From an uncultured Methanosarcinales archaeon (lineage in GTDB: Archaea; Nanobdellota; Nanobdellia; Woesearchaeales; ARS49): a stretch of DNA of 24,000 nt. The position numbers and the translations under genes are program-made. Every line of letters begins with the position of its first letter. Within the stretch, counting starts at the first letter, position 1. Shown one piece after another: positions 1-24,000 of this stretch. The notes beneath the pieces are model-generated. The model made no database searches. It was given only the letters and a program-made list of their open reading frames with translations, and was not told the origin of the DNA. The stretch is taken from positions 1,436 through 25,435 of the forward strand of contig CAZTVK010000025.1 in assembly GCA_964617195.1 (NCBI GenBank). The letters run 5' to 3'.

Positions 1-127
1 TGGCAACCAGCAATTCTGCGGATAAAACAATTTCTCCGTAAAAAAAGGCAACAATAATCGCAATAGTAAAGACTGGAAATCCACCTAATGCCTTGATGTC
101 CTGAACCAATTCGTTCGTGAAACTCAT
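1..127 (-). CDS. partial CDS (N-terminus only, continues past left edge); predicted membrane protein
   Basis: ATG at 127-125 (minus) opens a frame reading MSFTNELVQDIKALGGFPVFTIAIIVAFFYGEIVLSAELLVA... with no stop before the window edge. The hydrophobic stretch suggests a TM helix. No family recognised. Confidence 0.4.
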   Translation of the reverse strand, partial: MSFTNELVQDIKALGGFPVFTIAIIVAFFYGEIVLSAELLVA

Positions 128-128
128 A

Positions 129-201
129 TAGCCCCGGGCGGATTCGAACCGCCGTCAATGGGTCCAAAGCCCACTATACTTGACCGCTATACGACGGGGC
201 T
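129..201 (-). tRNA. tRNA-Gln (anticodon TTG)
   Basis: Minus strand reads AGCCCCGTCGTATAGCGGTCAAGTATAGTGGGCTTTGGACCCATTGACGGCGGTTCGAATCCGCCCGGGGCTA. Acceptor is AGCCCCG/CGGGGCT, the anticodon arm is GTGGG-CTTTGGA-CCCAT, and the T arm is GGCGG-TTCGAAT-CCGCC. It has the A1-U72 pair typical of archaeal tRNA-Gln. Confidence 0.9.
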
Positions 202-227
202 GTAATGATTAGAAAACGCCAAATACC

Positions 228-238
228 GCTATTTAAAC
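228..238 (-). promoter_or_regulatory. TATA-box-like promoter element for tRNA-Gln
   Basis: Minus strand reads GTTTAAATAGC, 37 nt upstream of the tRNA 5' end. It matches the motif upstream of the other three tRNAs and overlaps the dphB stop codon. Confidence 0.45.
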
Positions 239-987
239 TTTGCCTGCTTCAACGCCTCTTCCTCAAGAAAATGCAGGCTTCCAGGCACAATCAAAGCATG
301 CGGAGCAGCGCCAAAATCAGCATCAGAGACTTGAGTCACAGTTCCAGAAACAATCTTCTGATCCTTCGCGCCCAATCTTGCAACGCCAACACACCAATCC
401 TTAGGCAAAAACACCTTCTCATTACGCTTCCTCTCAATCTTTCTCAAAAGCTCAATAGCTTCATTCACAGACATGAACTTATTGTTAATTGGGTCTAAAT
501 CTAGAAGGACAAGAGTATGAGCGCCAATAGACTTGTTCTCTTTTATAATATTGTAAGGCGTCTCAACCTCGTAATCCTCTCTAGGAAAAGGCATGCTTGT
601 AGTTTTACCAAACTTGTACACCTGCAATCCTGTAGCGCCAATGACATTGATTACAGACGCATTGTGAACAACTTCAGTCTTGATTTTGAGTTCCTTCGCT
701 CTCTGCAAAATATCCCAATGAGTAGTAGCGCACAATGAGTCACCTATTACTAACAACGTAACATTACCTGATTTAGACTCGTTCAACAACTGCTCAGCAT
801 TTTCAACAAACTCTCTATTCGCAAGCTCGACCTTTTTGCCGTAAAACTTTTCCAAATCCTCCTTAGAACAAGAAAGCTTAGAAGTATAGCACTCCAAGTA
901 CACTTTATCACACTTCTTCACAGCTTCCAAACCTTTAACCGTTATGTCTTTCTCGTCGGAAAGACCAATGCCAACAAGGTATAACAT
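229..987 (-). CDS. dphB: diphthine synthase (diphthamide biosynthesis methyltransferase)
   Basis: N-terminus MLYLVGIGLSDEKDITVKGLEAVKKCDKVYLECYTS and length of about 252 aa match the archaeal DphB/Dph5 tetrapyrrole-methylase-fold family. The ORF track starts at a TTG (1002). The ATG at 987 is preferred because a TATA-like GCTTATATACG starts 34 nt upstream (1018). Confidence 0.92.
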   Translation of the reverse strand: MLYLVGIGLSDEKDITVKGLEAVKKCDKVYLECYTSKLSCSKEDLEKFYGKKVELANREFVENAEQLLNESKSGNVTLLVIGDSLCATTHWDILQRAKELKIKTEVVHNASVINVIGATGLQVYKFGKTTSMPFPREDYEVETPYNIIKENKSIGAHTLVLLDLDPINNKFMSVNEAIELLRKIERKRNEKVFLPKDWCVGVARLGAKDQKIVSGTVTQVSDADFGAAPHALIVPGSLHFLEEEALKQAKFK

Positions 988-1019
988 ACCACTAATTCCC
1001 AAGAAGTCGTATATAAGCC

Positions 1020-2120
1020 TTACTCAGCCATATACAAGCTCAAATCCTTATCCATGTTGTACATGCCCTGGTCAACAGCTTTAAGACAAATTTCTTTGTA
1101 CTTGCCTTCCAATGTTCCGCACACCTTCAAAGCCGACTCCTTATGATACTTAGCCATACGTTCGATAGTGCCTTCAATGCAAACAAACTTTTCATCCTCA
1201 GAGCCAGTCAGGCAAACATCACTTATATTCATTTTACCAACAGCGACGGCTGGCATGTGCCCATTGCCAAGACCATGGAAACAGCCAAGGCGGAACTTAC
1301 CAGAAAGTTTTCCACACTCCTCAACAAGCCCCCCTACTTTGCCTTTACTTTCATAATGCCGTTTAGCAACATAAACAAACTTGTAACGCGCACAAGCAGC
1401 AGGATAATCAAAAGCATCACACGGGTAAAACAGAGACTTGGTTTCCGCATCTTCCTTATCATTCTCGGTCACGTACTCCATATACGCGCCGGTAGCGCAG
1501 TAATAAACCATGTGAGATTCTTCAAATACTTCGCAACTCTCAACAGCCTCACGAACATCATACCCTGACAAAAACATCAACGCATGACCAAGACCATGCG
1601 CGCAATCACCGGGAGAATAAGAAGAAGCCATCTTTTCATTCTTGAAACACAAATCACTCATGGCTGGCTTCAATTTTTCCAAGTCCACATGACCTTCAGC
1701 ATCATCGGTATCATGGTACGCTGCAAAAGCCTCCATAAGAACACCATGCATGCATCCAGAATAACAACGGTCAGCACAAACACTCAAACCCTGACCGATA
1801 TCATTCAGCTTAGCATAAATCACTTTTCCAATATCATGCGCCTCAGAATGACATTTGGGCCACAACTTCTCAATACCATCAAGAATACCGTTCGCGCCAA
1901 TAACATCAATGTATTCCGCAAACAAAGAACGCTTGTCCTTGCCAACCGTGCGCAATTTGGCAACAAACTCAGACTGTTTCTCTCTAACTTGCTCAGGATC
2001 AACATACAAAAGCGCAGACTGCTGAAAAGATGATTCACCCATCTCATGGTCATCAATAACAATATTGCCAGTAGCGCCACAAGCTGTCAAAAACAACAAG
2101 AAGATCCACTTTATCCCCAT
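1020..2120 (-). CDS. secreted Cys/His-rich lipoprotein, unknown function
   Basis: Signal peptide with lipobox (MGIKWIFLLFLTAC|G). It has an internally repeated C-x-HG-x-G-(x)-H type motif (CHSEAHDIGK, GCMHGVLMEA, DCAHGLGHALMF, GCFHGLGNGHMP) and about 20 Cys. The track start at 2126 is TTG. The ATG at 2120 has a GTTTATTAACT element 34 nt upstream. Confidence 0.8.
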   Translation of the reverse strand: MGIKWIFLLFLTACGATGNIVIDDHEMGESSFQQSALLYVDPEQVREKQSEFVAKLRTVGKDKRSLFAEYIDVIGANGILDGIEKLWPKCHSEAHDIGKVIYAKLNDIGQGLSVCADRCYSGCMHGVLMEAFAAYHDTDDAEGHVDLEKLKPAMSDLCFKNEKMASSYSPGDCAHGLGHALMFLSGYDVREAVESCEVFEESHMVYYCATGAYMEYVTENDKEDAETKSLFYPCDAFDYPAACARYKFVYVAKRHYESKGKVGGLVEECGKLSGKFRLGCFHGLGNGHMPAVAVGKMNISDVCLTGSEDEKFVCIEGTIERMAKYHKESALKVCGTLEGKYKEICLKAVDQGMYNMDKDLSLYMAE

Positions 2121-2140
2121 AAACAAAAAAACCTAAAAGA

Positions 2141-2151
2141 AGTTAATAAAC
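2141..2151 (-). promoter_or_regulatory. TATA-like element upstream of the Cys/His-rich lipoprotein gene
   Basis: Minus strand reads GTTTATTAACT, about 34 nt before the ATG at 2120. This implies a leaderless or near-leaderless mRNA. Confidence 0.4.
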
Positions 2152-2164
2152 TTTATTGTTTACA

Positions 2165-2200
2165 ACAAAAAGAAAAAAATACCCCTCCAACGGGAGGGGC
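2165..2200 (-). terminator. hairpin plus oligo-T terminator downstream of ftsZ
   Basis: Minus strand reads GCCCCTCC-CGTT-GGAGGGG followed by TATTTTTTTCTTTTTG. This is a 7-bp GC stem (2182-2188 pairs with 2193-2199) and then a T-run, about 75 nt after the ftsZ stop. Confidence 0.5.
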
Positions 2201-2275
2201 CAAGGGTATTGCCTTCAAGCTGCGCGCGAGGCGCATGGGGGTGGTATGAATGAAGGCAGAGAAACACCCGAAGTA

Positions 2276-3349
2276 TTAACGAATGATTTCAATGCCTAAC
2301 TCATCAGTCATCTGACGAGCAGTCACTGCACTTCTATTAGGCGTGCTATTCCCAATAATATCTGAGCTCTTAACGCCTGTGATGATTGTCATAACCATCA
2401 GCTTGCCTTTCATGTCGTCTGAGACACGAGCGCCCCAAATGACGTTCGCATCCTCATCCAACGTCGCAGTCACAAGCTCTCCGACATGGTTGATCTCCTC
2501 CAAAGTCATGTCAGGACCGCCCCAGACATGAATCAAAGCGCCGGTCGCGCCAGCGTAATTAATGTCGAGCAATGGGTTCTCTAAAGCGCCCTTGACGGCT
2601 TCTTCAACTCTGTTGGTCGTGTCAGAACTTCCGACACCAATGGCAGCAACACCGCCATTTGTCATGATAGCTTTAACGTCAGCAAAATCCAAGTTGACCA
2701 AGGAAGGAATCGCAATAGTCTCAACAATTCCCTTGATCATAGTCGCAACAAGCTCATTCGCAACAGCAAAAGCCTGCTGGATAGGCAAGTTGCCCGCAAT
2801 CTCAACAAGCCTGTTGTTGTCAATCACGATAACAGTATCAGACGCTTTTCTCAACTGTTCAAGACCAAACTCTGCCTTCTCGATACGAGCACGCTCGATG
2901 TTGAAAGGCATTGTAACAGTGCCGATAACAATCGCGCCCATATCCTTGCATAATTGAGCAGTAACAGGAGCACTACCAGTGCCAGTTCCTCCGCCCATAC
3001 CAGCGCAAACAAACACCATGTCAGCACCCTTCAGAACACTTTTCAACTCAGCAATCGATTCCTGAGCAGCTGCAGCGCCTTTCTGAGGGAAACCACCACA
3101 GCCAAGACCTCTCGTCAATTCCTTTCCAATGATGAACTTTTTGTCAGCTTCAGAAATCTTCAAATGCTGCTGGTCAGTATTCACTGCGATTATCTCAGCG
3201 CCCTTGATTCCGCGCTTGTACAACCACGTGACCATATTATTGCCTGCACCACCACAGCCAATGACTTTGATGTTTGCCTGACCAACCTCAAGGCCATTAA
3301 ATGTCGTTTCAACAATGTTTTTTTGCGCGTTTTCAACCAAAAATTCCAT
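2276..3349 (-). CDS. ftsZ: cell division GTPase FtsZ
   Basis: Tubulin/FtsZ signature GGGTGTG (MGGGTGTGSAPV), the N-terminal IKVIGCGGAGNN GTP-binding strand, NTDQQHL, and a T7-loop region VIVIDNNRL. Length is 357 aa. Confidence 0.95.
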   Translation of the reverse strand: MEFLVENAQKNIVETTFNGLEVGQANIKVIGCGGAGNNMVTWLYKRGIKGAEIIAVNTDQQHLKISEADKKFIIGKELTRGLGCGGFPQKGAAAAQESIAELKSVLKGADMVFVCAGMGGGTGTGSAPVTAQLCKDMGAIVIGTVTMPFNIERARIEKAEFGLEQLRKASDTVIVIDNNRLVEIAGNLPIQQAFAVANELVATMIKGIVETIAIPSLVNLDFADVKAIMTNGGVAAIGVGSSDTTNRVEEAVKGALENPLLDINYAGATGALIHVWGGPDMTLEEINHVGELVTATLDEDANVIWGARVSDDMKGKLMVMTIITGVKSSDIIGNSTPNRSAVTARQMTDELGIEIIR

Positions 3350-3758
3350 TTTTCTTTCCCCCCGTTTTGTGGTTTGCTTTTTTTACTCCCCTTTGGTAAT
3401 AGATAAACATTAAATATTGGGAGTGTTAACTAACTCCTTAGAAGTGTGTTGTGATCGCGCCAACGAGAATAACACTAGTTCGAAAGAACGCTTCAATTAA
3501 CCAATAACAAACAATAGGTCCATTTCGTCGCCAAACGATTTGAACAAATTAAACCCACACAACCTTTCCGCCAAGAAAGTTTGTGATTATAAATTTTCTT
3601 TCACTAATTTGGTATTTTTAAACATTCTCGTAAGAGAAAATAGATATTGAAGTCATGATGCTTCACTTCTACTGGAGATATAGACGGTGCAAAGCCAAAA
3701 AATCAAGTGTTACTACTCCTGTGTGGAATTTATTTTTTTCGTCACTAACACCAGAGAA

Positions 3759-4391
3759 CTATTGCTGCAATCGACGAGAAAACTCCTTGACCAATTCTTT
3801 TCCCTTCGCAATCGCCTTGTGCACGTGCTCACCATACCATTCCATGTAAGCAGCTATGTCCTTGATACGGTTGCCCCAACTCTCGATAAAAGTAGTATTT
3901 TCAAGAGTGAAACGCAAAGGAGCAGGAACTCTCTCATCCGGATAACCAACAGGAACAATGCCCTGAATAATCACATCATCAGGAATAGAAAGCAAACGCT
4001 TGATGGCTTCATCCTCAAAAGCGCCAACCCAGCAGCTGCCCAAGCCCTGAGCATGCGTAGCCAAAAGCATGTTCTGAATAACAGCAGCACCATTCTGAAT
4101 GCTGTATTTCTCACCATGAACGCCATAAAACCTTTTAGTCTTCTCAGGCTCAGTGCACACGATAATCTGTACAGGAGCGGAAGCAATCCAGAACTGCTCA
4201 ACACACGTTTTCGCAATTTCCGCGCGCATCTTCTCGTCGGTAACAAGGATAAACTTCCAATCCTGCAAGTTGCCAGCGCTTGGAGCGTATCTCGCAGAGT
4301 CAAGAATATTGCCTATTTTTTCAAACTCAACAGGAATATCCAAGAATTTACGAATACTCCTCCTCGTTGCAATGCACTCAAGTGTGTCCAT
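3759..4391 (-). CDS. nitroreductase-family flavoprotein
   Basis: N-terminus MDTLECIATRRSIRKF...ARYAPSAGNLQDWKFILV is the classic nitroreductase (FMN-dependent) opening. Length is 210 aa. Confidence 0.88.
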   Translation of the reverse strand: MDTLECIATRRSIRKFLDIPVEFEKIGNILDSARYAPSAGNLQDWKFILVTDEKMRAEIAKTCVEQFWIASAPVQIIVCTEPEKTKRFYGVHGEKYSIQNGAAVIQNMLLATHAQGLGSCWVGAFEDEAIKRLLSIPDDVIIQGIVPVGYPDERVPAPLRFTLENTTFIESWGNRIKDIAAYMEWYGEHVHKAIAKGKELVKEFSRRLQQ

Positions 4392-4424
4392 ATGTCCTCT
4401 TTTTAGTAAAACAACACAAGCAGC

Positions 4425-4435
4425 CTATTTAAAAC
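4425..4435 (-). promoter_or_regulatory. TATA-like element upstream of the nitroreductase gene
   Basis: Minus strand reads GTTTTAAATAG(G), beginning 44 nt upstream of the ATG at 4391. A GAGG Shine-Dalgarno-like element lies between the two. Confidence 0.35.
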
Positions 4436-4920
4436 TATTTCTGCATGCCCTTAGTTGAAGCAGCTATCTGTTTCATCATTTCGCCCAAATCCTCAAACTT
4501 GACATTCTCAGGAGGAACGAACAATGATTCAGGAACATCAGCAGACTCGCATTTAGCGTTTTCCTTCTTTGCCTTCTCAATAATCTCTTCCTGAGAAGGA
4601 AGCGCAACCTTCTCGCCCTGCTCAGCAGCCAATTTCTTCAAATCATCAATCTTAATAGTCATACCTTTGGAACCGCTCCAGGTATAAAGCGCATCAGAAG
4701 TATAAATCCCGTGAGCATCAGCAGGCATGGTATCCATACGCATCTGGCTTCCCTTCAGGTAAATAGTGCTTGTCTGCCCTTCAACCTCAGACACGCACTT
4801 CATGGGCTTTCCAAGACTTTCAGCAACAGAAATGTCAAGTGACTCAGGCGCAGACTGCGGAGCAGGCTTTGGAGCACACGCTACCAATAAAACCAGTAAT
4901 ATTATAGTTAGCCATTTCAT
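4435..4920 (-). CDS. small secreted lipoprotein, unknown function
   Basis: MKWLTIILLVLLVAC|APKPAPQSAPE is a signal peptide plus lipobox followed by a Pro/Ala linker. It is tightly packed, 3 nt downstream of lig. No family recognised. Confidence 0.75.
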   Translation of the reverse strand: MKWLTIILLVLLVACAPKPAPQSAPESLDISVAESLGKPMKCVSEVEGQTSTIYLKGSQMRMDTMPADAHGIYTSDALYTWSGSKGMTIKIDDLKKLAAEQGEKVALPSQEEIIEKAKKENAKCESADVPESLFVPPENVKFEDLGEMMKQIAASTKGMQK

Positions 4921-4923
4921 TTT

Positions 4924-6684
4924 TTAACCTCTGCCACGCTGAGCGTCAGCAAGTGCACGAACATCCTCAATAGTATTAATATCTTCCGCAGAACGATCTG
5001 ATCTAAGTTTCATCAAACGCGGAAAGCGCAAAGCGTAACCAGATGAGTATGTCGGCGAAGTTTGAATCTCCTCATAATCAACCTCAATAATCACTTCAGG
5101 ACGAACTCTCACTTCCCTGCCCTTCTCCTCAATAATTAAAGGAAGCAACAACTGAGTCAACTGCTCAAAACTAACACCCTCCTCAACCTTCTCCTTAATG
5201 CCAGTGCCAACACGACCAATCTCAACAAACTCATTAGTCTCAACATCTCTCACAGCAACAACAAAACTAGAAAGCCACTGGCCGCGCTTACCCTCGCCCC
5301 ACTCAGCACCAACAATCACCACTTCCAACGTATCCATCGTCGGCTTGACCTTCACGCCGAAACCAACACGCGAGCCAGGCTTGTAAATACTCTGCAAATT
5401 CTTCATCATAATGCCCTCATTACCAGCATCCAATGACGCTTTGTAGAACTTTTCAGCAATAACTTCATCATCAACAATCAACTGCTCTGCCAATTTCAAA
5501 TCAGAAGACTCCGTGATTATCTTTTCCAAGATTTTCCTGCGCTCAACAAAAGGAGTTTTCAACAAACTCTTTCCGTCGTAAAAAAGAATATCAAACACGT
5601 TAACCTGCACGGGAAACTTCCTCGCCATATCCTCAATATCATACTTTCTCTTAATGCGCTGGCTAATGCTCTGGAAAGGCAAATATTTTCTAGTATTAAC
5701 GTCAATTCCAACAGTCTCAGCATCAAGAATAAACTCATCACTCTTCACCTGTTTTGCAATCTTCTGGACAACATCAGGAAATTGATCTGTCACGTTTTCC
5801 AAACGACGCGTGAACAATCTCAATTTTCCCTTGCTCTTATGAATCTGCAAACGAAAACCATCATACTTCTGTTCCAACGCAGCAGGCTTTCCGACAATCG
5901 TGAATGCGTCAGCAATATCCTTCGCTTTCTTGAACAACATCATCTTCGCAGGCTTGCCAGGAAGCAAAGACATGTCCTGCAAGCCAGACTCTCCTTTTTC
6001 TTTCGCAATTTTAGCAACTTCAGAAAAATCATTCGCAACATCAAAAGCTTCCTGCACAAAAGTAGTGTAGATTTCATAATTCTTCCTTTCATCATCAGAC
6101 AAAACAAGCTCATTTTTCGCCTTGTCATACTTTACGCCTGCTTTTTCCGCGAAAAACGCCCAAACAATAGAATCTCTCACAGTCCCTTCACCCAAACCAA
6201 CCCTTAATTCTCCAAGAATTGTCCTGATTATGTATTTCGCTTCCACTGGCTGAGCGCTCGTCAACAATTCAGCAACCAACTGCACCTTCCTGTCAACAGT
6301 ACCAGCACCCTCCAGCTCAGTCAGCTTTCTCAAATTATCAAAAACCTTCTGAACAGACAAAGGCTGAGAAAATAAAGTCGCCTGGGACTTGTTTTTCGTC
6401 AACTCTGAAGCAACAGTACCCAAATCACCAGTCTCCTTCCATAAAGACTCAATCTTGTCCAAAGAAGCGCCTGTTGCAAGAGAAATGGCTTTCACCAAAA
6501 GCTTTGCCGCCATGCCGAGCTCGCTAGTATCCCAATTCGGAAACACCCTGCCCTGCACCAACAACATGACTCTGTCTAACTCATCAGCTGATTTCAAGAA
6601 TTCAGAGAGTATTGACGTTTTCTCAAGCCGTTTTGTCGTGGCTTCAAGACGCTCATACACCCCCACCAATGTTGAGTATTTCAT
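4924..6684 (-). CDS. lig: ATP-dependent DNA ligase
   Basis: Adenylation motif I EQKYDGFRLQIH (KxDGxR), 586 aa, and archaeal Lig-like N-terminus MKYSTLVGVYERLEATTKRLEK. Also has a C-terminal OB-fold-region motif, LRFPR. Confidence 0.95.
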   Translation of the reverse strand: MKYSTLVGVYERLEATTKRLEKTSILSEFLKSADELDRVMLLVQGRVFPNWDTSELGMAAKLLVKAISLATGASLDKIESLWKETGDLGTVASELTKNKSQATLFSQPLSVQKVFDNLRKLTELEGAGTVDRKVQLVAELLTSAQPVEAKYIIRTILGELRVGLGEGTVRDSIVWAFFAEKAGVKYDKAKNELVLSDDERKNYEIYTTFVQEAFDVANDFSEVAKIAKEKGESGLQDMSLLPGKPAKMMLFKKAKDIADAFTIVGKPAALEQKYDGFRLQIHKSKGKLRLFTRRLENVTDQFPDVVQKIAKQVKSDEFILDAETVGIDVNTRKYLPFQSISQRIKRKYDIEDMARKFPVQVNVFDILFYDGKSLLKTPFVERRKILEKIITESSDLKLAEQLIVDDEVIAEKFYKASLDAGNEGIMMKNLQSIYKPGSRVGFGVKVKPTMDTLEVVIVGAEWGEGKRGQWLSSFVVAVRDVETNEFVEIGRVGTGIKEKVEEGVSFEQLTQLLLPLIIEEKGREVRVRPEVIIEVDYEEIQTSPTYSSGYALRFPRLMKLRSDRSAEDINTIEDVRALADAQRGRG

Positions 6685-6722
6685 TCAACAAATCGGAGAA
6701 AAAGAGAGTATTTATGGCTTAC

Positions 6723-7643
6723 TCAATTTGAAGAAGCTGAAGCGTAACTCGAGGCGGCAGAACTTGCACTATTTGCTGAAGCCTTTCCATCGGCGCCATT
6801 ATAATTTCCGCCAGCGCCTTTGCCAATATAACTTTCTAAACCTCCTCTCTCAGCAATACCTTTAGGCATACTGTAAGCGCTAGCGCCGCCATAATTTCTT
6901 GTAACGTTCGCAGCACGGTCGCTCGCAACATCAGCCAAATCCTTTTCACCCTTCTGAGTGAAGTATTCTTTTAGCGTATGTTCAACGTCAAGCTCCGCAA
7001 GAATTGGATCATCGAAATATTTTCCTTTTTGAGAAGCATGCACGAACTCGTGCGACATGACATAACTAACCGCGCGATCCACTGAAATCCCATAATTATT
7101 AGCAAGCTCAGAAACCTTCTGCTCGAAATCTTTAGAACCGATAAGTGCCGCTTCAGTGCCGTTAGTTGCCAAAGCAGCGACTGCGCCTTCCAAATCAGCA
7201 GTGCCGATCTTTGTAATATCATAAAAGTCTCTGCCCTGTTTGCGCAAGTGCGCGTACAACTCTTTCCCCTCACCCATCAAATACTGCTGTGCGATATCCT
7301 CAAATGAAGAGTTATATCCGCCGGCAGTATCACGCTTGAAATTGTAACCGCGCTTGTCAGAAGGCATATCCTTCTTGACTCCATACAATTCATTACTTAA
7401 TGACTGTTTCAAACCCGTGCTATCCTTAGCCATCCTATCCAAAACCTGATTTCCAGATTCATAACTTTCCTCACGACGATAAGCAGGAGAGTCTCCCTTG
7501 TAAATACGCGGATCAAACTTCGTCTTAGCGCTATCAAACAACTCTTTGGCACGATCGCCAAGAGGCCTATCTATACCTAAATTCTCCCAAGTCTTCTTCG
7601 ACTGGTTGATTACATCCTTTACTGTTTGTGACTTATTCATCAT
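6723..7643 (-). CDS. hypothetical protein with HExxH zincin-like motif and G/A/S/N-rich tail
   Basis: SHEFVHASQKG (HExxH) with a downstream ELDVEH. No signal peptide seen. C-terminal low-complexity tail is GKGAGGNYNGADGKASANSASSAASSYASASSN. The track start at 7655 is TTG, and ATG codons lie at 7643 and 7640. Confidence 0.65.
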   Translation of the reverse strand: MMNKSQTVKDVINQSKKTWENLGIDRPLGDRAKELFDSAKTKFDPRIYKGDSPAYRREESYESGNQVLDRMAKDSTGLKQSLSNELYGVKKDMPSDKRGYNFKRDTAGGYNSSFEDIAQQYLMGEGKELYAHLRKQGRDFYDITKIGTADLEGAVAALATNGTEAALIGSKDFEQKVSELANNYGISVDRAVSYVMSHEFVHASQKGKYFDDPILAELDVEHTLKEYFTQKGEKDLADVASDRAANVTRNYGGASAYSMPKGIAERGGLESYIGKGAGGNYNGADGKASANSASSAASSYASASSN

Positions 7644-7737
7644 ATTAACAATCAATAAGACGTTCTAAAATAAAATTCTTGGTGACAAAAATGTCAGGGT
7701 GGCAAGATTTTTAAACAAACTTCAAATTATTTGCGTT

Positions 7738-8511
7738 ATGGGTTTTTTTGACAGACTGCACAACGCGTGGAAAATATTCAAGCTAAGCTTTGAATTCATC
7801 GGCAGAGACAAAAGTCTGATGATAGTTCCGGTATTAATGCTGTTAAGCGGACTCGTATTCGGAGCCATCGTAATCGTGCTATTCCCAATAGTATCAGTAA
7901 TGCCGGACTCATATGTGGCAGTGAGTTGCATAGTGTTTTTACTGTTTGCACAAATCTGGAGCACATTTCTCGGAGCAATGCAAAGCTGGATGGTGCACGA
8001 AGTCGCACAAGGAAAAGACACAACAGTCCTTTCAGGATTCAGAAGAGCACTGCACAACATCAAAGACGTACTAGCATACGCAATCGTTTTCCTCATCGTA
8101 TCAATTCTCATCAGCGTCATCAGAAAACAAGGAAGAATAGGACAATTCGCAGCAGGATGGCTCGAAACATTCGCAGGAATAATCGGCAAACTAATTCTTC
8201 CAGCAATGATAATCACAGAAAGAAGCTTTGGAGACGCAGTAGGACAGCTCAAGCACAGCGTAAAAGCAATACCAGAAATCGCAACCTTTGAAATCGGCAT
8301 AAGACCACTGACAACACTCGCTATATTCCTTGGAGTACTGGCAGGTTTCCTATTCTATGTGACATTCGGACTAATATTCACCATAATCTACGGCATCATA
8401 TTTGTTGTATCACTCATCCTGCTCACATTATTCATCAACAACACGTATTACACATTGCTTTACCTGACACTAATAGAGAAGAAGCACGTCAAAGGACTGC
8501 ACCTGCGCTAG
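7738..8511 (+). CDS. multi-pass membrane protein, unknown function
   Basis: The ATG at 7738 gives MGFFDRLHNAWKIFKLSFEFIGRDKSLMIVPVLMLL..., with at least 5 hydrophobic helices. From memory, the N-terminus resembles a DUF-type membrane family (DUF6159-like), which is unverified. The track start at 7699 is GTG. Confidence 0.72.
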   Translation: MGFFDRLHNAWKIFKLSFEFIGRDKSLMIVPVLMLLSGLVFGAIVIVLFPIVSVMPDSYVAVSCIVFLLFAQIWSTFLGAMQSWMVHEVAQGKDTTVLSGFRRALHNIKDVLAYAIVFLIVSILISVIRKQGRIGQFAAGWLETFAGIIGKLILPAMIITERSFGDAVGQLKHSVKAIPEIATFEIGIRPLTTLAIFLGVLAGFLFYVTFGLIFTIIYGIIFVVSLILLTLFINNTYYTLLYLTLIEKKHVKGLHLR

Positions 8512-8522
8512 GTTTATAAAGC
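8512..8522 (+). promoter_or_regulatory. TATA-box-like promoter element for tRNA-Arg
   Basis: GTTTATAAAGC lies exactly 34 nt upstream of the tRNA 5' end, the same spacing as for tRNA-Ile. Confidence 0.5.
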
Positions 8523-8545
8523 ACTCATTTCTCGACAGAACTTAT

Positions 8546-8619
8546 GCCCGAGTAGGCTAGCTTGGATAGACTGGAGGGTTGCGGTCCCTTCGACCTGGGT
8601 TCAAATCCCAGCTCGGGCG
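8546..8619 (+). tRNA. tRNA-Arg (anticodon GCG)
   Basis: GCCCGAG...CTCGGGC acceptor, T arm CTGGG-TTCAAAT-CCCAG, and anticodon arm GAGGG-TTGCGGT-CCCTT. The D stem pairs poorly by eye (GGCT/GACT), so the isotype and score need tRNAscan-SE. Confidence 0.78.
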
Positions 8620-8717
8620 TTTATAGATCTTAAGTCCAGATTTCTCCTTCACAATCCATATTAAAACTGAGTTCTTTGAATATTTTGGAGATGAAAAACA
8701 GGAGGTGATTAATACTG

Positions 8718-8752
8718 CCGGTCTGGGAGGATGCTCCCACCGGAAATTTTTT
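8718..8752 (+). terminator. GC-rich hairpin followed by T6 (terminator-like or sRNA 3' end)
   Basis: CCGGT-ct-GGGAG-GATG-CTCCC-ACCGG is 10 bp with a 2-nt bulge and a tetraloop, followed by AAATTTTTT. It lies in the 197-nt spacer between tRNA-Arg and the GGDEF-like gene. Confidence 0.4.
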
Positions 8753-8816
8753 ATAACGGCGCCTTTCCACAAATTCCTGAAGACAAAATATTCTTTATCA
8801 CTCTTCAGTAGTCAAA

Positions 8817-10046
8817 ATGGAAAGCTTTATAAACAGTGGAAAGAGAAACAAATCAATGGCGCCAGAACCAAATGAACAAAAAATAGTCATCACGCTAGAC
8901 CAGCTGCTTCTGGGCGTAAGAGAGAAAATCGGAGAGATAAAAGACGGGCTCATTCGAGCAGTCTCAGAAAAAGCATCACGAGGAACCACTGACTTCGGAG
9001 GAAAGGACGCATTTTTGGTAAGAGGATACTTTCCTGCGGATTACCTGCTAAACTCATCAAGCTACGTTCTTAAAACTCTCGAAGATGCAAGACATGATCC
9101 GTTGATAGAGGGACATGATAATTCTGAACTTCGAGGAAAAATAATGCGCCAAATCGAAGAAATAGCAAGAGACGTTTTTACGATACCTAAAGACATGACT
9201 TGGTCTGGCCTAGTTGATTTGAGCGAAAAATCCAGACGCCTCTACAAGGAAATGCTGCCAATAGTTGAGGAAAGCAGGCAGATCGATCACAGAACAGGCC
9301 TCAAAATATCTGACTATCTAACGAACTACTTATTCGAAAGCCTCAAACAATACCTCTCTCAACCCAACAAACACATCTCGATAGTATATCTTGATATGAA
9401 CAACTTCAAACTCTACAACGACATAGTAAAATCACACCAGGCAGACGTTGCAATCCAGCAAACAGCAGCACTCCTGAAGCAACTTCCAGAAGACGTTGTT
9501 GTAACAAGAAAAAACGACAAGAGAGGAGACGAATTCATGCTATTCATGCACAAAGATTATGACGGAGCAAGCAGAATCATGCATAAATTGTTTATTCCAC
9601 AATTTGACGAAAAACTTCCAGCCATGATCACGGCAGCAATGGAAAATAGTACGCAAAAATACGACGCCAACTTTGACAAGATGGGAGGAAAACTATCATT
9701 TGCAATAGGAATAAGTTCAACCTTGCTGCAGGACGGAACAACAATATTTGCAAGAGCAAGAAAAAGATTCGGGCAAACAGACGAAGAACTTTCAAGAGAA
9801 CTAGATTACTTCAATTCATGCGAGTCAGAAAAATGGCATGATAAATATGATAGTTTAAGTCCGGAAGTAAGAAAAAAAATACTCACGGCGCTCAAAGGAA
9901 CCTTGCAAGATGAAGCGGAAGCTGCGGCGCACTGGGCAAAAAACCTGTCAAAAGATAGGCATGAAAAAGAATTCTATGAAAAAACGGTTCTGCGGGCATA
10001 TGATCCAAAACTACCAGAATCAACTTATATTTACGTAGGACGATAA
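8817..10046 (+). CDS. GGDEF-like nucleotide cyclase domain protein with unknown N-terminal domain
   Basis: DHRTGL (DxLTGL), IVYLDMNNFKLYND (DxDxFKxxND), KSHQAD (in place of GHxxGD), KRGDEFMLFM (GGDEF position reads RGDEF), LSFAIGIS, and AEAAAHWAKNLSKDR (AD.ALY.AK..GRN). All are in the canonical order. Confidence 0.8.
   Translation: MESFINSGKRNKSMAPEPNEQKIVITLDQLLLGVREKIGEIKDGLIRAVSEKASRGTTDFGGKDAFLVRGYFPADYLLNSSSYVLKTLEDARHDPLIEGHDNSELRGKIMRQIEEIARDVFTIPKDMTWSGLVDLSEKSRRLYKEMLPIVEESRQIDHRTGLKISDYLTNYLFESLKQYLSQPNKHISIVYLDMNNFKLYNDIVKSHQADVAIQQTAALLKQLPEDVVVTRKNDKRGDEFMLFMHKDYDGASRIMHKLFIPQFDEKLPAMITAAMENSTQKYDANFDKMGGKLSFAIGISSTLLQDGTTIFARARKRFGQTDEELSRELDYFNSCESEKWHDKYDSLSPEVRKKILTALKGTLQDEAEAAAHWAKNLSKDRHEKEFYEKTVLRAYDPKLPESTYIYVGR
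9285..9971 (+). other. GGDEF-like (palm) domain within the 409-aa protein
   Basis: Covers about aa 157-385. The motifs listed for the CDS are all present. An insertion of about 60 aa lies between the SxGIS strand and the C-terminal A.AK helix. Confidence 0.65.
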
Positions 10047-10462
10047 GCTTTTTTGCGAAGATTCACTTGTTTTGTCTCTTCAGCTTCCATTGAAATCCTA
10101 ATTCCTGCTACTGACTTCTCGTGATCGAAAACATACGTGTTACCGTCAGAATGCTTGAACACAGTTTCCTTGAAATTTACAAGCAAACCTGCTGCTTTTT
10201 CTCTGGATGGCTTCTTTAAATCAAGCGTAAGACAATGATAAGACACACCATCTTTAGTAATGATGTCAGCACCAATCAGCTGGCCGCTAGTCACGTCCAG
10301 CGCACGGTTCTGAACATAAACTTCAGGATGATGAAGATATTGTGAACTTGCAAAATCCTCTTTCAATTTTTTAAGAGCGATCAGAATATGTAACGGGTCC
10401 TGTAAGCGTTCGGCTTCGTCCAACGTAGCCTTTATCTCATCAACCAAATCACGCTCTGGCAT
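10031..10462 (-). CDS. hypothetical protein (143 aa)
   Basis: ATG-initiated ORF 26 nt downstream of, and co-oriented with, the helicase fragment. Its 3' end overlaps the convergent GGDEF-like gene by 16 nt. No motif recognised. Confidence 0.6.
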   Translation of the reverse strand: MPERDLVDEIKATLDEAERLQDPLHILIALKKLKEDFASSQYLHHPEVYVQNRALDVTSGQLIGADIITKDGVSYHCLTLDLKKPSREKAAGLLVNFKETVFKHSDGNTYVFDHEKSVAGIRISMEAEETKQVNLRKKAYRPT

Positions 10463-10488
10463 ATGTCATCACTAAGCAGTTATTCTAT

Positions 10489-11949
10489 TTAAAGGTTTCC
10501 TTCACCAACCTGCACTTTCACAGATTTGGCAACAGCAGCGCCAAGAAGCTCTGCCAATTTTTCAACAGATGCTTTCCTGATATCGCCCAAATCCTTGATT
10601 CCAGCACGGAACATTTTTCTTGCTCTCACACGTCCAATGCCTTCCAGCCTGATCAATGGCAAAAGCTCCTCTTTCACACCATACTTCAACCGTAACCTAA
10701 CTTTCATAATCTCTTTCAACAAATCCTGATACTGCATCAAACGAGCAAGCTCATGACAGCCATACAACAGCCAATCCGCATTATCGATTTTCGCCCTCGA
10801 CTCACCAGGCCTGCTATCATAACGTTCCAAAAGCCACTCTTCATCCTTCTCATCAATCCAATCCTCAAGCATCAATGCTGTTTTCAAACTGTCAAGCCAA
10901 TCCTCATACTCATGCTCAAACATGCTCGGCTCATGCTCCAGCAAATACGACTCTAACAACGCGTACTTCTGCTGGATCTCATCATACTCCTTCTGCTTCA
11001 CTCTAAGCAATGGGCGCATCTCCAACGTATTAGAAACCGCGTGCAAGAATGAAATGGACTTCAACTTGGTATGCGTCGCGCGCTCCAACCTGCCCAACAA
11101 ATTATGAGCAGTCAACGGGTCAAGATAAAGCTCAGCAACTCTCTTTCCTATGAGAGTTGCACGATAACCTTCCTGCACTTCCTGCAAGAAACCCCACTCG
11201 ACCAACAATTTCAACATTTTATCAATCACGCGCGACATCCTTTCAAGATCCTTATATTGATGCGCCCAAAAAGTCCGGCTGAAAAAATCAAGAATAGACT
11301 CATTAGAAGAAATAACACGGGAAGAAATCAAAGAAAGCAGATAAGTGCGAAGCACAGGCTCAACAGCCAACTTGCTGTAAATATCCTCAGGAACACCTTT
11401 CAAATAATGCTCAACAATGTATTCCTTATCAGACTCTGTCTGAGCAAGCACAATAGCCTCGCCAAACGTGTCATATTTAGGACGGCCAGCCCTTCCAGCC
11501 ATCTGCAAGAATTCAAGCACAGGAATATGCGCCATGCCATGCATGCCAAACCGTTTCACATCACGAATTATAGCGCGAAAAGCAGGCAAATCAACACCAG
11601 CTGCCAAAGTCGGAGTGCAACAAATAATTTTTACAACACCAGCGCGAAAAGCATCCTCAACCAACTCCTTTTGCTTTGAATGCAAGCCAGCATGATGAAA
11701 CGCAATGCCTTTCTTGACGCATAAAGCCAAACGCTCGCACTGCTTTGTAGGTTTTGAAAGAGCAGAACGAACACTCTCAGACAACTTGTCAAGCTCAGCA
11801 CTCTTCAACTCAGTCTTTTTGCTGATGTCCTCAGCAACTTTTTCAGCAGAACGCTTCGCGTTAACGAACACCAAAGCCTGCTTTTTGATTTCAATAGTAT
11901 CAAGCGCGACATTAATGACAGGATCACTCGTTTTTTCAGCTATTTTCAT
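10489..11949 (-). CDS. hel308: Hel308/Ski2-like helicase, C-terminal portion only (RecA2 + winged helix + ratchet + HhH)
   Basis: Helicase motifs IV-VI are present: ALVFVNAKR, CCTPTLAAGVDLPA, QMAGRAGRP. A Sec63/ratchet-like region and a C-terminal helix-hairpin-helix (LEGIGRVRARKMFRAGI) follow. There is no Walker A or DEAH, and the ORF begins where RecA2 starts. Confidence 0.88.
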   Translation of the reverse strand: MKIAEKTSDPVINVALDTIEIKKQALVFVNAKRSAEKVAEDISKKTELKSAELDKLSESVRSALSKPTKQCERLALCVKKGIAFHHAGLHSKQKELVEDAFRAGVVKIICCTPTLAAGVDLPAFRAIIRDVKRFGMHGMAHIPVLEFLQMAGRAGRPKYDTFGEAIVLAQTESDKEYIVEHYLKGVPEDIYSKLAVEPVLRTYLLSLISSRVISSNESILDFFSRTFWAHQYKDLERMSRVIDKMLKLLVEWGFLQEVQEGYRATLIGKRVAELYLDPLTAHNLLGRLERATHTKLKSISFLHAVSNTLEMRPLLRVKQKEYDEIQQKYALLESYLLEHEPSMFEHEYEDWLDSLKTALMLEDWIDEKDEEWLLERYDSRPGESRAKIDNADWLLYGCHELARLMQYQDLLKEIMKVRLRLKYGVKEELLPLIRLEGIGRVRARKMFRAGIKDLGDIRKASVEKLAELLGAAVAKSVKVQVGEGNL

Positions 11950-11992
11950 GATATTTACTCTCTAATCAGCACTTATTAACTTTTACCATAAC

Positions 11993-12003
11993 GTTTAAAA
12001 AGC
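11993..12003 (+). promoter_or_regulatory. TATA-box-like promoter element for tRNA-Ile
   Basis: GTTTAAAAAGC lies exactly 34 nt upstream of the tRNA 5' end. Confidence 0.5.
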
Positions 12004-12026
12004 GTCATATTCCCCACCACAGATAC

Positions 12027-12100
12027 GAGCCCGTAGCTTAGCCTGGTGGAGCACTCGACTGATAATCGAGCGGTCCCGTGTTCAACTCACGGCGGGCTCA
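12027..12100 (+). tRNA. tRNA-Ile (anticodon GAT)
   Basis: Acceptor GAGCCCG/CGGGCTC, D arm GCTT-AGCCTGGTG-GAGC, anticodon arm CTCGA-CTGATAA-TCGAG, and T arm CCGTG-TTCAACT-CACGG. Followed by TTTTATTTTT. Confidence 0.92.
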
Positions 12101-12160
12101 TTTTATTTTTCTTCGCAACGCTTTTAAATGGTAACTCATCTATCGTCGATAGGTGGGTGG

Positions 12161-13249
12161 ATGGTAGAGATAGACATAGGACACAATTATGACCAGCGCG
12201 TAATCGATGGAATGTACGTAAAGTCCTCACGCTATTTCCGCCGCACACTAGACTCAGGGAAACCAAAAGTACTGGGACTTGAGAATTTGCTTTCAATTCC
12301 GCAAGACGCTTCTGCAGTTTTGGTATCAACACACAAAAGCCACTTGGATTATGTTGTTGTTCCCTGGGTGCTTAGAGAACACCAAACACCAAAAGGAGAA
12401 AGACCGCTAGCCATCGCAGCAGGCGACAACCTCTTCAAGCGAATCGCAAAATGGAATTTTGACAAATTTTTACGAACGTGCGGCGGGTACAAAATAATCA
12501 GGAAACCCCAGCCCGGCAAAAAAATAGCAACCACGGGAACACAACTCAACTACACTGCTGAACGCATGGAAGCAGCAGACTGGTTCCTAATATTTCCAGA
12601 ATGCGGCAGATCATACACAGGCGAAGTAATGCCATTTGACCCGGCAGCACTCGGAATATTCCAAAGAGCAGAAAAAAGATCTGAAAGAAAAGTCGTATAT
12701 GTTCCCACAACCATAGGATATGAACGCGTGCCAGAAGACAGATGGTTTACGGCATTCGCAAATTACAAATCATCAGTATCACACCTCAAAAAACTTCTTT
12801 ACTACGCTCTAGACTGGCCGCTAATCTTTGCACAACAGTACATCGGAATCTGGAACAAACCAATCGGGCAAATCGTCATCCGCTTCGGCACACCACTAAC
12901 CAGCTCGGAAGGAAACACACCTCTGAGCAAGGAAGATTTTGCGGCGCGCATGGAAAACGCCTGCAAATCAATAGTTCCTGCATTCTCAACAAACATTTTA
13001 GCCACAGCGCTCCTGCAATCTGAAAGTCCGGCACAACTAGGCCACAAAATTGCCGAAGTATACGATCATCTAAACCAGCGCGGAGTCATCGCGAATCCAG
13101 ACGAAAGAGATCACATACTGCGCGCAGCACGATTCCTAAGCGCTCCACTGAGAAATTTCTTCCATAACGGCGGCGCTTACGGAATAGGACGGATGGACAT
13201 CATCGAATATTACCGCAACTGCACCGCACACCATTTCAAGTCAACATGA
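12161..13249 (+). CDS. PlsB/GPAT-family glycerol-3-phosphate (or DHAP) acyltransferase-like protein
   Basis: All four GPAT/LPLAT blocks are in order: STHKSHLDYVVV (HxxxxD), CGGYKIIRK, IFPECGRSYTGE and VYVPTTIGYERV. These compare with E. coli PlsB HRSHMDY / GAFFIRR / FVEGGRSRTG / IGYEHV as I recall them. The ATG at 12161 is preceded by AGGTGGGTGG, and the track ATG at 12128 sits inside a TATA-like CTTTTAAATG. Confidence 0.82.
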   Translation: MVEIDIGHNYDQRVIDGMYVKSSRYFRRTLDSGKPKVLGLENLLSIPQDASAVLVSTHKSHLDYVVVPWVLREHQTPKGERPLAIAAGDNLFKRIAKWNFDKFLRTCGGYKIIRKPQPGKKIATTGTQLNYTAERMEAADWFLIFPECGRSYTGEVMPFDPAALGIFQRAEKRSERKVVYVPTTIGYERVPEDRWFTAFANYKSSVSHLKKLLYYALDWPLIFAQQYIGIWNKPIGQIVIRFGTPLTSSEGNTPLSKEDFAARMENACKSIVPAFSTNILATALLQSESPAQLGHKIAEVYDHLNQRGVIANPDERDHILRAARFLSAPLRNFFHNGGAYGIGRMDIIEYYRNCTAHHFKST

Positions 13250-15166
13250 AATGCTCTCTTCAGAATAAGCTCTCAGCAGCAAAACCAAATCACCAATTTC
13301 TAAAAGACCGTTCTTATTCATATCCAATTCAACAGGACAGAACGAAGTCAGTTCTTCAACATTACATTGCAAGTTCTCGCCAAAAAAGCCAGAGATCAAC
13401 AACACCAAATCACCAATATCAAACTCCTCATTATTGTTTCTGTCAAGATTCATAATGCAAGTCTGAGATGTGAAAGAAACAGAATCCTCGGCTGAAACAC
13501 TCTGCGAGTCCTCAGCTGAGAAAATAACAGTATGCTCTCCAGGAGCAAAAGGAACAGTAATCTGATTGCCAACGCCCAAGACAGCATCCTCTTCTTTCCA
13601 AGTGCCTGACAATTCACCATCCTCAACATCATCAGCAGAACCCTCAAGCGTAACAGGAGACTTAGCAGACCCACCAGGAGAAGTTATGCTCGCGCTCGGA
13701 GGATTATTACCAGCAGGAGGTGTAGGAACAGGAGACGGACTTGGTTCAGGTGATGGAGACGGCTCAGGAGAAGGCGATGGACTTGGAGATGGTTCGGGTG
13801 TAGGTATTGGACTCGGAGACGGACTTGGCTCAGGTGACGGGCTTGGAGATGGTTCAGGGGAAGGAGACGGAGGCGTCAATGATTGAACAGCAGCCAAAGC
13901 ATCAATGCGCTTGAAACCACTTATTGGAACGCCCGTATCCTGCATGATTTGTTTCATCTGATCAGGCGACAACTGCAAATTTAGTAATTCAGCATATTGG
14001 CTCAACAACGCAACCAAACCAGAAACATGAGGAGTTGACTGAGAAGTGCCAGATAGAGAACCATACAAATTATTCGCCTTTGTACTAATGATAGACGCGC
14101 CAGGAGCAAGAACATCAAGCAACGGCCCCCTGTTAGAAAAGCCCGCCATCAAATCACTCTTTGTAGTCGCGCCAACAGAAATAGAATTCGGACTGCAACC
14201 AGGATAACTCACGCCATTCGCATAACCATTATTGCCAGAAGCAAACACGGACACGATTCCCGCGTTATACGCGGCATCGATTGCTACATCAAAATAAGTC
14301 GGACACTGCGCCTGAGTCTGATAGTTTCCGCCATCACCAATACTGCCAGAAATCGCAACAATATCAAACTGGTCCTTCACCTGCAAACAATAATCAATAC
14401 CAGCAAAAATATCAGCCAAATTACAACCAGCATTGCAAACTTTCACAGCGACAATATTAACTCCAGGCGCAACACCCTTGTAAGCTGGACCATTTGCCGC
14501 AATAATTCCAGAAACGTGCGTTCCATGACTGACAGAATGAGTATCAGTAGCTAAAACATCAGTCGCCTGCCCATTAGGACAACAATTCGGATAACAAAAA
14601 CACTTCTGGTTTACAATACGATTCTGAAAATCAACATGAGGAGAAATTCCGGTATCAACCACGCAAACACTCCTGCCACTGCCATCAATATTTTGCGTTT
14701 GCCAAACATCATCAGCATTAATCAAAGGAACACTATCAAGTAAAGTAAGCTCGAACTGAAAATTTGGATAAACAGCCTCAACTAACGGATGAGATTCCAA
14801 CTCGGCAATGCCATCAGAAGTAGCCTCAACAACCATCGCAGGAACAATATCCAAAAACCTCTCAGCTTCAACATCAGGAGAATGCTCGATTCCAAACAAA
14901 CGCTCGAAAAAAGAAGGACTATTCACGTCATCCAAAACTTCCTGCTGCGCAATAGCAGTAGAAACTTTCAACTCATCCAAAGAAGACGATTCTTCACCAA
15001 AAGATAACGCGCCGGTTATCGCACTGCTAGACTGAGCTTTCAAAACAACCACAACAGTTTGCGGAAGCTCACTCGTCACTCCACCAGTAATATTCGGCTT
15101 ACCCCAAATGAGGAAAGAGAACAGAATCAACATTCCAAAAGCCAAAGCAATACGAACACGTTTCAT
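13241..15166 (-). CDS. secreted subtilisin-like serine protease (S8) with Pro/Ser linker, Ig-like domain and C-terminal dockerin
   Basis: Catalytic triad contexts VCVVDTGI (Asp), HGTHVSGIIAANG (His) and GTSQSTPHVSGLVALL (Ser). It has an N-terminal signal/anchor MKRVRIALAFGMLILFSFLIWG. The track start at 15175 is GTG, and the ATG is at 15166. Confidence 0.93.
   Translation of the reverse strand: MKRVRIALAFGMLILFSFLIWGKPNITGGVTSELPQTVVVVLKAQSSSAITGALSFGEESSSLDELKVSTAIAQQEVLDDVNSPSFFERLFGIEHSPDVEAERFLDIVPAMVVEATSDGIAELESHPLVEAVYPNFQFELTLLDSVPLINADDVWQTQNIDGSGRSVCVVDTGISPHVDFQNRIVNQKCFCYPNCCPNGQATDVLATDTHSVSHGTHVSGIIAANGPAYKGVAPGVNIVAVKVCNAGCNLADIFAGIDYCLQVKDQFDIVAISGSIGDGGNYQTQAQCPTYFDVAIDAAYNAGIVSVFASGNNGYANGVSYPGCSPNSISVGATTKSDLMAGFSNRGPLLDVLAPGASIISTKANNLYGSLSGTSQSTPHVSGLVALLSQYAELLNLQLSPDQMKQIMQDTGVPISGFKRIDALAAVQSLTPPSPSPEPSPSPSPEPSPSPSPIPTPEPSPSPSPSPEPSPSPEPSPSPVPTPPAGNNPPSASITSPGGSAKSPVTLEGSADDVEDGELSGTWKEEDAVLGVGNQITVPFAPGEHTVIFSAEDSQSVSAEDSVSFTSQTCIMNLDRNNNEEFDIGDLVLLISGFFGENLQCNVEELTSFCPVELDMNKNGLLEIGDLVLLLRAYSEESISC
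13244..13456 (-). other. dockerin module (two EF-hand-like Ca-binding repeats)
   Basis: DRNNNEEFDIGDLVLLISGFF and DMNKNGLLEIGDLVLLLRAY both fit the dockerin pattern D-x-N-x-(D/N)-x(3)-(D/E)-x-x-D plus a hydrophobic helix. They are separated by about 22 aa. Confidence 0.8.
13710..13874 (-). repeat. coding tandem repeat: (P-S-P-S-P-E)n-type Pro/Ser-rich linker
   Basis: PPSPSPEPSPSPSPEPSPSPSPIPTPEPSPSPSPSPEPSPSPEPSPSPVPTPP. The DNA shows imperfect 18/36-nt periodicity (ggagacggacttggYtcaggtgaY recurs). Confidence 0.85.
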
Positions 15167-15252
15167 AAAGATCACTCTTTTCTATATCTGAAACACGCAC
15201 TGCTTAAATGCTTTTCGAGAAGTATAATATAACAAAACGCGAATGCAACACC

Positions 15253-16287
15253 ATGAAATATGCATTATTGCTAATCTTGCTCGCAGGATGCGCGCAAACT
15301 CTCAACTTCACACAATGGGATGAAGGGCTGCCAAAAACAGGAGAATGGAGAACAAACCTGGCAGTAGGCGATGTGAATAACGACGGGCTTCTAGACATCG
15401 CAGGAATCGGCAGAAAAGGAACAGCCAGCGCATCAGTATGGCTGAACCAAGGCAACGGGAGCTGGGAGACTGCTGTTGACGGAATACAACAAAAAATGGA
15501 ATGCGGAGTAGGCATAGACTTTGGAGACGTCAACAACGACGGCAATCTGGACATCGCATACGGAAGGCACTGCGGAGGACCAACCATCTATCTAGGAGAC
15601 GGAAAAGGAAAATGGACAAACCACTCAACAGGATTACTGCCAGACAACGTCAACCCAATCGCGCTAGCAGACTTTGACAACGACGGACTGCTCGACGCAG
15701 CAACACTAGGAGCAGTCCTTGAAGGATTCACAATCTATCAAAACACAGGTGATACGTGGAAAGTAATGAATACAACTCTACCGGAAAAAACAGAATCATC
15801 CACATACCAAATAACAACTGGTGACATCAACACAGACGGAAAACAAGACATCATATCAGGAATCGGAATTTATCTGAACACAGATAAGTTCACATTCAAA
15901 AAAGATTTGGCGTTCACAGCTTCTTACATCGCGTACAAAGACAGCTTCATTGTAATAAGCGGACCAAAACAACTTCTTGTGTATAAACAAAAAAATGAAT
16001 TAGAGCCATACAGAAATCTAACTATTGCTTGTGAAAATGGAGGAGGAGTCGCCCTTGAAGACATAAATAATGATGAAAAAATAGACCTTGTCGCATCCTG
16101 CACCACAGGCATAAGAACATTCATAGGACCAAATTTTGACGAGATAAACAACAACATGCCAATAGCAGAAGCACGACCCCAAGGCCTGCAAATCGCAGAT
16201 GTCAACAATGATGGCAAGAAAGACATTATAGCAGCATTCGGACAAGAAGGAAGCATTGGCGGAATACAGGTATGGATACACACATGA
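15253..16287 (+). CDS. FG-GAP/VCBS-repeat (integrin-alpha-like beta-propeller) lipoprotein
   Basis: MKYALLLILLAGC|AQT is a lipobox signal. There are six Ca-loop repeats: GDVNNDGLLDIA, GDVNNDGNLDIA, ADFDNDGLLDAA, GDINTDGKQDII, EDINNDEKIDLV and ADVNNDGKKDII. Confidence 0.88.
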   Translation: MKYALLLILLAGCAQTLNFTQWDEGLPKTGEWRTNLAVGDVNNDGLLDIAGIGRKGTASASVWLNQGNGSWETAVDGIQQKMECGVGIDFGDVNNDGNLDIAYGRHCGGPTIYLGDGKGKWTNHSTGLLPDNVNPIALADFDNDGLLDAATLGAVLEGFTIYQNTGDTWKVMNTTLPEKTESSTYQITTGDINTDGKQDIISGIGIYLNTDKFTFKKDLAFTASYIAYKDSFIVISGPKQLLVYKQKNELEPYRNLTIACENGGGVALEDINNDEKIDLVASCTTGIRTFIGPNFDEINNNMPIAEARPQGLQIADVNNDGKKDIIAAFGQEGSIGGIQVWIHT

Positions 16288-16291
16288 AAAC

Positions 16292-16304
16292 GTTTATATA
16301 TAGG
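16292..16304 (+). promoter_or_regulatory. candidate TATA element for the 16365-22019 operon
   Basis: GTTTATATATAGG begins 73 nt upstream of the ATG. A GAGGTGG Shine-Dalgarno-like site lies at 16353-16359. Confidence 0.35.
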
Positions 16305-16364
16305 CAATTCAATAGTTGCATATAATTTGAATAGGAAAAGGGGAGTTATACAAGAGGTGGAACT

Positions 16365-18647
16365 ATGAGTCGAAAACAAATTTCTACAATATTTACAGCT
16401 ATACTATTATTGCTCAGTATGATTCCAGCTGTTATACCACACGGTATAATACTCGACCAAGGCACCCAAACAGCAGCACTCGTAGGAGACGTATTCGCAA
16501 TCGTTGATGAAGAAATATACGTACAATACCTAGGAGACGTGAATGCACGAATACACTACATATTCTACGACGATGAATGTGTAGAAGCCTCAAATGACGT
16601 AATAGACGTCACACCCTTACAAATAGTCCAAATCCCAGAACCAGTAGGTGAAGACAGAAAACTCGTAGTATTAGTAGAAGACACAACAGGAACAAGCCTT
16701 CTCAACCAGCCGCTCGCAGGAACAGTCTATGTCAACGGCAGAACAGCAGTCAAAAACATACCAGGACTCACAGCAACAAGCAACATCCAAGGTTCAACAA
16801 TATCAGCATCAGGAACCTTTAACGCAGACGGAGAAAGCTATGACGTATTCCCGCTAAACTTCATCCATTTGCCATTCCTAACAAACGGATCAAACTCGCC
16901 AAGCGTATTCAACAGCCTAGCGATAAACGTGTTCGACGCAACACCGCAACAAATAGGAACAATAGTATTCAATGATGCAGAAGACCCAGCGTCAAAAATA
17001 CTAAACGACGCGCTCTGCGCAGGACTTACAAACATTGCAATACCAGACCTGTTGTTCACAGACATCGGAGGATCAGGAATACAACAAGGAATCCCACCAG
17101 GAGTCCCTATTACTGACGCAGGAGTAGGAGCGATAATTTCGGACAGAACAGACGGAAGACTGCTAGTAGAATCAATTTTCTCTGACGGAGAAGACGCAGA
17201 CGCGCTATCAAACGTGTTCTACTTTGGAGACGGAGAATCAGCCTCTCTGTCATTCCTAACACTACCAGAACTACCAGGATCAGTGCCGCAAGGAATATTC
17301 ACGGGCAAAAACGAAAACTACCAAAACCCACGGCTTACAAGCGCACTGGCAAGCATAGGAATGCAAAAACCAATCGAGCCAGAAGGTCTAAACAACAACC
17401 AAGAACCATTGCCACCAAGCAACTTCAACGTAGACACAGTGTTCGCATTCTTCAACAACGGACCAGCAAGAACAGCAAAAGCAAGATTCGACTTCATATC
17501 ACTGGATCCAAACACATTCAATGAATGCAACCACAAAGACTTCAGCATAGAATTCACAGAAAGCGATGTTGAATACTTCCGAGTCAGCCAATTACTCGGA
17601 GTAAACTTACTGCCAGGAGACTCGCCAATAATCGGAGTCCTTACAGTATGGGACCCAGAAAAAGGAGAAACACTCGCAGGATACAGATGGGACGTCATAA
17701 TGGAAACACAACCAGCATGCAACGACGGAGTAGACAATGACAATGATGGAACAACTGATTTGGGAGACATTGACTGCATTGACGCAACAGACGACAGCGA
17801 AGATGACGCTCAGACCTTGACAGAAAGAGTAGACGAAATAAACGCAGTGCTAGACCAAGAAGTAATGCTGACACTAAACGCGAACTTCGAAAACGGAATC
17901 GCAAGCTTTGAAGCAGCAGAACACGCAACAACATACGTTCCAAGCCTCAACGTCTTCGACCCAGACGATTTCAACCTAGTGTACGTGAACTGGGACGCGC
18001 TTGACGACCCAGCAGCACTAGACCAAGTCTTAGACTTCCAAATAACAGACCAGTCAGAAAACACGAAATCAATACGAATACCAACAACAGAATGCATAAC
18101 ACTGCTTGACAAGCAAAGCTTCCCAGGACTATCAGACGGAAGCACGTTCGGAACAAACCCTGACGTTCTAAGCTACACAGGCAAGTTCGACCAGCCAAAC
18201 AGAGGACTCGCAGCATTCCTCTTATACAACAGAAACGGAATCTTCGCAACAGAAAACATAGATGCCATAGCAGACCTGGCATTCACCAACAACCACCACG
18301 ACGGAGAAATCTTTGCGGACATAAACGTCATGCCAGGCTCAGTCCCAGGACCAGGAGGAACATTCGTTGTTGAAGTAGGAATTACGCCATCAGTAACGCA
18401 AAACAATGTTAGCGTCACAGCAAGATGGTTTGCAGCAGTACCAGACGGAGCAGATCCGAGCAAGTTAGTCAGAGGACCGCTCATCTGCGAAGAAGAAGTA
18501 AACCATGACTTGGCAGCAGGAGAAGCCTTTGCTATCAAAGTTGCATGCCCGATTGACCCGCTAAGCATCGACGCCTTCCTAGAAGTTGAAAGCAGCCCAT
18601 TATCAGCAATGGGCCGGGTGTCGATATTCGTACCAAAAACAACATAG
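16365..18647 (+). CDS. large acidic secreted protein, unknown fold, with a Cys-flanked DNDNDG Ca-loop motif
   Basis: Signal peptide MSRKQISTIFTAILLLLSMIPAVIP, 760 aa, and very D/E/N/T-rich with few K/R. Contains CNDGVDNDNDGTTDLGDIDC at nt 17718-17776. No C-terminal anchor. Confidence 0.8.
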   Translation: MSRKQISTIFTAILLLLSMIPAVIPHGIILDQGTQTAALVGDVFAIVDEEIYVQYLGDVNARIHYIFYDDECVEASNDVIDVTPLQIVQIPEPVGEDRKLVVLVEDTTGTSLLNQPLAGTVYVNGRTAVKNIPGLTATSNIQGSTISASGTFNADGESYDVFPLNFIHLPFLTNGSNSPSVFNSLAINVFDATPQQIGTIVFNDAEDPASKILNDALCAGLTNIAIPDLLFTDIGGSGIQQGIPPGVPITDAGVGAIISDRTDGRLLVESIFSDGEDADALSNVFYFGDGESASLSFLTLPELPGSVPQGIFTGKNENYQNPRLTSALASIGMQKPIEPEGLNNNQEPLPPSNFNVDTVFAFFNNGPARTAKARFDFISLDPNTFNECNHKDFSIEFTESDVEYFRVSQLLGVNLLPGDSPIIGVLTVWDPEKGETLAGYRWDVIMETQPACNDGVDNDNDGTTDLGDIDCIDATDDSEDDAQTLTERVDEINAVLDQEVMLTLNANFENGIASFEAAEHATTYVPSLNVFDPDDFNLVYVNWDALDDPAALDQVLDFQITDQSENTKSIRIPTTECITLLDKQSFPGLSDGSTFGTNPDVLSYTGKFDQPNRGLAAFLLYNRNGIFATENIDAIADLAFTNNHHDGEIFADINVMPGSVPGPGGTFVVEVGITPSVTQNNVSVTARWFAAVPDGADPSKLVRGPLICEEEVNHDLAAGEAFAIKVACPIDPLSIDAFLEVESSPLSAMGRVSIFVPKTT

Positions 18648-18657
18648 GAGGGACTGA

Positions 18658-19707
18658 ATGAAGCCCTTTTTCTTTTTTCTTATCTTTTTGTTAGTCATAG
18701 GCAGCGCAAGCGCCACATTTCCAATAACGATAAACGGAAAAACAGTACCGAATTCAGCAAACACAGCAGACAAAACAGAAGCAGACCAAGCACAACTATT
18801 CTACCAAGGAAGAGTACAAGGATTCACACTCCCAACAGACCCTGACATTTCAAGCATAACAAGAGGAAGCATAGATTTCAAAAGAAACGGCAAAGCACCA
18901 CCAATCTCACAATTCTTCTTCTTTCCAATCGCAGCACCACTAAATGAGCCAACACAACAATCAGAAGGCCCAACCGGAGCGATAACTTACACAGTAGACG
19001 AAGGACCAGAAAAAGGACCAATAGTAGCGATGATACTCCTGATAACAATCATCACAGTATTCTTCGTGATAAGAATACAAGGAACCAAAATAAAAATAAT
19101 CCTTGCAGTAATCATACTCACAGCAGCATTATTTACCAGCGTAAAACTAACCAACACGCCAACAGCACTCCTAGTGCAAGAATATCCAGAATCCGTGCCG
19201 CAAGAAATAGCGCCAGCATCAGCGCACATCAACAACGCATTTACATTAACGTGGACGCATGGAGGACCAGTAACATTTTTCCCAGAAGGCGGAGCACCAG
19301 AATGCTCCGACGGAATAGACAATACAGACTTCGAAGACCTATTAGCAGACTGCGCAGACCCAGGATGCCATACAGACGGAAACGAAAGCAACCCGGGAAG
19401 CTGCGATCCAACAGACGACCTAGAACAAGACATGCTCGAATACGACCAAGCACCAGTCGTAGACAACCAAATAGACGTGTACGACACAGTCAACTGGGTA
19501 CAATACTTCAACGCAGACTCCAGCGTACTAGTCCACTGCACAGACACTGCCTGCAGCAACAACCCAGCAACAAACTGCGTAGGAGACGTCGACCCAAGCG
19601 GAGACTCAGCACTAACGGCAGCAGACCAAACATTCCTACAAACAAAACAACTAGCAGACACGGATAGCAGAACAGTAGCCGGAGGCTCAATCTGCTTCAA
19701 CACATGA
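18658..19707 (+). CDS. membrane protein with signal peptide, two central TM helices and a Cys-rich acidic C-terminal ectodomain
   Basis: GGAGG lies 6 nt upstream of the ATG. N-terminus is MKPFFFFLIFLLVIGSASA. TM helices are IVAMILLITIITVFFVI and IILAVIILTAALFTSV. Contains CSDGIDNTDFEDLLADCADPGC (nt 19303-19368) and a dockerin-like half-site DPSGDSALTAADQTFLQ. Confidence 0.75.
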   Translation: MKPFFFFLIFLLVIGSASATFPITINGKTVPNSANTADKTEADQAQLFYQGRVQGFTLPTDPDISSITRGSIDFKRNGKAPPISQFFFFPIAAPLNEPTQQSEGPTGAITYTVDEGPEKGPIVAMILLITIITVFFVIRIQGTKIKIILAVIILTAALFTSVKLTNTPTALLVQEYPESVPQEIAPASAHINNAFTLTWTHGGPVTFFPEGGAPECSDGIDNTDFEDLLADCADPGCHTDGNESNPGSCDPTDDLEQDMLEYDQAPVVDNQIDVYDTVNWVQYFNADSSVLVHCTDTACSNNPATNCVGDVDPSGDSALTAADQTFLQTKQLADTDSRTVAGGSICFNT

Positions 19708-22019
19708 AAACAATAACACTACTACTGATGCTGGCCCTAATCCTGCCTAGTGTCAGCGCCGCAATCACATTCTCACTAGCGCCAAGCACACAAGACGCAA
19801 ACCCAGGAGACACAGTAACAGTAGGACTATGGGCAAACAACGACCAAGCAATCTGGGGAACATCAGTCAAAGTAGACTTCAGCACAATCACTTACAGTTC
19901 AAGCACGTCAGGAACAGCAATCTCAGGAAGCCTCAATGGAGTATCACAAAATACGCCAACAAGAATCACACCATACGCGGTATTCGCAGGCAACACGCCA
20001 GGAATACCAGCAGGAAACAACAAATTGTTTGATTTGAAATTCACAATACCGCAAAACACGCAACCAGGACAATACCAGCTAACCCTAACACAACCAACAG
20101 CAAGCGACCAGAACGGAAATCCAGTGCAAGCGAGCTACGCAGGACCAGCAACAATAACACTACCAGGCCAACAGCCAGAGCCAACACCAGGAGAAACAGA
20201 GCTCTACCTCTCAGAAGTTTACGGACACATTGAAGAAATAGTGGACATACCAATATGCGTCACAAACACCCAGCCAGGAAAAACGCTCAAAAGCCTCAGC
20301 ATAAAAATCACAAACGACCAAAACATAGTCAGACCAACAGAAGTAGTCATAACACAAGGAAACGGAAACTACGAAGTACAGCCGGGAAGCACACAACTCA
20401 CAATTAACAACCTAAACATCCAAAACGCAGACTGCGAACAAGGAAGCGGAGCATATGTAGCATACCTACACTACCACCTACGAGCATTAGGAGTCAGCCC
20501 ATTACACTTCCAAAGCGCAAGCGCCACAGACCAAACAGCACAACCATTCAGCATACAAGCACTCGAAGCAGAAGACGGACAAATCACAGTAGGAACACCG
20601 CAAGTAACGAAACACTGCACGCCAAACCTCGGAATCATAGCCAAAGACCAAGCAGTCACGATCACATACAAAATATCAAACCCTGGAGAACCAACAACAA
20701 TATCAGACAACATCGGAGGAGTCTACAACGAAGACCTGTTTGACGACACAAACTTCAACCCAACAGTGCCACCAACAAACCTCCAAGCAGGAAGCACGCT
20801 CACGCACAGTTATTCCGGAGGCTCAGGCAAAATCGAAGTCGTCCAAACAGAAAGCCCACTGCCATTCCTAACCGGACCAGGAACGTTCAACATCTACTCA
20901 ATAATATACGATTCAATAGGAAGCATCCCAGTAGGAACGTACACTTTCAACTTCAACCCTCCACCACCACCAGCACTAGAAGTCAGCGACGAGTTCAGCA
21001 ACGACATGACAGCAGGCAAAGTCAGCTGCCAAGTTGAAGTCATCGAACAATGCAACGAAGACAGCGATTGCAATGACGGACAAGCATGCAATGGACAAGA
21101 AACCTGCGATGAAGGAGACTGCGTCCCAGGAACACCCCCAGACTGCAACGACGACAACCAATGCACCAATGACTTCTGCCAAGATCCAGGCGGATGCCAA
21201 CACACCCAAATACCAAACTGCGGCGGAGGACCAGGAGGAAAATCAGGCGGAGGAGGCACAAGCGGAGGCGGACAACAAACAGCATATGTCTGCGCGCAAT
21301 GCAATAACTCAGCATCCCCAGAATACGACAAGTGCTGCGGAATAAACCAAGACAACGCAGACAAATTCTGCAAAAAACCCACAGCATACAAACAATTCTG
21401 CGTATTATTCGGGCAATCAAAACCACCAGCAATAGAATTACCAGCCCAAAGAACAATCCCAGTACAACCAGAAGTGCAAACATCACAAGACACAACAGAA
21501 AGAAAAATCGAGCCACCAAAACAACACCTTATGGGAAAAGCAATTTCACAAGGAGAAACACAATCAGCCAAAGGACTAATGCCATGGATAATCGGAACAC
21601 TATTAGCCGTACTGCTTGTCATATTCGCAACTGCAGTAATGATAAGGCGCAGACCAGAACAAACTGAACAACAAGAATTACCAATACCAATCGGAATACG
21701 AACAGAAGAGCCAGAGCCACGTCAAGAGAGAATCAAAGAATTGACACGCGAAGAAATAGAATCAAAAATAAACAAAATAGCTCCAGAAGAAACACCTGAA
21801 ATCAAGGCAGAGCCGGCAATAATGAAAAAACCGGCAATTGACAAAAAACCAATTGCGTTGAAAAGACTGGCAGCAGTGAAACAACCAGAAAAGCCAAAAG
21901 CGCCAGCACAAAAAATATTCTACAAGCCAGTAACTCCAAAACCAATACAAGAAGTACCTCTAAACAAATACGAAGCAGAAGTCAGAAAGAAATTGGCAAA
22001 AGCAAGAAAGAAAAGATAA
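19704..22019 (+). CDS. membrane-anchored scaffoldin-like protein: two cohesin-like domains, Ig/CARDB-like domain, Cys-rich module, TM anchor, K/P/E-rich cytoplasmic tail
   Basis: The start overlaps the upstream stop (ATGA). Signal peptide is MKTITLLLMLALILPSVSA. Cohesin hallmarks are ANPGDTVTVGLWANNDQAIWGTSVKVDFSTITY and NKLFDLKFTIPQNTQPGQYQLTL. Cys-rich module is CNEDSDCNDGQACNGQETCDEGDCVPG...C, and the TM anchor is WIIGTLLAVLLVIFATAVMIRRR. Confidence 0.85.
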   Translation: MKTITLLLMLALILPSVSAAITFSLAPSTQDANPGDTVTVGLWANNDQAIWGTSVKVDFSTITYSSSTSGTAISGSLNGVSQNTPTRITPYAVFAGNTPGIPAGNNKLFDLKFTIPQNTQPGQYQLTLTQPTASDQNGNPVQASYAGPATITLPGQQPEPTPGETELYLSEVYGHIEEIVDIPICVTNTQPGKTLKSLSIKITNDQNIVRPTEVVITQGNGNYEVQPGSTQLTINNLNIQNADCEQGSGAYVAYLHYHLRALGVSPLHFQSASATDQTAQPFSIQALEAEDGQITVGTPQVTKHCTPNLGIIAKDQAVTITYKISNPGEPTTISDNIGGVYNEDLFDDTNFNPTVPPTNLQAGSTLTHSYSGGSGKIEVVQTESPLPFLTGPGTFNIYSIIYDSIGSIPVGTYTFNFNPPPPPALEVSDEFSNDMTAGKVSCQVEVIEQCNEDSDCNDGQACNGQETCDEGDCVPGTPPDCNDDNQCTNDFCQDPGGCQHTQIPNCGGGPGGKSGGGGTSGGGQQTAYVCAQCNNSASPEYDKCCGINQDNADKFCKKPTAYKQFCVLFGQSKPPAIELPAQRTIPVQPEVQTSQDTTERKIEPPKQHLMGKAISQGETQSAKGLMPWIIGTLLAVLLVIFATAVMIRRRPEQTEQQELPIPIGIRTEEPEPRQERIKELTREEIESKINKIAPEETPEIKAEPAIMKKPAIDKKPIALKRLAAVKQPEKPKAPAQKIFYKPVTPKPIQEVPLNKYEAEVRKKLAKARKKR
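19761..20162 (+). other. cohesin-like domain 1
   Basis: About aa 20-153, about 134 aa. The pattern PGDTVTV ... (I)WGTSVKVDF ... LFDLKFTI..PGQY.L.L ... G.ATITL aligns by eye to type-I cohesins (PGDTV.IPV ... GI...DF...YD ... F..I.F.V ... G.Y.I). Confidence 0.7.
20196..20591 (+). other. cohesin-like domain 2 (more divergent)
   Basis: About aa 165-296: LYLSEVYGHIEEIVDIPICVTNTQPGKTLKSLSIKITNDQNIVRP ... YVAYLHYHLRALGVSPLHF ... DGQITV. Same strand order and length as domain 1. Confidence 0.5.
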
Positions 22020-22037
22020 AGAAGATTCACTATAATT

Positions 22038-22337
22038 CTAACGAACCAATGCAGTTTGAACCATAGGAACGCCAACAAGAGAGTTACCTTGCTTGCACAA
22101 ACTCAACTGCGTGCCATACTCATTAGTGTACACGTGAATAGGATCTAACGGCTCAAGACCAGCATAAACGCAAGCCTCATCAGGAGCCAACTGAATTCTC
22201 TGAGGACCATAATACCAACGTCCGCCACCAGCAGCATAATACTGGCCAGTAAGCGTATCGCGAAGCTGAACAGTCAAACCGCCAATAGCAACAACTGCTA
22301 TAAAACCCAACAATACAAGACCGAGTTTATTCATCAT
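22038..22337 (-). CDS. small signal-anchored/secreted protein (99 aa), unknown function
   Basis: MMNKLGLVLLGFIAVVAIGGLTV is a hydrophobic N-terminus. Has two Cys and an ATG start. No family recognised. Confidence 0.55.
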   Translation of the reverse strand: MMNKLGLVLLGFIAVVAIGGLTVQLRDTLTGQYYAAGGGRWYYGPQRIQLAPDEACVYAGLEPLDPIHVYTNEYGTQLSLCKQGNSLVGVPMVQTALVR

Positions 22338-22384
22338 CTCTTTTCAAGACTGTAAAACGGTTTAGACTTATTTAAAGCTTGCGC

Positions 22385-22696
22385 TTACGGAAATTCAGTT
22401 CTGCCAACAGCCAAAGGAAGAACAATAAAATGATGCAATGCGTCAGATAGAAGAAGGGAAGTTCCAATAATCAATAACCAGTCATACTGCGCAAAATACC
22501 AGGCAAGCAAAACAACAATTCCGACGTATCCATGATGAATGCGCACAGGCATTTTCCAATCACGAGCACGAAGCTTGAAGGCGAAGCGACCAATGCACGT
22601 AATCACCTCGATAATGACCGTTAATATGACGAGTTCAAGAAGCACAGTATTTGACTCTGGCAAAGCAGTATATAAATCTAATTTCTCACTGGACAT
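22385..22696 (-). CDS. small integral membrane protein (about 103 aa, 3 TM), unknown function
   Basis: MSSEKLDLYTALPESNTVLLELVILTVIIEVITC...GYVGIVVLLAWYF...LLIIGTSLLLSDALHHF. The longer track ORF (to 22771) would read through non-coding-looking direct repeats in two different frames, so the ATG at 22696 is preferred. Confidence 0.55.
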   Translation of the reverse strand: MSSEKLDLYTALPESNTVLLELVILTVIIEVITCIGRFAFKLRARDWKMPVRIHHGYVGIVVLLAWYFAQYDWLLIIGTSLLLSDALHHFIVLPLAVGRTEFP

Positions 22697-22756
22697 TCCG
22701 TAAACTTTCCGGATTTTTATCGTCGACAAACACTGGACAAAAAAGCCACTGGACAA
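22687..22756. repeat. three direct copies of CACTGGACA(A) in a divergent promoter region
   Basis: Exact copies at 22687-22695, 22731-22740 and 22747-22756 (TTGTCCAGTG on the minus strand). They lie between the small membrane-protein gene and the LAGLIDADG gene. Confidence 0.7.
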
Positions 22757-22798
22757 TTGCTCACAGCACATAAAAAGGCGAGTTATTAAATTAAAAAT

Positions 22799-23902
22799 AT
22801 GTTAGTTCATAAGGCTTATCGGAAATTTTCAAAAGAACAAAAGTTAGTTCTCCTGACAAAAGAATACAACTTATCGGAGAAAGAAATTCTACGTATCAGA
22901 TCAATAGAAAATCCGAAGAAGAGGCTACTAGAAGCAGCCAAACTTCAATTTGAATGTTTGGGCGATATACACAATGATATTACGGCGTGGATTGCAGGTT
23001 ATTCCCAAGAAACATCAGTTAGGAGCGTTTTCGGAACGGCATTGGAATTAAGAAAGAATTTTGTCAAACTTCCAGAGAACATATCTTCATATTCCTGGAT
23101 GGATATAAAACGAAGAGTGAAAATTCCAACATGGTCGGAAGATTTAGCTGAAGAAACAGGAGTTCATTTAGGAGACGGATCGCTTCAAATAAACAAGTAT
23201 GGAAAATGGCAGAACTATGCGTACACGATCGATGGTCACTTAATCGACGACATGGCCTACTATGATTTCCACGTAATTCCATTAATTCAAAGATTGTACA
23301 ATCTTACTCCTAGAAAAAGAATCAATAAGGATCGTAATTCCTGTCAACTAGTAATAAAATCAAAAGCCGTTAGCATCTTCAAAAAGGAAATTCTAAAATT
23401 ACCCGTGGGAAATAAAATAGGTGCTAAAATCCCTAAGGAAATAATTGAAGATGATGTTTTTTCTAAAAAGTTTGTATGCGGGATGATCGATACTGATTTC
23501 ACAGTTACCAAAGATTTGCAAATTAGAGGCAGTTTAGTAAGTTTGAATGTAATTAAGGGAATGTCAGAGATTCTTGATAAACTGAATATGAATCATTATA
23601 TTCGAATAAAAGACGGTGTGGGCTACATAGTCATAAACAAGCCAGCATCGATCGAGCTACTGGAAGAAATTAAAAATCCTAAACATACTTCGAAATATCT
23701 TCTCTGGCAACGTTTTCATAAATACATTCCGTTTACATCAACAGTTGAACGATTGGCGGTTCTTGAAAACATTGTGCCTTTCGAAGATCTACTGAGATTG
23801 AGCGAAAAAAGAAAAAAAGCCCAGGCAAGCGCCCGGGCCTACGCCCCCGGTGAGAATTTCGGTGCTTTTAAAGCACACTCGAACTCACGACCTACTGATT
23901 AA
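22799..23902 (+). CDS. free-standing double-motif LAGLIDADG homing-endonuclease-like protein
   Basis: Two LAGLIDADG-type motifs about 100 aa apart: LAEETGVHLGDGSLQINKYG and KKFVCGMIDTDFTVTKD. An N-terminal extension of about 120 aa precedes them. The gene looks AT-richer and uses more T-ending codons than its neighbours. Its last 61 nt overlap tRNA-Asn on the opposite strand. Confidence 0.78.
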   Translation: MLVHKAYRKFSKEQKLVLLTKEYNLSEKEILRIRSIENPKKRLLEAAKLQFECLGDIHNDITAWIAGYSQETSVRSVFGTALELRKNFVKLPENISSYSWMDIKRRVKIPTWSEDLAEETGVHLGDGSLQINKYGKWQNYAYTIDGHLIDDMAYYDFHVIPLIQRLYNLTPRKRINKDRNSCQLVIKSKAVSIFKKEILKLPVGNKIGAKIPKEIIEDDVFSKKFVCGMIDTDFTVTKDLQIRGSLVSLNVIKGMSEILDKLNMNHYIRIKDGVGYIVINKPASIELLEEIKNPKHTSKYLLWQRFHKYIPFTSTVERLAVLENIVPFEDLLRLSEKRKKAQASARAYAPGENFGAFKAHSNSRPTD

Positions 23903-23936
23903 CAGTCAGTCGCTCTACCGGCTGAGCTACGGGGGC
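23842..23936 (-). tRNA. tRNA-Asn (anticodon GTT) with a 22-nt non-canonical insertion (intron) in the T-loop
   Basis: Minus strand reads GCCCCCG-TA-GCTC-AGCCGGTA-GAGC-G-ACTGA-CTGTTAA-TCAGT-AGGTC-GTGAG-[TTCGAGTGTGCTTTAAAAGCACCGAAATT]-CTCAC-CGGGGGC-G. Everything folds as a standard cloverleaf except that the T-loop is 29 nt instead of 7. Confidence 0.8.
23857..23878 (-). other. putative tRNA intron in the T-loop (boundaries +/- 2 nt)
   Basis: Removing about 22 nt (GTGTGCTTTAAAAGCACCGAAA or a register-shifted equivalent) restores a 7-nt T-loop, TTCGATT. The insert contains a GTGC-TTTAAAA-GCAC hairpin, and the flanking TTCG/CGAA can pair. Confidence 0.6.
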
Positions 23937-23960
23937 ATGTTCTTAAAGGGACTAGCGAGA

Positions 23961-23971
23961 CCTTTTAAAAC
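23961..23971 (-). promoter_or_regulatory. TATA-box-like promoter element for tRNA-Asn
   Basis: Minus strand reads GTTTTAAAAGG, 35 nt upstream of the tRNA 5' end. Confidence 0.45.
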
Positions 23972-24000
23972 TTTCTGCCTAGCAATCTTTATAAACACCG

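Follow-up and report, generated by a model that had tools for sequence, protein, structure and literature searches.

Does the open reading frame at positions 8817-10046 of the window, the 24,000-nucleotide stretch of DNA analysed here, encode an archaeal nucleotide cyclase, and what can be expected of an active site in which GGDEF reads RGDEF? The longest frame lies on the plus strand and spans 409 aa; coordinates are positions within the window and residue numbers are counted from the ATG at 8817. The protein is probably 396 aa long and starts at ATG 8856-8858 (M14, plus strand), because the codon at 8817 is ATA, not ATG, in a 54%-identical orthologue and the ATG at 8856 is conserved in 4/4 aligned loci. 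The gene calls for P0003 and P0004 also begin at the Met equivalent to M14. A TATA-like box, CTTTATAAAC (8825-8834, plus strand), falls within the 5' end as annotated, some 22-31 nt ahead of ATG 8856, and is a candidate promoter element. The alignment of four orthologous loci shows it kept throughout, with one base differing in L011, where the codon at 8817 is ATA and the box is nonetheless retained.

The frame encodes a genuine GGDEF-family protein rather than a chance match. A Pfam search of the ORF returned PF00990 with 33.0 bits (E 6.2e-8) against a gathering cut-off of 23.8 bits, in an alignment that covers profile positions 3-98 of 161 only; the TIGR00254 score (28.6) fell under its cut-off of 37.4. 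All 19 members of the family to which the protein belongs match PF00990 (best E 2.1e-24), and a profile built from these 19 matched 47 GGDEF structures in the PDB besides WspR (6.5e-20), with PleD at 2e-16. The best 49 PDB fold matches of the AF2 model in Foldseek, a model of moderate quality (overall pLDDT 70.8), were GGDEF domains without exception, with target-normalised TM-scores of up to about 0.67 for isolated GGDEF domains. Profile and structure searches thus agreed with the original prediction, which had recognised the ordered GGDEF hallmarks in the translation, and every motif it listed is found there.

Pfam and WspR alignments place the first half of the palm at residues 156-253 (9282-9575, plus strand). 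It contains DHRTGL (residues 157-162), the metal/base loop DMNNFKLYNDIVKSHQAD (9393-9446, plus strand; DMNNFKLYND-IVKSHQAD, residues 193-210) and, by family alignment, the active-site hairpin R231-KND-K-R236-G-D-E-F (9507-9536, plus strand). The predicted Arg in place of the first Gly is present, with RGDEF at residues 236-240 (9522-9536, plus strand). AIGISS follows at residues 296-301, and the last GGDEF helix (residues 349-379; 9861-9953, plus strand), the second stretch aligned to WspR, bears AAHWAKNLSKD (residues 370-380), with EAEAAAHWAK aligned to ADxALYxAK. Between the SxGIS strand and this helix, the AF2 model and the alignment place a family-specific helical insert (residues 302-348; 9720-9860, plus strand) with three helices at 310-346. 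An insert had been predicted at this point, and only its size needs revision: it measures about 45 aa rather than about 60, and a separate insert of about 20 aa comes after helix alpha-3 in the model.

The N-terminal 155 aa, which the original prediction could not match to anything, are all-helical and have no Pfam match in any of the 19 family members. In the AF2 model, residues 27-153 (8895-9275, plus strand) form a domain of four long helices, the last of which continues into the GGDEF domain, and the domain is probably a dimerisation or sensor stalk. NCBIfam and Pfam returned nothing for it or for the neighbouring protein described below beyond sub-threshold noise, such as HEPN (E 0.006, one orthologue). 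When profiles were compared, a canonical DPANN GGDEF protein of 457 aa aligned confidently over the GGDEF core alone and pointed to no origin for the N-terminal domain. A search for a hydrophobic segment found none, and the protein is predicted to be soluble.

We considered whether the gene belongs to the archaeon at all. The host genome (1.09 Mb) is of the Nanoarchaeia (DPANN), and the context had been judged archaeal from the flanking genes. This judgement held. Neighbouring genes encode an ATP-dependent DNA ligase, FtsZ and a Hel308 that has the archaeal domain 4; the gene lies mid-contig (85.7 kb) at a G+C of 0.43, the genome's own; and independent contigs, the longest of them 160 kb, show the identical gene order. 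One family member lies on a 496-kb archaeal contig, and the contexts read for family members contain archaeal genes, for example A-type ATPase, diphthamide synthase and ATP-dependent ligase. The assembly does include 11 short contigs (1-2 kb) at 59-71% G+C that look foreign, as would suit a bacterial origin of the gene through mis-binning or contig chimerism. However, the host-like G+C at a central position, the archaeal ligase and Hel308 on the flanks, and the gene order repeated in independent assemblies rule this out, leaving it a vanishingly small probability, and every family member whose context was read has archaeal neighbours.

The accompanying expectation that GGDEF domains are rare or absent in archaea fails for this lineage: 49 of 61 related genomes have a GGDEF match, and the host genome carries four canonical GGEEF/GGDEF genes besides the RGDEF one, five in total. 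A 2026 study reported that archaeal GGDEF proteins, some of them from DPANN, have diguanylate cyclase activity (PMC13725321). The receptors that the original prediction had in mind did not turn up, with no EAL, HD-GYP or PilZ domain matched in the 1.09-Mb host genome. That genome also has no DAC-type c-di-AMP synthase, and an Rfam search of it for the c-di-GMP-I riboswitch gave no match, a result that carries no weight because the control genomes gave none either.

The family to which the RGDEF protein belongs is small, diverged and sharply bounded. It comprises about 17 clusters among 1.84 billion proteins, and its HMM scores members at 339 bits or more and the next best protein at 106 bits. 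Identity across the family is merely 22-30%, and all members share the helical N-terminal domain, the helical palm inserts and the lack of an I-site. The dN/dS of the gene against a 93%-identical orthologue is 0.058, indicating strong constraint; that of the neighbouring DNA ligase is 0.060. In a FastTree phylogeny, which tests only family monophyly and motif polarity and gives the family node modest support (0.765), the family is monophyletic, with the RGDEF clade nesting inside (G/S/A/H)GDEF branches. Within the genus, 3 of 15 species have the family, and no further member was found among 400 other genomes sampled from the phylum, so its distribution was read from metagenome contigs. A search for related loci seeded with the close alignment yielded two.

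Immediately downstream of the GGDEF-like gene, and sharing 16 nt with it at the 3' end, lies a convergent gene on the minus strand (10031-10462) that encodes a 143 aa alpha/beta protein. This gene had been missed in the original prediction. Of 12 loci, 11 have a homologue of 123-143 aa in this position; it is convergent with the GGDEF-like gene in 10, with gaps of -21 to +4 nt, and co-directional in one. The two genes remain adjacent also at loci that lack the helicase as a flanking gene, and partner homologues were found solely on contigs that also bear the GGDEF-like gene. Pairwise identities of the two proteins are correlated (r = 0.95, 55 pairs), as shared descent alone could explain. The conserved adjacent partner is the one new feature of the locus. 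The AF2 model of the partner has a pLDDT of 83; searching PDB and BFVD for its fold found no match with E under 0.06, and Pfam and NCBIfam gave no family match. PDC/Cache-like sensor folds came up at a probability of only about 0.1 and were set aside. Inspection by eye found no PilZ RxxxR or (D/N)xSxxG motif, and the partner, in which no membrane segment was found, appears from its sequence to be soluble.

Such a pair could be a conflict or defence module, in which a nucleotide cyclase and an effector occupy a variable genomic slot. The distribution is indeed patchy, with 3/15 species of the genus and 0/400 other phylum genomes; in congeners the slot is taken by a canonical GGDEF or by a Ser/Thr kinase; and divergence is much greater in the pair than in the genes around it, at 31% identity for the GGDEF-like protein and 33% for the partner where the helicase has 87%. 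By contrast, neither protein matches any PADLOC model at E up to 1, the partner lacks a membrane segment and any effector domain such as a nuclease, pore or TIR, mobile-element genes are not among the flanking genes, and short-term dN/dS is at the level of a housekeeping gene. We therefore consider a defence role very unlikely.

The active site combines strict conservation with a remodelled hairpin. D193, N201, R231, D238, E239 and E366 are each invariant (19/19), K375 is found in 17/19 members, and D210 is Asp in 16/19. The metal ligands are thus all retained, D193 on strand beta-1 as well as the acidic motif residues D238 and E239, and G237 and F240 are kept too. N201 and D210, which we take to be the counterparts of the guanine-specifying N335 and D344 of PleD, keep the 9-residue spacing seen in WspR. 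K375 aligns with the conserved Lys of the WspR AK motif, presumably the equivalent of the phosphate-binding K442 of PleD, and R231 corresponds to the Arg that is conserved in RxGG(D/E)EF. Family-specific features include Q208 (18/19) and a nearly invariant FxR (F311, R313) in the helical insert; the Lys of FK, K198, is variable within the family.

The first position of the motif is occupied by Ala in five members, Gly in four, Ser in four, Arg in three, His in two and Asp in one, and RGDEF departs from the (G/S/A)G(D/E)EF pattern of a competent cyclase. The AGDEF enzyme VCA0965 and the SGDEF enzyme ECA3270 are both active (PMC3974145). In VCA0965, the subject of the only systematic scan of this position, activity was kept by Ala, Gly, His and Met only (PMC3974145), which places Arg among the inactive substitutions and makes catalysis uncertain. 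The hairpin also contains a three-residue insert (KND) relative to most family members; it is the least confident part of the AF2 model, with pLDDT below 50 at residues 233-236. The motif of the sister clade reads AADEF or GADEF, and the whole sub-branch therefore has a remodelled hairpin. The nesting of the RGDEF clade suggests that RGDEF and the hairpin insert are a derived state in the family.

These features fit an alternative in which the protein binds GTP or c-di-GMP at the remodelled site without catalysis, and serves with the partner as a sensor or scaffold for the c-di-GMP of the canonical cyclases. The Arg, the insert with its low model confidence and the sister-clade motifs all point that way. 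So does the genome, which has four canonical GGDEF genes yet no PilZ, EAL or HD-GYP and so needs receptors of another kind. However, the receptor-type GGDEF proteins PelD, PopA and FimX have lost their metal ligands and bind through an RxxD I-site. By sequence, the protein here departs from them on both counts. Its metal ligands do not vary in a family that has diverged widely, and the family consensus lacks the canonical I-site, RxxD five residues upstream of the motif, opposite RSSD of WspR; RKND of the GGDEF-like protein lies within the hairpin, two residues ahead of RGDEF. Most family branches, moreover, carry motif variants that are compatible with catalysis in some cyclase (PMC3974145). 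The degenerate receptor of the original prediction thus draws support from the Arg of the motif and is opposed by metal ligands kept at 22-30% identity and by the missing I-site. A non-catalytic role strikes us as possible but less probable than not.

Could the enzyme instead be active and make another product? Hypr GGDEF enzymes make cGAMP, and by analogy the product here might be a cyclic dinucleotide that is mixed or lacks guanine, or else a linear molecule of the pppGpG type. Consistent with this idea, xSHQAD replaces GHxxGD with Gln at position 208 in 18/19 members, the altered hairpin lies beneath the second substrate, and the genome has no DAC-type c-di-AMP synthase. Against it, N201 and D210, guanine-specifying in PleD-type enzymes, are kept. 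In Hypr enzymes, Ser replaces the Asp of GxxGD (PMC13725321); this signature Ser is absent here and D210 is kept. The Hypr-like substrate change raised in the original prediction is therefore not indicated, since both guanine-specifying residues remain, N201 invariantly and D210 as Asp in 16/19, and we regard a different product as unlikely.

The protein is a native, strongly constrained member of a small diverged archaeal GGDEF branch, and the reading that we prefer, with about even confidence, is a GTP-using cyclase that works with the partner. The helical N-terminal domains would join two chains, in the manner of the stalks or coiled coils of known cyclases, and each GGDEF domain would bind Mg-GTP. 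The dimer, free of product feedback, would then produce c-di-GMP or a closely related molecule that contains guanine, and the partner may bind the cyclase as an on/off switch or be the local receptor of its product. Within the RGDEF clade, activity seems probable but not assured, because the Arg and the longer hairpin appear derived and the other branches carry Gly, Ser, Ala or His. A more specific proposal, which we hold only tentatively and think rather doubtful, is that the two proteins form a self-contained DPANN signalling module in which the partner is a new class of receptor for c-di-GMP or a related nucleotide, or a regulator of the cyclase. If so, the partner would fill that role in organisms that have several cyclases and no PilZ, EAL or HD-GYP.

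Among known systems, PleD- and WspR-type cyclases (PF00990; PDB 2wb4, 3bre, 3i5b) are the best sequence and fold matches. The shared features are the palm fold, the DxxTGL turn, the Dx(D/N)xFKxxND loop, the R-x-x-G-D-E-F hairpin, the SxG strand and the A..AK last helix. Unlike these enzymes, the protein has Arg for the first Gly, a three-residue hairpin insert, no RxxD I-site five residues upstream, xSHQAD in place of GHxxGD, about 65 extra residues in two helical inserts, and a helical N-terminus rather than REC. In the SiaD-SiaC system (PDB 7e6g), a small partner activates a stalk-GGDEF cyclase. SiaD is among both the fold and the HMM matches of the protein, and the two systems have in common an N-terminal helical stalk cyclase and a small, separately encoded soluble partner. 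However, the partner here has no sequence or fold similarity to any PDB chain, SiaC included, and its gene is convergent with that of the cyclase rather than in an operon with it, the pairing being known from gene adjacency. The likeness to VCA0965 and ECA3270 lies in a non-Gly first position with the rest of the motif intact (PMC3974145), and other branches of the family, with Ala, Ser, Gly or His there, resemble these enzymes. The window's clade differs in having Arg, outside the residues tolerated by VCA0965 (PMC3974145), and a hairpin insert that both enzymes lack.

The locus is a branch of a well-known family, and GGDEF proteins in DPANN have already been published (PMC13725321). The archaeal GGDEF proteins of Sidorov et al. 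(2026) are mostly from DPANN, and some have inserts or substitutions at the motif site, including metagenome-assembled-genome proteins whose motifs read RIFHPSGDEF and RYGGDKGDEF; according to these authors, what deviating domains of this kind do has yet to be defined (PMC13725321). In a comparison by description only, their account mentions no RGDEF motif and no partner gene that is conserved (PMC13725321). They also state that multiple GGDEF copies are seemingly absent from archaeal genomes (PMC13725321), a preliminary single-copy impression that the five genes in the window's genome contradict: some DPANN genomes hold many, as here, where 1.09 Mb carries five and neither PilZ nor a phosphodiesterase can be recognised. 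With archaeal c-di-GMP synthesis newly demonstrated, the same study names two questions, the archaeal c-di-GMP receptors and the role of GGDEF domains with deviating motifs (PMC13725321), and the locus in the window offers a small, soluble two-protein test case for both.

The longest frame of the GGDEF-like ORF spans positions 8817-10046 (+) and encodes 409 aa. Residues 156-253 matched the Pfam GGDEF profile with 33.0 bits (gathering cut-off 23.8), in an alignment that covers profile positions 3-98 of 161 only; the NCBIfam GGDEF domain model scored 28.6, under its cut-off of 37.4. All the motifs listed in the original prediction were found in the translation, among them DMNNFKLYNDIVKSHQAD at nt 9393-9446 (+) and RGDEF at nt 9522-9536 (+). 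Searched alone against the PDB, the sequence gave only marginal matches (E 0.06-0.2), every one of them a cyclase. An AF2 model built from six sequences (mean pLDDT 70.8) has four long N-terminal helices followed by a beta-alpha-alpha-beta-beta-alpha GGDEF pattern with additional helices, and its 49 best PDB fold matches were all GGDEF domains, including PleD, WspR, DgcR, DosC, and SiaD. The motifs, the Pfam score, and the fold matches therefore confirm that the ORF is a real GGDEF-family gene, as predicted. Codon 8817 is ATA in the orthologue at locus L011 (~53-54% identical), the ATG at 8856 is kept in all four compared loci, and a TATA-like CTTTATAAAC at 8825-8834 is kept save for one base in L011; judging from these alignments, M14 is probably the start of the protein. 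Further upstream, at 8727-8758, a GGGAG-GATG-CTCCC hairpin lies ahead of a CACCGGA..TTTTTTATA stretch that is invariant in four loci, with flanking positions that differ in some. The 8727-8758 element could terminate an upstream transcript, either tRNA-Arg or a small RNA, or it could serve the GGDEF-like gene as a second TATA box.

The contig that holds the window is 85.7 kb long and belongs to the assembly of a DPANN archaeon (1.09 Mb, 26 contigs, scored 100% complete); its G+C content (0.43) is the value of all large contigs in the assembly. The archaeal flanks noted on both sides of the gene were borne out: its neighbors in the window are FtsZ, an ATP-dependent DNA ligase, a Hel308-type helicase with the archaeal domain 4, and tRNA genes. 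A mis-binned origin is excluded, since the order ligase ... GGDEF-like gene, small ORF, helicase, acyltransferase was found again on independent NCBI, JGI, and Logan contigs. Eleven contigs of 1-2 kb elsewhere in the assembly (C1, C7, C8, C9, C13, C16, C18, C21, C23, C24, and C26) have 59-71% G+C compared to 42-44% in the remainder and are probably bin contaminants. The helicase gene (10489-11949, -; 486 aa) encodes the C-terminal half only (RecA2, winged helix, ratchet domain, and HhH), as do all the orthologous loci seen; on another contig of the same assembly, a 225 aa frame (G000:C14:21987-22472) carries a DEAD/RecA1 domain alone (110 bits) and may be the missing half. Rfam also identified a fourth tRNA at 23874-23936 (-; 35 bits, 63 nt) that is absent from the ARAGORN calls.

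A word-based search recovered five close homologues only (54-93% identical). When 1.84 billion cluster representatives were searched exhaustively by profile, ~17 clusters gave full-length matches (372-447 aa), beneath which lay only generic GGDEF matches at ~E 1e-7. With an HMM of 19 aligned members, no family protein scored below 339 bits, and the best score outside the family was 106 bits. All 19 match PF00990, and the family profile hit WspR at 6.5e-20 and PleD at 2e-16. All members share the helical domain at the N terminus, an additional (second) helix after alpha-3, an insert of three helices (~45 aa) ahead of the last helix, a nearly invariant Gln in GHxQAD, and an FxR that is likewise nearly invariant; no RxxD was found at the I-site position. 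The N-terminal domain, described at the outset as matching nothing recognizable, is without a recognizable domain in any of the 19. Members occur in three of the 15 species of the genus and, where their context is readable, always sit among archaeal genes (for example, A-type ATPase subunits, diphthamide synthase, ATP-dependent ligase); none was found in 400 other genomes sampled from the phylum. By these searches, the family is discrete, and it is rare in genomes.

Against a background of only 22-30% identity to the window protein, T160, D193, N201, R231, D238, E239, G298, and E366 are invariant across the family, D210 is kept in 16 of 19 members, and K375, at the position of the conserved AK-motif Lys, in 17. 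Based on PleD and WspR, we take D193 to be the metal ligand on strand beta-1, D238 and E239 the motif's metal and catalytic pair, N201 and D210 the guanine-base readers, and K375 the presumed counterpart of the phosphate-binding K442 of PleD. Thus mapped, the preserved residues are the catalytic ones. The dN/dS of the gene against a 93%-identical orthologue is 0.058, as low as that of the adjacent DNA ligase (0.060), which indicates strong purifying selection. The first motif position is variable (five Ala, four Gly, four Ser, three Arg, two His, and one Asp). In the tree, whose family node has a support of 0.765, an AADEF/GADEF clade is the sister of the RGDEF clade and both are nested among (G/S/A/H)GDEF branches, indicating that the Arg and the lengthened hairpin are derived. 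The literature on first-position variants is divided. Enzymes with AGDEF or SGDEF are active; in the AGDEF cyclase VCA0965, only Gly, His, and Met are tolerated at this position and all other substitutions, Arg therefore included, abolish activity. The authors stress that each cyclase follows its own rules (PMC3974145). We consider the chances that the protein is an active, guanine-using cyclase to be about even. A nucleotide-binding protein that does not catalyze, as the Arg outside the set tolerated in VCA0965 would suggest, is a less probable reading. The original prediction had also raised a Hypr-like change of product; the window protein lacks the Hypr signature, in which Ser replaces the Asp of GxxGD, and this makes a cyclase with a different product improbable.

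The same genome encodes four further GGDEF proteins with canonical motifs (GGEEF, GGEEF, GGDEF, and GGEEF), each with GHxxGD. The genome lacks EAL, PilZ, and HD-GYP (HD_5) domains; its sole HD protein, with an HDSGHL...SH motif, looks by eye like a dNTPase-type HD rather than HD-GYP. Nor was a DAC (c-di-AMP synthase) domain found in this 100%-complete assembly by a search that was positive in three control Euryarchaeota. One canonical GGEEF protein (293 aa; G000:C4:33294-34175) has its own ~45 aa insert ahead of the SIGV strand, and a 793 aa HD-domain protein (G000:C4:37849-38103) lies 4 kb away. Among 61 related genomes, GGDEF was matched in 49, HD_5 above cut-off in 21, PilZ in two, and EAL above cut-off in one. 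Moreover, a paper of September 2026 describes archaeal GGDEF proteins with diguanylate cyclase activity, several of them from DPANN MAGs (PMC13725321). GGDEF is therefore not exceptional in an archaeon, and the main ground for the initial interest no longer holds. The observation itself stands and its interpretation is supported in part only: the gene is a lineage-specific new version of an enzyme family that is common and already published in this lineage.

In congeners, other genes fill the slot that lies between helicase and ligase region, downstream of the helicase. In G009 (L053 1841-3429) it holds a canonical 361 aa GGDEF gene (RLGGDEF) and a convergent ORF of 151 aa with the look of a degenerate mini-GGDEF, in G006 (L054 3822-4910) a 363 aa GGDEF gene, and in G013 (L056 4140-5057) a Ser/Thr protein kinase, indicating a variable signaling position. 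In a congener, directly upstream of the GGDEF-like gene at L008 (5031-5756), L009, and L010 are cyclodipeptide synthase (CDPS, PF16715) and MarR/HTH genes; a CDPS seemed unexpected in a DPANN genome. At L011, in one congener, the helicase and acyltransferase genes have between them a 217 aa ORF (6152-6805) that matches LAGLIDADG faintly.

A gene missing from the original prediction accompanies the GGDEF-like gene. It encodes a 143 aa protein (10031-10462, -), and the two genes are convergent, with an overlap of 16 nt. Of 12 loci with available DNA, 11 have a homologous ORF (123-143 aa) as the next gene downstream, convergent in ten (gap -21 to +4 nt) and co-directional, 45 nt downstream, in L046; it is absent from L047, a short contig. 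An HMM of the five close partners, run against 6,787 ORFs, matched the same-position ORFs of three distant loci (1.3e-8 to 4.7e-5) and nothing further up to E 10, and an eight-member HMM run against 9,226 ORFs found three more (1.6e-11 to 2.2e-6). The 151 aa ORF in the G009 slot is unrelated. In four partner-bearing loci the helicase does not flank the pair, so it is the GGDEF-like gene, rather than the helicase, to which the partner is linked. Only eight partner clusters emerged when 5.8 billion proteins were searched by profile, and all that could be placed were on contigs bearing the GGDEF-like gene. The partner is predicted to be soluble and had no match in Pfam or PADLOC. Its confident model (pLDDT 83, pTM 0.78) shows a five-stranded sheet on which two long N-terminal helices pack, with nothing at E <0.06 among PDB and BFVD folds.

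The two proteins diverge in step. Identities to the window's GGDEF-like protein and partner, respectively, were 93% and 85% at L032, 79% and 80% at L008, ~53-54% and 44% at L011, 31% and 36% at L025, and 24% and 26% at L027 (r = 0.95 over 55 pairs). Shared descent alone could cause this. Over long spans both diverge much faster than their neighbors; the helicase is still 87% identical where the GGDEF-like protein is 31% and the partner 33% identical. Such fast divergence, together with the patchy distribution and the variable slot, would fit a defense module, but the pair has no effector domain or PADLOC match and its short-term selection is purifying, making this reading very unlikely.

Collectively, these data describe a protein, predicted to be soluble, in which a helical domain precedes a GGDEF domain with a complete ligand set and no I-site, and a small protein obligately co-inherited with its gene (11 of 12 loci). 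We propose that the N-terminal helices mediate dimerization and that the GGDEF domain would bind Mg-GTP and, free of feedback inhibition, make c-di-GMP or a close relative of it. Only the conserved two-gene module, whose partner has an unmatched fold, is truly new. This partner could be a local receptor of the product or, by analogy, a regulator that binds the cyclase, as SiaC binds and regulates SiaD.

Follow-up and report, generated by a model that had tools for sequence, protein, structure and literature searches.

What unites five adjacent genes for exported proteins in a woesearchaeal genome, and do their products work together at the cell surface? The window analysed here, a stretch of 24,000 nucleotides, holds all five open reading frames as the initial annotation had described them, and by hydropathy each product begins with a hydrophobic signal or anchor. 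That annotation read the locus as a membrane scaffold displaying a protease, and possibly the other proteins, through cohesin and dockerin modules. In our judgement the best explanation is probably a cohesin-dockerin system of non-cellulosomal type, kept by a small group of Woesearchaeota (DPANN archaea) for tethering proteins at the surface, with binding between the partners presumed. The five genes are as follows.

13241..15166, minus strand: subtilase (S8) gene, 641 aa from the ATG at 15166
15253..16287, plus strand: FG-GAP beta-propeller lipoprotein, 344 aa from the ATG at 15253, divergent from the subtilase
16365..18647, plus strand: exported protein of 760 aa, fold unknown; first operon gene, with its own TATA-like box and ribosome-binding site
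18658..19707, plus strand: 349-aa membrane protein with signal peptide, N-terminal ecto segment, TM hairpin (residues 122-165) and extracellular C-terminal domain
19704..22019, plus strand: 771-aa type-I membrane scaffold with signal peptide, D1, D2, D3, Cys-rich stalk, TM helix and cytoplasmic tail

The subtilase frame reaches a GTG at 15175 (13241-15175, minus strand), and the ATG at 15166, read from the DNA, is its likely true start; the FG-GAP frame opens at 15208 (15208-16287, plus strand) and likely starts at the ATG at 15253, with a TATA-like box upstream of the gene. Both operon junctions are as first described: the 760-aa and 349-aa genes meet at TAG-GAGGGACTGA-ATG (18645-18660), a 10-nt gap with GGAGG, and the stop of the 349-aa gene overlaps the scaffold ATG in ATGA (19704-19707), which indicates translational coupling. 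The gene neighbourhood recurs in many related contigs, so the arrangement is not due to chance.

The part of the locus with the clearest identity is the scaffold, which is divided as follows.

19761..20174, plus strand: D1, cohesin module (residues 20-157), by Pfam Cohesin and profile search against the PDB
20193..20603, plus strand: D2, probable divergent cohesin-like module (residues 164-300), by Pfam Cohesin matches of orthologues
20601..21047, plus strand: D3, cohesin-like module (residues 300-448), by hhalign to the D1 family
21048..21428, plus strand: Cys-rich stalk with a Dicty_CTDC-like repeat, a Gly-rich stretch and a second Cys-rich segment
21588..22016, plus strand: TM helix and cytoplasmic tail, by hydropathy and composition

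By sequence homology, D1 is definitely a cohesin. Residues 28-142 score 25.6 bits with Pfam Cohesin, whose cutoff is 24.1, and the family profile finds the cohesin 5n5p_A in the PDB (E 6.8e-10). The expanded profile recovers 5n5p_A (7.5e-13), 2xdh_A (1.4e-7; PDB 2XDH, the Archaeoglobus fulgidus cohesin), 4ums_A (4.9e-5) and, less strongly (E 0.0035 to 0.5), about 15 more cohesins, 5m2o_A among them at 0.0035. D3 aligns with the D1 family in hhalign (probability 90%, E 1.7e-6, 132 columns), and one of seven D3 orthologues matches Pfam Cohesin (E 0.078). D2 is probably a divergent cohesin-like module: two of seven orthologues match Pfam Cohesin (best E 2.7e-4), the PDB cohesins 1ohz_A, 1anu_A and 2ccl_A reach only E ~0.3, hhalign against D1 is negative, and the D2 sequence of the window itself has no significant link to cohesins. 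The protein had been read as a type-I membrane protein with two cohesin-like domains; its TM helix, charged tail and cohesin identity stand, and the modules probably number three. A single TM helix (residues 629-647) is followed by RRR and a 121-aa K/E/P-rich tail, at whose C-terminal end lies the conserved motif KYEAEVRKKLAK (alignment A1). A PWIIG-type TM helix and an RLAKRK ending are common to the scaffold and the two-module proteins of loci L101 and L102, and long low-complexity S/G/P/T linkers are found in the scaffold proteins. The Dicty_CTDC-like repeat of the stalk (Pfam Dicty_CTDC, E 4.8e-5) is plentiful in proteins of Myxococcota and Planctomycetota.

The candidate partner of the scaffold is the subtilase, which consists of an N-terminal signal or anchor, a weak I9-like propeptide (Pfam I9, E 0.2), a catalytic domain (Pfam Peptidase_S8, E 3.7e-45) with the triad D171/H214/S375, a PS-rich linker, an Ig-like domain and the following module.

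13244..13480, minus strand: dockerin-like module (last 79 aa of the subtilase), two F-hand repeats (each a 12-residue Ca loop and one helix), four conserved Cys

The two-repeat module at the C-terminus is present as proposed, with Ca loops DRNNNEEFDIGD and DMNKNGLLEIGD of 12 residues, each followed by LVLL. Among the Pfam families that the initial annotation named, Cohesin (above cutoff), Peptidase_S8 and FG-GAP are all matched at the locus, and Dockerin_1 is not matched by the window module, which matches solely EF-hand families, and these weakly; one subtilase orthologue does match Dockerin_1 (E 0.025). It could be, then, that the neighbours have no physical link: the cohesin-like modules would be generic Ig-like adhesin or surface-coat domains, the subtilase module an EF-hand-type stabilising, Ca-sensing or other-ligand domain, and the adjacency inherited synteny in a narrow clade. 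We consider this unlikely, although against PDB sequences the module scores better with troponin C (E 1.3e-4) than with the best dockerin (5m2o_B, E 0.0024); 2ccl_B and 1ohz_B align across both repeats. Two canonical 12-residue Ca loops with a helix after each are retained in all orthologous subtilases (alignments A11/A13), none of which has an incoming E-helix ahead of loop 1. There is no space for such a helix: the Ig-like domain ends its last strand directly before a Cys that sits 4 residues upstream of loop 1. In addition, an exhaustive HMMER search of 1.84 billion representative proteins returned, at E<=1e-3, only orthologues and dockerin-type repeat proteins, with no calmodulin-type proteins among them; eight of the ten non-orthologous matches scanned carry Pfam Dockerin_1 (E 2e-33 to 6e-4), and most non-orthologous matches cover one repeat only. 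The AF2 model (pLDDT 78.8) has a loop-helix/loop-helix form with two helices, and its best 20 Foldseek matches in the PDB are all dockerins, with EF-hand proteins ranked lower; none of these matches is significant (E 0.3-2.5; TM-scores 0.39-0.58). Motif, transitive homology and fold ranking support a dockerin-like module at the end of the subtilase.

The initial annotation had also taken Cys-flanked DxDxDG loops in the 760-aa and 349-aa proteins for Ca loops or dockerin-like half-sites. These DNDNDG/Cys loops are instead acidic double-disulfide repeats, matching NCBIfam NF033662.

17712..17783, plus strand: single acidic double-disulfide repeat (CNDGVDNDNDGTTD...DC) in the 760-aa protein, residues 450-473; NF033662 E 5.3e-5, below the family cutoff
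19294..19380, plus strand: acidic double-disulfide repeat (CSDGIDNTDFEDLLADCADPGC) in the 349-aa protein, residues 213-241; NF033662 E 4.7e-5

In the 760-aa family the repeat is a variable insert, missing from two of six orthologues (L092 and L004). The motif of the 349-aa protein is common to many unrelated bacterial surface proteins.

A different part of the 349-aa protein, whose family comprises about 18 orthologue clusters (alignment A5), resembles the subtilase module.

19420..19704, plus strand: predicted divergent dockerin-like module at the 349-aa C-terminus (DNQIDVYDTVNW ... DVDPSGDSALTAADQTFLQ), by hhalign; first Ca loop degenerate

On profile comparison this is a second, full but divergent dockerin-like module, homologous to that of the subtilase (hhalign probability 70.6%, E 3.9e-5, 71 columns), and among 2192 ORFs the only reciprocal HMM matches were those between the 349-like C-terminal family and the subtilase module family. 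The module has no PDB sequence match, and its AF2 model is unusable (pLDDT 49.6). The 349-like gene and D3-bearing scaffolds are each found only where the other occurs; the earlier reading had overlooked both the module and this strict co-occurrence.

The strongest evidence for a cohesin-dockerin pairing comes from the phyletic pattern. In 13 Woesearchaeota loci (window/L005, L094, L092, L090, L006, L096, L098, L100 and L101-L105) a dockerin-subtilase gene is the immediate neighbour of a cohesin-TM gene or operon, and L090 and L094 repeat the full five-gene order. Adjacency by itself says little, because synteny among these relatives extends across the whole neighbourhood; what speaks against neighbours with no physical link is that the subtilase-scaffold pair stays together while the operon around it is rebuilt. 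Cohesin modules number one (L098, L103-L105), two (L096, L101, L102) or three, and 349-like, 760-like and FG-GAP genes come and go. Both genes are also missing together from the same flanking frame in L109, L110 and L112: the order is p100, FA_synthesis, ..., Hel308 in L112 and p100, cohesin, S8, FA_synthesis, Hel308 in L098. A scaffold without an adjacent subtilase does exist, in the L001/L108 lineage, where the three-module scaffold is kept and two Cys-rich lipoproteins replace the protease. The core model, a scaffold displaying a dockerin-bearing subtilase, is supported by cohesin homology, by the motif, transitive homology and fold ranking of the dockerin-like module, and above all by joint presence and absence. 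What these sequences show directly is the identity of the domains, the topology signals, the structure of the operon and the phyletic pattern.

We postulate that the scaffold is anchored in the cytoplasmic membrane by its one C-terminal TM helix and displays two or three cohesin-type beta-sandwich modules on the Cys-rich stalk. The subtilase would be exported as a pre-pro-enzyme and, after loss of its N-terminal signal and propeptide, could diffuse away; its dockerin-like module, with two Ca-binding F-hands, would bind a cohesin, most likely D1, so that the active protease stays at the cell surface. The second module present in this genome, on the extracellular end of the 349-aa protein, whose gene is apparently coupled in translation to that of the scaffold, would most likely bind D3 to form a membrane heteromer. 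We infer the physical binding, the pairings of D1 with the subtilase and of D3 with the 349-aa protein, the logic of retention, as well as a possible part in feeding or in interaction with a host.

A protease that docks need not be cargo. It might be a dedicated processing enzyme that uses docking for substrate recognition, for example to cleave the scaffold stalk or linker, or to cleave or mature the 349-aa or 760-aa proteins. It would then be similar to dedicated maturation subtilases, whose genes lie next to those of their substrates; every variant has the subtilase gene in a tight, divergent pair with that of the scaffold, the S/G/P/T linkers would be protease-accessible, and the nearest NCBIfam similarity of the catalytic domain, far below cutoff, is to mycosin-type secretion-associated subtilases. 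We nonetheless think it very unlikely, as the analysis identified neither a cleavage motif nor a conserved site of processing, and minimal systems, of cohesin, linker and TM helix only, offer little to mature. Processing would still need the cohesin-dockerin contact, and is a variant of surface tethering rather than an alternative to it.

The initial model of a membrane scaffold is supported for the subtilase, by homology and joint presence or absence, and is not supported for the FG-GAP and 760-aa proteins. The former is, as claimed, a beta-propeller lipoprotein divergent from the subtilase (FG-GAP_3 E 1.9e-31, 6 stretches), with a lipobox, LLAGC, in MKYALLLILLAGC from the ATG at 15253; its orthologues occur only in L090 and L094, three lineages in all. 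The latter has conserved orthologues (alignment A14) and no Pfam or PDB match, and its gene is missing from L006 and all one- and two-module systems. Both are accessory surface proteins, late and lineage-restricted additions that would have joined the system in some lineages, and their membership is purely positional, by adjacency or place in the operon. That all five genes form one episymbiont apparatus for host attachment or host-surface processing, with these two proteins also docking on the scaffold, is highly doubtful: all five products are exported or membrane-bound, the 760-aa gene lies in the operon behind a 10-nt gap and the five-gene order is repeated, but HMM searches found no cohesin- or dockerin-like module in either protein at E<=1, the acidic repeat is dispensable in the 760-aa family, both genes have the restricted distribution just described, and a role in host attachment is pure speculation.

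A role for cohesins and dockerins in holding proteins at a surface has parallels. Cellulosomal type-I pairs (C. thermocellum CipA cohesin 2 with the Xyn10B dockerin, PDB 1OHZ and 2CCL; R. flavefaciens ScaB cohesins with group-1 dockerins, PDB 5M2O, 5M2S and 5N5P) share with D1 a homologous cohesin beta-sandwich, and with the subtilase a partner module of ~70-80 aa in which a repeat of Ca loop plus helix is duplicated. The repeats of the subtilase module are nearly identical (IGDLVLL in both), like those of dockerins with dual binding modes. In contrast to these pairs, the woesearchaeal system has no glycoside hydrolases or CBMs, its cargo is a protease, its host is an archaeon, and its dockerin-like module has four conserved Cys and misses the Dockerin_1 threshold. 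Its loops are spaced 40 residues apart with Ile-Gly at positions 10-11, against ~34 residues and Ser-Thr in canonical type-I dockerins. Cellulosomes are anchored by SLH-domain proteins such as SdbA and OlpB, and by the sortase-anchored ScaE. Anchoring scaffoldins, whose general principle has been described (PMC9012536), likewise use one to few cohesins on a linker to fix dockerin-bearing proteins to the cell surface. The woesearchaeal anchor is instead a single C-terminal TM helix with a partly conserved cytoplasmic tail, rather than an SLH domain or sortase signal, and suits a wall-less archaeal envelope. The C. thermocellum serine protease Clo1313_0689 (PDB 8X39, 8X3A), whose chains are among the Foldseek matches of the subtilase module, also bears dockerin modules on a serine protease as a targeting device; it differs in that it belongs to a bacterial cellulosome, has a double dockerin and lacks a dedicated adjacent gene for a TM-anchored cohesin.

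Cohesin and dockerin modules outside cellulosomes are known in the archaeon Archaeoglobus fulgidus (Bayer 1999; Peer et al. 2009), and ANME archaea have scaffoldin-like proteins with up to 5 cohesins and a dockerin of their own, whose dockerin-bearing cargo commonly consists of ABC-transporter substrate-binding proteins (Chadwick et al. 2022, PMC9012536). The woesearchaeal system is like these in having archaeal cohesins and dockerins apart from cellulose degradation, and differs from them in its TM-anchored scaffold, in a cargo that is an S8 protease encoded next door and in the second dockerin-like module, in this genome, on a membrane protein of the scaffold operon. A literature search found no such system described in DPANN or Woesearchaeota. 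We regard it as a genuine variant, so far undescribed, of the non-cellulosomal cohesin-dockerin systems already known; it apparently holds a protease on the cell surface and, in the genome studied here, a second membrane protein as well.

The textbook case of modular assembly outside the cell is the cohesin-dockerin pair, and the cargo and purpose of such pairs beyond cellulosomes are mostly obscure. Woesearchaeota are uncultured DPANN archaea whose surface biology, including any host interaction, is largely uncharacterised. The window encodes an ATP-dependent DNA ligase, a Hel308-type helicase, FtsZ and a diphthine-synthase-like methylase, and is archaeal; because proteins closely related to those examined are annotated "Candidatus Woesearchaeota archaeon", the DPANN-like origin proposed in the initial annotation is reasonable. 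That annotation had read five adjacent genes as a cohesin-dockerin surface island, and all five open reading frames are present in the window:

13241..15166, minus strand: subtilase
15253..16287, plus strand: FG-GAP lipoprotein
16365..18647, plus strand: 760-aa protein
18658..19707, plus strand: 349-aa protein
19704..22019, plus strand: 771-aa membrane scaffold

All five products open with a hydrophobic signal or anchor, as expected of the exported proteins they had been taken to be. The subtilase, with a probable start at ATG 15166 (641 aa), is identified by Peptidase_S8 (Pfam E 3.7e-45) and by an Asp/His/Ser triad, D171/H214/S375, in DTG, HGTH and GTSQS motifs; its N-terminus comprises a hydrophobic segment and a weak I9-like region. 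For the FG-GAP protein the most likely start is ATG 15253, which a TATA-like box precedes by about 25 nt; the protein's lipobox (MKYALLLILLAGC) and repeated blades (Pfam FG-GAP_3 E 1.9e-31 over 6 stretches; FG-GAP E 5e-13) bear out its description as a beta-propeller lipoprotein. A weak Dockerin_1 match in this protein (E 0.14) was rejected as a cross-match of the propeller's FG-GAP Ca loop. A separate TATA-like box and ribosome-binding site precede the 760-aa gene, and the junctions of the three-gene operon are as claimed, TAG-GAGGGACTGA-ATG between the 760-aa and 349-aa genes and an ATGA overlap between the 349-aa and 771-aa genes. Residues 122-165 of the 349-aa protein form a TM hairpin. 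The type-I topology and charged tail of the scaffold likewise hold: a single TM helix (residues 629-647) leads into RRR and then a K/E/P-rich tail of 121 aa. AT skew is strongly positive (0.41-0.54) over the scaffold gene (window 19000-22000), which we assume to reflect Thr/Pro/Gln/Asn/Lys-rich coding.

The scaffold had been credited with two cohesin-like domains. Judged by the strength of their matches, its three successive modules comprise one certain (D1), one probable (D3) and one possible (D2) cohesin, which makes probably three cohesin-like modules in place of two. D1 (residues 20-157) scores 25.6 bits against Pfam Cohesin (PF00963; gathering cutoff 24.1). A D1 family profile of 7 sequences matched the solved cohesin 5n5p_A at E 6.8e-10, and one of 13 sequences, also searched against the PDB, matched 5n5p_A (7.5e-13), 2xdh_A (1.4e-7) and 4ums_A (4.9e-5), with about 15 more solved cohesins at weaker values (E 0.0035 to 0.5). 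The window's D3 (residues 300-448) has no Pfam match; its family aligns to the D1 family over 132 columns (hhalign probability 90%, E 1.7e-6; 41% with smaller profiles). For D2 (residues 164-300), Pfam Cohesin was detected in 2 of 7 orthologues (best E 2.7e-4) and not in the window sequence itself, hhalign to D1 was negative, and CipA cohesins made up three of the four top PDB matches of its profile, at E of only about 0.3.

C-terminal to these modules lie a Dicty_CTDC-like Cys-rich stalk, the TM helix and the tail. A contig profile scan with the full 771-aa alignment keyed on the stalk and returned only Myxococcota/Planctomycetota repeat proteins and 0 orthologues, and a metagenome scan with another alignment (A12) gave no matches. 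The cytoplasmic tail (window 21654-22016, plus strand) carries a conserved basic C-terminal motif, KYEAEVRKKLAKARKKR. Two-module proteins of two related loci (L101, L102) have a tail ending ...IKKRLAKRK, and the basic motif is absent in P0007, a protein found in the searches, and short or different in one-module proteins. Conservation of the motif suggests an intracellular partner in some lineages.

The counterpart of these cohesins would be the last 79 aa of the subtilase, where two 12-residue Ca loops, DRNNNEEFDIGD and DMNKNGLLEIGD, are each followed by LVLL. The loops follow the patterns D-x-N-x-N-x-x-F-D-I-G-D and D-x-N-x-N-G-x-L-E-I-G-D, are separated by 40 residues and, like the LVLL segments, are kept in all orthologous subtilases; four Cys are also conserved. 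The architecture is that of a dockerin, with two F-hand segments of about 22 residues (a 12-residue EF-hand-like loop plus a helix) and no incoming helix. Indeed, an AF2 model built from 12 sequences (pLDDT 78.8, pTM 0.67) contains exactly two helices (22-33 and 62-73), one after each loop, and a conserved Cys 4 residues upstream of loop 1 leaves no room for an incoming E-helix. In a Foldseek search of the PDB, the best 20 matches of the model were all dockerins, with EF-hand proteins ranked lower; this supports the dockerin fold by ranking and not by significance, since E ranged from 0.3 to 2.5 and TM-scores from 0.39 to 0.58.

Profile evidence is divided, and bears directly on the main rival to a cohesin-dockerin system, namely that the genes are adjacent without their products binding and that the module is a generic Ca-binding domain. 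Pfam Dockerin_1 (PF00404) had no match at E<=10 in the window's module, for which Pfam scans gave weak EF-hand matches only, and reached E 0.025, under its cutoff, in one orthologue. A profile of 7 orthologous modules matched troponin C (E 1.3e-4) ahead of PDB dockerins, which began at 0.0024 (5m2o_B). When the subtilase C-terminus was used in a word-indexed homologue search, 2 fragments were all that came back. An exhaustive HMMER profile search of 1.84 billion representative proteins, on the other side, yielded 24 matches at E<=1e-3, many spanning a single repeat, and these were orthologous subtilase C-termini and dockerin-type repeat proteins; 8 of the 10 non-orthologous matches scanned were Pfam Dockerin_1 (E 2e-33 to 6e-4), and none of the matches was a calmodulin-type protein, although EF-hand proteins are abundant. 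Homology to dockerins is thus supported only transitively, through the Dockerin_1 proteins among the matches. The two-repeat dockerin of the initial annotation is upheld in its repeats and relatives and fails in its Dockerin_1 gathering score, and we call the module "dockerin-like" because repeat architecture and transitive homology are present but the curated HMM threshold is not reached. We regard the generic Ca-binding rival as unlikely.

The exhaustive search also returned P0117 (525 aa), an archaeal-looking surface protein with CARDB domains. Its C-terminus carries a compact double repeat of the same dockerin subtype (CDFNHNGMLDIGDVVLLLK ... CDLNHNGMIDIGDVVLLLK), likewise missed by Pfam Dockerin_1, and the 'IGDxVLLL' flavour is therefore not confined to proteases.

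The strongest line of evidence for a cohesin-dockerin system is the gene neighbourhood. Related Woesearchaeota loci (L-numbers) were gathered in four ways, through the 771-aa family, the 349-aa family, divergent dockerin-subtilases and the conserved neighbour p100, and all were mapped with local HMMs.

Cohesin modules and neighbouring genes in the window and related loci (columns: loci; scaffold; dockerin-S8 adjacent; other genes)
L098/99, L103, L104, L105, L100 (truncated); signal peptide + D1 + S/G linker + TM; yes; none
L096/97; two D1-like modules + TM; yes; none
L101, L102; D1 + D2 + TM; yes; none
L006/07; D1-D2-D3; yes; 224-aa 349-like
L092; D1-D2-D3; yes; 349-like, 760-like
window/L005, L090, L094; D1-D2-D3; yes; 349-like, 760-like, FG-GAP
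L001/L108; D1-D2-D3; no, two Cys-rich lipoproteins instead; 349-like, 760-like
L109, L110, L112; no cohesin; none within about 10 kb; p100 only

The feature is real and conserved: a cohesin-TM gene lies beside a dockerin-S8 gene in multiple related loci, and the five-gene set recurs in L090 and L094. Assemblies with the system include GCA_038868995.1, GCA_964497645.1, GCA_964387435.1 and GCA_019323575.1, alongside the 85.7-kb contig from which the window comes. The order p100, FA_synthesis, Na_Ca_ex, Hel308 in L112 compares with p100, cohesin, S8, FA_synthesis, Hel308 in L098, so that the cohesin and subtilase genes are present or absent as a unit within a conserved frame. For the predicted specific, Ca-dependent binding of cohesin to dockerin, this joint presence and absence is the sole support, and an indirect one. 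Among the mapped loci, the 349-like gene occurs always, and only, with D3-bearing scaffolds. In L001, two paralogous Cys-rich lipoproteins (491 and 517 aa; 2-3105, minus strand) take the place of the adjacent subtilase; neither has a Pfam match or a dockerin-like module.

The p100 gene (window 22038-22337, minus strand) is convergent with the scaffold gene and encodes a protein of about 100 aa with an N-terminal TM helix, two conserved Cys and an invariant QxxPDEAC. Every related locus keeps it, even where the cohesin and subtilase genes are both missing, and it was therefore rejected as a member of the system and treated as a syntenic neighbour.

A second dockerin-like module is predicted at the C-terminus of the 349-aa protein, whose family (about 18 clusters) has a conserved extracellular C-terminal domain. 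An hhalign comparison places its last ~95 aa (DNQIDVYDTVNW ... DVDPSGDSALTAADQTFLQ ... C) on the subtilase module (probability 70.6%, E 3.9e-5), and the two families are each other's sole reciprocal HMM matches among 2192 ORFs of related loci. Loop 2 has canonical 1-3-5-12 spacing and loop 1 is degenerate. The assignment is drawn from sequence only, because the AF2 model of the domain (17-sequence alignment; pLDDT 49.6) was unusable.

The Cys-flanked DNDNDG-type loops that had been read as dockerin half-sites in the 349-aa and 760-aa proteins are a different matter, and that reading was rejected. Each protein carries a single stretch that matches the acidic double-disulfide repeat NF033662 (CxDGxDNDxDGxxDCxDxxC-type; E 4.7e-5 at the start of the 349-aa C-terminal domain, E 5.3e-5 in the 760-aa protein), both at 23 bits against a cutoff of 41 that was set for multi-repeat proteins. 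The repeat of the 349-aa protein is common to many unrelated bacterial surface proteins, and that of the 760-aa family is dispensable, missing in 2 of 6 orthologues.

Taken together, we think it fairly probable that a membrane-anchored cohesin scaffold retains the dockerin-subtilase at the cell surface and forms a heteromer with the 349-aa protein. The subtilase would be produced as a pre-pro-enzyme, freed by removal of its N-terminus, and held at the surface through binding of its C-terminal dockerin to the TM-anchored cohesin; the scaffold would be an archaeal, wall-less counterpart of SLH- or sortase-anchored scaffoldins. The ATGA overlap that couples the 349-aa and 771-aa genes points to a membrane heteromer of fixed stoichiometry. 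From the locus pattern, with the first pair kept as a unit and 349-like genes confined to D3-bearing scaffolds, we infer that D1 pairs with the subtilase dockerin and D3 with the 349-aa module. Two lesser variants are improbable, one casting the subtilase as a dedicated processing protease, and the other being the five-protein host-attachment apparatus of the initial annotation, which would include the 760-aa family; neither Pfam nor the PDB yields a match for that family, and the cohesin and dockerin HMMs do not hit it.

Beyond this scaffold reading, it is tempting to speculate, with considerable doubt, on a 'proteasosome' built stepwise, from a minimal pair through module duplication to a second, orthogonal pair, with a tail that couples occupancy outside to a partner inside. 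The proposed starting pair is one TM-anchored cohesin with one dockerin-subtilase; the proposed second pair, D3 with the 349-aa membrane protein, would give two specificities on one scaffold; and the conserved cytoplasmic tail (...KYEAxxRKxLAK) is the proposed coupling element. If true, it would be the first cohesin-dockerin complex to span the membrane and give an output inside the cell, and a defined DPANN surface machine, possibly acting on host or prey surfaces.

Archaea have precedents for cohesins and dockerins outside cellulosomes: ANME scaffoldin-like proteins carry up to five cohesins (PMC9012536), and A. fulgidus is a further case (Peer et al. 2009, cited there). Protease cargo is also shared with cellulosomal dockerin-tagged serine proteases (PDB 8x39, 8x3a), which appeared in the Foldseek/D1-profile searches. 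The window differs from known systems in that its scaffold is anchored by a TM helix with a cytoplasmic tail, its protease cargo has a dedicated, divergently transcribed gene, its dockerin subtype is stabilised by Cys and has Ile-Gly in positions 10/11, and another dockerin-like module is carried by a membrane protein from the same operon. Unlike a cellulosome, its cargo is a protease, and it has neither a dockerin-bearing carbohydrate-active enzyme nor a CBM-bearing scaffoldin; Pfam and NCBIfam scans of all five proteins gave no match to a GH or CBM domain, and the locus is therefore not a cellulosome. The literature searched contained no account of such a system from DPANN or Woesearchaeota.

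Several other features of the window were recorded. A GGDEF (diguanylate-cyclase-type) protein (8817-10046, plus strand; Pfam E 6.2e-8) is also encoded in L098 (8818-9858); c-di-GMP signalling domains are uncommon in archaea. The Hel308-type ORF (10489-11949, minus strand) is only 486 aa long, with a first Pfam match to Helicase_C at residues 79-157 and no DEAD/RecA1 domain seen by Pfam; orthologues in L090, L092, L094, L098 and L112 are of similar length (481-494 aa), and a split helicase, or one with a reduced N-terminus, is possible. An Rfam tRNA match (35.2 bits; 23874-23936, minus strand), not called by ARAGORN, overlaps the 3' end of a 367-aa ORF (22799-23902) for which Pfam gave no match; in L001 and L096 the equivalent position is occupied by a LAGLIDADG-like gene.

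The locus is compact and evolutionarily informative, and its predictions are directly testable with short recombinant modules. It offers a very small natural two-gene system, one cohesin on a TM helix with one protease that bears a dockerin tag, a clear evolutionary series in which cohesin modules number from 1 to 3, and a candidate second, orthogonal cohesin-dockerin pair. If the pairs bind, they would provide new orthogonal, disulfide-stabilised cohesin-dockerin specificities for protein engineering, and a surface-displayed protease would be a conserved trait of this Woesearchaeota lineage.

Follow-up and report, generated by a model that had tools for sequence, protein, structure and literature searches.

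INTRODUCTION

A cellulosomal scaffoldin carries multiple cohesins, usually together with a CBM, in a genome that also encodes dockerin-bearing carbohydrate-active enzymes. The cohesin fold is a nine-stranded β-sandwich (jelly-roll), and a type I dockerin is a duplicated unit of a 22-residue Ca loop and a helix. In C. thermocellum, the cell-bound scaffoldin ScaD retains an S8 protease through the dockerin of that protease (double-dockerin dDoc_0689; Chen et al. 2024, summarised in PMC12484212). Archaeal, non-cellulosomal cohesin-dockerin pairs shown to bind are described in PMC9012536 and its references; known examples of such proteins include the Archaeoglobus fulgidus cohesin 2xdh and the multi-cohesin proteins of ANME-1 and ANME-2 (Peer et al. 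2009; Chadwick et al. 2022). In ANME archaea, solute-binding proteins are the common dockerin bearers.

Here we describe a 771-aa cohesin protein encoded in a 24,000-nt stretch of DNA (the window) of a Woesearchaeota-like DPANN archaeon with a 1.09-Mb, 100%-complete genome. Like the ScaD system, the locus combines a cohesin on a cell-attached protein with a subtilisin-family protease ending in a putative Ca-binding dockerin-type module, and the purpose that we propose is likewise surface retention of the protease. Unlike in ScaD-type scaffoldins, the predicted anchor is neither SLH nor sortase but one transmembrane (TM) helix, followed by a long cytoplasmic tail; the candidate plug, a divergent EF-hand pair, stays below threshold with Dockerin_1, and the host is a DPANN archaeon whose genome, unlike those of cellulosome systems, is without CAZymes and Pfam-level dockerins. 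The Archaeoglobus fulgidus cohesin 2xdh is similar in being archaeal, unrelated to cellulose and of cohesin fold (Foldseek TMt 0.80), and the ANME-1 and ANME-2 proteins in bearing several cohesins each. In contrast to the A. fulgidus and ANME proteins, the family described here is separate, and its cohesins are joined to a TM anchor, a Dicty_CTDC module, a 6-Cys module of its own and a cytoplasmic tail with a conserved motif; its candidate cargo is a protease, not one of the solute-binding proteins that commonly bear dockerins in ANME.

A single-copy gene of a lineage-restricted family

The gene was assessed by ORF calling, orthologue comparison and dN/dS:

19704..22019, + strand: gene for the 771-aa membrane-anchored cohesin protein

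The 771-aa ORF is real. Its ATG overlaps the stop of an upstream 349-aa gene (ATGA), and its dN/dS against two orthologues (~0.21) corresponds to purifying selection. The gene is single-copy, with no paralogue found in a search of the genome, and the genome scan returned exactly one Pfam-level cohesin protein. Seven full-length relatives and further shorter ones were recovered, with overall identities across family members of ~31-90%. These fall into long and short forms, in which D3 and the Cys-knot (described below) constitute an insertion of the long form; the window copy is long-form. Of 150 other genomes sampled from the order, 149 gave no match to the family, the single one of the same taxonomic family among them, and one gave a weak match. 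The family is limited to a few Woesearchaeota-like lineages, and the gene sits in a conserved, lineage-restricted cluster with genes for an S8 protease, the 349-aa protein and a 99-aa protein.

Cohesin-like modules

The first-pass annotation had noted a domain order unusual for a scaffoldin, and the present analysis agrees, pointing to a membrane-anchored, outward-facing multi-cohesin protein of non-cellulosomal order. Its ectodomain begins with the following features, all on the + strand:

19704..19760: predicted signal peptide, residues 1-19 (MK, hydrophobic core, SVSA/A), by Kyte-Doolittle scan (heuristic)
19761..20168: D1, cohesin module, residues 20-155, by Pfam, PDB profile, AF2 and Foldseek
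20193..20600: D2, divergent cohesin-like module, residues 164-299, by orthologue Pfam matches, hhalign and Foldseek
20601..21050: D3, probable third cohesin-like module, residues 300-449, by hhalign to D1

Residues 28-142 of D1 matched Pfam PF00963 with 25.6 bits in the protein scan (cut-off 24.1) and with 30.7 bits in the six-frame genome scan, and a family profile retrieved the R. flavefaciens cohesin 5n5p in a PDB sequence search (E 8.6e-9). The AF2 model of D1 (pLDDT ~85) aligned in Foldseek to CaCohA2, ScaB Coh6 and 2xdh with TMt of 0.77-0.83 and rmsd of 2.1-2.5 Å. By both HMM and modelled fold, D1 is a bona fide cohesin, as had been proposed.

The second cohesin-like domain was retained as a divergent one. 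The window copy has no Pfam match; Pfam Cohesin was matched by 4 of the 13 orthologous D2 segments (best E 2.9e-5), and the hhalign comparison of D1 with D2 (E 0.0015) exceeded all 20 column shuffles. The top Foldseek match of the whole model was the type II cohesin dyad 3l8q of Acetivibrio cellulolyticus ScaA (E 2.5e-12), which covers D1 and D2 together over 351 columns; identity is ~10%, and with an rmsd of ~13 Å the relative domain orientation is not comparable. Unlike the window protein, ScaA is an adaptor scaffoldin with its own dockerin. Profile and predicted fold (pLDDT ~75) together mark D2 as a probable divergent cohesin.

The third domain had been read as Ig/CARDB-like, followed by a PPPPP linker. 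No CARDB or Ig Pfam family was found at E ≤ 1 in any of 7 orthologous D3 segments, and D3 aligned to the D1 cohesin profile over 115 columns (hhalign probability 78.6%, E 1.7e-5), scoring 36.3 where 30 shuffles reached at most 18.3. The Ig/CARDB assignment was not supported. The sequence AVTITYKISNPGEPTT lies at residue 317, and PPPPP, at residue 419 (20958-20972), falls within the D1-aligned domain, which does not support its reading as a linker. Pfam Cohesin matched one of the 7 orthologous segments weakly (0.079), and the region gave no PDB sequence match at E ≤ 10. The AF2 model fell below pLDDT 50 for D3, where it is unusable, and for the stalk. Because it matches the D1 cohesin profile, D3, which occurs only in long-form members, is probably a third divergent cohesin-like module.

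Cys-rich modules, linker and stalk

Between D3 and the membrane lie four further segments, all on the + strand:

21051..21221: Cys-rich module, residues 450-506, Dicty_CTDC-type disulfide repeats
21222..21290: Gly-rich linker, residues 507-529, by sequence
21291..21401: 6-Cys juxtamembrane module, residues 530-566 (CxxC...CCG...FCxxPxxYxxxC), by family alignment
21402..21578: P/E/Q-rich stalk, residues 567-625, by composition

The Cys-rich module reported in the first-pass annotation is real, with 10 Cys in 57 aa where 9 in 58 had been counted; its likeness to a myxobacterial repeat was not borne out. An NCBIfam scan of the 771-aa protein at E ≤ 1 gave only a spurious PACE-CTERM match and no Myxococcus-type cysteine-rich repeat, and the relatives of the module are Dicty_CTDC proteins. 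The window protein reached 23.5 bits with PF00526, under the gathering cut-off of 27 bits; for its close orthologues P0002 and P0003, a match to PF00526 is on record as precomputed. More than 1000 proteins matched residues 450-506 in phmmer, with up to 68 copies per protein, and all 4 sampled relatives passed PF00526 with up to 184 bits. These alignments suggest that the module belongs to the widespread Dicty_CTDC repeat, with a sub-threshold match in the window. Whereas the phmmer relatives carry 4-68 copies, here there is a single unit of ~2 repeats, one spacer or knot inside a cohesin protein.

The Gly-rich linker and the second Cys cluster were recovered as annotated. The Gly run is kept in all family members, and the 6-Cys module in most long and short forms, being degenerate or absent in a few (e.g., P0007); it is family-specific and has no match elsewhere in the 1.09-Mb genome. 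The stalk shows the highest dN/dS of the protein (0.32-0.46).

Neighbouring genes and candidate partners

The cohesin gene is accompanied by these features:

13241..15175, - strand: secreted S8 subtilase, candidate cargo (Pfam Peptidase_S8, 2.8e-45)
13244..13477, - strand: dockerin-like module in the last 78 aa of the subtilase, with a pair of EF-hand-type Ca loops, Cys-bracketed
16365..18647, + strand: secreted acidic protein of 760 aa, containing one acidic double-disulfide repeat; its gene opens the operon in most long-form loci
18658..19707, + strand: 349-aa co-operonic membrane protein, candidate partner, directly upstream of the cohesin gene
22038..22337, - strand: membrane protein of 99 aa (ectodomain with 2 Cys), encoded convergently to the cohesin gene

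An FG-GAP propeller gene also neighbours the locus.

The subtilase comprises, besides its protease domain, a Pro/Ser stalk, an Ig-like domain and the dockerin-like module, whose loops DRNNNEEFDIGDLVLL and DMNKNGLLEIGDLVLL are each followed by a hydrophobic helix. This double loop-helix is kept in 7 orthologues, and among the 6549 ORFs of the genome only the subtilase has a double dockerin-type motif. Its matches to known families are sub-threshold: EF-hand_1 at best 4e-4, Dockerin_1 at 0.043 in 1 of 6 orthologues, and, against PDB, troponin C at 0.02 and dockerins at E 0.3-2.7; the AF2 model is of low confidence, with no Foldseek structural match. Pfam-level Dockerin_1 was not found in the genome (best 16.6 bits, cut-off 22.9), nor did the 771-aa protein match any CBM or GH. 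The only candidate cargo is a protease, and the protein does not classify as a cellulosomal scaffoldin.

The 349-aa protein ends in a single conserved dockerin-like loop-helix (D-P-[SN]-x-D-x-x-[VI]-[NT]-x-x-D-[ML]-x-x-L), which gave no significant PDB profile match (dockerin 4fl4_A, E 0.82). All long-form loci whose sequence extends that far have its gene directly upstream, and none of the 3 short-form loci does, so that the insertion of D3 and the Cys-knot co-occurs with it across loci. The 99-aa gene adjoins the cohesin gene in every locus with sequence there, with 44-98% identity between the proteins, and a search of 150 other genomes from the order did not recover it. The dockerin-like subtilase, the 349-aa protein and the 99-aa protein are likely extracellular partners encoded nearby, which the first-pass annotation had overlooked.

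The S8 gene, 4.5 kb away in the window, is near the cohesin gene in 6 of 7 lineages with visible upstream DNA. The two genes are neighbours in the window, in L013, L021, L022 and L011, and in a clade of short forms (L015/L023/L026); in the lineage of L004/5/6, other genes take the place of S8 upstream. Two look-ups seeded by the S8 C-terminus alone both arrived beside the cohesin operon. In several loci, synteny extends far beyond this cluster; L021, for instance, has a ligase, a helicase and FtsZ in common with the window. The S8-cohesin adjacency thus reflects, in part, an inherited gene order and is to that extent not independent evidence. L011 and the short forms have different genes in between, or have lost them, but their S8, cohesin and 99-aa genes are still close.

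On this basis we propose, with moderate confidence, that the 771-aa protein serves as a cell-surface anchoring scaffold for the neighbouring S8 protease, the partners carrying putative dockerins that would bind its cohesins. Alternatively, the cohesin-fold and Dicty_CTDC modules could be generic binding and spacer modules of an adhesin that touches a host, a partner microbe or a substrate with no dockerin involved, the protease being functionally unrelated or merely co-regulated. Such a role would suit a DPANN archaeon with a genome this small and devoid of Pfam-level dockerins; the patchy family distribution is typical of fast-turnover surface and interaction proteins, Dicty_CTDC repeats occur in huge secreted proteins, and the FG-GAP propeller is an adhesion-type module. 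However, D1 is a bona fide cohesin, the adjacent protease bears the only double EF-hand/dockerin-like module of the genome, the two being conserved together, and the S8, cohesin and 99-aa genes remain together where others have been lost. We regard an adhesin as possible but rather unlikely.

Predicted membrane topology and cytoplasmic tail

The membrane-proximal and C-terminal features, all on the + strand, are as follows:

21579..21653: predicted TM helix, residues 626-647, and RRR, residues 648-650 (Kyte-Doolittle maximum 2.85; AF2 helix 626-648)
21645..22016: predicted cytoplasmic tail, residues 648-771
21936..22016: conserved C-terminal basic amphipathic helix, PLNKYEAEVRKKLAKARKKR (family motif; AF2 helix 755-770)

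The Kyte-Doolittle scan gave two hydrophobic segments, residues 1-19 and ~626-647, the latter followed by R648-R650, in agreement with the signal peptide and the single TM helix with RRR first described. The signal peptide is kept in orthologues, and all 20 Cys of the protein lie between the two segments. A type I topology (N-out, C-in), as read heuristically from hydrophobicity, fits these data; it places the cohesin-like part outside the cell, and D1 passes both HMM and structure tests. PGF-CTERM/archaeosortase sorting is recognised by a PGF motif, a TM helix and a short basic tail at the extreme C-terminus; the window protein has no PGF motif, a 124-aa tail and no NCBIfam sorting-signal match.

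A K/P/E-rich tail of about 120 aa had been described as repetitive. It is indeed K/E/P-rich and basic (124 aa, net +12, no Cys) and predicted to be disordered, but the repeats were not found: all pairs of 8-mers stay below 5/8 identity and TRF reports no repeat in the tail, leaving a compositional bias. The tail has no Pfam match. Its last ~20 residues bear a motif (Y..[IV][RK][KR][KR]L[AK]K) present in 15 of 19 family members, behind a linker that varies from 39 to 124 aa; dN/dS is 0.17-0.29 at the C-terminal end and 0.30-0.36 in the linker.

In another reading, which follows the first-pass annotation, the tail would be what chiefly matters in the protein: the conserved helix might couple the surface complex across the membrane, binding an intracellular partner (cytoskeleton, nucleoid, ribosome or a membrane machine) so as to position the complex or report on it, which would be compatible with a scaffold function. 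The persistence of the motif at ~31-90% identity, the purifying selection on the tail and the AF2 terminal helix favour such coupling. Against it, the tail is nearly missing or without the motif in 3-4 family members (motif-free tails of 6, 16 and 27 aa exist), so that coupling through the tail is not evidently essential, and the motif is confined to this one protein of the genome. The 100%-complete genome has neither MIT nor Snf7, which excludes an ESCRT/MIT-type partner. A membrane-adjacent basic amphipathic helix is more simply explained as a lipid-binding, positive-inside anchor, and we consider transmembrane coupling improbable.

An S-layer-like envelope subunit, whose β-sandwiches would assemble into a lattice that also contains the 760-aa, 349-aa and 99-aa proteins, accords with the conserved multi-gene cluster of secreted and membrane proteins, the TM-anchored stalk architecture and a significantly non-random distribution of N-glycosylation sequons, as if the surface were functionally constrained, but is very improbable given that a core envelope protein should be widespread and the family was not found in nearly all of the sampled genomes of the order, that no S-layer family matched in Pfam or NCBIfam, and that the sequons are depleted, opposite to typical archaeal S-layer glycoproteins, even though the genome has two AglB/STT3 genes.

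DISCUSSION

In the scaffold model that we favour, the signal peptide would be cleaved and D1 and D2, with the probable D3 in the long form, displayed outside the cell on a spacer made up of the Dicty_CTDC module, the Gly linker, the 6-Cys module and the P/E/Q-rich stalk, while the single TM helix would hold the scaffold in the membrane. The cohesin modules may then bind Ca-dependent dockerin-like EF-hand modules, the foremost candidate being the double loop-helix that ends the secreted S8 subtilase and the second, in long-form loci, the single loop-helix that ends the 349-aa protein. On the cytoplasmic side, the tail would be a disordered, positively charged linker, and its terminal helix would most likely lie on the acidic inner face of the membrane or else bind a cytoplasmic partner. 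The S8 protease would thereby be kept at the cell surface, allowing extracellular proteolysis and peptide scavenging near the cell. If this is true, the locus would represent a minimal archaeal version of the docking system known from bacterial cellulosomes.

Domain architecture of the cohesin protein

The cohesin protein, a 771-aa product, is encoded together with four neighbouring genes:

13241-15175 (-), S8 subtilase
16365-18647 (+), 760-aa protein
18658-19707 (+), 349-aa membrane protein
19704-22019 (+), cohesin protein
22038-22337 (-), 99-aa membrane protein

The host genome (1.09 Mb, 26 contigs) was scored 100% complete, and elsewhere in the window lie archaeal genes for an ATP-dependent DNA ligase, FtsZ and a helicase matching the Pfam archaeal-helicase domain 4. 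One orthologue of the cohesin protein is assigned by NCBI to Candidatus Woesearchaeota. The gene is single-copy: a search of the host genome found no paralogue for any of the seven segments of the protein. It is under purifying selection, with an overall dN/dS of 0.21 against orthologues of 89% and 76% identity. A Kyte-Doolittle scan gave two hydrophobic segments only, residues 1-19 (MK, a hydrophobic core and SVSA|A) and residues ~626-647, the latter followed directly by RRR, and all 20 Cys of the protein lie between them. Read heuristically, this suggests a type I protein whose ectodomain faces outward.

D1 (residues 20-155), the first of the successive modules, is a cohesin. It passed Pfam PF00963 (25.6 bits, cut-off 24.1; 30.7 bits in a six-frame scan of the genome), its family profile matched the R. 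flavefaciens cohesin 5n5p (E 8.6e-9), and its AF2 model (pLDDT ~85) matched several cohesins in Foldseek with TMt of 0.77-0.83, among them Archaeoglobus fulgidus 2xdh. D2 (residues 164-299) is a divergent cohesin-like module. The D2 copy in the window gave no Pfam match and four of 13 orthologous D2 segments matched Pfam Cohesin (best 2.9e-5); hhalign aligned D1 with D2 at E 0.0015, beating 20 of 20 column shuffles. D2 was modelled with pLDDT ~75, and the top Foldseek match of the whole model was the cohesin dyad 3l8q, with 351 columns aligned. The alignments used throughout were shallow (3-14 sequences).

The first-pass annotation had described the following region, D3 (residues ~300-449), as Ig/CARDB-like; no such match was found. 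The D3 and D1 family profiles were collinear over 115 columns (hhalign probability 78.6%, E 1.7e-5), with a score of 36.3 against a maximum of 18.3 among 30 shuffles. The alignment paired "GPGTFNIYSIIY...PVGTYTFNF-PPPPP-ALEVSDEFSNDMTAG" in D3 with "AGNNKLFDLKFTIP...PGQYQLTL---TASDQNGNPVQAS" in D1. PPPPP, earlier taken for a linker, therefore falls within the module. AF2 gave pLDDT < 50 for D3 from a 7-sequence alignment and the region did not fold; at the profile level, the comparison with D1 suggests that D3 is a third cohesin.

A Cys-rich module with 10 Cys in 57 aa occupies residues 450-506. It scored 23.5 bits against Dicty_CTDC, under the 27-bit cut-off. More than 1000 proteins matched it, some holding up to 68 copies, and all four of those sampled passed PF00526; the Myxococcus repeat proposed at first pass found no NCBIfam match. 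A Gly run follows, then a 6-Cys module (CxxC...CCG...FCxxPxxYxxxC) that is kept in most family members, both long and short, and was not found elsewhere in the host genome. After it comes a P/E/Q-rich stalk.

Distribution of the family and two forms of the locus

The cohesin protein family is lineage-restricted. When 150 other sampled genomes of the order were searched with D1-D2, one returned a weak match and the remaining 149, which include the single same-family genome, returned none. A second word-index search using residues 1-300 alone brought no gain. Orthologous loci (L numbers) fell into two forms.

Long and short forms of the cohesin locus
Long form: the window, L013, L021, L022/L009, L004, L010, L011, L017 and L018; protein D1-D2-D3-Cys knot; gene order (760-aa protein), 349-aa membrane protein, cohesin protein
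Short form: L015, L023 and L026; protein D1-D2 only; 760-aa and 349-aa genes absent

D3 and the Cys knot thus co-vary with the 349-aa and 760-aa genes, and in the window an ATGA overlap joins the 349-aa and cohesin genes. The short-form loci are one clade, mutually 81-90% identical, and the co-variation is probably a single evolutionary event. Much of the synteny is also inherited. L021 has a wider gene order in common with the window, and the synteny therefore counts for less than the tally of loci implies.

Two of these loci, L013 (CAZCCU010000005.1) and L015 (CAZDUA010000022.1), carry the label 'uncultured Methanosarcinales archaeon'. L013 has the cluster seen in the Woesearchaeota-like window (62-87% protein identity) and L015 its short-form version; these TPA bins are probably mislabelled taxonomically.

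The S8 subtilase as candidate cargo

The S8 subtilase lies divergently upstream of the cohesin locus in six of the seven lineages in which that DNA is visible, and directly adjoins the cohesin gene at short-form loci. Two EF-hand-type loops lie at its C-terminus, each leading into a hydrophobic helix (DRNNNEEFDIGDLVLL and DMNKNGLLEIGDLVLL), and the pair is bracketed by Cys. This double loop-helix motif was the sole case among 6549 ORFs of the genome, and the module is kept in seven orthologues. Searches seeded from the C-terminus alone returned S8 proteins only, and both of the two examined adjoin a cohesin operon. The module fails Dockerin_1 (0.043 in one of six orthologues) and gave 4e-4 with EF-hand_1; profile searches of the PDB gave sub-significant matches to troponin C (E 0.02) and dockerins (0.3-2.7). 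The AF2 model of the C-terminus was low-confidence (pLDDT 32-45 across the loop-helix part), and with it Foldseek found no match at E<=0.001.

The window subtilase (13241-15175) and its orthologues (among them L026:7233-9845, L015:3-2270 and L022:10001-12046) vary in the number of Ig-like (Big_7-type) spacers that separate the catalytic domain from the dockerin-like end: one in the window, two in the orthologue P0160 and three to four in the short-form clade. The C-terminal module is retained wherever the contig includes the C-terminus. In L004, the one lineage without an upstream subtilase, its place (L004:2-3117, -) is held by a pair of paralogous genes (~490 and ~520 aa) whose Cys-rich, lipoprotein-like products repeat CxxxxDCxxGxxC-type units.

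Other genes of the locus

In the 349-aa protein, a signal peptide is followed by two internal TM segments. Its C-terminal ~90 aa are Cys-rich and contain a conserved dockerin/EF-hand-type loop-helix, one canonical copy (e.g. DPSNDGLVTVADMITL in the L010 orthologue) after a degenerate one (VDNQIDVYDxVNW); profile searches of the PDB gave sub-significant EF-hand/dockerin matches. The L011 orthologue lacks the N-terminal ectodomain (224 aa) and retains the C-terminal end.

The 99-aa protein has a TM segment at its N-terminus and an ectodomain with two Cys. Wherever a locus has sequence at this position, its gene lies next to the cohesin gene in convergent orientation (44-98% identity), and its conservation often exceeds that of the cohesin protein. 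It was not found in 150 other genomes of the order and matched no family. It may serve as a subunit, or it may act on the protease as a chaperone or inhibitor.

Downstream of the cohesin and 99-aa genes, a LAGLIDADG_3-type gene (22799-23902, +) occupies the same position in two relatives (L004:9224-9862 and L017:3710-4363; 44% and 89% identity), and is therefore an old resident of the position and not a recent arrival in this genome only. Elsewhere in the window, a 409-aa ORF (8817-10046, +) matched the GGDEF (diguanylate cyclase) domain (Pfam E 6.2e-8), here in an archaeal genome.

N-x-S/T sequons were strongly depleted in the cohesin protein (19704-22016) and in most of its orthologues, with 0-2 observed where 4-8.6 are expected (shuffle P 0.0005-0.07), and likewise in the subtilase and the 760-aa protein, despite two AglB/STT3 genes in the host genome. 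The L011-lineage orthologue was reversed, with 25 observed against 11.3 expected.

The cytoplasmic tail

The tail of the cohesin protein comprises 124 aa, is K/E/P-rich, has no Cys and carries a net charge of +12; AF2 predicted it to be disordered except for a terminal helix (755-770). Repeats had been reported in it, and we found none at the protein or DNA level. Among 19 family members, tail length ranged from 6 to 124 aa; 15 end in Y..[IV][RK][KR][KR]L[AK]K, and in 3-4 the tail is short or without the C-terminal motif. The linker showed dN/dS of 0.30-0.36, with indels, and the last 27 residues 0.17-0.29, so the tail end is constrained and the tether is not. No other protein of the host genome was found to carry the motif. 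An ESCRT/MIT partner, considered since the motif is loosely MIT-interacting-like, was excluded because neither MIT nor Snf7 occurs in the 100%-complete genome. The tail end is most simply read as a positive-inside helix facing the lipid, and it may have a specific partner.

A proposed surface anchoring scaffold

Taken together, the most economical reading, which we somewhat favour, is that the cohesin protein is a surface anchoring scaffold. Its cohesin sockets, on a disulfide-stabilised stalk, would retain the dockerin-like subtilase at the cell surface, and at long-form loci they may additionally hold the co-operonic 349-aa membrane protein. Because D3 and the Cys knot come and go with the 349-aa and 760-aa genes, the comparison suggests that D3 serves these two partners and D1-D2 the protease.

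The same membrane-anchored ectodomain could be an adhesin for host or substrate, a possibility to which we give clearly less credence. Less probable still, and not exclusive of the scaffold, is a device centred on the tail: the conserved basic helix on its long disordered tether might act as a peptide on which an intracellular partner docks, physically coupling cytoplasmic machinery to the extracellular cohesin-protease complex and its three co-inherited partners, which are membrane or secreted proteins, as an integrin-like bidirectional surface scaffold built of cohesin modules. In a lesser variant, each of the three cohesin-like modules would have its own plug (S8, 349-aa and 760-aa), making a defined four-protein surface machine. 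A subunit of an envelope lattice is the least probable role and, in our view, an improbable one.

Cohesin-dockerin docking is best understood in bacterial cellulosomes; to our knowledge, its purpose elsewhere is largely unknown. Non-cellulosomal cohesin-dockerin modules are known in archaea, in A. fulgidus and in ANME multi-cohesin proteins (PMC9012536, citing Peer 2009, Bayer 1999, Haimovitz 2008). A dockerin-bearing S8 protease of C. thermocellum is held by a cell-bound scaffoldin, according to the account of Chen 2024 given in PMC12484212. New here are the architecture, which combines two or three cohesin-like modules with Dicty_CTDC, a private 6-Cys module, a TM anchor and a motif conserved in the tail, the split into long and short forms with co-varying partner genes, and how far the plug diverges.

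The putative surface scaffold and its candidate cargo would form a system that is minimal, and for that reason tractable, within an archaeal genome of 1.09 Mb: one scaffold with two or three sockets, one enzyme, the protease, with a dockerin-like plug, and few co-inherited partners. If the binding is true, very divergent cohesin/dockerin-like pairs are missed by current HMMs, and the long and short forms would offer a natural comparison for mapping socket-plug pairing. Ultra-small archaea would then retain secreted proteases on their own surface, which would bear on peptide scavenging by DPANN archaea or on action on host surfaces.

Follow-up and report, generated by a model that had tools for sequence, protein, structure and literature searches.

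In the window, that is, the whole stretch of 24,000 nucleotides that was analyzed, a complete tRNA-Asn(GTT) gene occupies positions 23842..23936 on the minus strand. The gene is 95 nt long with the discriminator G counted, does not encode the CCA end and reads GCCCCCG-TA-GCTC-AGCCGGTA-GAGC-G-ACTGA-CTGTTAA-TCAGT-AGGTC-GTGAG-(29 nt)-CTCAC-CGGGGGC-G. Its anticodon is GTT, pairing is perfect in each of the four stems, and the T-loop region consists of 29 nt (TTCGAGTGTGCTTTAAAAGCACCGAAATT) instead of the normal 7 nt. An earlier, sequence-only reading of this DNA had reported a tRNA-Asn(GTT) gene with intact arms, paired acceptor and T stems and an insertion in the T-loop, all of which is borne out by the cloverleaf at 23936..23842. 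A TATA-box-like element (TTTTAAAA; 23963..23970, minus strand), read from the sequence 27-34 nt 5' of the first tRNA position, presumably represents the promoter of the tRNA gene. On the 3' side, a GC-rich hairpin (GCCCGGGC/GCCTGGGC) followed by T7-C-T6 (23805..23839, minus strand) was identified in the same way and is a putative terminator-like trailer.

The tRNA-Asn gene is convergent with P0001 (22799..23902, plus strand), a free-standing ORF of 367 aa for a double-motif LAGLIDADG homing endonuclease. The trailer hairpin lies within an inserted cassette of ~1.2 kb (22604..23839, strand not assigned) that is absent at the syntenic loci of G001, G003, G009, and G012, where the tRNA 3' end (+2) and the membrane-protein gene downstream are instead separated by ~42 bp. 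The cassette starts 2 nt past the tRNA-Asn gene, and 16 conserved bp separate it from the 22-nt insertion in the T-loop. Both the P0001 ORF and this insertion are missing from the relatives with the same gene order, which thus display a clean empty site. The link between the insertion and the adjacent LAGLIDADG ORF, the more interesting part of the locus, was absent from the sequence-only reading.

The T-Loop Intron and Its Splice Motif

The insertion is most probably a genuine BHB-type spliced intron, with cleavage and ligation as predicted steps. The 5' exon (23878..23936, minus strand; tRNA positions 1-59) ends in GUGAG-UUCGAG, as delimited by the BHB rule applied to the fold and by identity to the genes of G001, G005, and G006. 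It is followed at 59/60 by the 22-nt intron U-GUGC-UUUAAAA-GCAC-CGAA-AU (23856..23877, minus strand), which is defined by the fold, the alignment of orthologues and compensatory changes, and by the 3' exon U-CUCAC-CGGGGGC-G (23842..23855, minus strand; positions 60-73), which matches the 3' terminus of the intronless orthologues exactly. The hBHBh' motif (23850..23888, minus strand) comprises the T-stem GUGAG/CUCAC as outer helix, the central helix UUCG/CGAA, the bulges AGU and AUU, and the inner helix GUGC/GCAC. In the minimum-energy fold (-43.4 kcal/mol; z = -4.9; matched by 0 of 200 shuffles), the cloverleaf is combined with the T-stem (5 bp), the UUCG/CGAA helix (4 bp), the two 3-nt bulges and the hairpin, and the motif is present in both the MFE and the centroid structures. 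The junctions are located in two 3-nt bulges around a 4-bp helix, as is characteristic of a BHB intron, and only 0.05% (about 5e-4) of random or shuffled 22-mers yield the strict motif at the tRNA-Asn site.

The GTGC/GCAC hairpin and the TTCG/CGAA pairing had been noticed before, and both are found in the sequence as well as in the fold. The fold shows the motif to be a strict hBHBh' (3-4-3), however, and not the relaxed helix-bulge-helix that had been assumed. Removal of the intron restores a canonical cloverleaf with the 7-nt T-loop UUCGAGU of the intronless orthologues, where the sequence-only reading had expected TTCGATT. The splice register, called ambiguous in that reading, is fixed at 59/60, since the BHB cleavage rule and the intronless orthologues agree, while a one-base T/T ambiguity between 59/60 and 60/61 persists at the DNA level.

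In the precursor, U54-G57 and the CGAA close to the 3' boundary of the intron would base-pair and so create the central helix (4 bp) of a strict hBHBh' motif. A 3-nt bulge would lie on each side of this helix, and the T-stem and the intron hairpin GUGC/GCAC would serve as the two outer helices. The host EndA would cut each bulge between the second and third nucleotide, and RtcB would ligate the exons into a normal 73-nt tRNA with the T-loop UUCGAGU. The genome encodes the RtcB ligase (1.5e-171) and a single EndA gene of 175 aa with PF02778 and PF01974, whose subunit type is assigned by gene count and size alone. A second EndA subunit was not found even at E <= 10, a search that a very divergent subunit could escape. 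According to the specificity rule outlined in PMC3239211, a strict 3-4-3 hBHBh' motif is accepted even by alpha4/alpha2-type endonucleases.

Interrupted tRNA genes are frequent in this genome. A total of 42 tRNA genes was found with and 31 without intron search, and at least 11 of the 42 are interrupted. A strict-BHB scan combined with ARAGORN identified two additional T-loop introns beyond this set. A second 59/60 intron of the same design is present in tRNA-Lys(TTT), with no endonuclease gene nearby.

Standard tools handle the tRNA-Asn gene poorly. ARAGORN missed the intact gene with intron mode on or off, as the sequence-only reading had anticipated for default tools, and called a tRNA-Asn(GTT) upon deletion of 23856..23877, whereas the Rfam tRNA model found the gene solely as a mis-aligned 35-bit match. 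Therefore, two purpose-written methods were employed: a scan for strict BHB motifs whose spliced products were passed to ARAGORN, and a spliced aligner that tolerates introns. No second or hidden tRNA-Asn gene was detected in the assembly, so that the copy at 23842..23936 is the sole one in a genome with a completeness score of 100%, and default annotation would assign zero tRNA-Asn genes to this genome. An intact intronless tRNA-Asn elsewhere, accompanied by decay of the present copy, had been named as a finding that would speak against the intron; neither another tRNA-Asn gene nor any sign of decay was observed. The assignment to the archaeal BHB-type non-canonical introns is supported by the complete gene, the strict motif and the matching intronless orthologues. 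The tRNA-Asn(GUU) gene is thus very likely a functional single-copy gene of a small DPANN-type archaeon that carries a 22-nt BHB intron at 59/60.

Intronless Relatives and Covariation

Nine genomes of the same genus contain an intronless tRNA-Asn gene in which the T-loop TTCGAGT is joined directly to the 3' strand of the T-stem, as predicted. The 3' part (TCTCACCGGGGGCG) is identical in seven of the nine, and the exons are 100% identical over their whole length in three of them (G001, G005, and G006). Alignment with G001 and G003 reveals an exact insertion of 22 nt. Two metagenome alleles, L132 and L133, carry a 21-nt intron at the same 59/60 site. In comparison with the present genome (G000), their central helix and both bulges are invariant, and three of the four pairs of the intron hairpin show compensatory changes in these two alleles, with 100% of cells paired. 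Conservation acts on the RNA and not on a protein, as the ORF tail across the intron is in another frame in L132 and L133.

The introns of G000, L132, and L133 are homologous, and consequently the intron was inherited together with the endonuclease gene at least within this group. It is located at 59/60 in all three, and the synonymous divergence among their endonuclease genes is saturated. Nucleotide identity amounts to 74-76% for the endonuclease genes and to about 70% for the flanks, and this similar divergence would fit transfer, but equally a long history of joint vertical inheritance. A recent gain of the intron in G000 had been considered and was withdrawn, since both the intron and the syntenic endonuclease gene recur in L132 and L133, and their divergence is like that of the flanks. 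The history of the intron may be one of gain and spread, or of old presence followed by precise losses.

The Neighboring LAGLIDADG Gene

The conserved part of the P0001 protein extends to about 23812, and the final ~30 codons of the ORF run antisense through the trailer, the 3' exon, the intron and the T-arm and terminate at the complement of the anticodon loop. This tail is not conserved as protein, as the closest homologues read it in a different frame. A dN/dS of 0.06-0.11 indicates purifying selection on P0001, and the catalytic acidic residues are kept in the two motifs GVHLGDGS (D126) and CGMIDTDF (D233, invariant among the 29 aligned sequences). In searches against PDB, the family profile matched intein endonuclease domains (1e-17), PI-PfuI (7e-13), I-Tsp061I (2e-11), and I-DmoI (5e-8). 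Pfam LAGLIDADG_3 was detected in 26 of the 29 family members, while P0001 alone reached only E = 0.014. Judged by its sequence, P0001 is a genuine member of the LAGLIDADG enzyme family, whose copy number in the genus ranges from 0 to 12 per genome.

Co-Occurrence of Intron and Endonuclease Gene

All 11 examined members of the endonuclease protein clade abut a tRNA-Asn gene. In nine of these 11 loci, which were found via the endonuclease gene and hence form an ascertained set of related members, the tRNA-Asn gene exhibits an intron in its 3' third, at 59/60, 60/61, or 70/71. The tRNA-Asn genes adjoining clade members L137 and L139 contain a canonical intron only. For comparison, of 31 tRNA-Asn genes that have no endonuclease gene convergent with them, 30 show no intron in the T-arm or the 3' strand of the acceptor stem. 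In the order-wide BLAST search with the spliced tRNA-Asn, only loci with an ARAGORN-confirmed GTT anticodon were kept, because the query also matches Lys, Thr, Arg, and Met tRNAs.

Several cases run counter to the association. T-loop introns without an endonuclease gene nearby were identified in tRNA-Asn of G025, tRNA-Thr of G035, and tRNA-Arg of G018, and other endonuclease subfamilies adjoin intronless tRNAs, for example those for Gln, Ala, Thr, and Trp. Among 42 loci, T-arm-side introns were present in 10 of 22 cases with the endonuclease gene 3' of the tRNA and in 2 of 20 with the gene on the 5' side, a crude count that is uncorrected for relatedness and suggestive only. This count was redone by orientation, as the automatic classification of the proximal end misfires for ORFs that reach far into the tRNA. 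At 12 loci with endonuclease genes, a scan with Rfam E-values returned no tRNA, which reflects a failure of sensitivity and not absence, because tRNAs with multiple introns are visible there by eye. Deep nodes of the endonuclease clade tree lack resolution, and the position of the intron relative to enzyme phylogeny can be read only for G000, L132, and L133.

A Possible Two-Part Homing Element

Taking these observations together, the intron and the P0001 gene may well constitute a two-part homing, and thus selfish, element. The endonuclease would cut tRNA-Asn genes that lack an intron, within the 3' third, and repair from the occupied allele would copy in the endonuclease gene and the intron together. 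The intron, in turn, would make the occupied allele uncuttable and leave the tRNA unharmed. It is equally conceivable, with about as much for it as against it, that in DPANN-type archaea short, ORF-less BHB introns and LAGLIDADG genes docked at the same tRNA gene act as homing pairs, each subfamily being specialized on one tRNA, in this case tRNA-Asn with introns at 59/60, 60/61, or 70/71.

A rather doubtful alternative, though one to be taken seriously, is a real, spliced intron that has no connection with the endonuclease gene. Members of the LAGLIDADG family would simply land on conserved tRNA ends, introns would reach this intron-rich lineage by another route, and the two would be neighbors by coincidence. 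The T-loop introns that occur without an endonuclease gene in this genome, G025, G035, and G018 agree with this view, as do the endonuclease genes beside intronless Gln, Ala, Thr, and Trp tRNAs and the proportion of interrupted tRNA genes in the genome (at least 11 of 42). It does not account well for the distance of only 16 bp between the 22-nt and the 1.2-kb differences from the four syntenic relatives, nor for the contrast between 9 of 11 tRNA-Asn genes with a 3'-third intron in the clade and 1 of 31 without an endonuclease gene. Furthermore, the 59/60 site is constant in three alleles despite the saturated synonymous divergence of their endonuclease genes, and T-arm-side introns are, by the crude count, more common if the gene lies on the 3' side (10 of 22 vs. 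2 of 20). Improbably, the intron might also have originated at the locus itself, as a change conferring resistance or a scar of repair. The enzyme of the docked endonuclease gene would have continued to cut the resident tRNA gene, and an insertion that chanced to be spliceable would have been selected; such an intron would protect the allele without having been co-imported. Unrelated sequences of the clade introns at 59/60, 60/61, and 70/71 are as would be expected for independent origins; yet, a random insert generates an in-register strict BHB motif at a frequency of only about 5e-4, and the homologous intron of G000, L132, and L133 was inherited with the endonuclease gene there.

Two further explanations carry very little weight. 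The gene is rejected by standard tRNA finders, as a decaying pseudogene would be, or one whose mature tRNA keeps the 22 nt as an enlarged T-loop; both are highly improbable for the sole tRNA-Asn gene of a genome scored 100% complete, with perfect stems, exons equal to those of intronless orthologues and a splice motif maintained by compensatory changes. A 29-nt T-loop would also abolish the conserved contacts between T-loop and D-loop. Likewise, tRNA 3' ends are the classic archaeal integration sites and the cassette begins 2 nt after the tRNA, as might be anticipated if an integrase-type integrative element or virus had targeted the tRNA 3' end, supplied a new 3' part and left a scar. This origin is scarcely credible, given that no integrase is present and that the LAGLIDADG ORF is the only gene in an insertion of ~1.2 kb. 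An integrative element was rejected on these grounds and because neither a duplicated tRNA 3' part (att copy) nor a further copy of the intron was found genome-wide at up to four mismatches.

Comparison With Known Systems

A 59/60 tRNA intron by itself is routine to archaeal tRNA specialists. Non-canonical BHB introns at this position are described for pre-tRNA-Cys(GCA) and pre-tRNA-Pro(GGG) of ARMAN-2 and for Thermoproteales (PMC3239211; PMC4090602). The present intron shares with them the position, the logic of a protein-spliced BHB and a host with many interrupted tRNA genes, and its strict 3-4-3 motif resembles that of ARMAN-2 tRNA-Pro. It differs in residing in tRNA-Asn of another lineage and in its EndA, a single gene of 175 aa as opposed to the three-unit epsilon2 or (alpha-beta)2 types, an assignment based on gene count and size. 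The consulted passages of PMC3239211 and PMC4090602 make no mention of a neighboring endonuclease gene. The intron is of a known kind, and the adjoining free-standing LAGLIDADG gene is less ordinary.

Pairing of a BHB-spliced intron with a LAGLIDADG enzyme is shared with the archaeal rRNA introns of I-DmoI and I-Tsp061I. In those cases the endonuclease gene is situated inside a long intron, unlike the ORF-less 22-nt intron described here, whose host is a tRNA and whose presumed partner gene is external to the tRNA and encoded on the other strand. Free-standing endonuclease genes beside a gene with an ORF-less intron are known from collaborative or trans homing, i.e., F-CphI and the psbA group I intron of cyanophage S-PM2, which has no ORF (PMC6083498), and T4 mobE with the td intron/I-TevIII (PMC2790892). 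The mechanism proposed here follows this logic, in that the intron splits the target, which renders the occupied allele immune, and the two parts move jointly, with cleavage being only proposed for P0001. In the phage systems, the introns are group I ribozymes that splice themselves and reside in phage protein genes, and the enzymes are of other families, in contrast to an intron in a cellular tRNA that would depend on the host EndA. No group I intron was matched by Rfam in the window, and the intron is 22 nt long with a BHB motif. The pair may therefore work like collaborative homing without being a member of that class, as it is of the BHB and not the group I type.

Large-scale transposition of tRNA introns has been reported for Thermoproteales, with BHB introns gained after speciation (Fujishima et al., 2010, as summarized in PMC4090602). 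That conclusion rests on similar introns in different tRNAs, whereas the present locus offers no second copy of the intron and an association with an endonuclease gene instead. The mechanism of tRNA intron transposition is called unknown in the review PMC4090602, and a 2026 Asgard preprint (10.64898/2026.10.13.758758) states that intron arrival “remains open” after testing mobile elements, inter-gene copying and reverse transcription. No paper was found in the literature that describes the docking of endonuclease genes on the tRNA genes of DPANN-type genomes.

The locus makes the question of intron arrival testable, as one genus provides both the occupied allele and precise empty counterparts whose exons are identical, together with a splice motif backed by covariation and an intact endonuclease gene that is under purifying selection and belongs to a clade found on tRNA-Asn. 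The pairing hints at how BHB tRNA introns spread and, if the proposed homing is true, would represent a DNA-level route for the gain and spread of non-canonical archaeal tRNA introns.

The interrupted tRNA-Asn gene

The tRNA-Asn(GTT) gene is located on the minus strand, where it starts at 23936 with GCCCCCG TA GCTC AGCCGGTA GAGC G ACTGA CTGTTAA TCAGT AGGTC and continues with GTGAG TTCGAGTGTGCTTTAAAAGCACCGAAATT CTCAC CGGGGGC G, ending at 23842. All stems are perfectly paired, with GTT as the anticodon and G as the discriminator, and the slot of the T-loop holds 29 nt instead of 7, as the sequence-only reading had described. Its expectation that default annotation would miss the gene was borne out: ARAGORN did not report it with the intron option off or on, and the Rfam tRNA model gave only a mis-aligned match of 35.2 bits that skips the T-arm. 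Consequently, routine annotation would yield a genome without tRNA-Asn. An intact copy elsewhere was also considered, and no second tRNA-Asn was found in the assembly (1.09 Mb, 26 contigs, scored 100% complete; the window is C25:1436-25435) with Rfam, ARAGORN or a custom spliced aligner. Eleven contigs of 1-2 kb in this assembly (C1, C7-C9, C13, C16, C18, C21, C23, C24, and C26) show a G+C content of 59-71% vs. 43% for the genome and are most likely contamination of the bin.

The 95-nt transcript folds into a cloverleaf with an extended T-stem (-43.4 kcal/mol, z = -4.9, no shuffled sequence as stable), and the minimum free energy and centroid structures are the same. The structure comprises a 5-bp outer helix (the T-stem, GUGAG/CUCAC), a 4-bp central helix (UUCG/CGAA), a pair of 3-nt bulges, AGU in the 5' strand and AUU in the 3' strand, and the intron hairpin GUGC(UU)...(AA)GCAC. 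A relaxed helix-bulge-helix substrate had been proposed from the sequence; the fold shows a strict 3-4-3 hBHBh' motif instead, which arises by chance in ~0.05% of random or shuffled 22-mers placed at the insert site. Archaeal splicing endonuclease (EndA) cuts between nucleotides 2 and 3 of each bulge, as can be checked at the canonical position 37/38. Applied to the fold, this rule delimits a 5' exon of tRNA positions 1-59 (23936..23878, ending in UUCGAG), a 22-nt intron (23877..23856, UGUGCUUUAAAAGCACCGAAAU) and a 3' exon (23855..23842, UCUCACCGGGGGCG), all on the minus strand, and the predicted product has the T-loop UUCGAGU. When the whole genome was scanned for strict BHB motifs and the spliced candidates were submitted to ARAGORN, the candidate at this locus was called tRNA-Asn(GTT).

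Intronless orthologues and covariation

Nine congeneric genomes (G001, G003-G006, G009, G011, G012, and G014) carry an intronless tRNA-Asn(GTT) whose T-loop, TTCGAGT, is directly joined to the 3' T-stem and corresponds to the predicted product. Seven of the nine have precisely TCTCACCGGGGGCG as their 3' part, and the exons of G001, G005, and G006 are 100% identical to those in the window. Base-level alignment with G001 and G003 revealed a clean 22-nt insertion, the single ambiguity being one T common to the start of the intron and the start of the 3' exon, so that the DNA fits 59/60 or 60/61. In three further genomes of the genus (G007, G010, and G013), tRNA-Asn has a canonical 37/38 intron.

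Two metagenome contigs, L132 and L133, were reached via the two closest protein homologues of P0001, the product of the neighboring endonuclease gene. Both are syntenic with the tRNA-Asn locus and carry a 21-nt intron at the same position (TGCACCTGATGGTGCCGAAAT and TGCATCAGACGATGCCGAAAT). In the three-way alignment, the central helix and both bulges are unchanged, and both partners have changed in three of the four intron-hairpin pairs (GUGC/GCAC, GCAC/GUGC, GCAU/AUGC), with every cell paired; shifting the partners abolishes pairing. The significance is modest with three sequences (17 of 500 shuffles equal it), and the pattern is exactly that which would be expected of a spliced BHB intron. 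The tail of the endonuclease ORF crosses the intron on the opposite strand in a frame that differs between L132/L133 and the window, which argues that conservation of the intron is imposed by RNA and not by protein coding.

Splicing machinery and other interrupted tRNA genes

The genome encodes RtcB and a single EndA of 175 aa with both Pfam domains. Among enzymes of known structure, this EndA is closest to those of M. kandleri, N. equitans (alpha), and M. jannaschii; no EndA paralogue was found in the genome even at E ≤ 10. By gene content, the enzyme looks alpha4-like in subunit type. The strict 3-4-3 motif that alpha4 and alpha2 EndA require (PMC3239211) is supplied by the 22-nt intron. Position 59/60 is a recognized non-canonical tRNA intron site (PMC4090602) and is documented in ARMAN-2 (PMC3239211), so that the tRNA-Asn intron alone belongs to a known type. 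Ordinary BHB splicing is the best-supported prediction for its mechanism.

Outside the window, tRNA-Lys(TTT) (contig C15, 11700-11830, minus strand) contains a 30-nt strict-BHB intron at 59/60 of the same design, with the central helix UUCA/UGAA and the spliced loop UUCAAAU, and no LAGLIDADG gene was found near it on this contig. Like tRNA-Asn, it was found only after in silico splicing. Interruptions affect at least 11 of the genome's 42 detected tRNA genes, and ARAGORN counts rise from 31 to 42 when introns are searched for. Contig C12 (2706-2824, minus strand) contains a tRNA-Ile whose anticodon is TAT and whose canonical intron is 43 nt long; Ile(UAU) tRNAs are uncommon in archaea.

The convergent endonuclease gene

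A LAGLIDADG ORF (22799..23902, plus strand, 367 aa) converges on tRNA-Asn. Its last ~30 codons are antisense to the trailer, 3' exon, intron, and T-arm, and its stop lies at the complement of the anticodon loop. P0001 alone scores weakly against LAGLIDADG_3; in an alignment with 28 relatives, both classical motifs (LAExxGIxxGDG and FLRGxxDTDGS) are seen and their acidic residues are retained. Searched as a profile, the family matches intein endonuclease domains, PI-PfuI, I-Tsp061I, and I-DmoI, and 26 of the 29 members match Pfam LAGLIDADG_3. Among the window, L132, and L133, dN/dS of the ORF is 0.06-0.11, indicating that the gene is being maintained and is no relic.

Relative to the collinear loci of G001, G003, G009, and G012, whose flanks show 70-80% nucleotide identity on both sides, the window contains ~1.2 kb of extra DNA. 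This cassette begins 2 nt past the end of tRNA-Asn and contains nothing but the ORF with its promoter region and a hairpin resembling a terminator. The cassette and the 22-nt intron are the two differences from the empty alleles, and 16 conserved bp lie between them. Neither an integrase nor a duplicated tRNA fragment was found in the genome. Three copies of CACTGGACA(A) are located within the cassette (22687-22756), between the start of the ORF and a small membrane-protein gene downstream of tRNA-Asn (22385-22771, minus strand). In G001 and G003 the latter gene starts 2-4 nt past the tRNA; in the window its start is displaced by the cassette, and its N-terminus is both different and longer.

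An endonuclease family at tRNA genes

Homologues of P0001 occur in 64 of the 201 sampled genomes of the order, with 0-12 copies per genome within the genus. Genome sizes of 0.6-2.7 Mb in over 130 families suggest that the order is DPANN-type. A tRNA touches or overlaps the ORF in 43 of 59 fetched loci (intron-tolerant alignment, automatic criteria), and in most of the remainder an adjacent tRNA was seen by eye; ~0.14 tRNA genes per 3.4 kb are expected by chance. The other two strong matches in the genome, outside the window, both adjoin tRNAs: one (C19:103975-104685, plus strand) is oriented divergently from a tRNA-Arg(TCT)-like gene with multiple introns (C19:103791-103898), and the other (C25:79843-80379, plus strand) ends ~25 nt before tRNA-Ala(GGC).

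In the P0001 clade, tRNA-Asn(GTT) is the adjoining tRNA for each of the 11 members whose context is available. The 3'-region intron is at 59/60 in six (the window, L132, L133, G109, G098, and L138) and at 60/61 in L136; L134 and L135 have it at 70/71 in strict BHB motifs, and L137 and L139 have a canonical intron only. Hand parsing placed the 70/71 introns of L134 (2595-2665) and L135 (2605-2702), both on the minus strand, within the 3' strand of the acceptor stem, with a final exon of only 3 nt. More distant relatives in G039 and G101 are convergent with a tRNA-Asn having a 53/54 intron. The tRNA-Asn genes at L041, L042, and L067 (genomes G109, G098, and G101) contain three to four introns each (D-loop, anticodon stem, 37/38, T-arm) and were undetected by the Rfam tRNA model even at a relaxed E-value.

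Of the tRNA-Asn genes that lack a convergent endonuclease gene, 31 in number, a T-loop intron is present in one (G025). Elsewhere in the genus, a T-arm intron accompanies a convergent endonuclease gene in tRNA-Met (G007 and G011) and tRNA-Trp (G009); tRNA-Met and tRNA-Trp of the genome studied here have neither. For 42 loci with the ORF ≤300 nt from the tRNA, classified by orientation, T-arm-side introns were found in 10 of 22 with the endonuclease on the tRNA 3' side vs. 2 of 20 on the 5' side, a crude count that ignores relatedness. At L058 (G059:C3, ~1141-2253), a tRNA-Gly with multiple introns has an endonuclease gene upstream of it. A 19-nt stretch of the tRNA 5' end (GCGTCGGTAGTACAATGG) flanks this endonuclease gene as a direct repeat, resembling a target duplication or else a 5' fragment that has been displaced.

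Discussion

The reading favored for the intron and the endonuclease gene is that they together constitute a two-part homing element. Against this reading, T-loop introns also occur without endonuclease genes, some endonuclease genes adjoin intronless tRNAs, and the sample of endonuclease-linked tRNAs was ascertained through the endonuclease gene. The endonuclease gene has diverged among the window, L132, and L133 about as much as its flanks, and long vertical co-inheritance is therefore as possible as transfer. The flanks in the window are ~80% identical to the empty allele of G003 vs. ~70% to the occupied L132, so that the distribution calls for horizontal spread or for precise loss on several occasions, with neither favored by a tree of the clade.

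A literature search found no description of endonuclease genes that sit at the ends of tRNA genes in archaea or are associated with BHB tRNA introns, and the route by which tRNA introns arrive is still open according to a recent Asgard preprint (10.64898/2026.10.13.758758). We give about even chances to the proposal that the tRNA-Asn intron and the P0001 gene are a two-part homing element. Such a pair would be an archaeal, host-spliced equivalent of collaborative homing as known from group I introns of phages (PMC6083498, PMC2790892).
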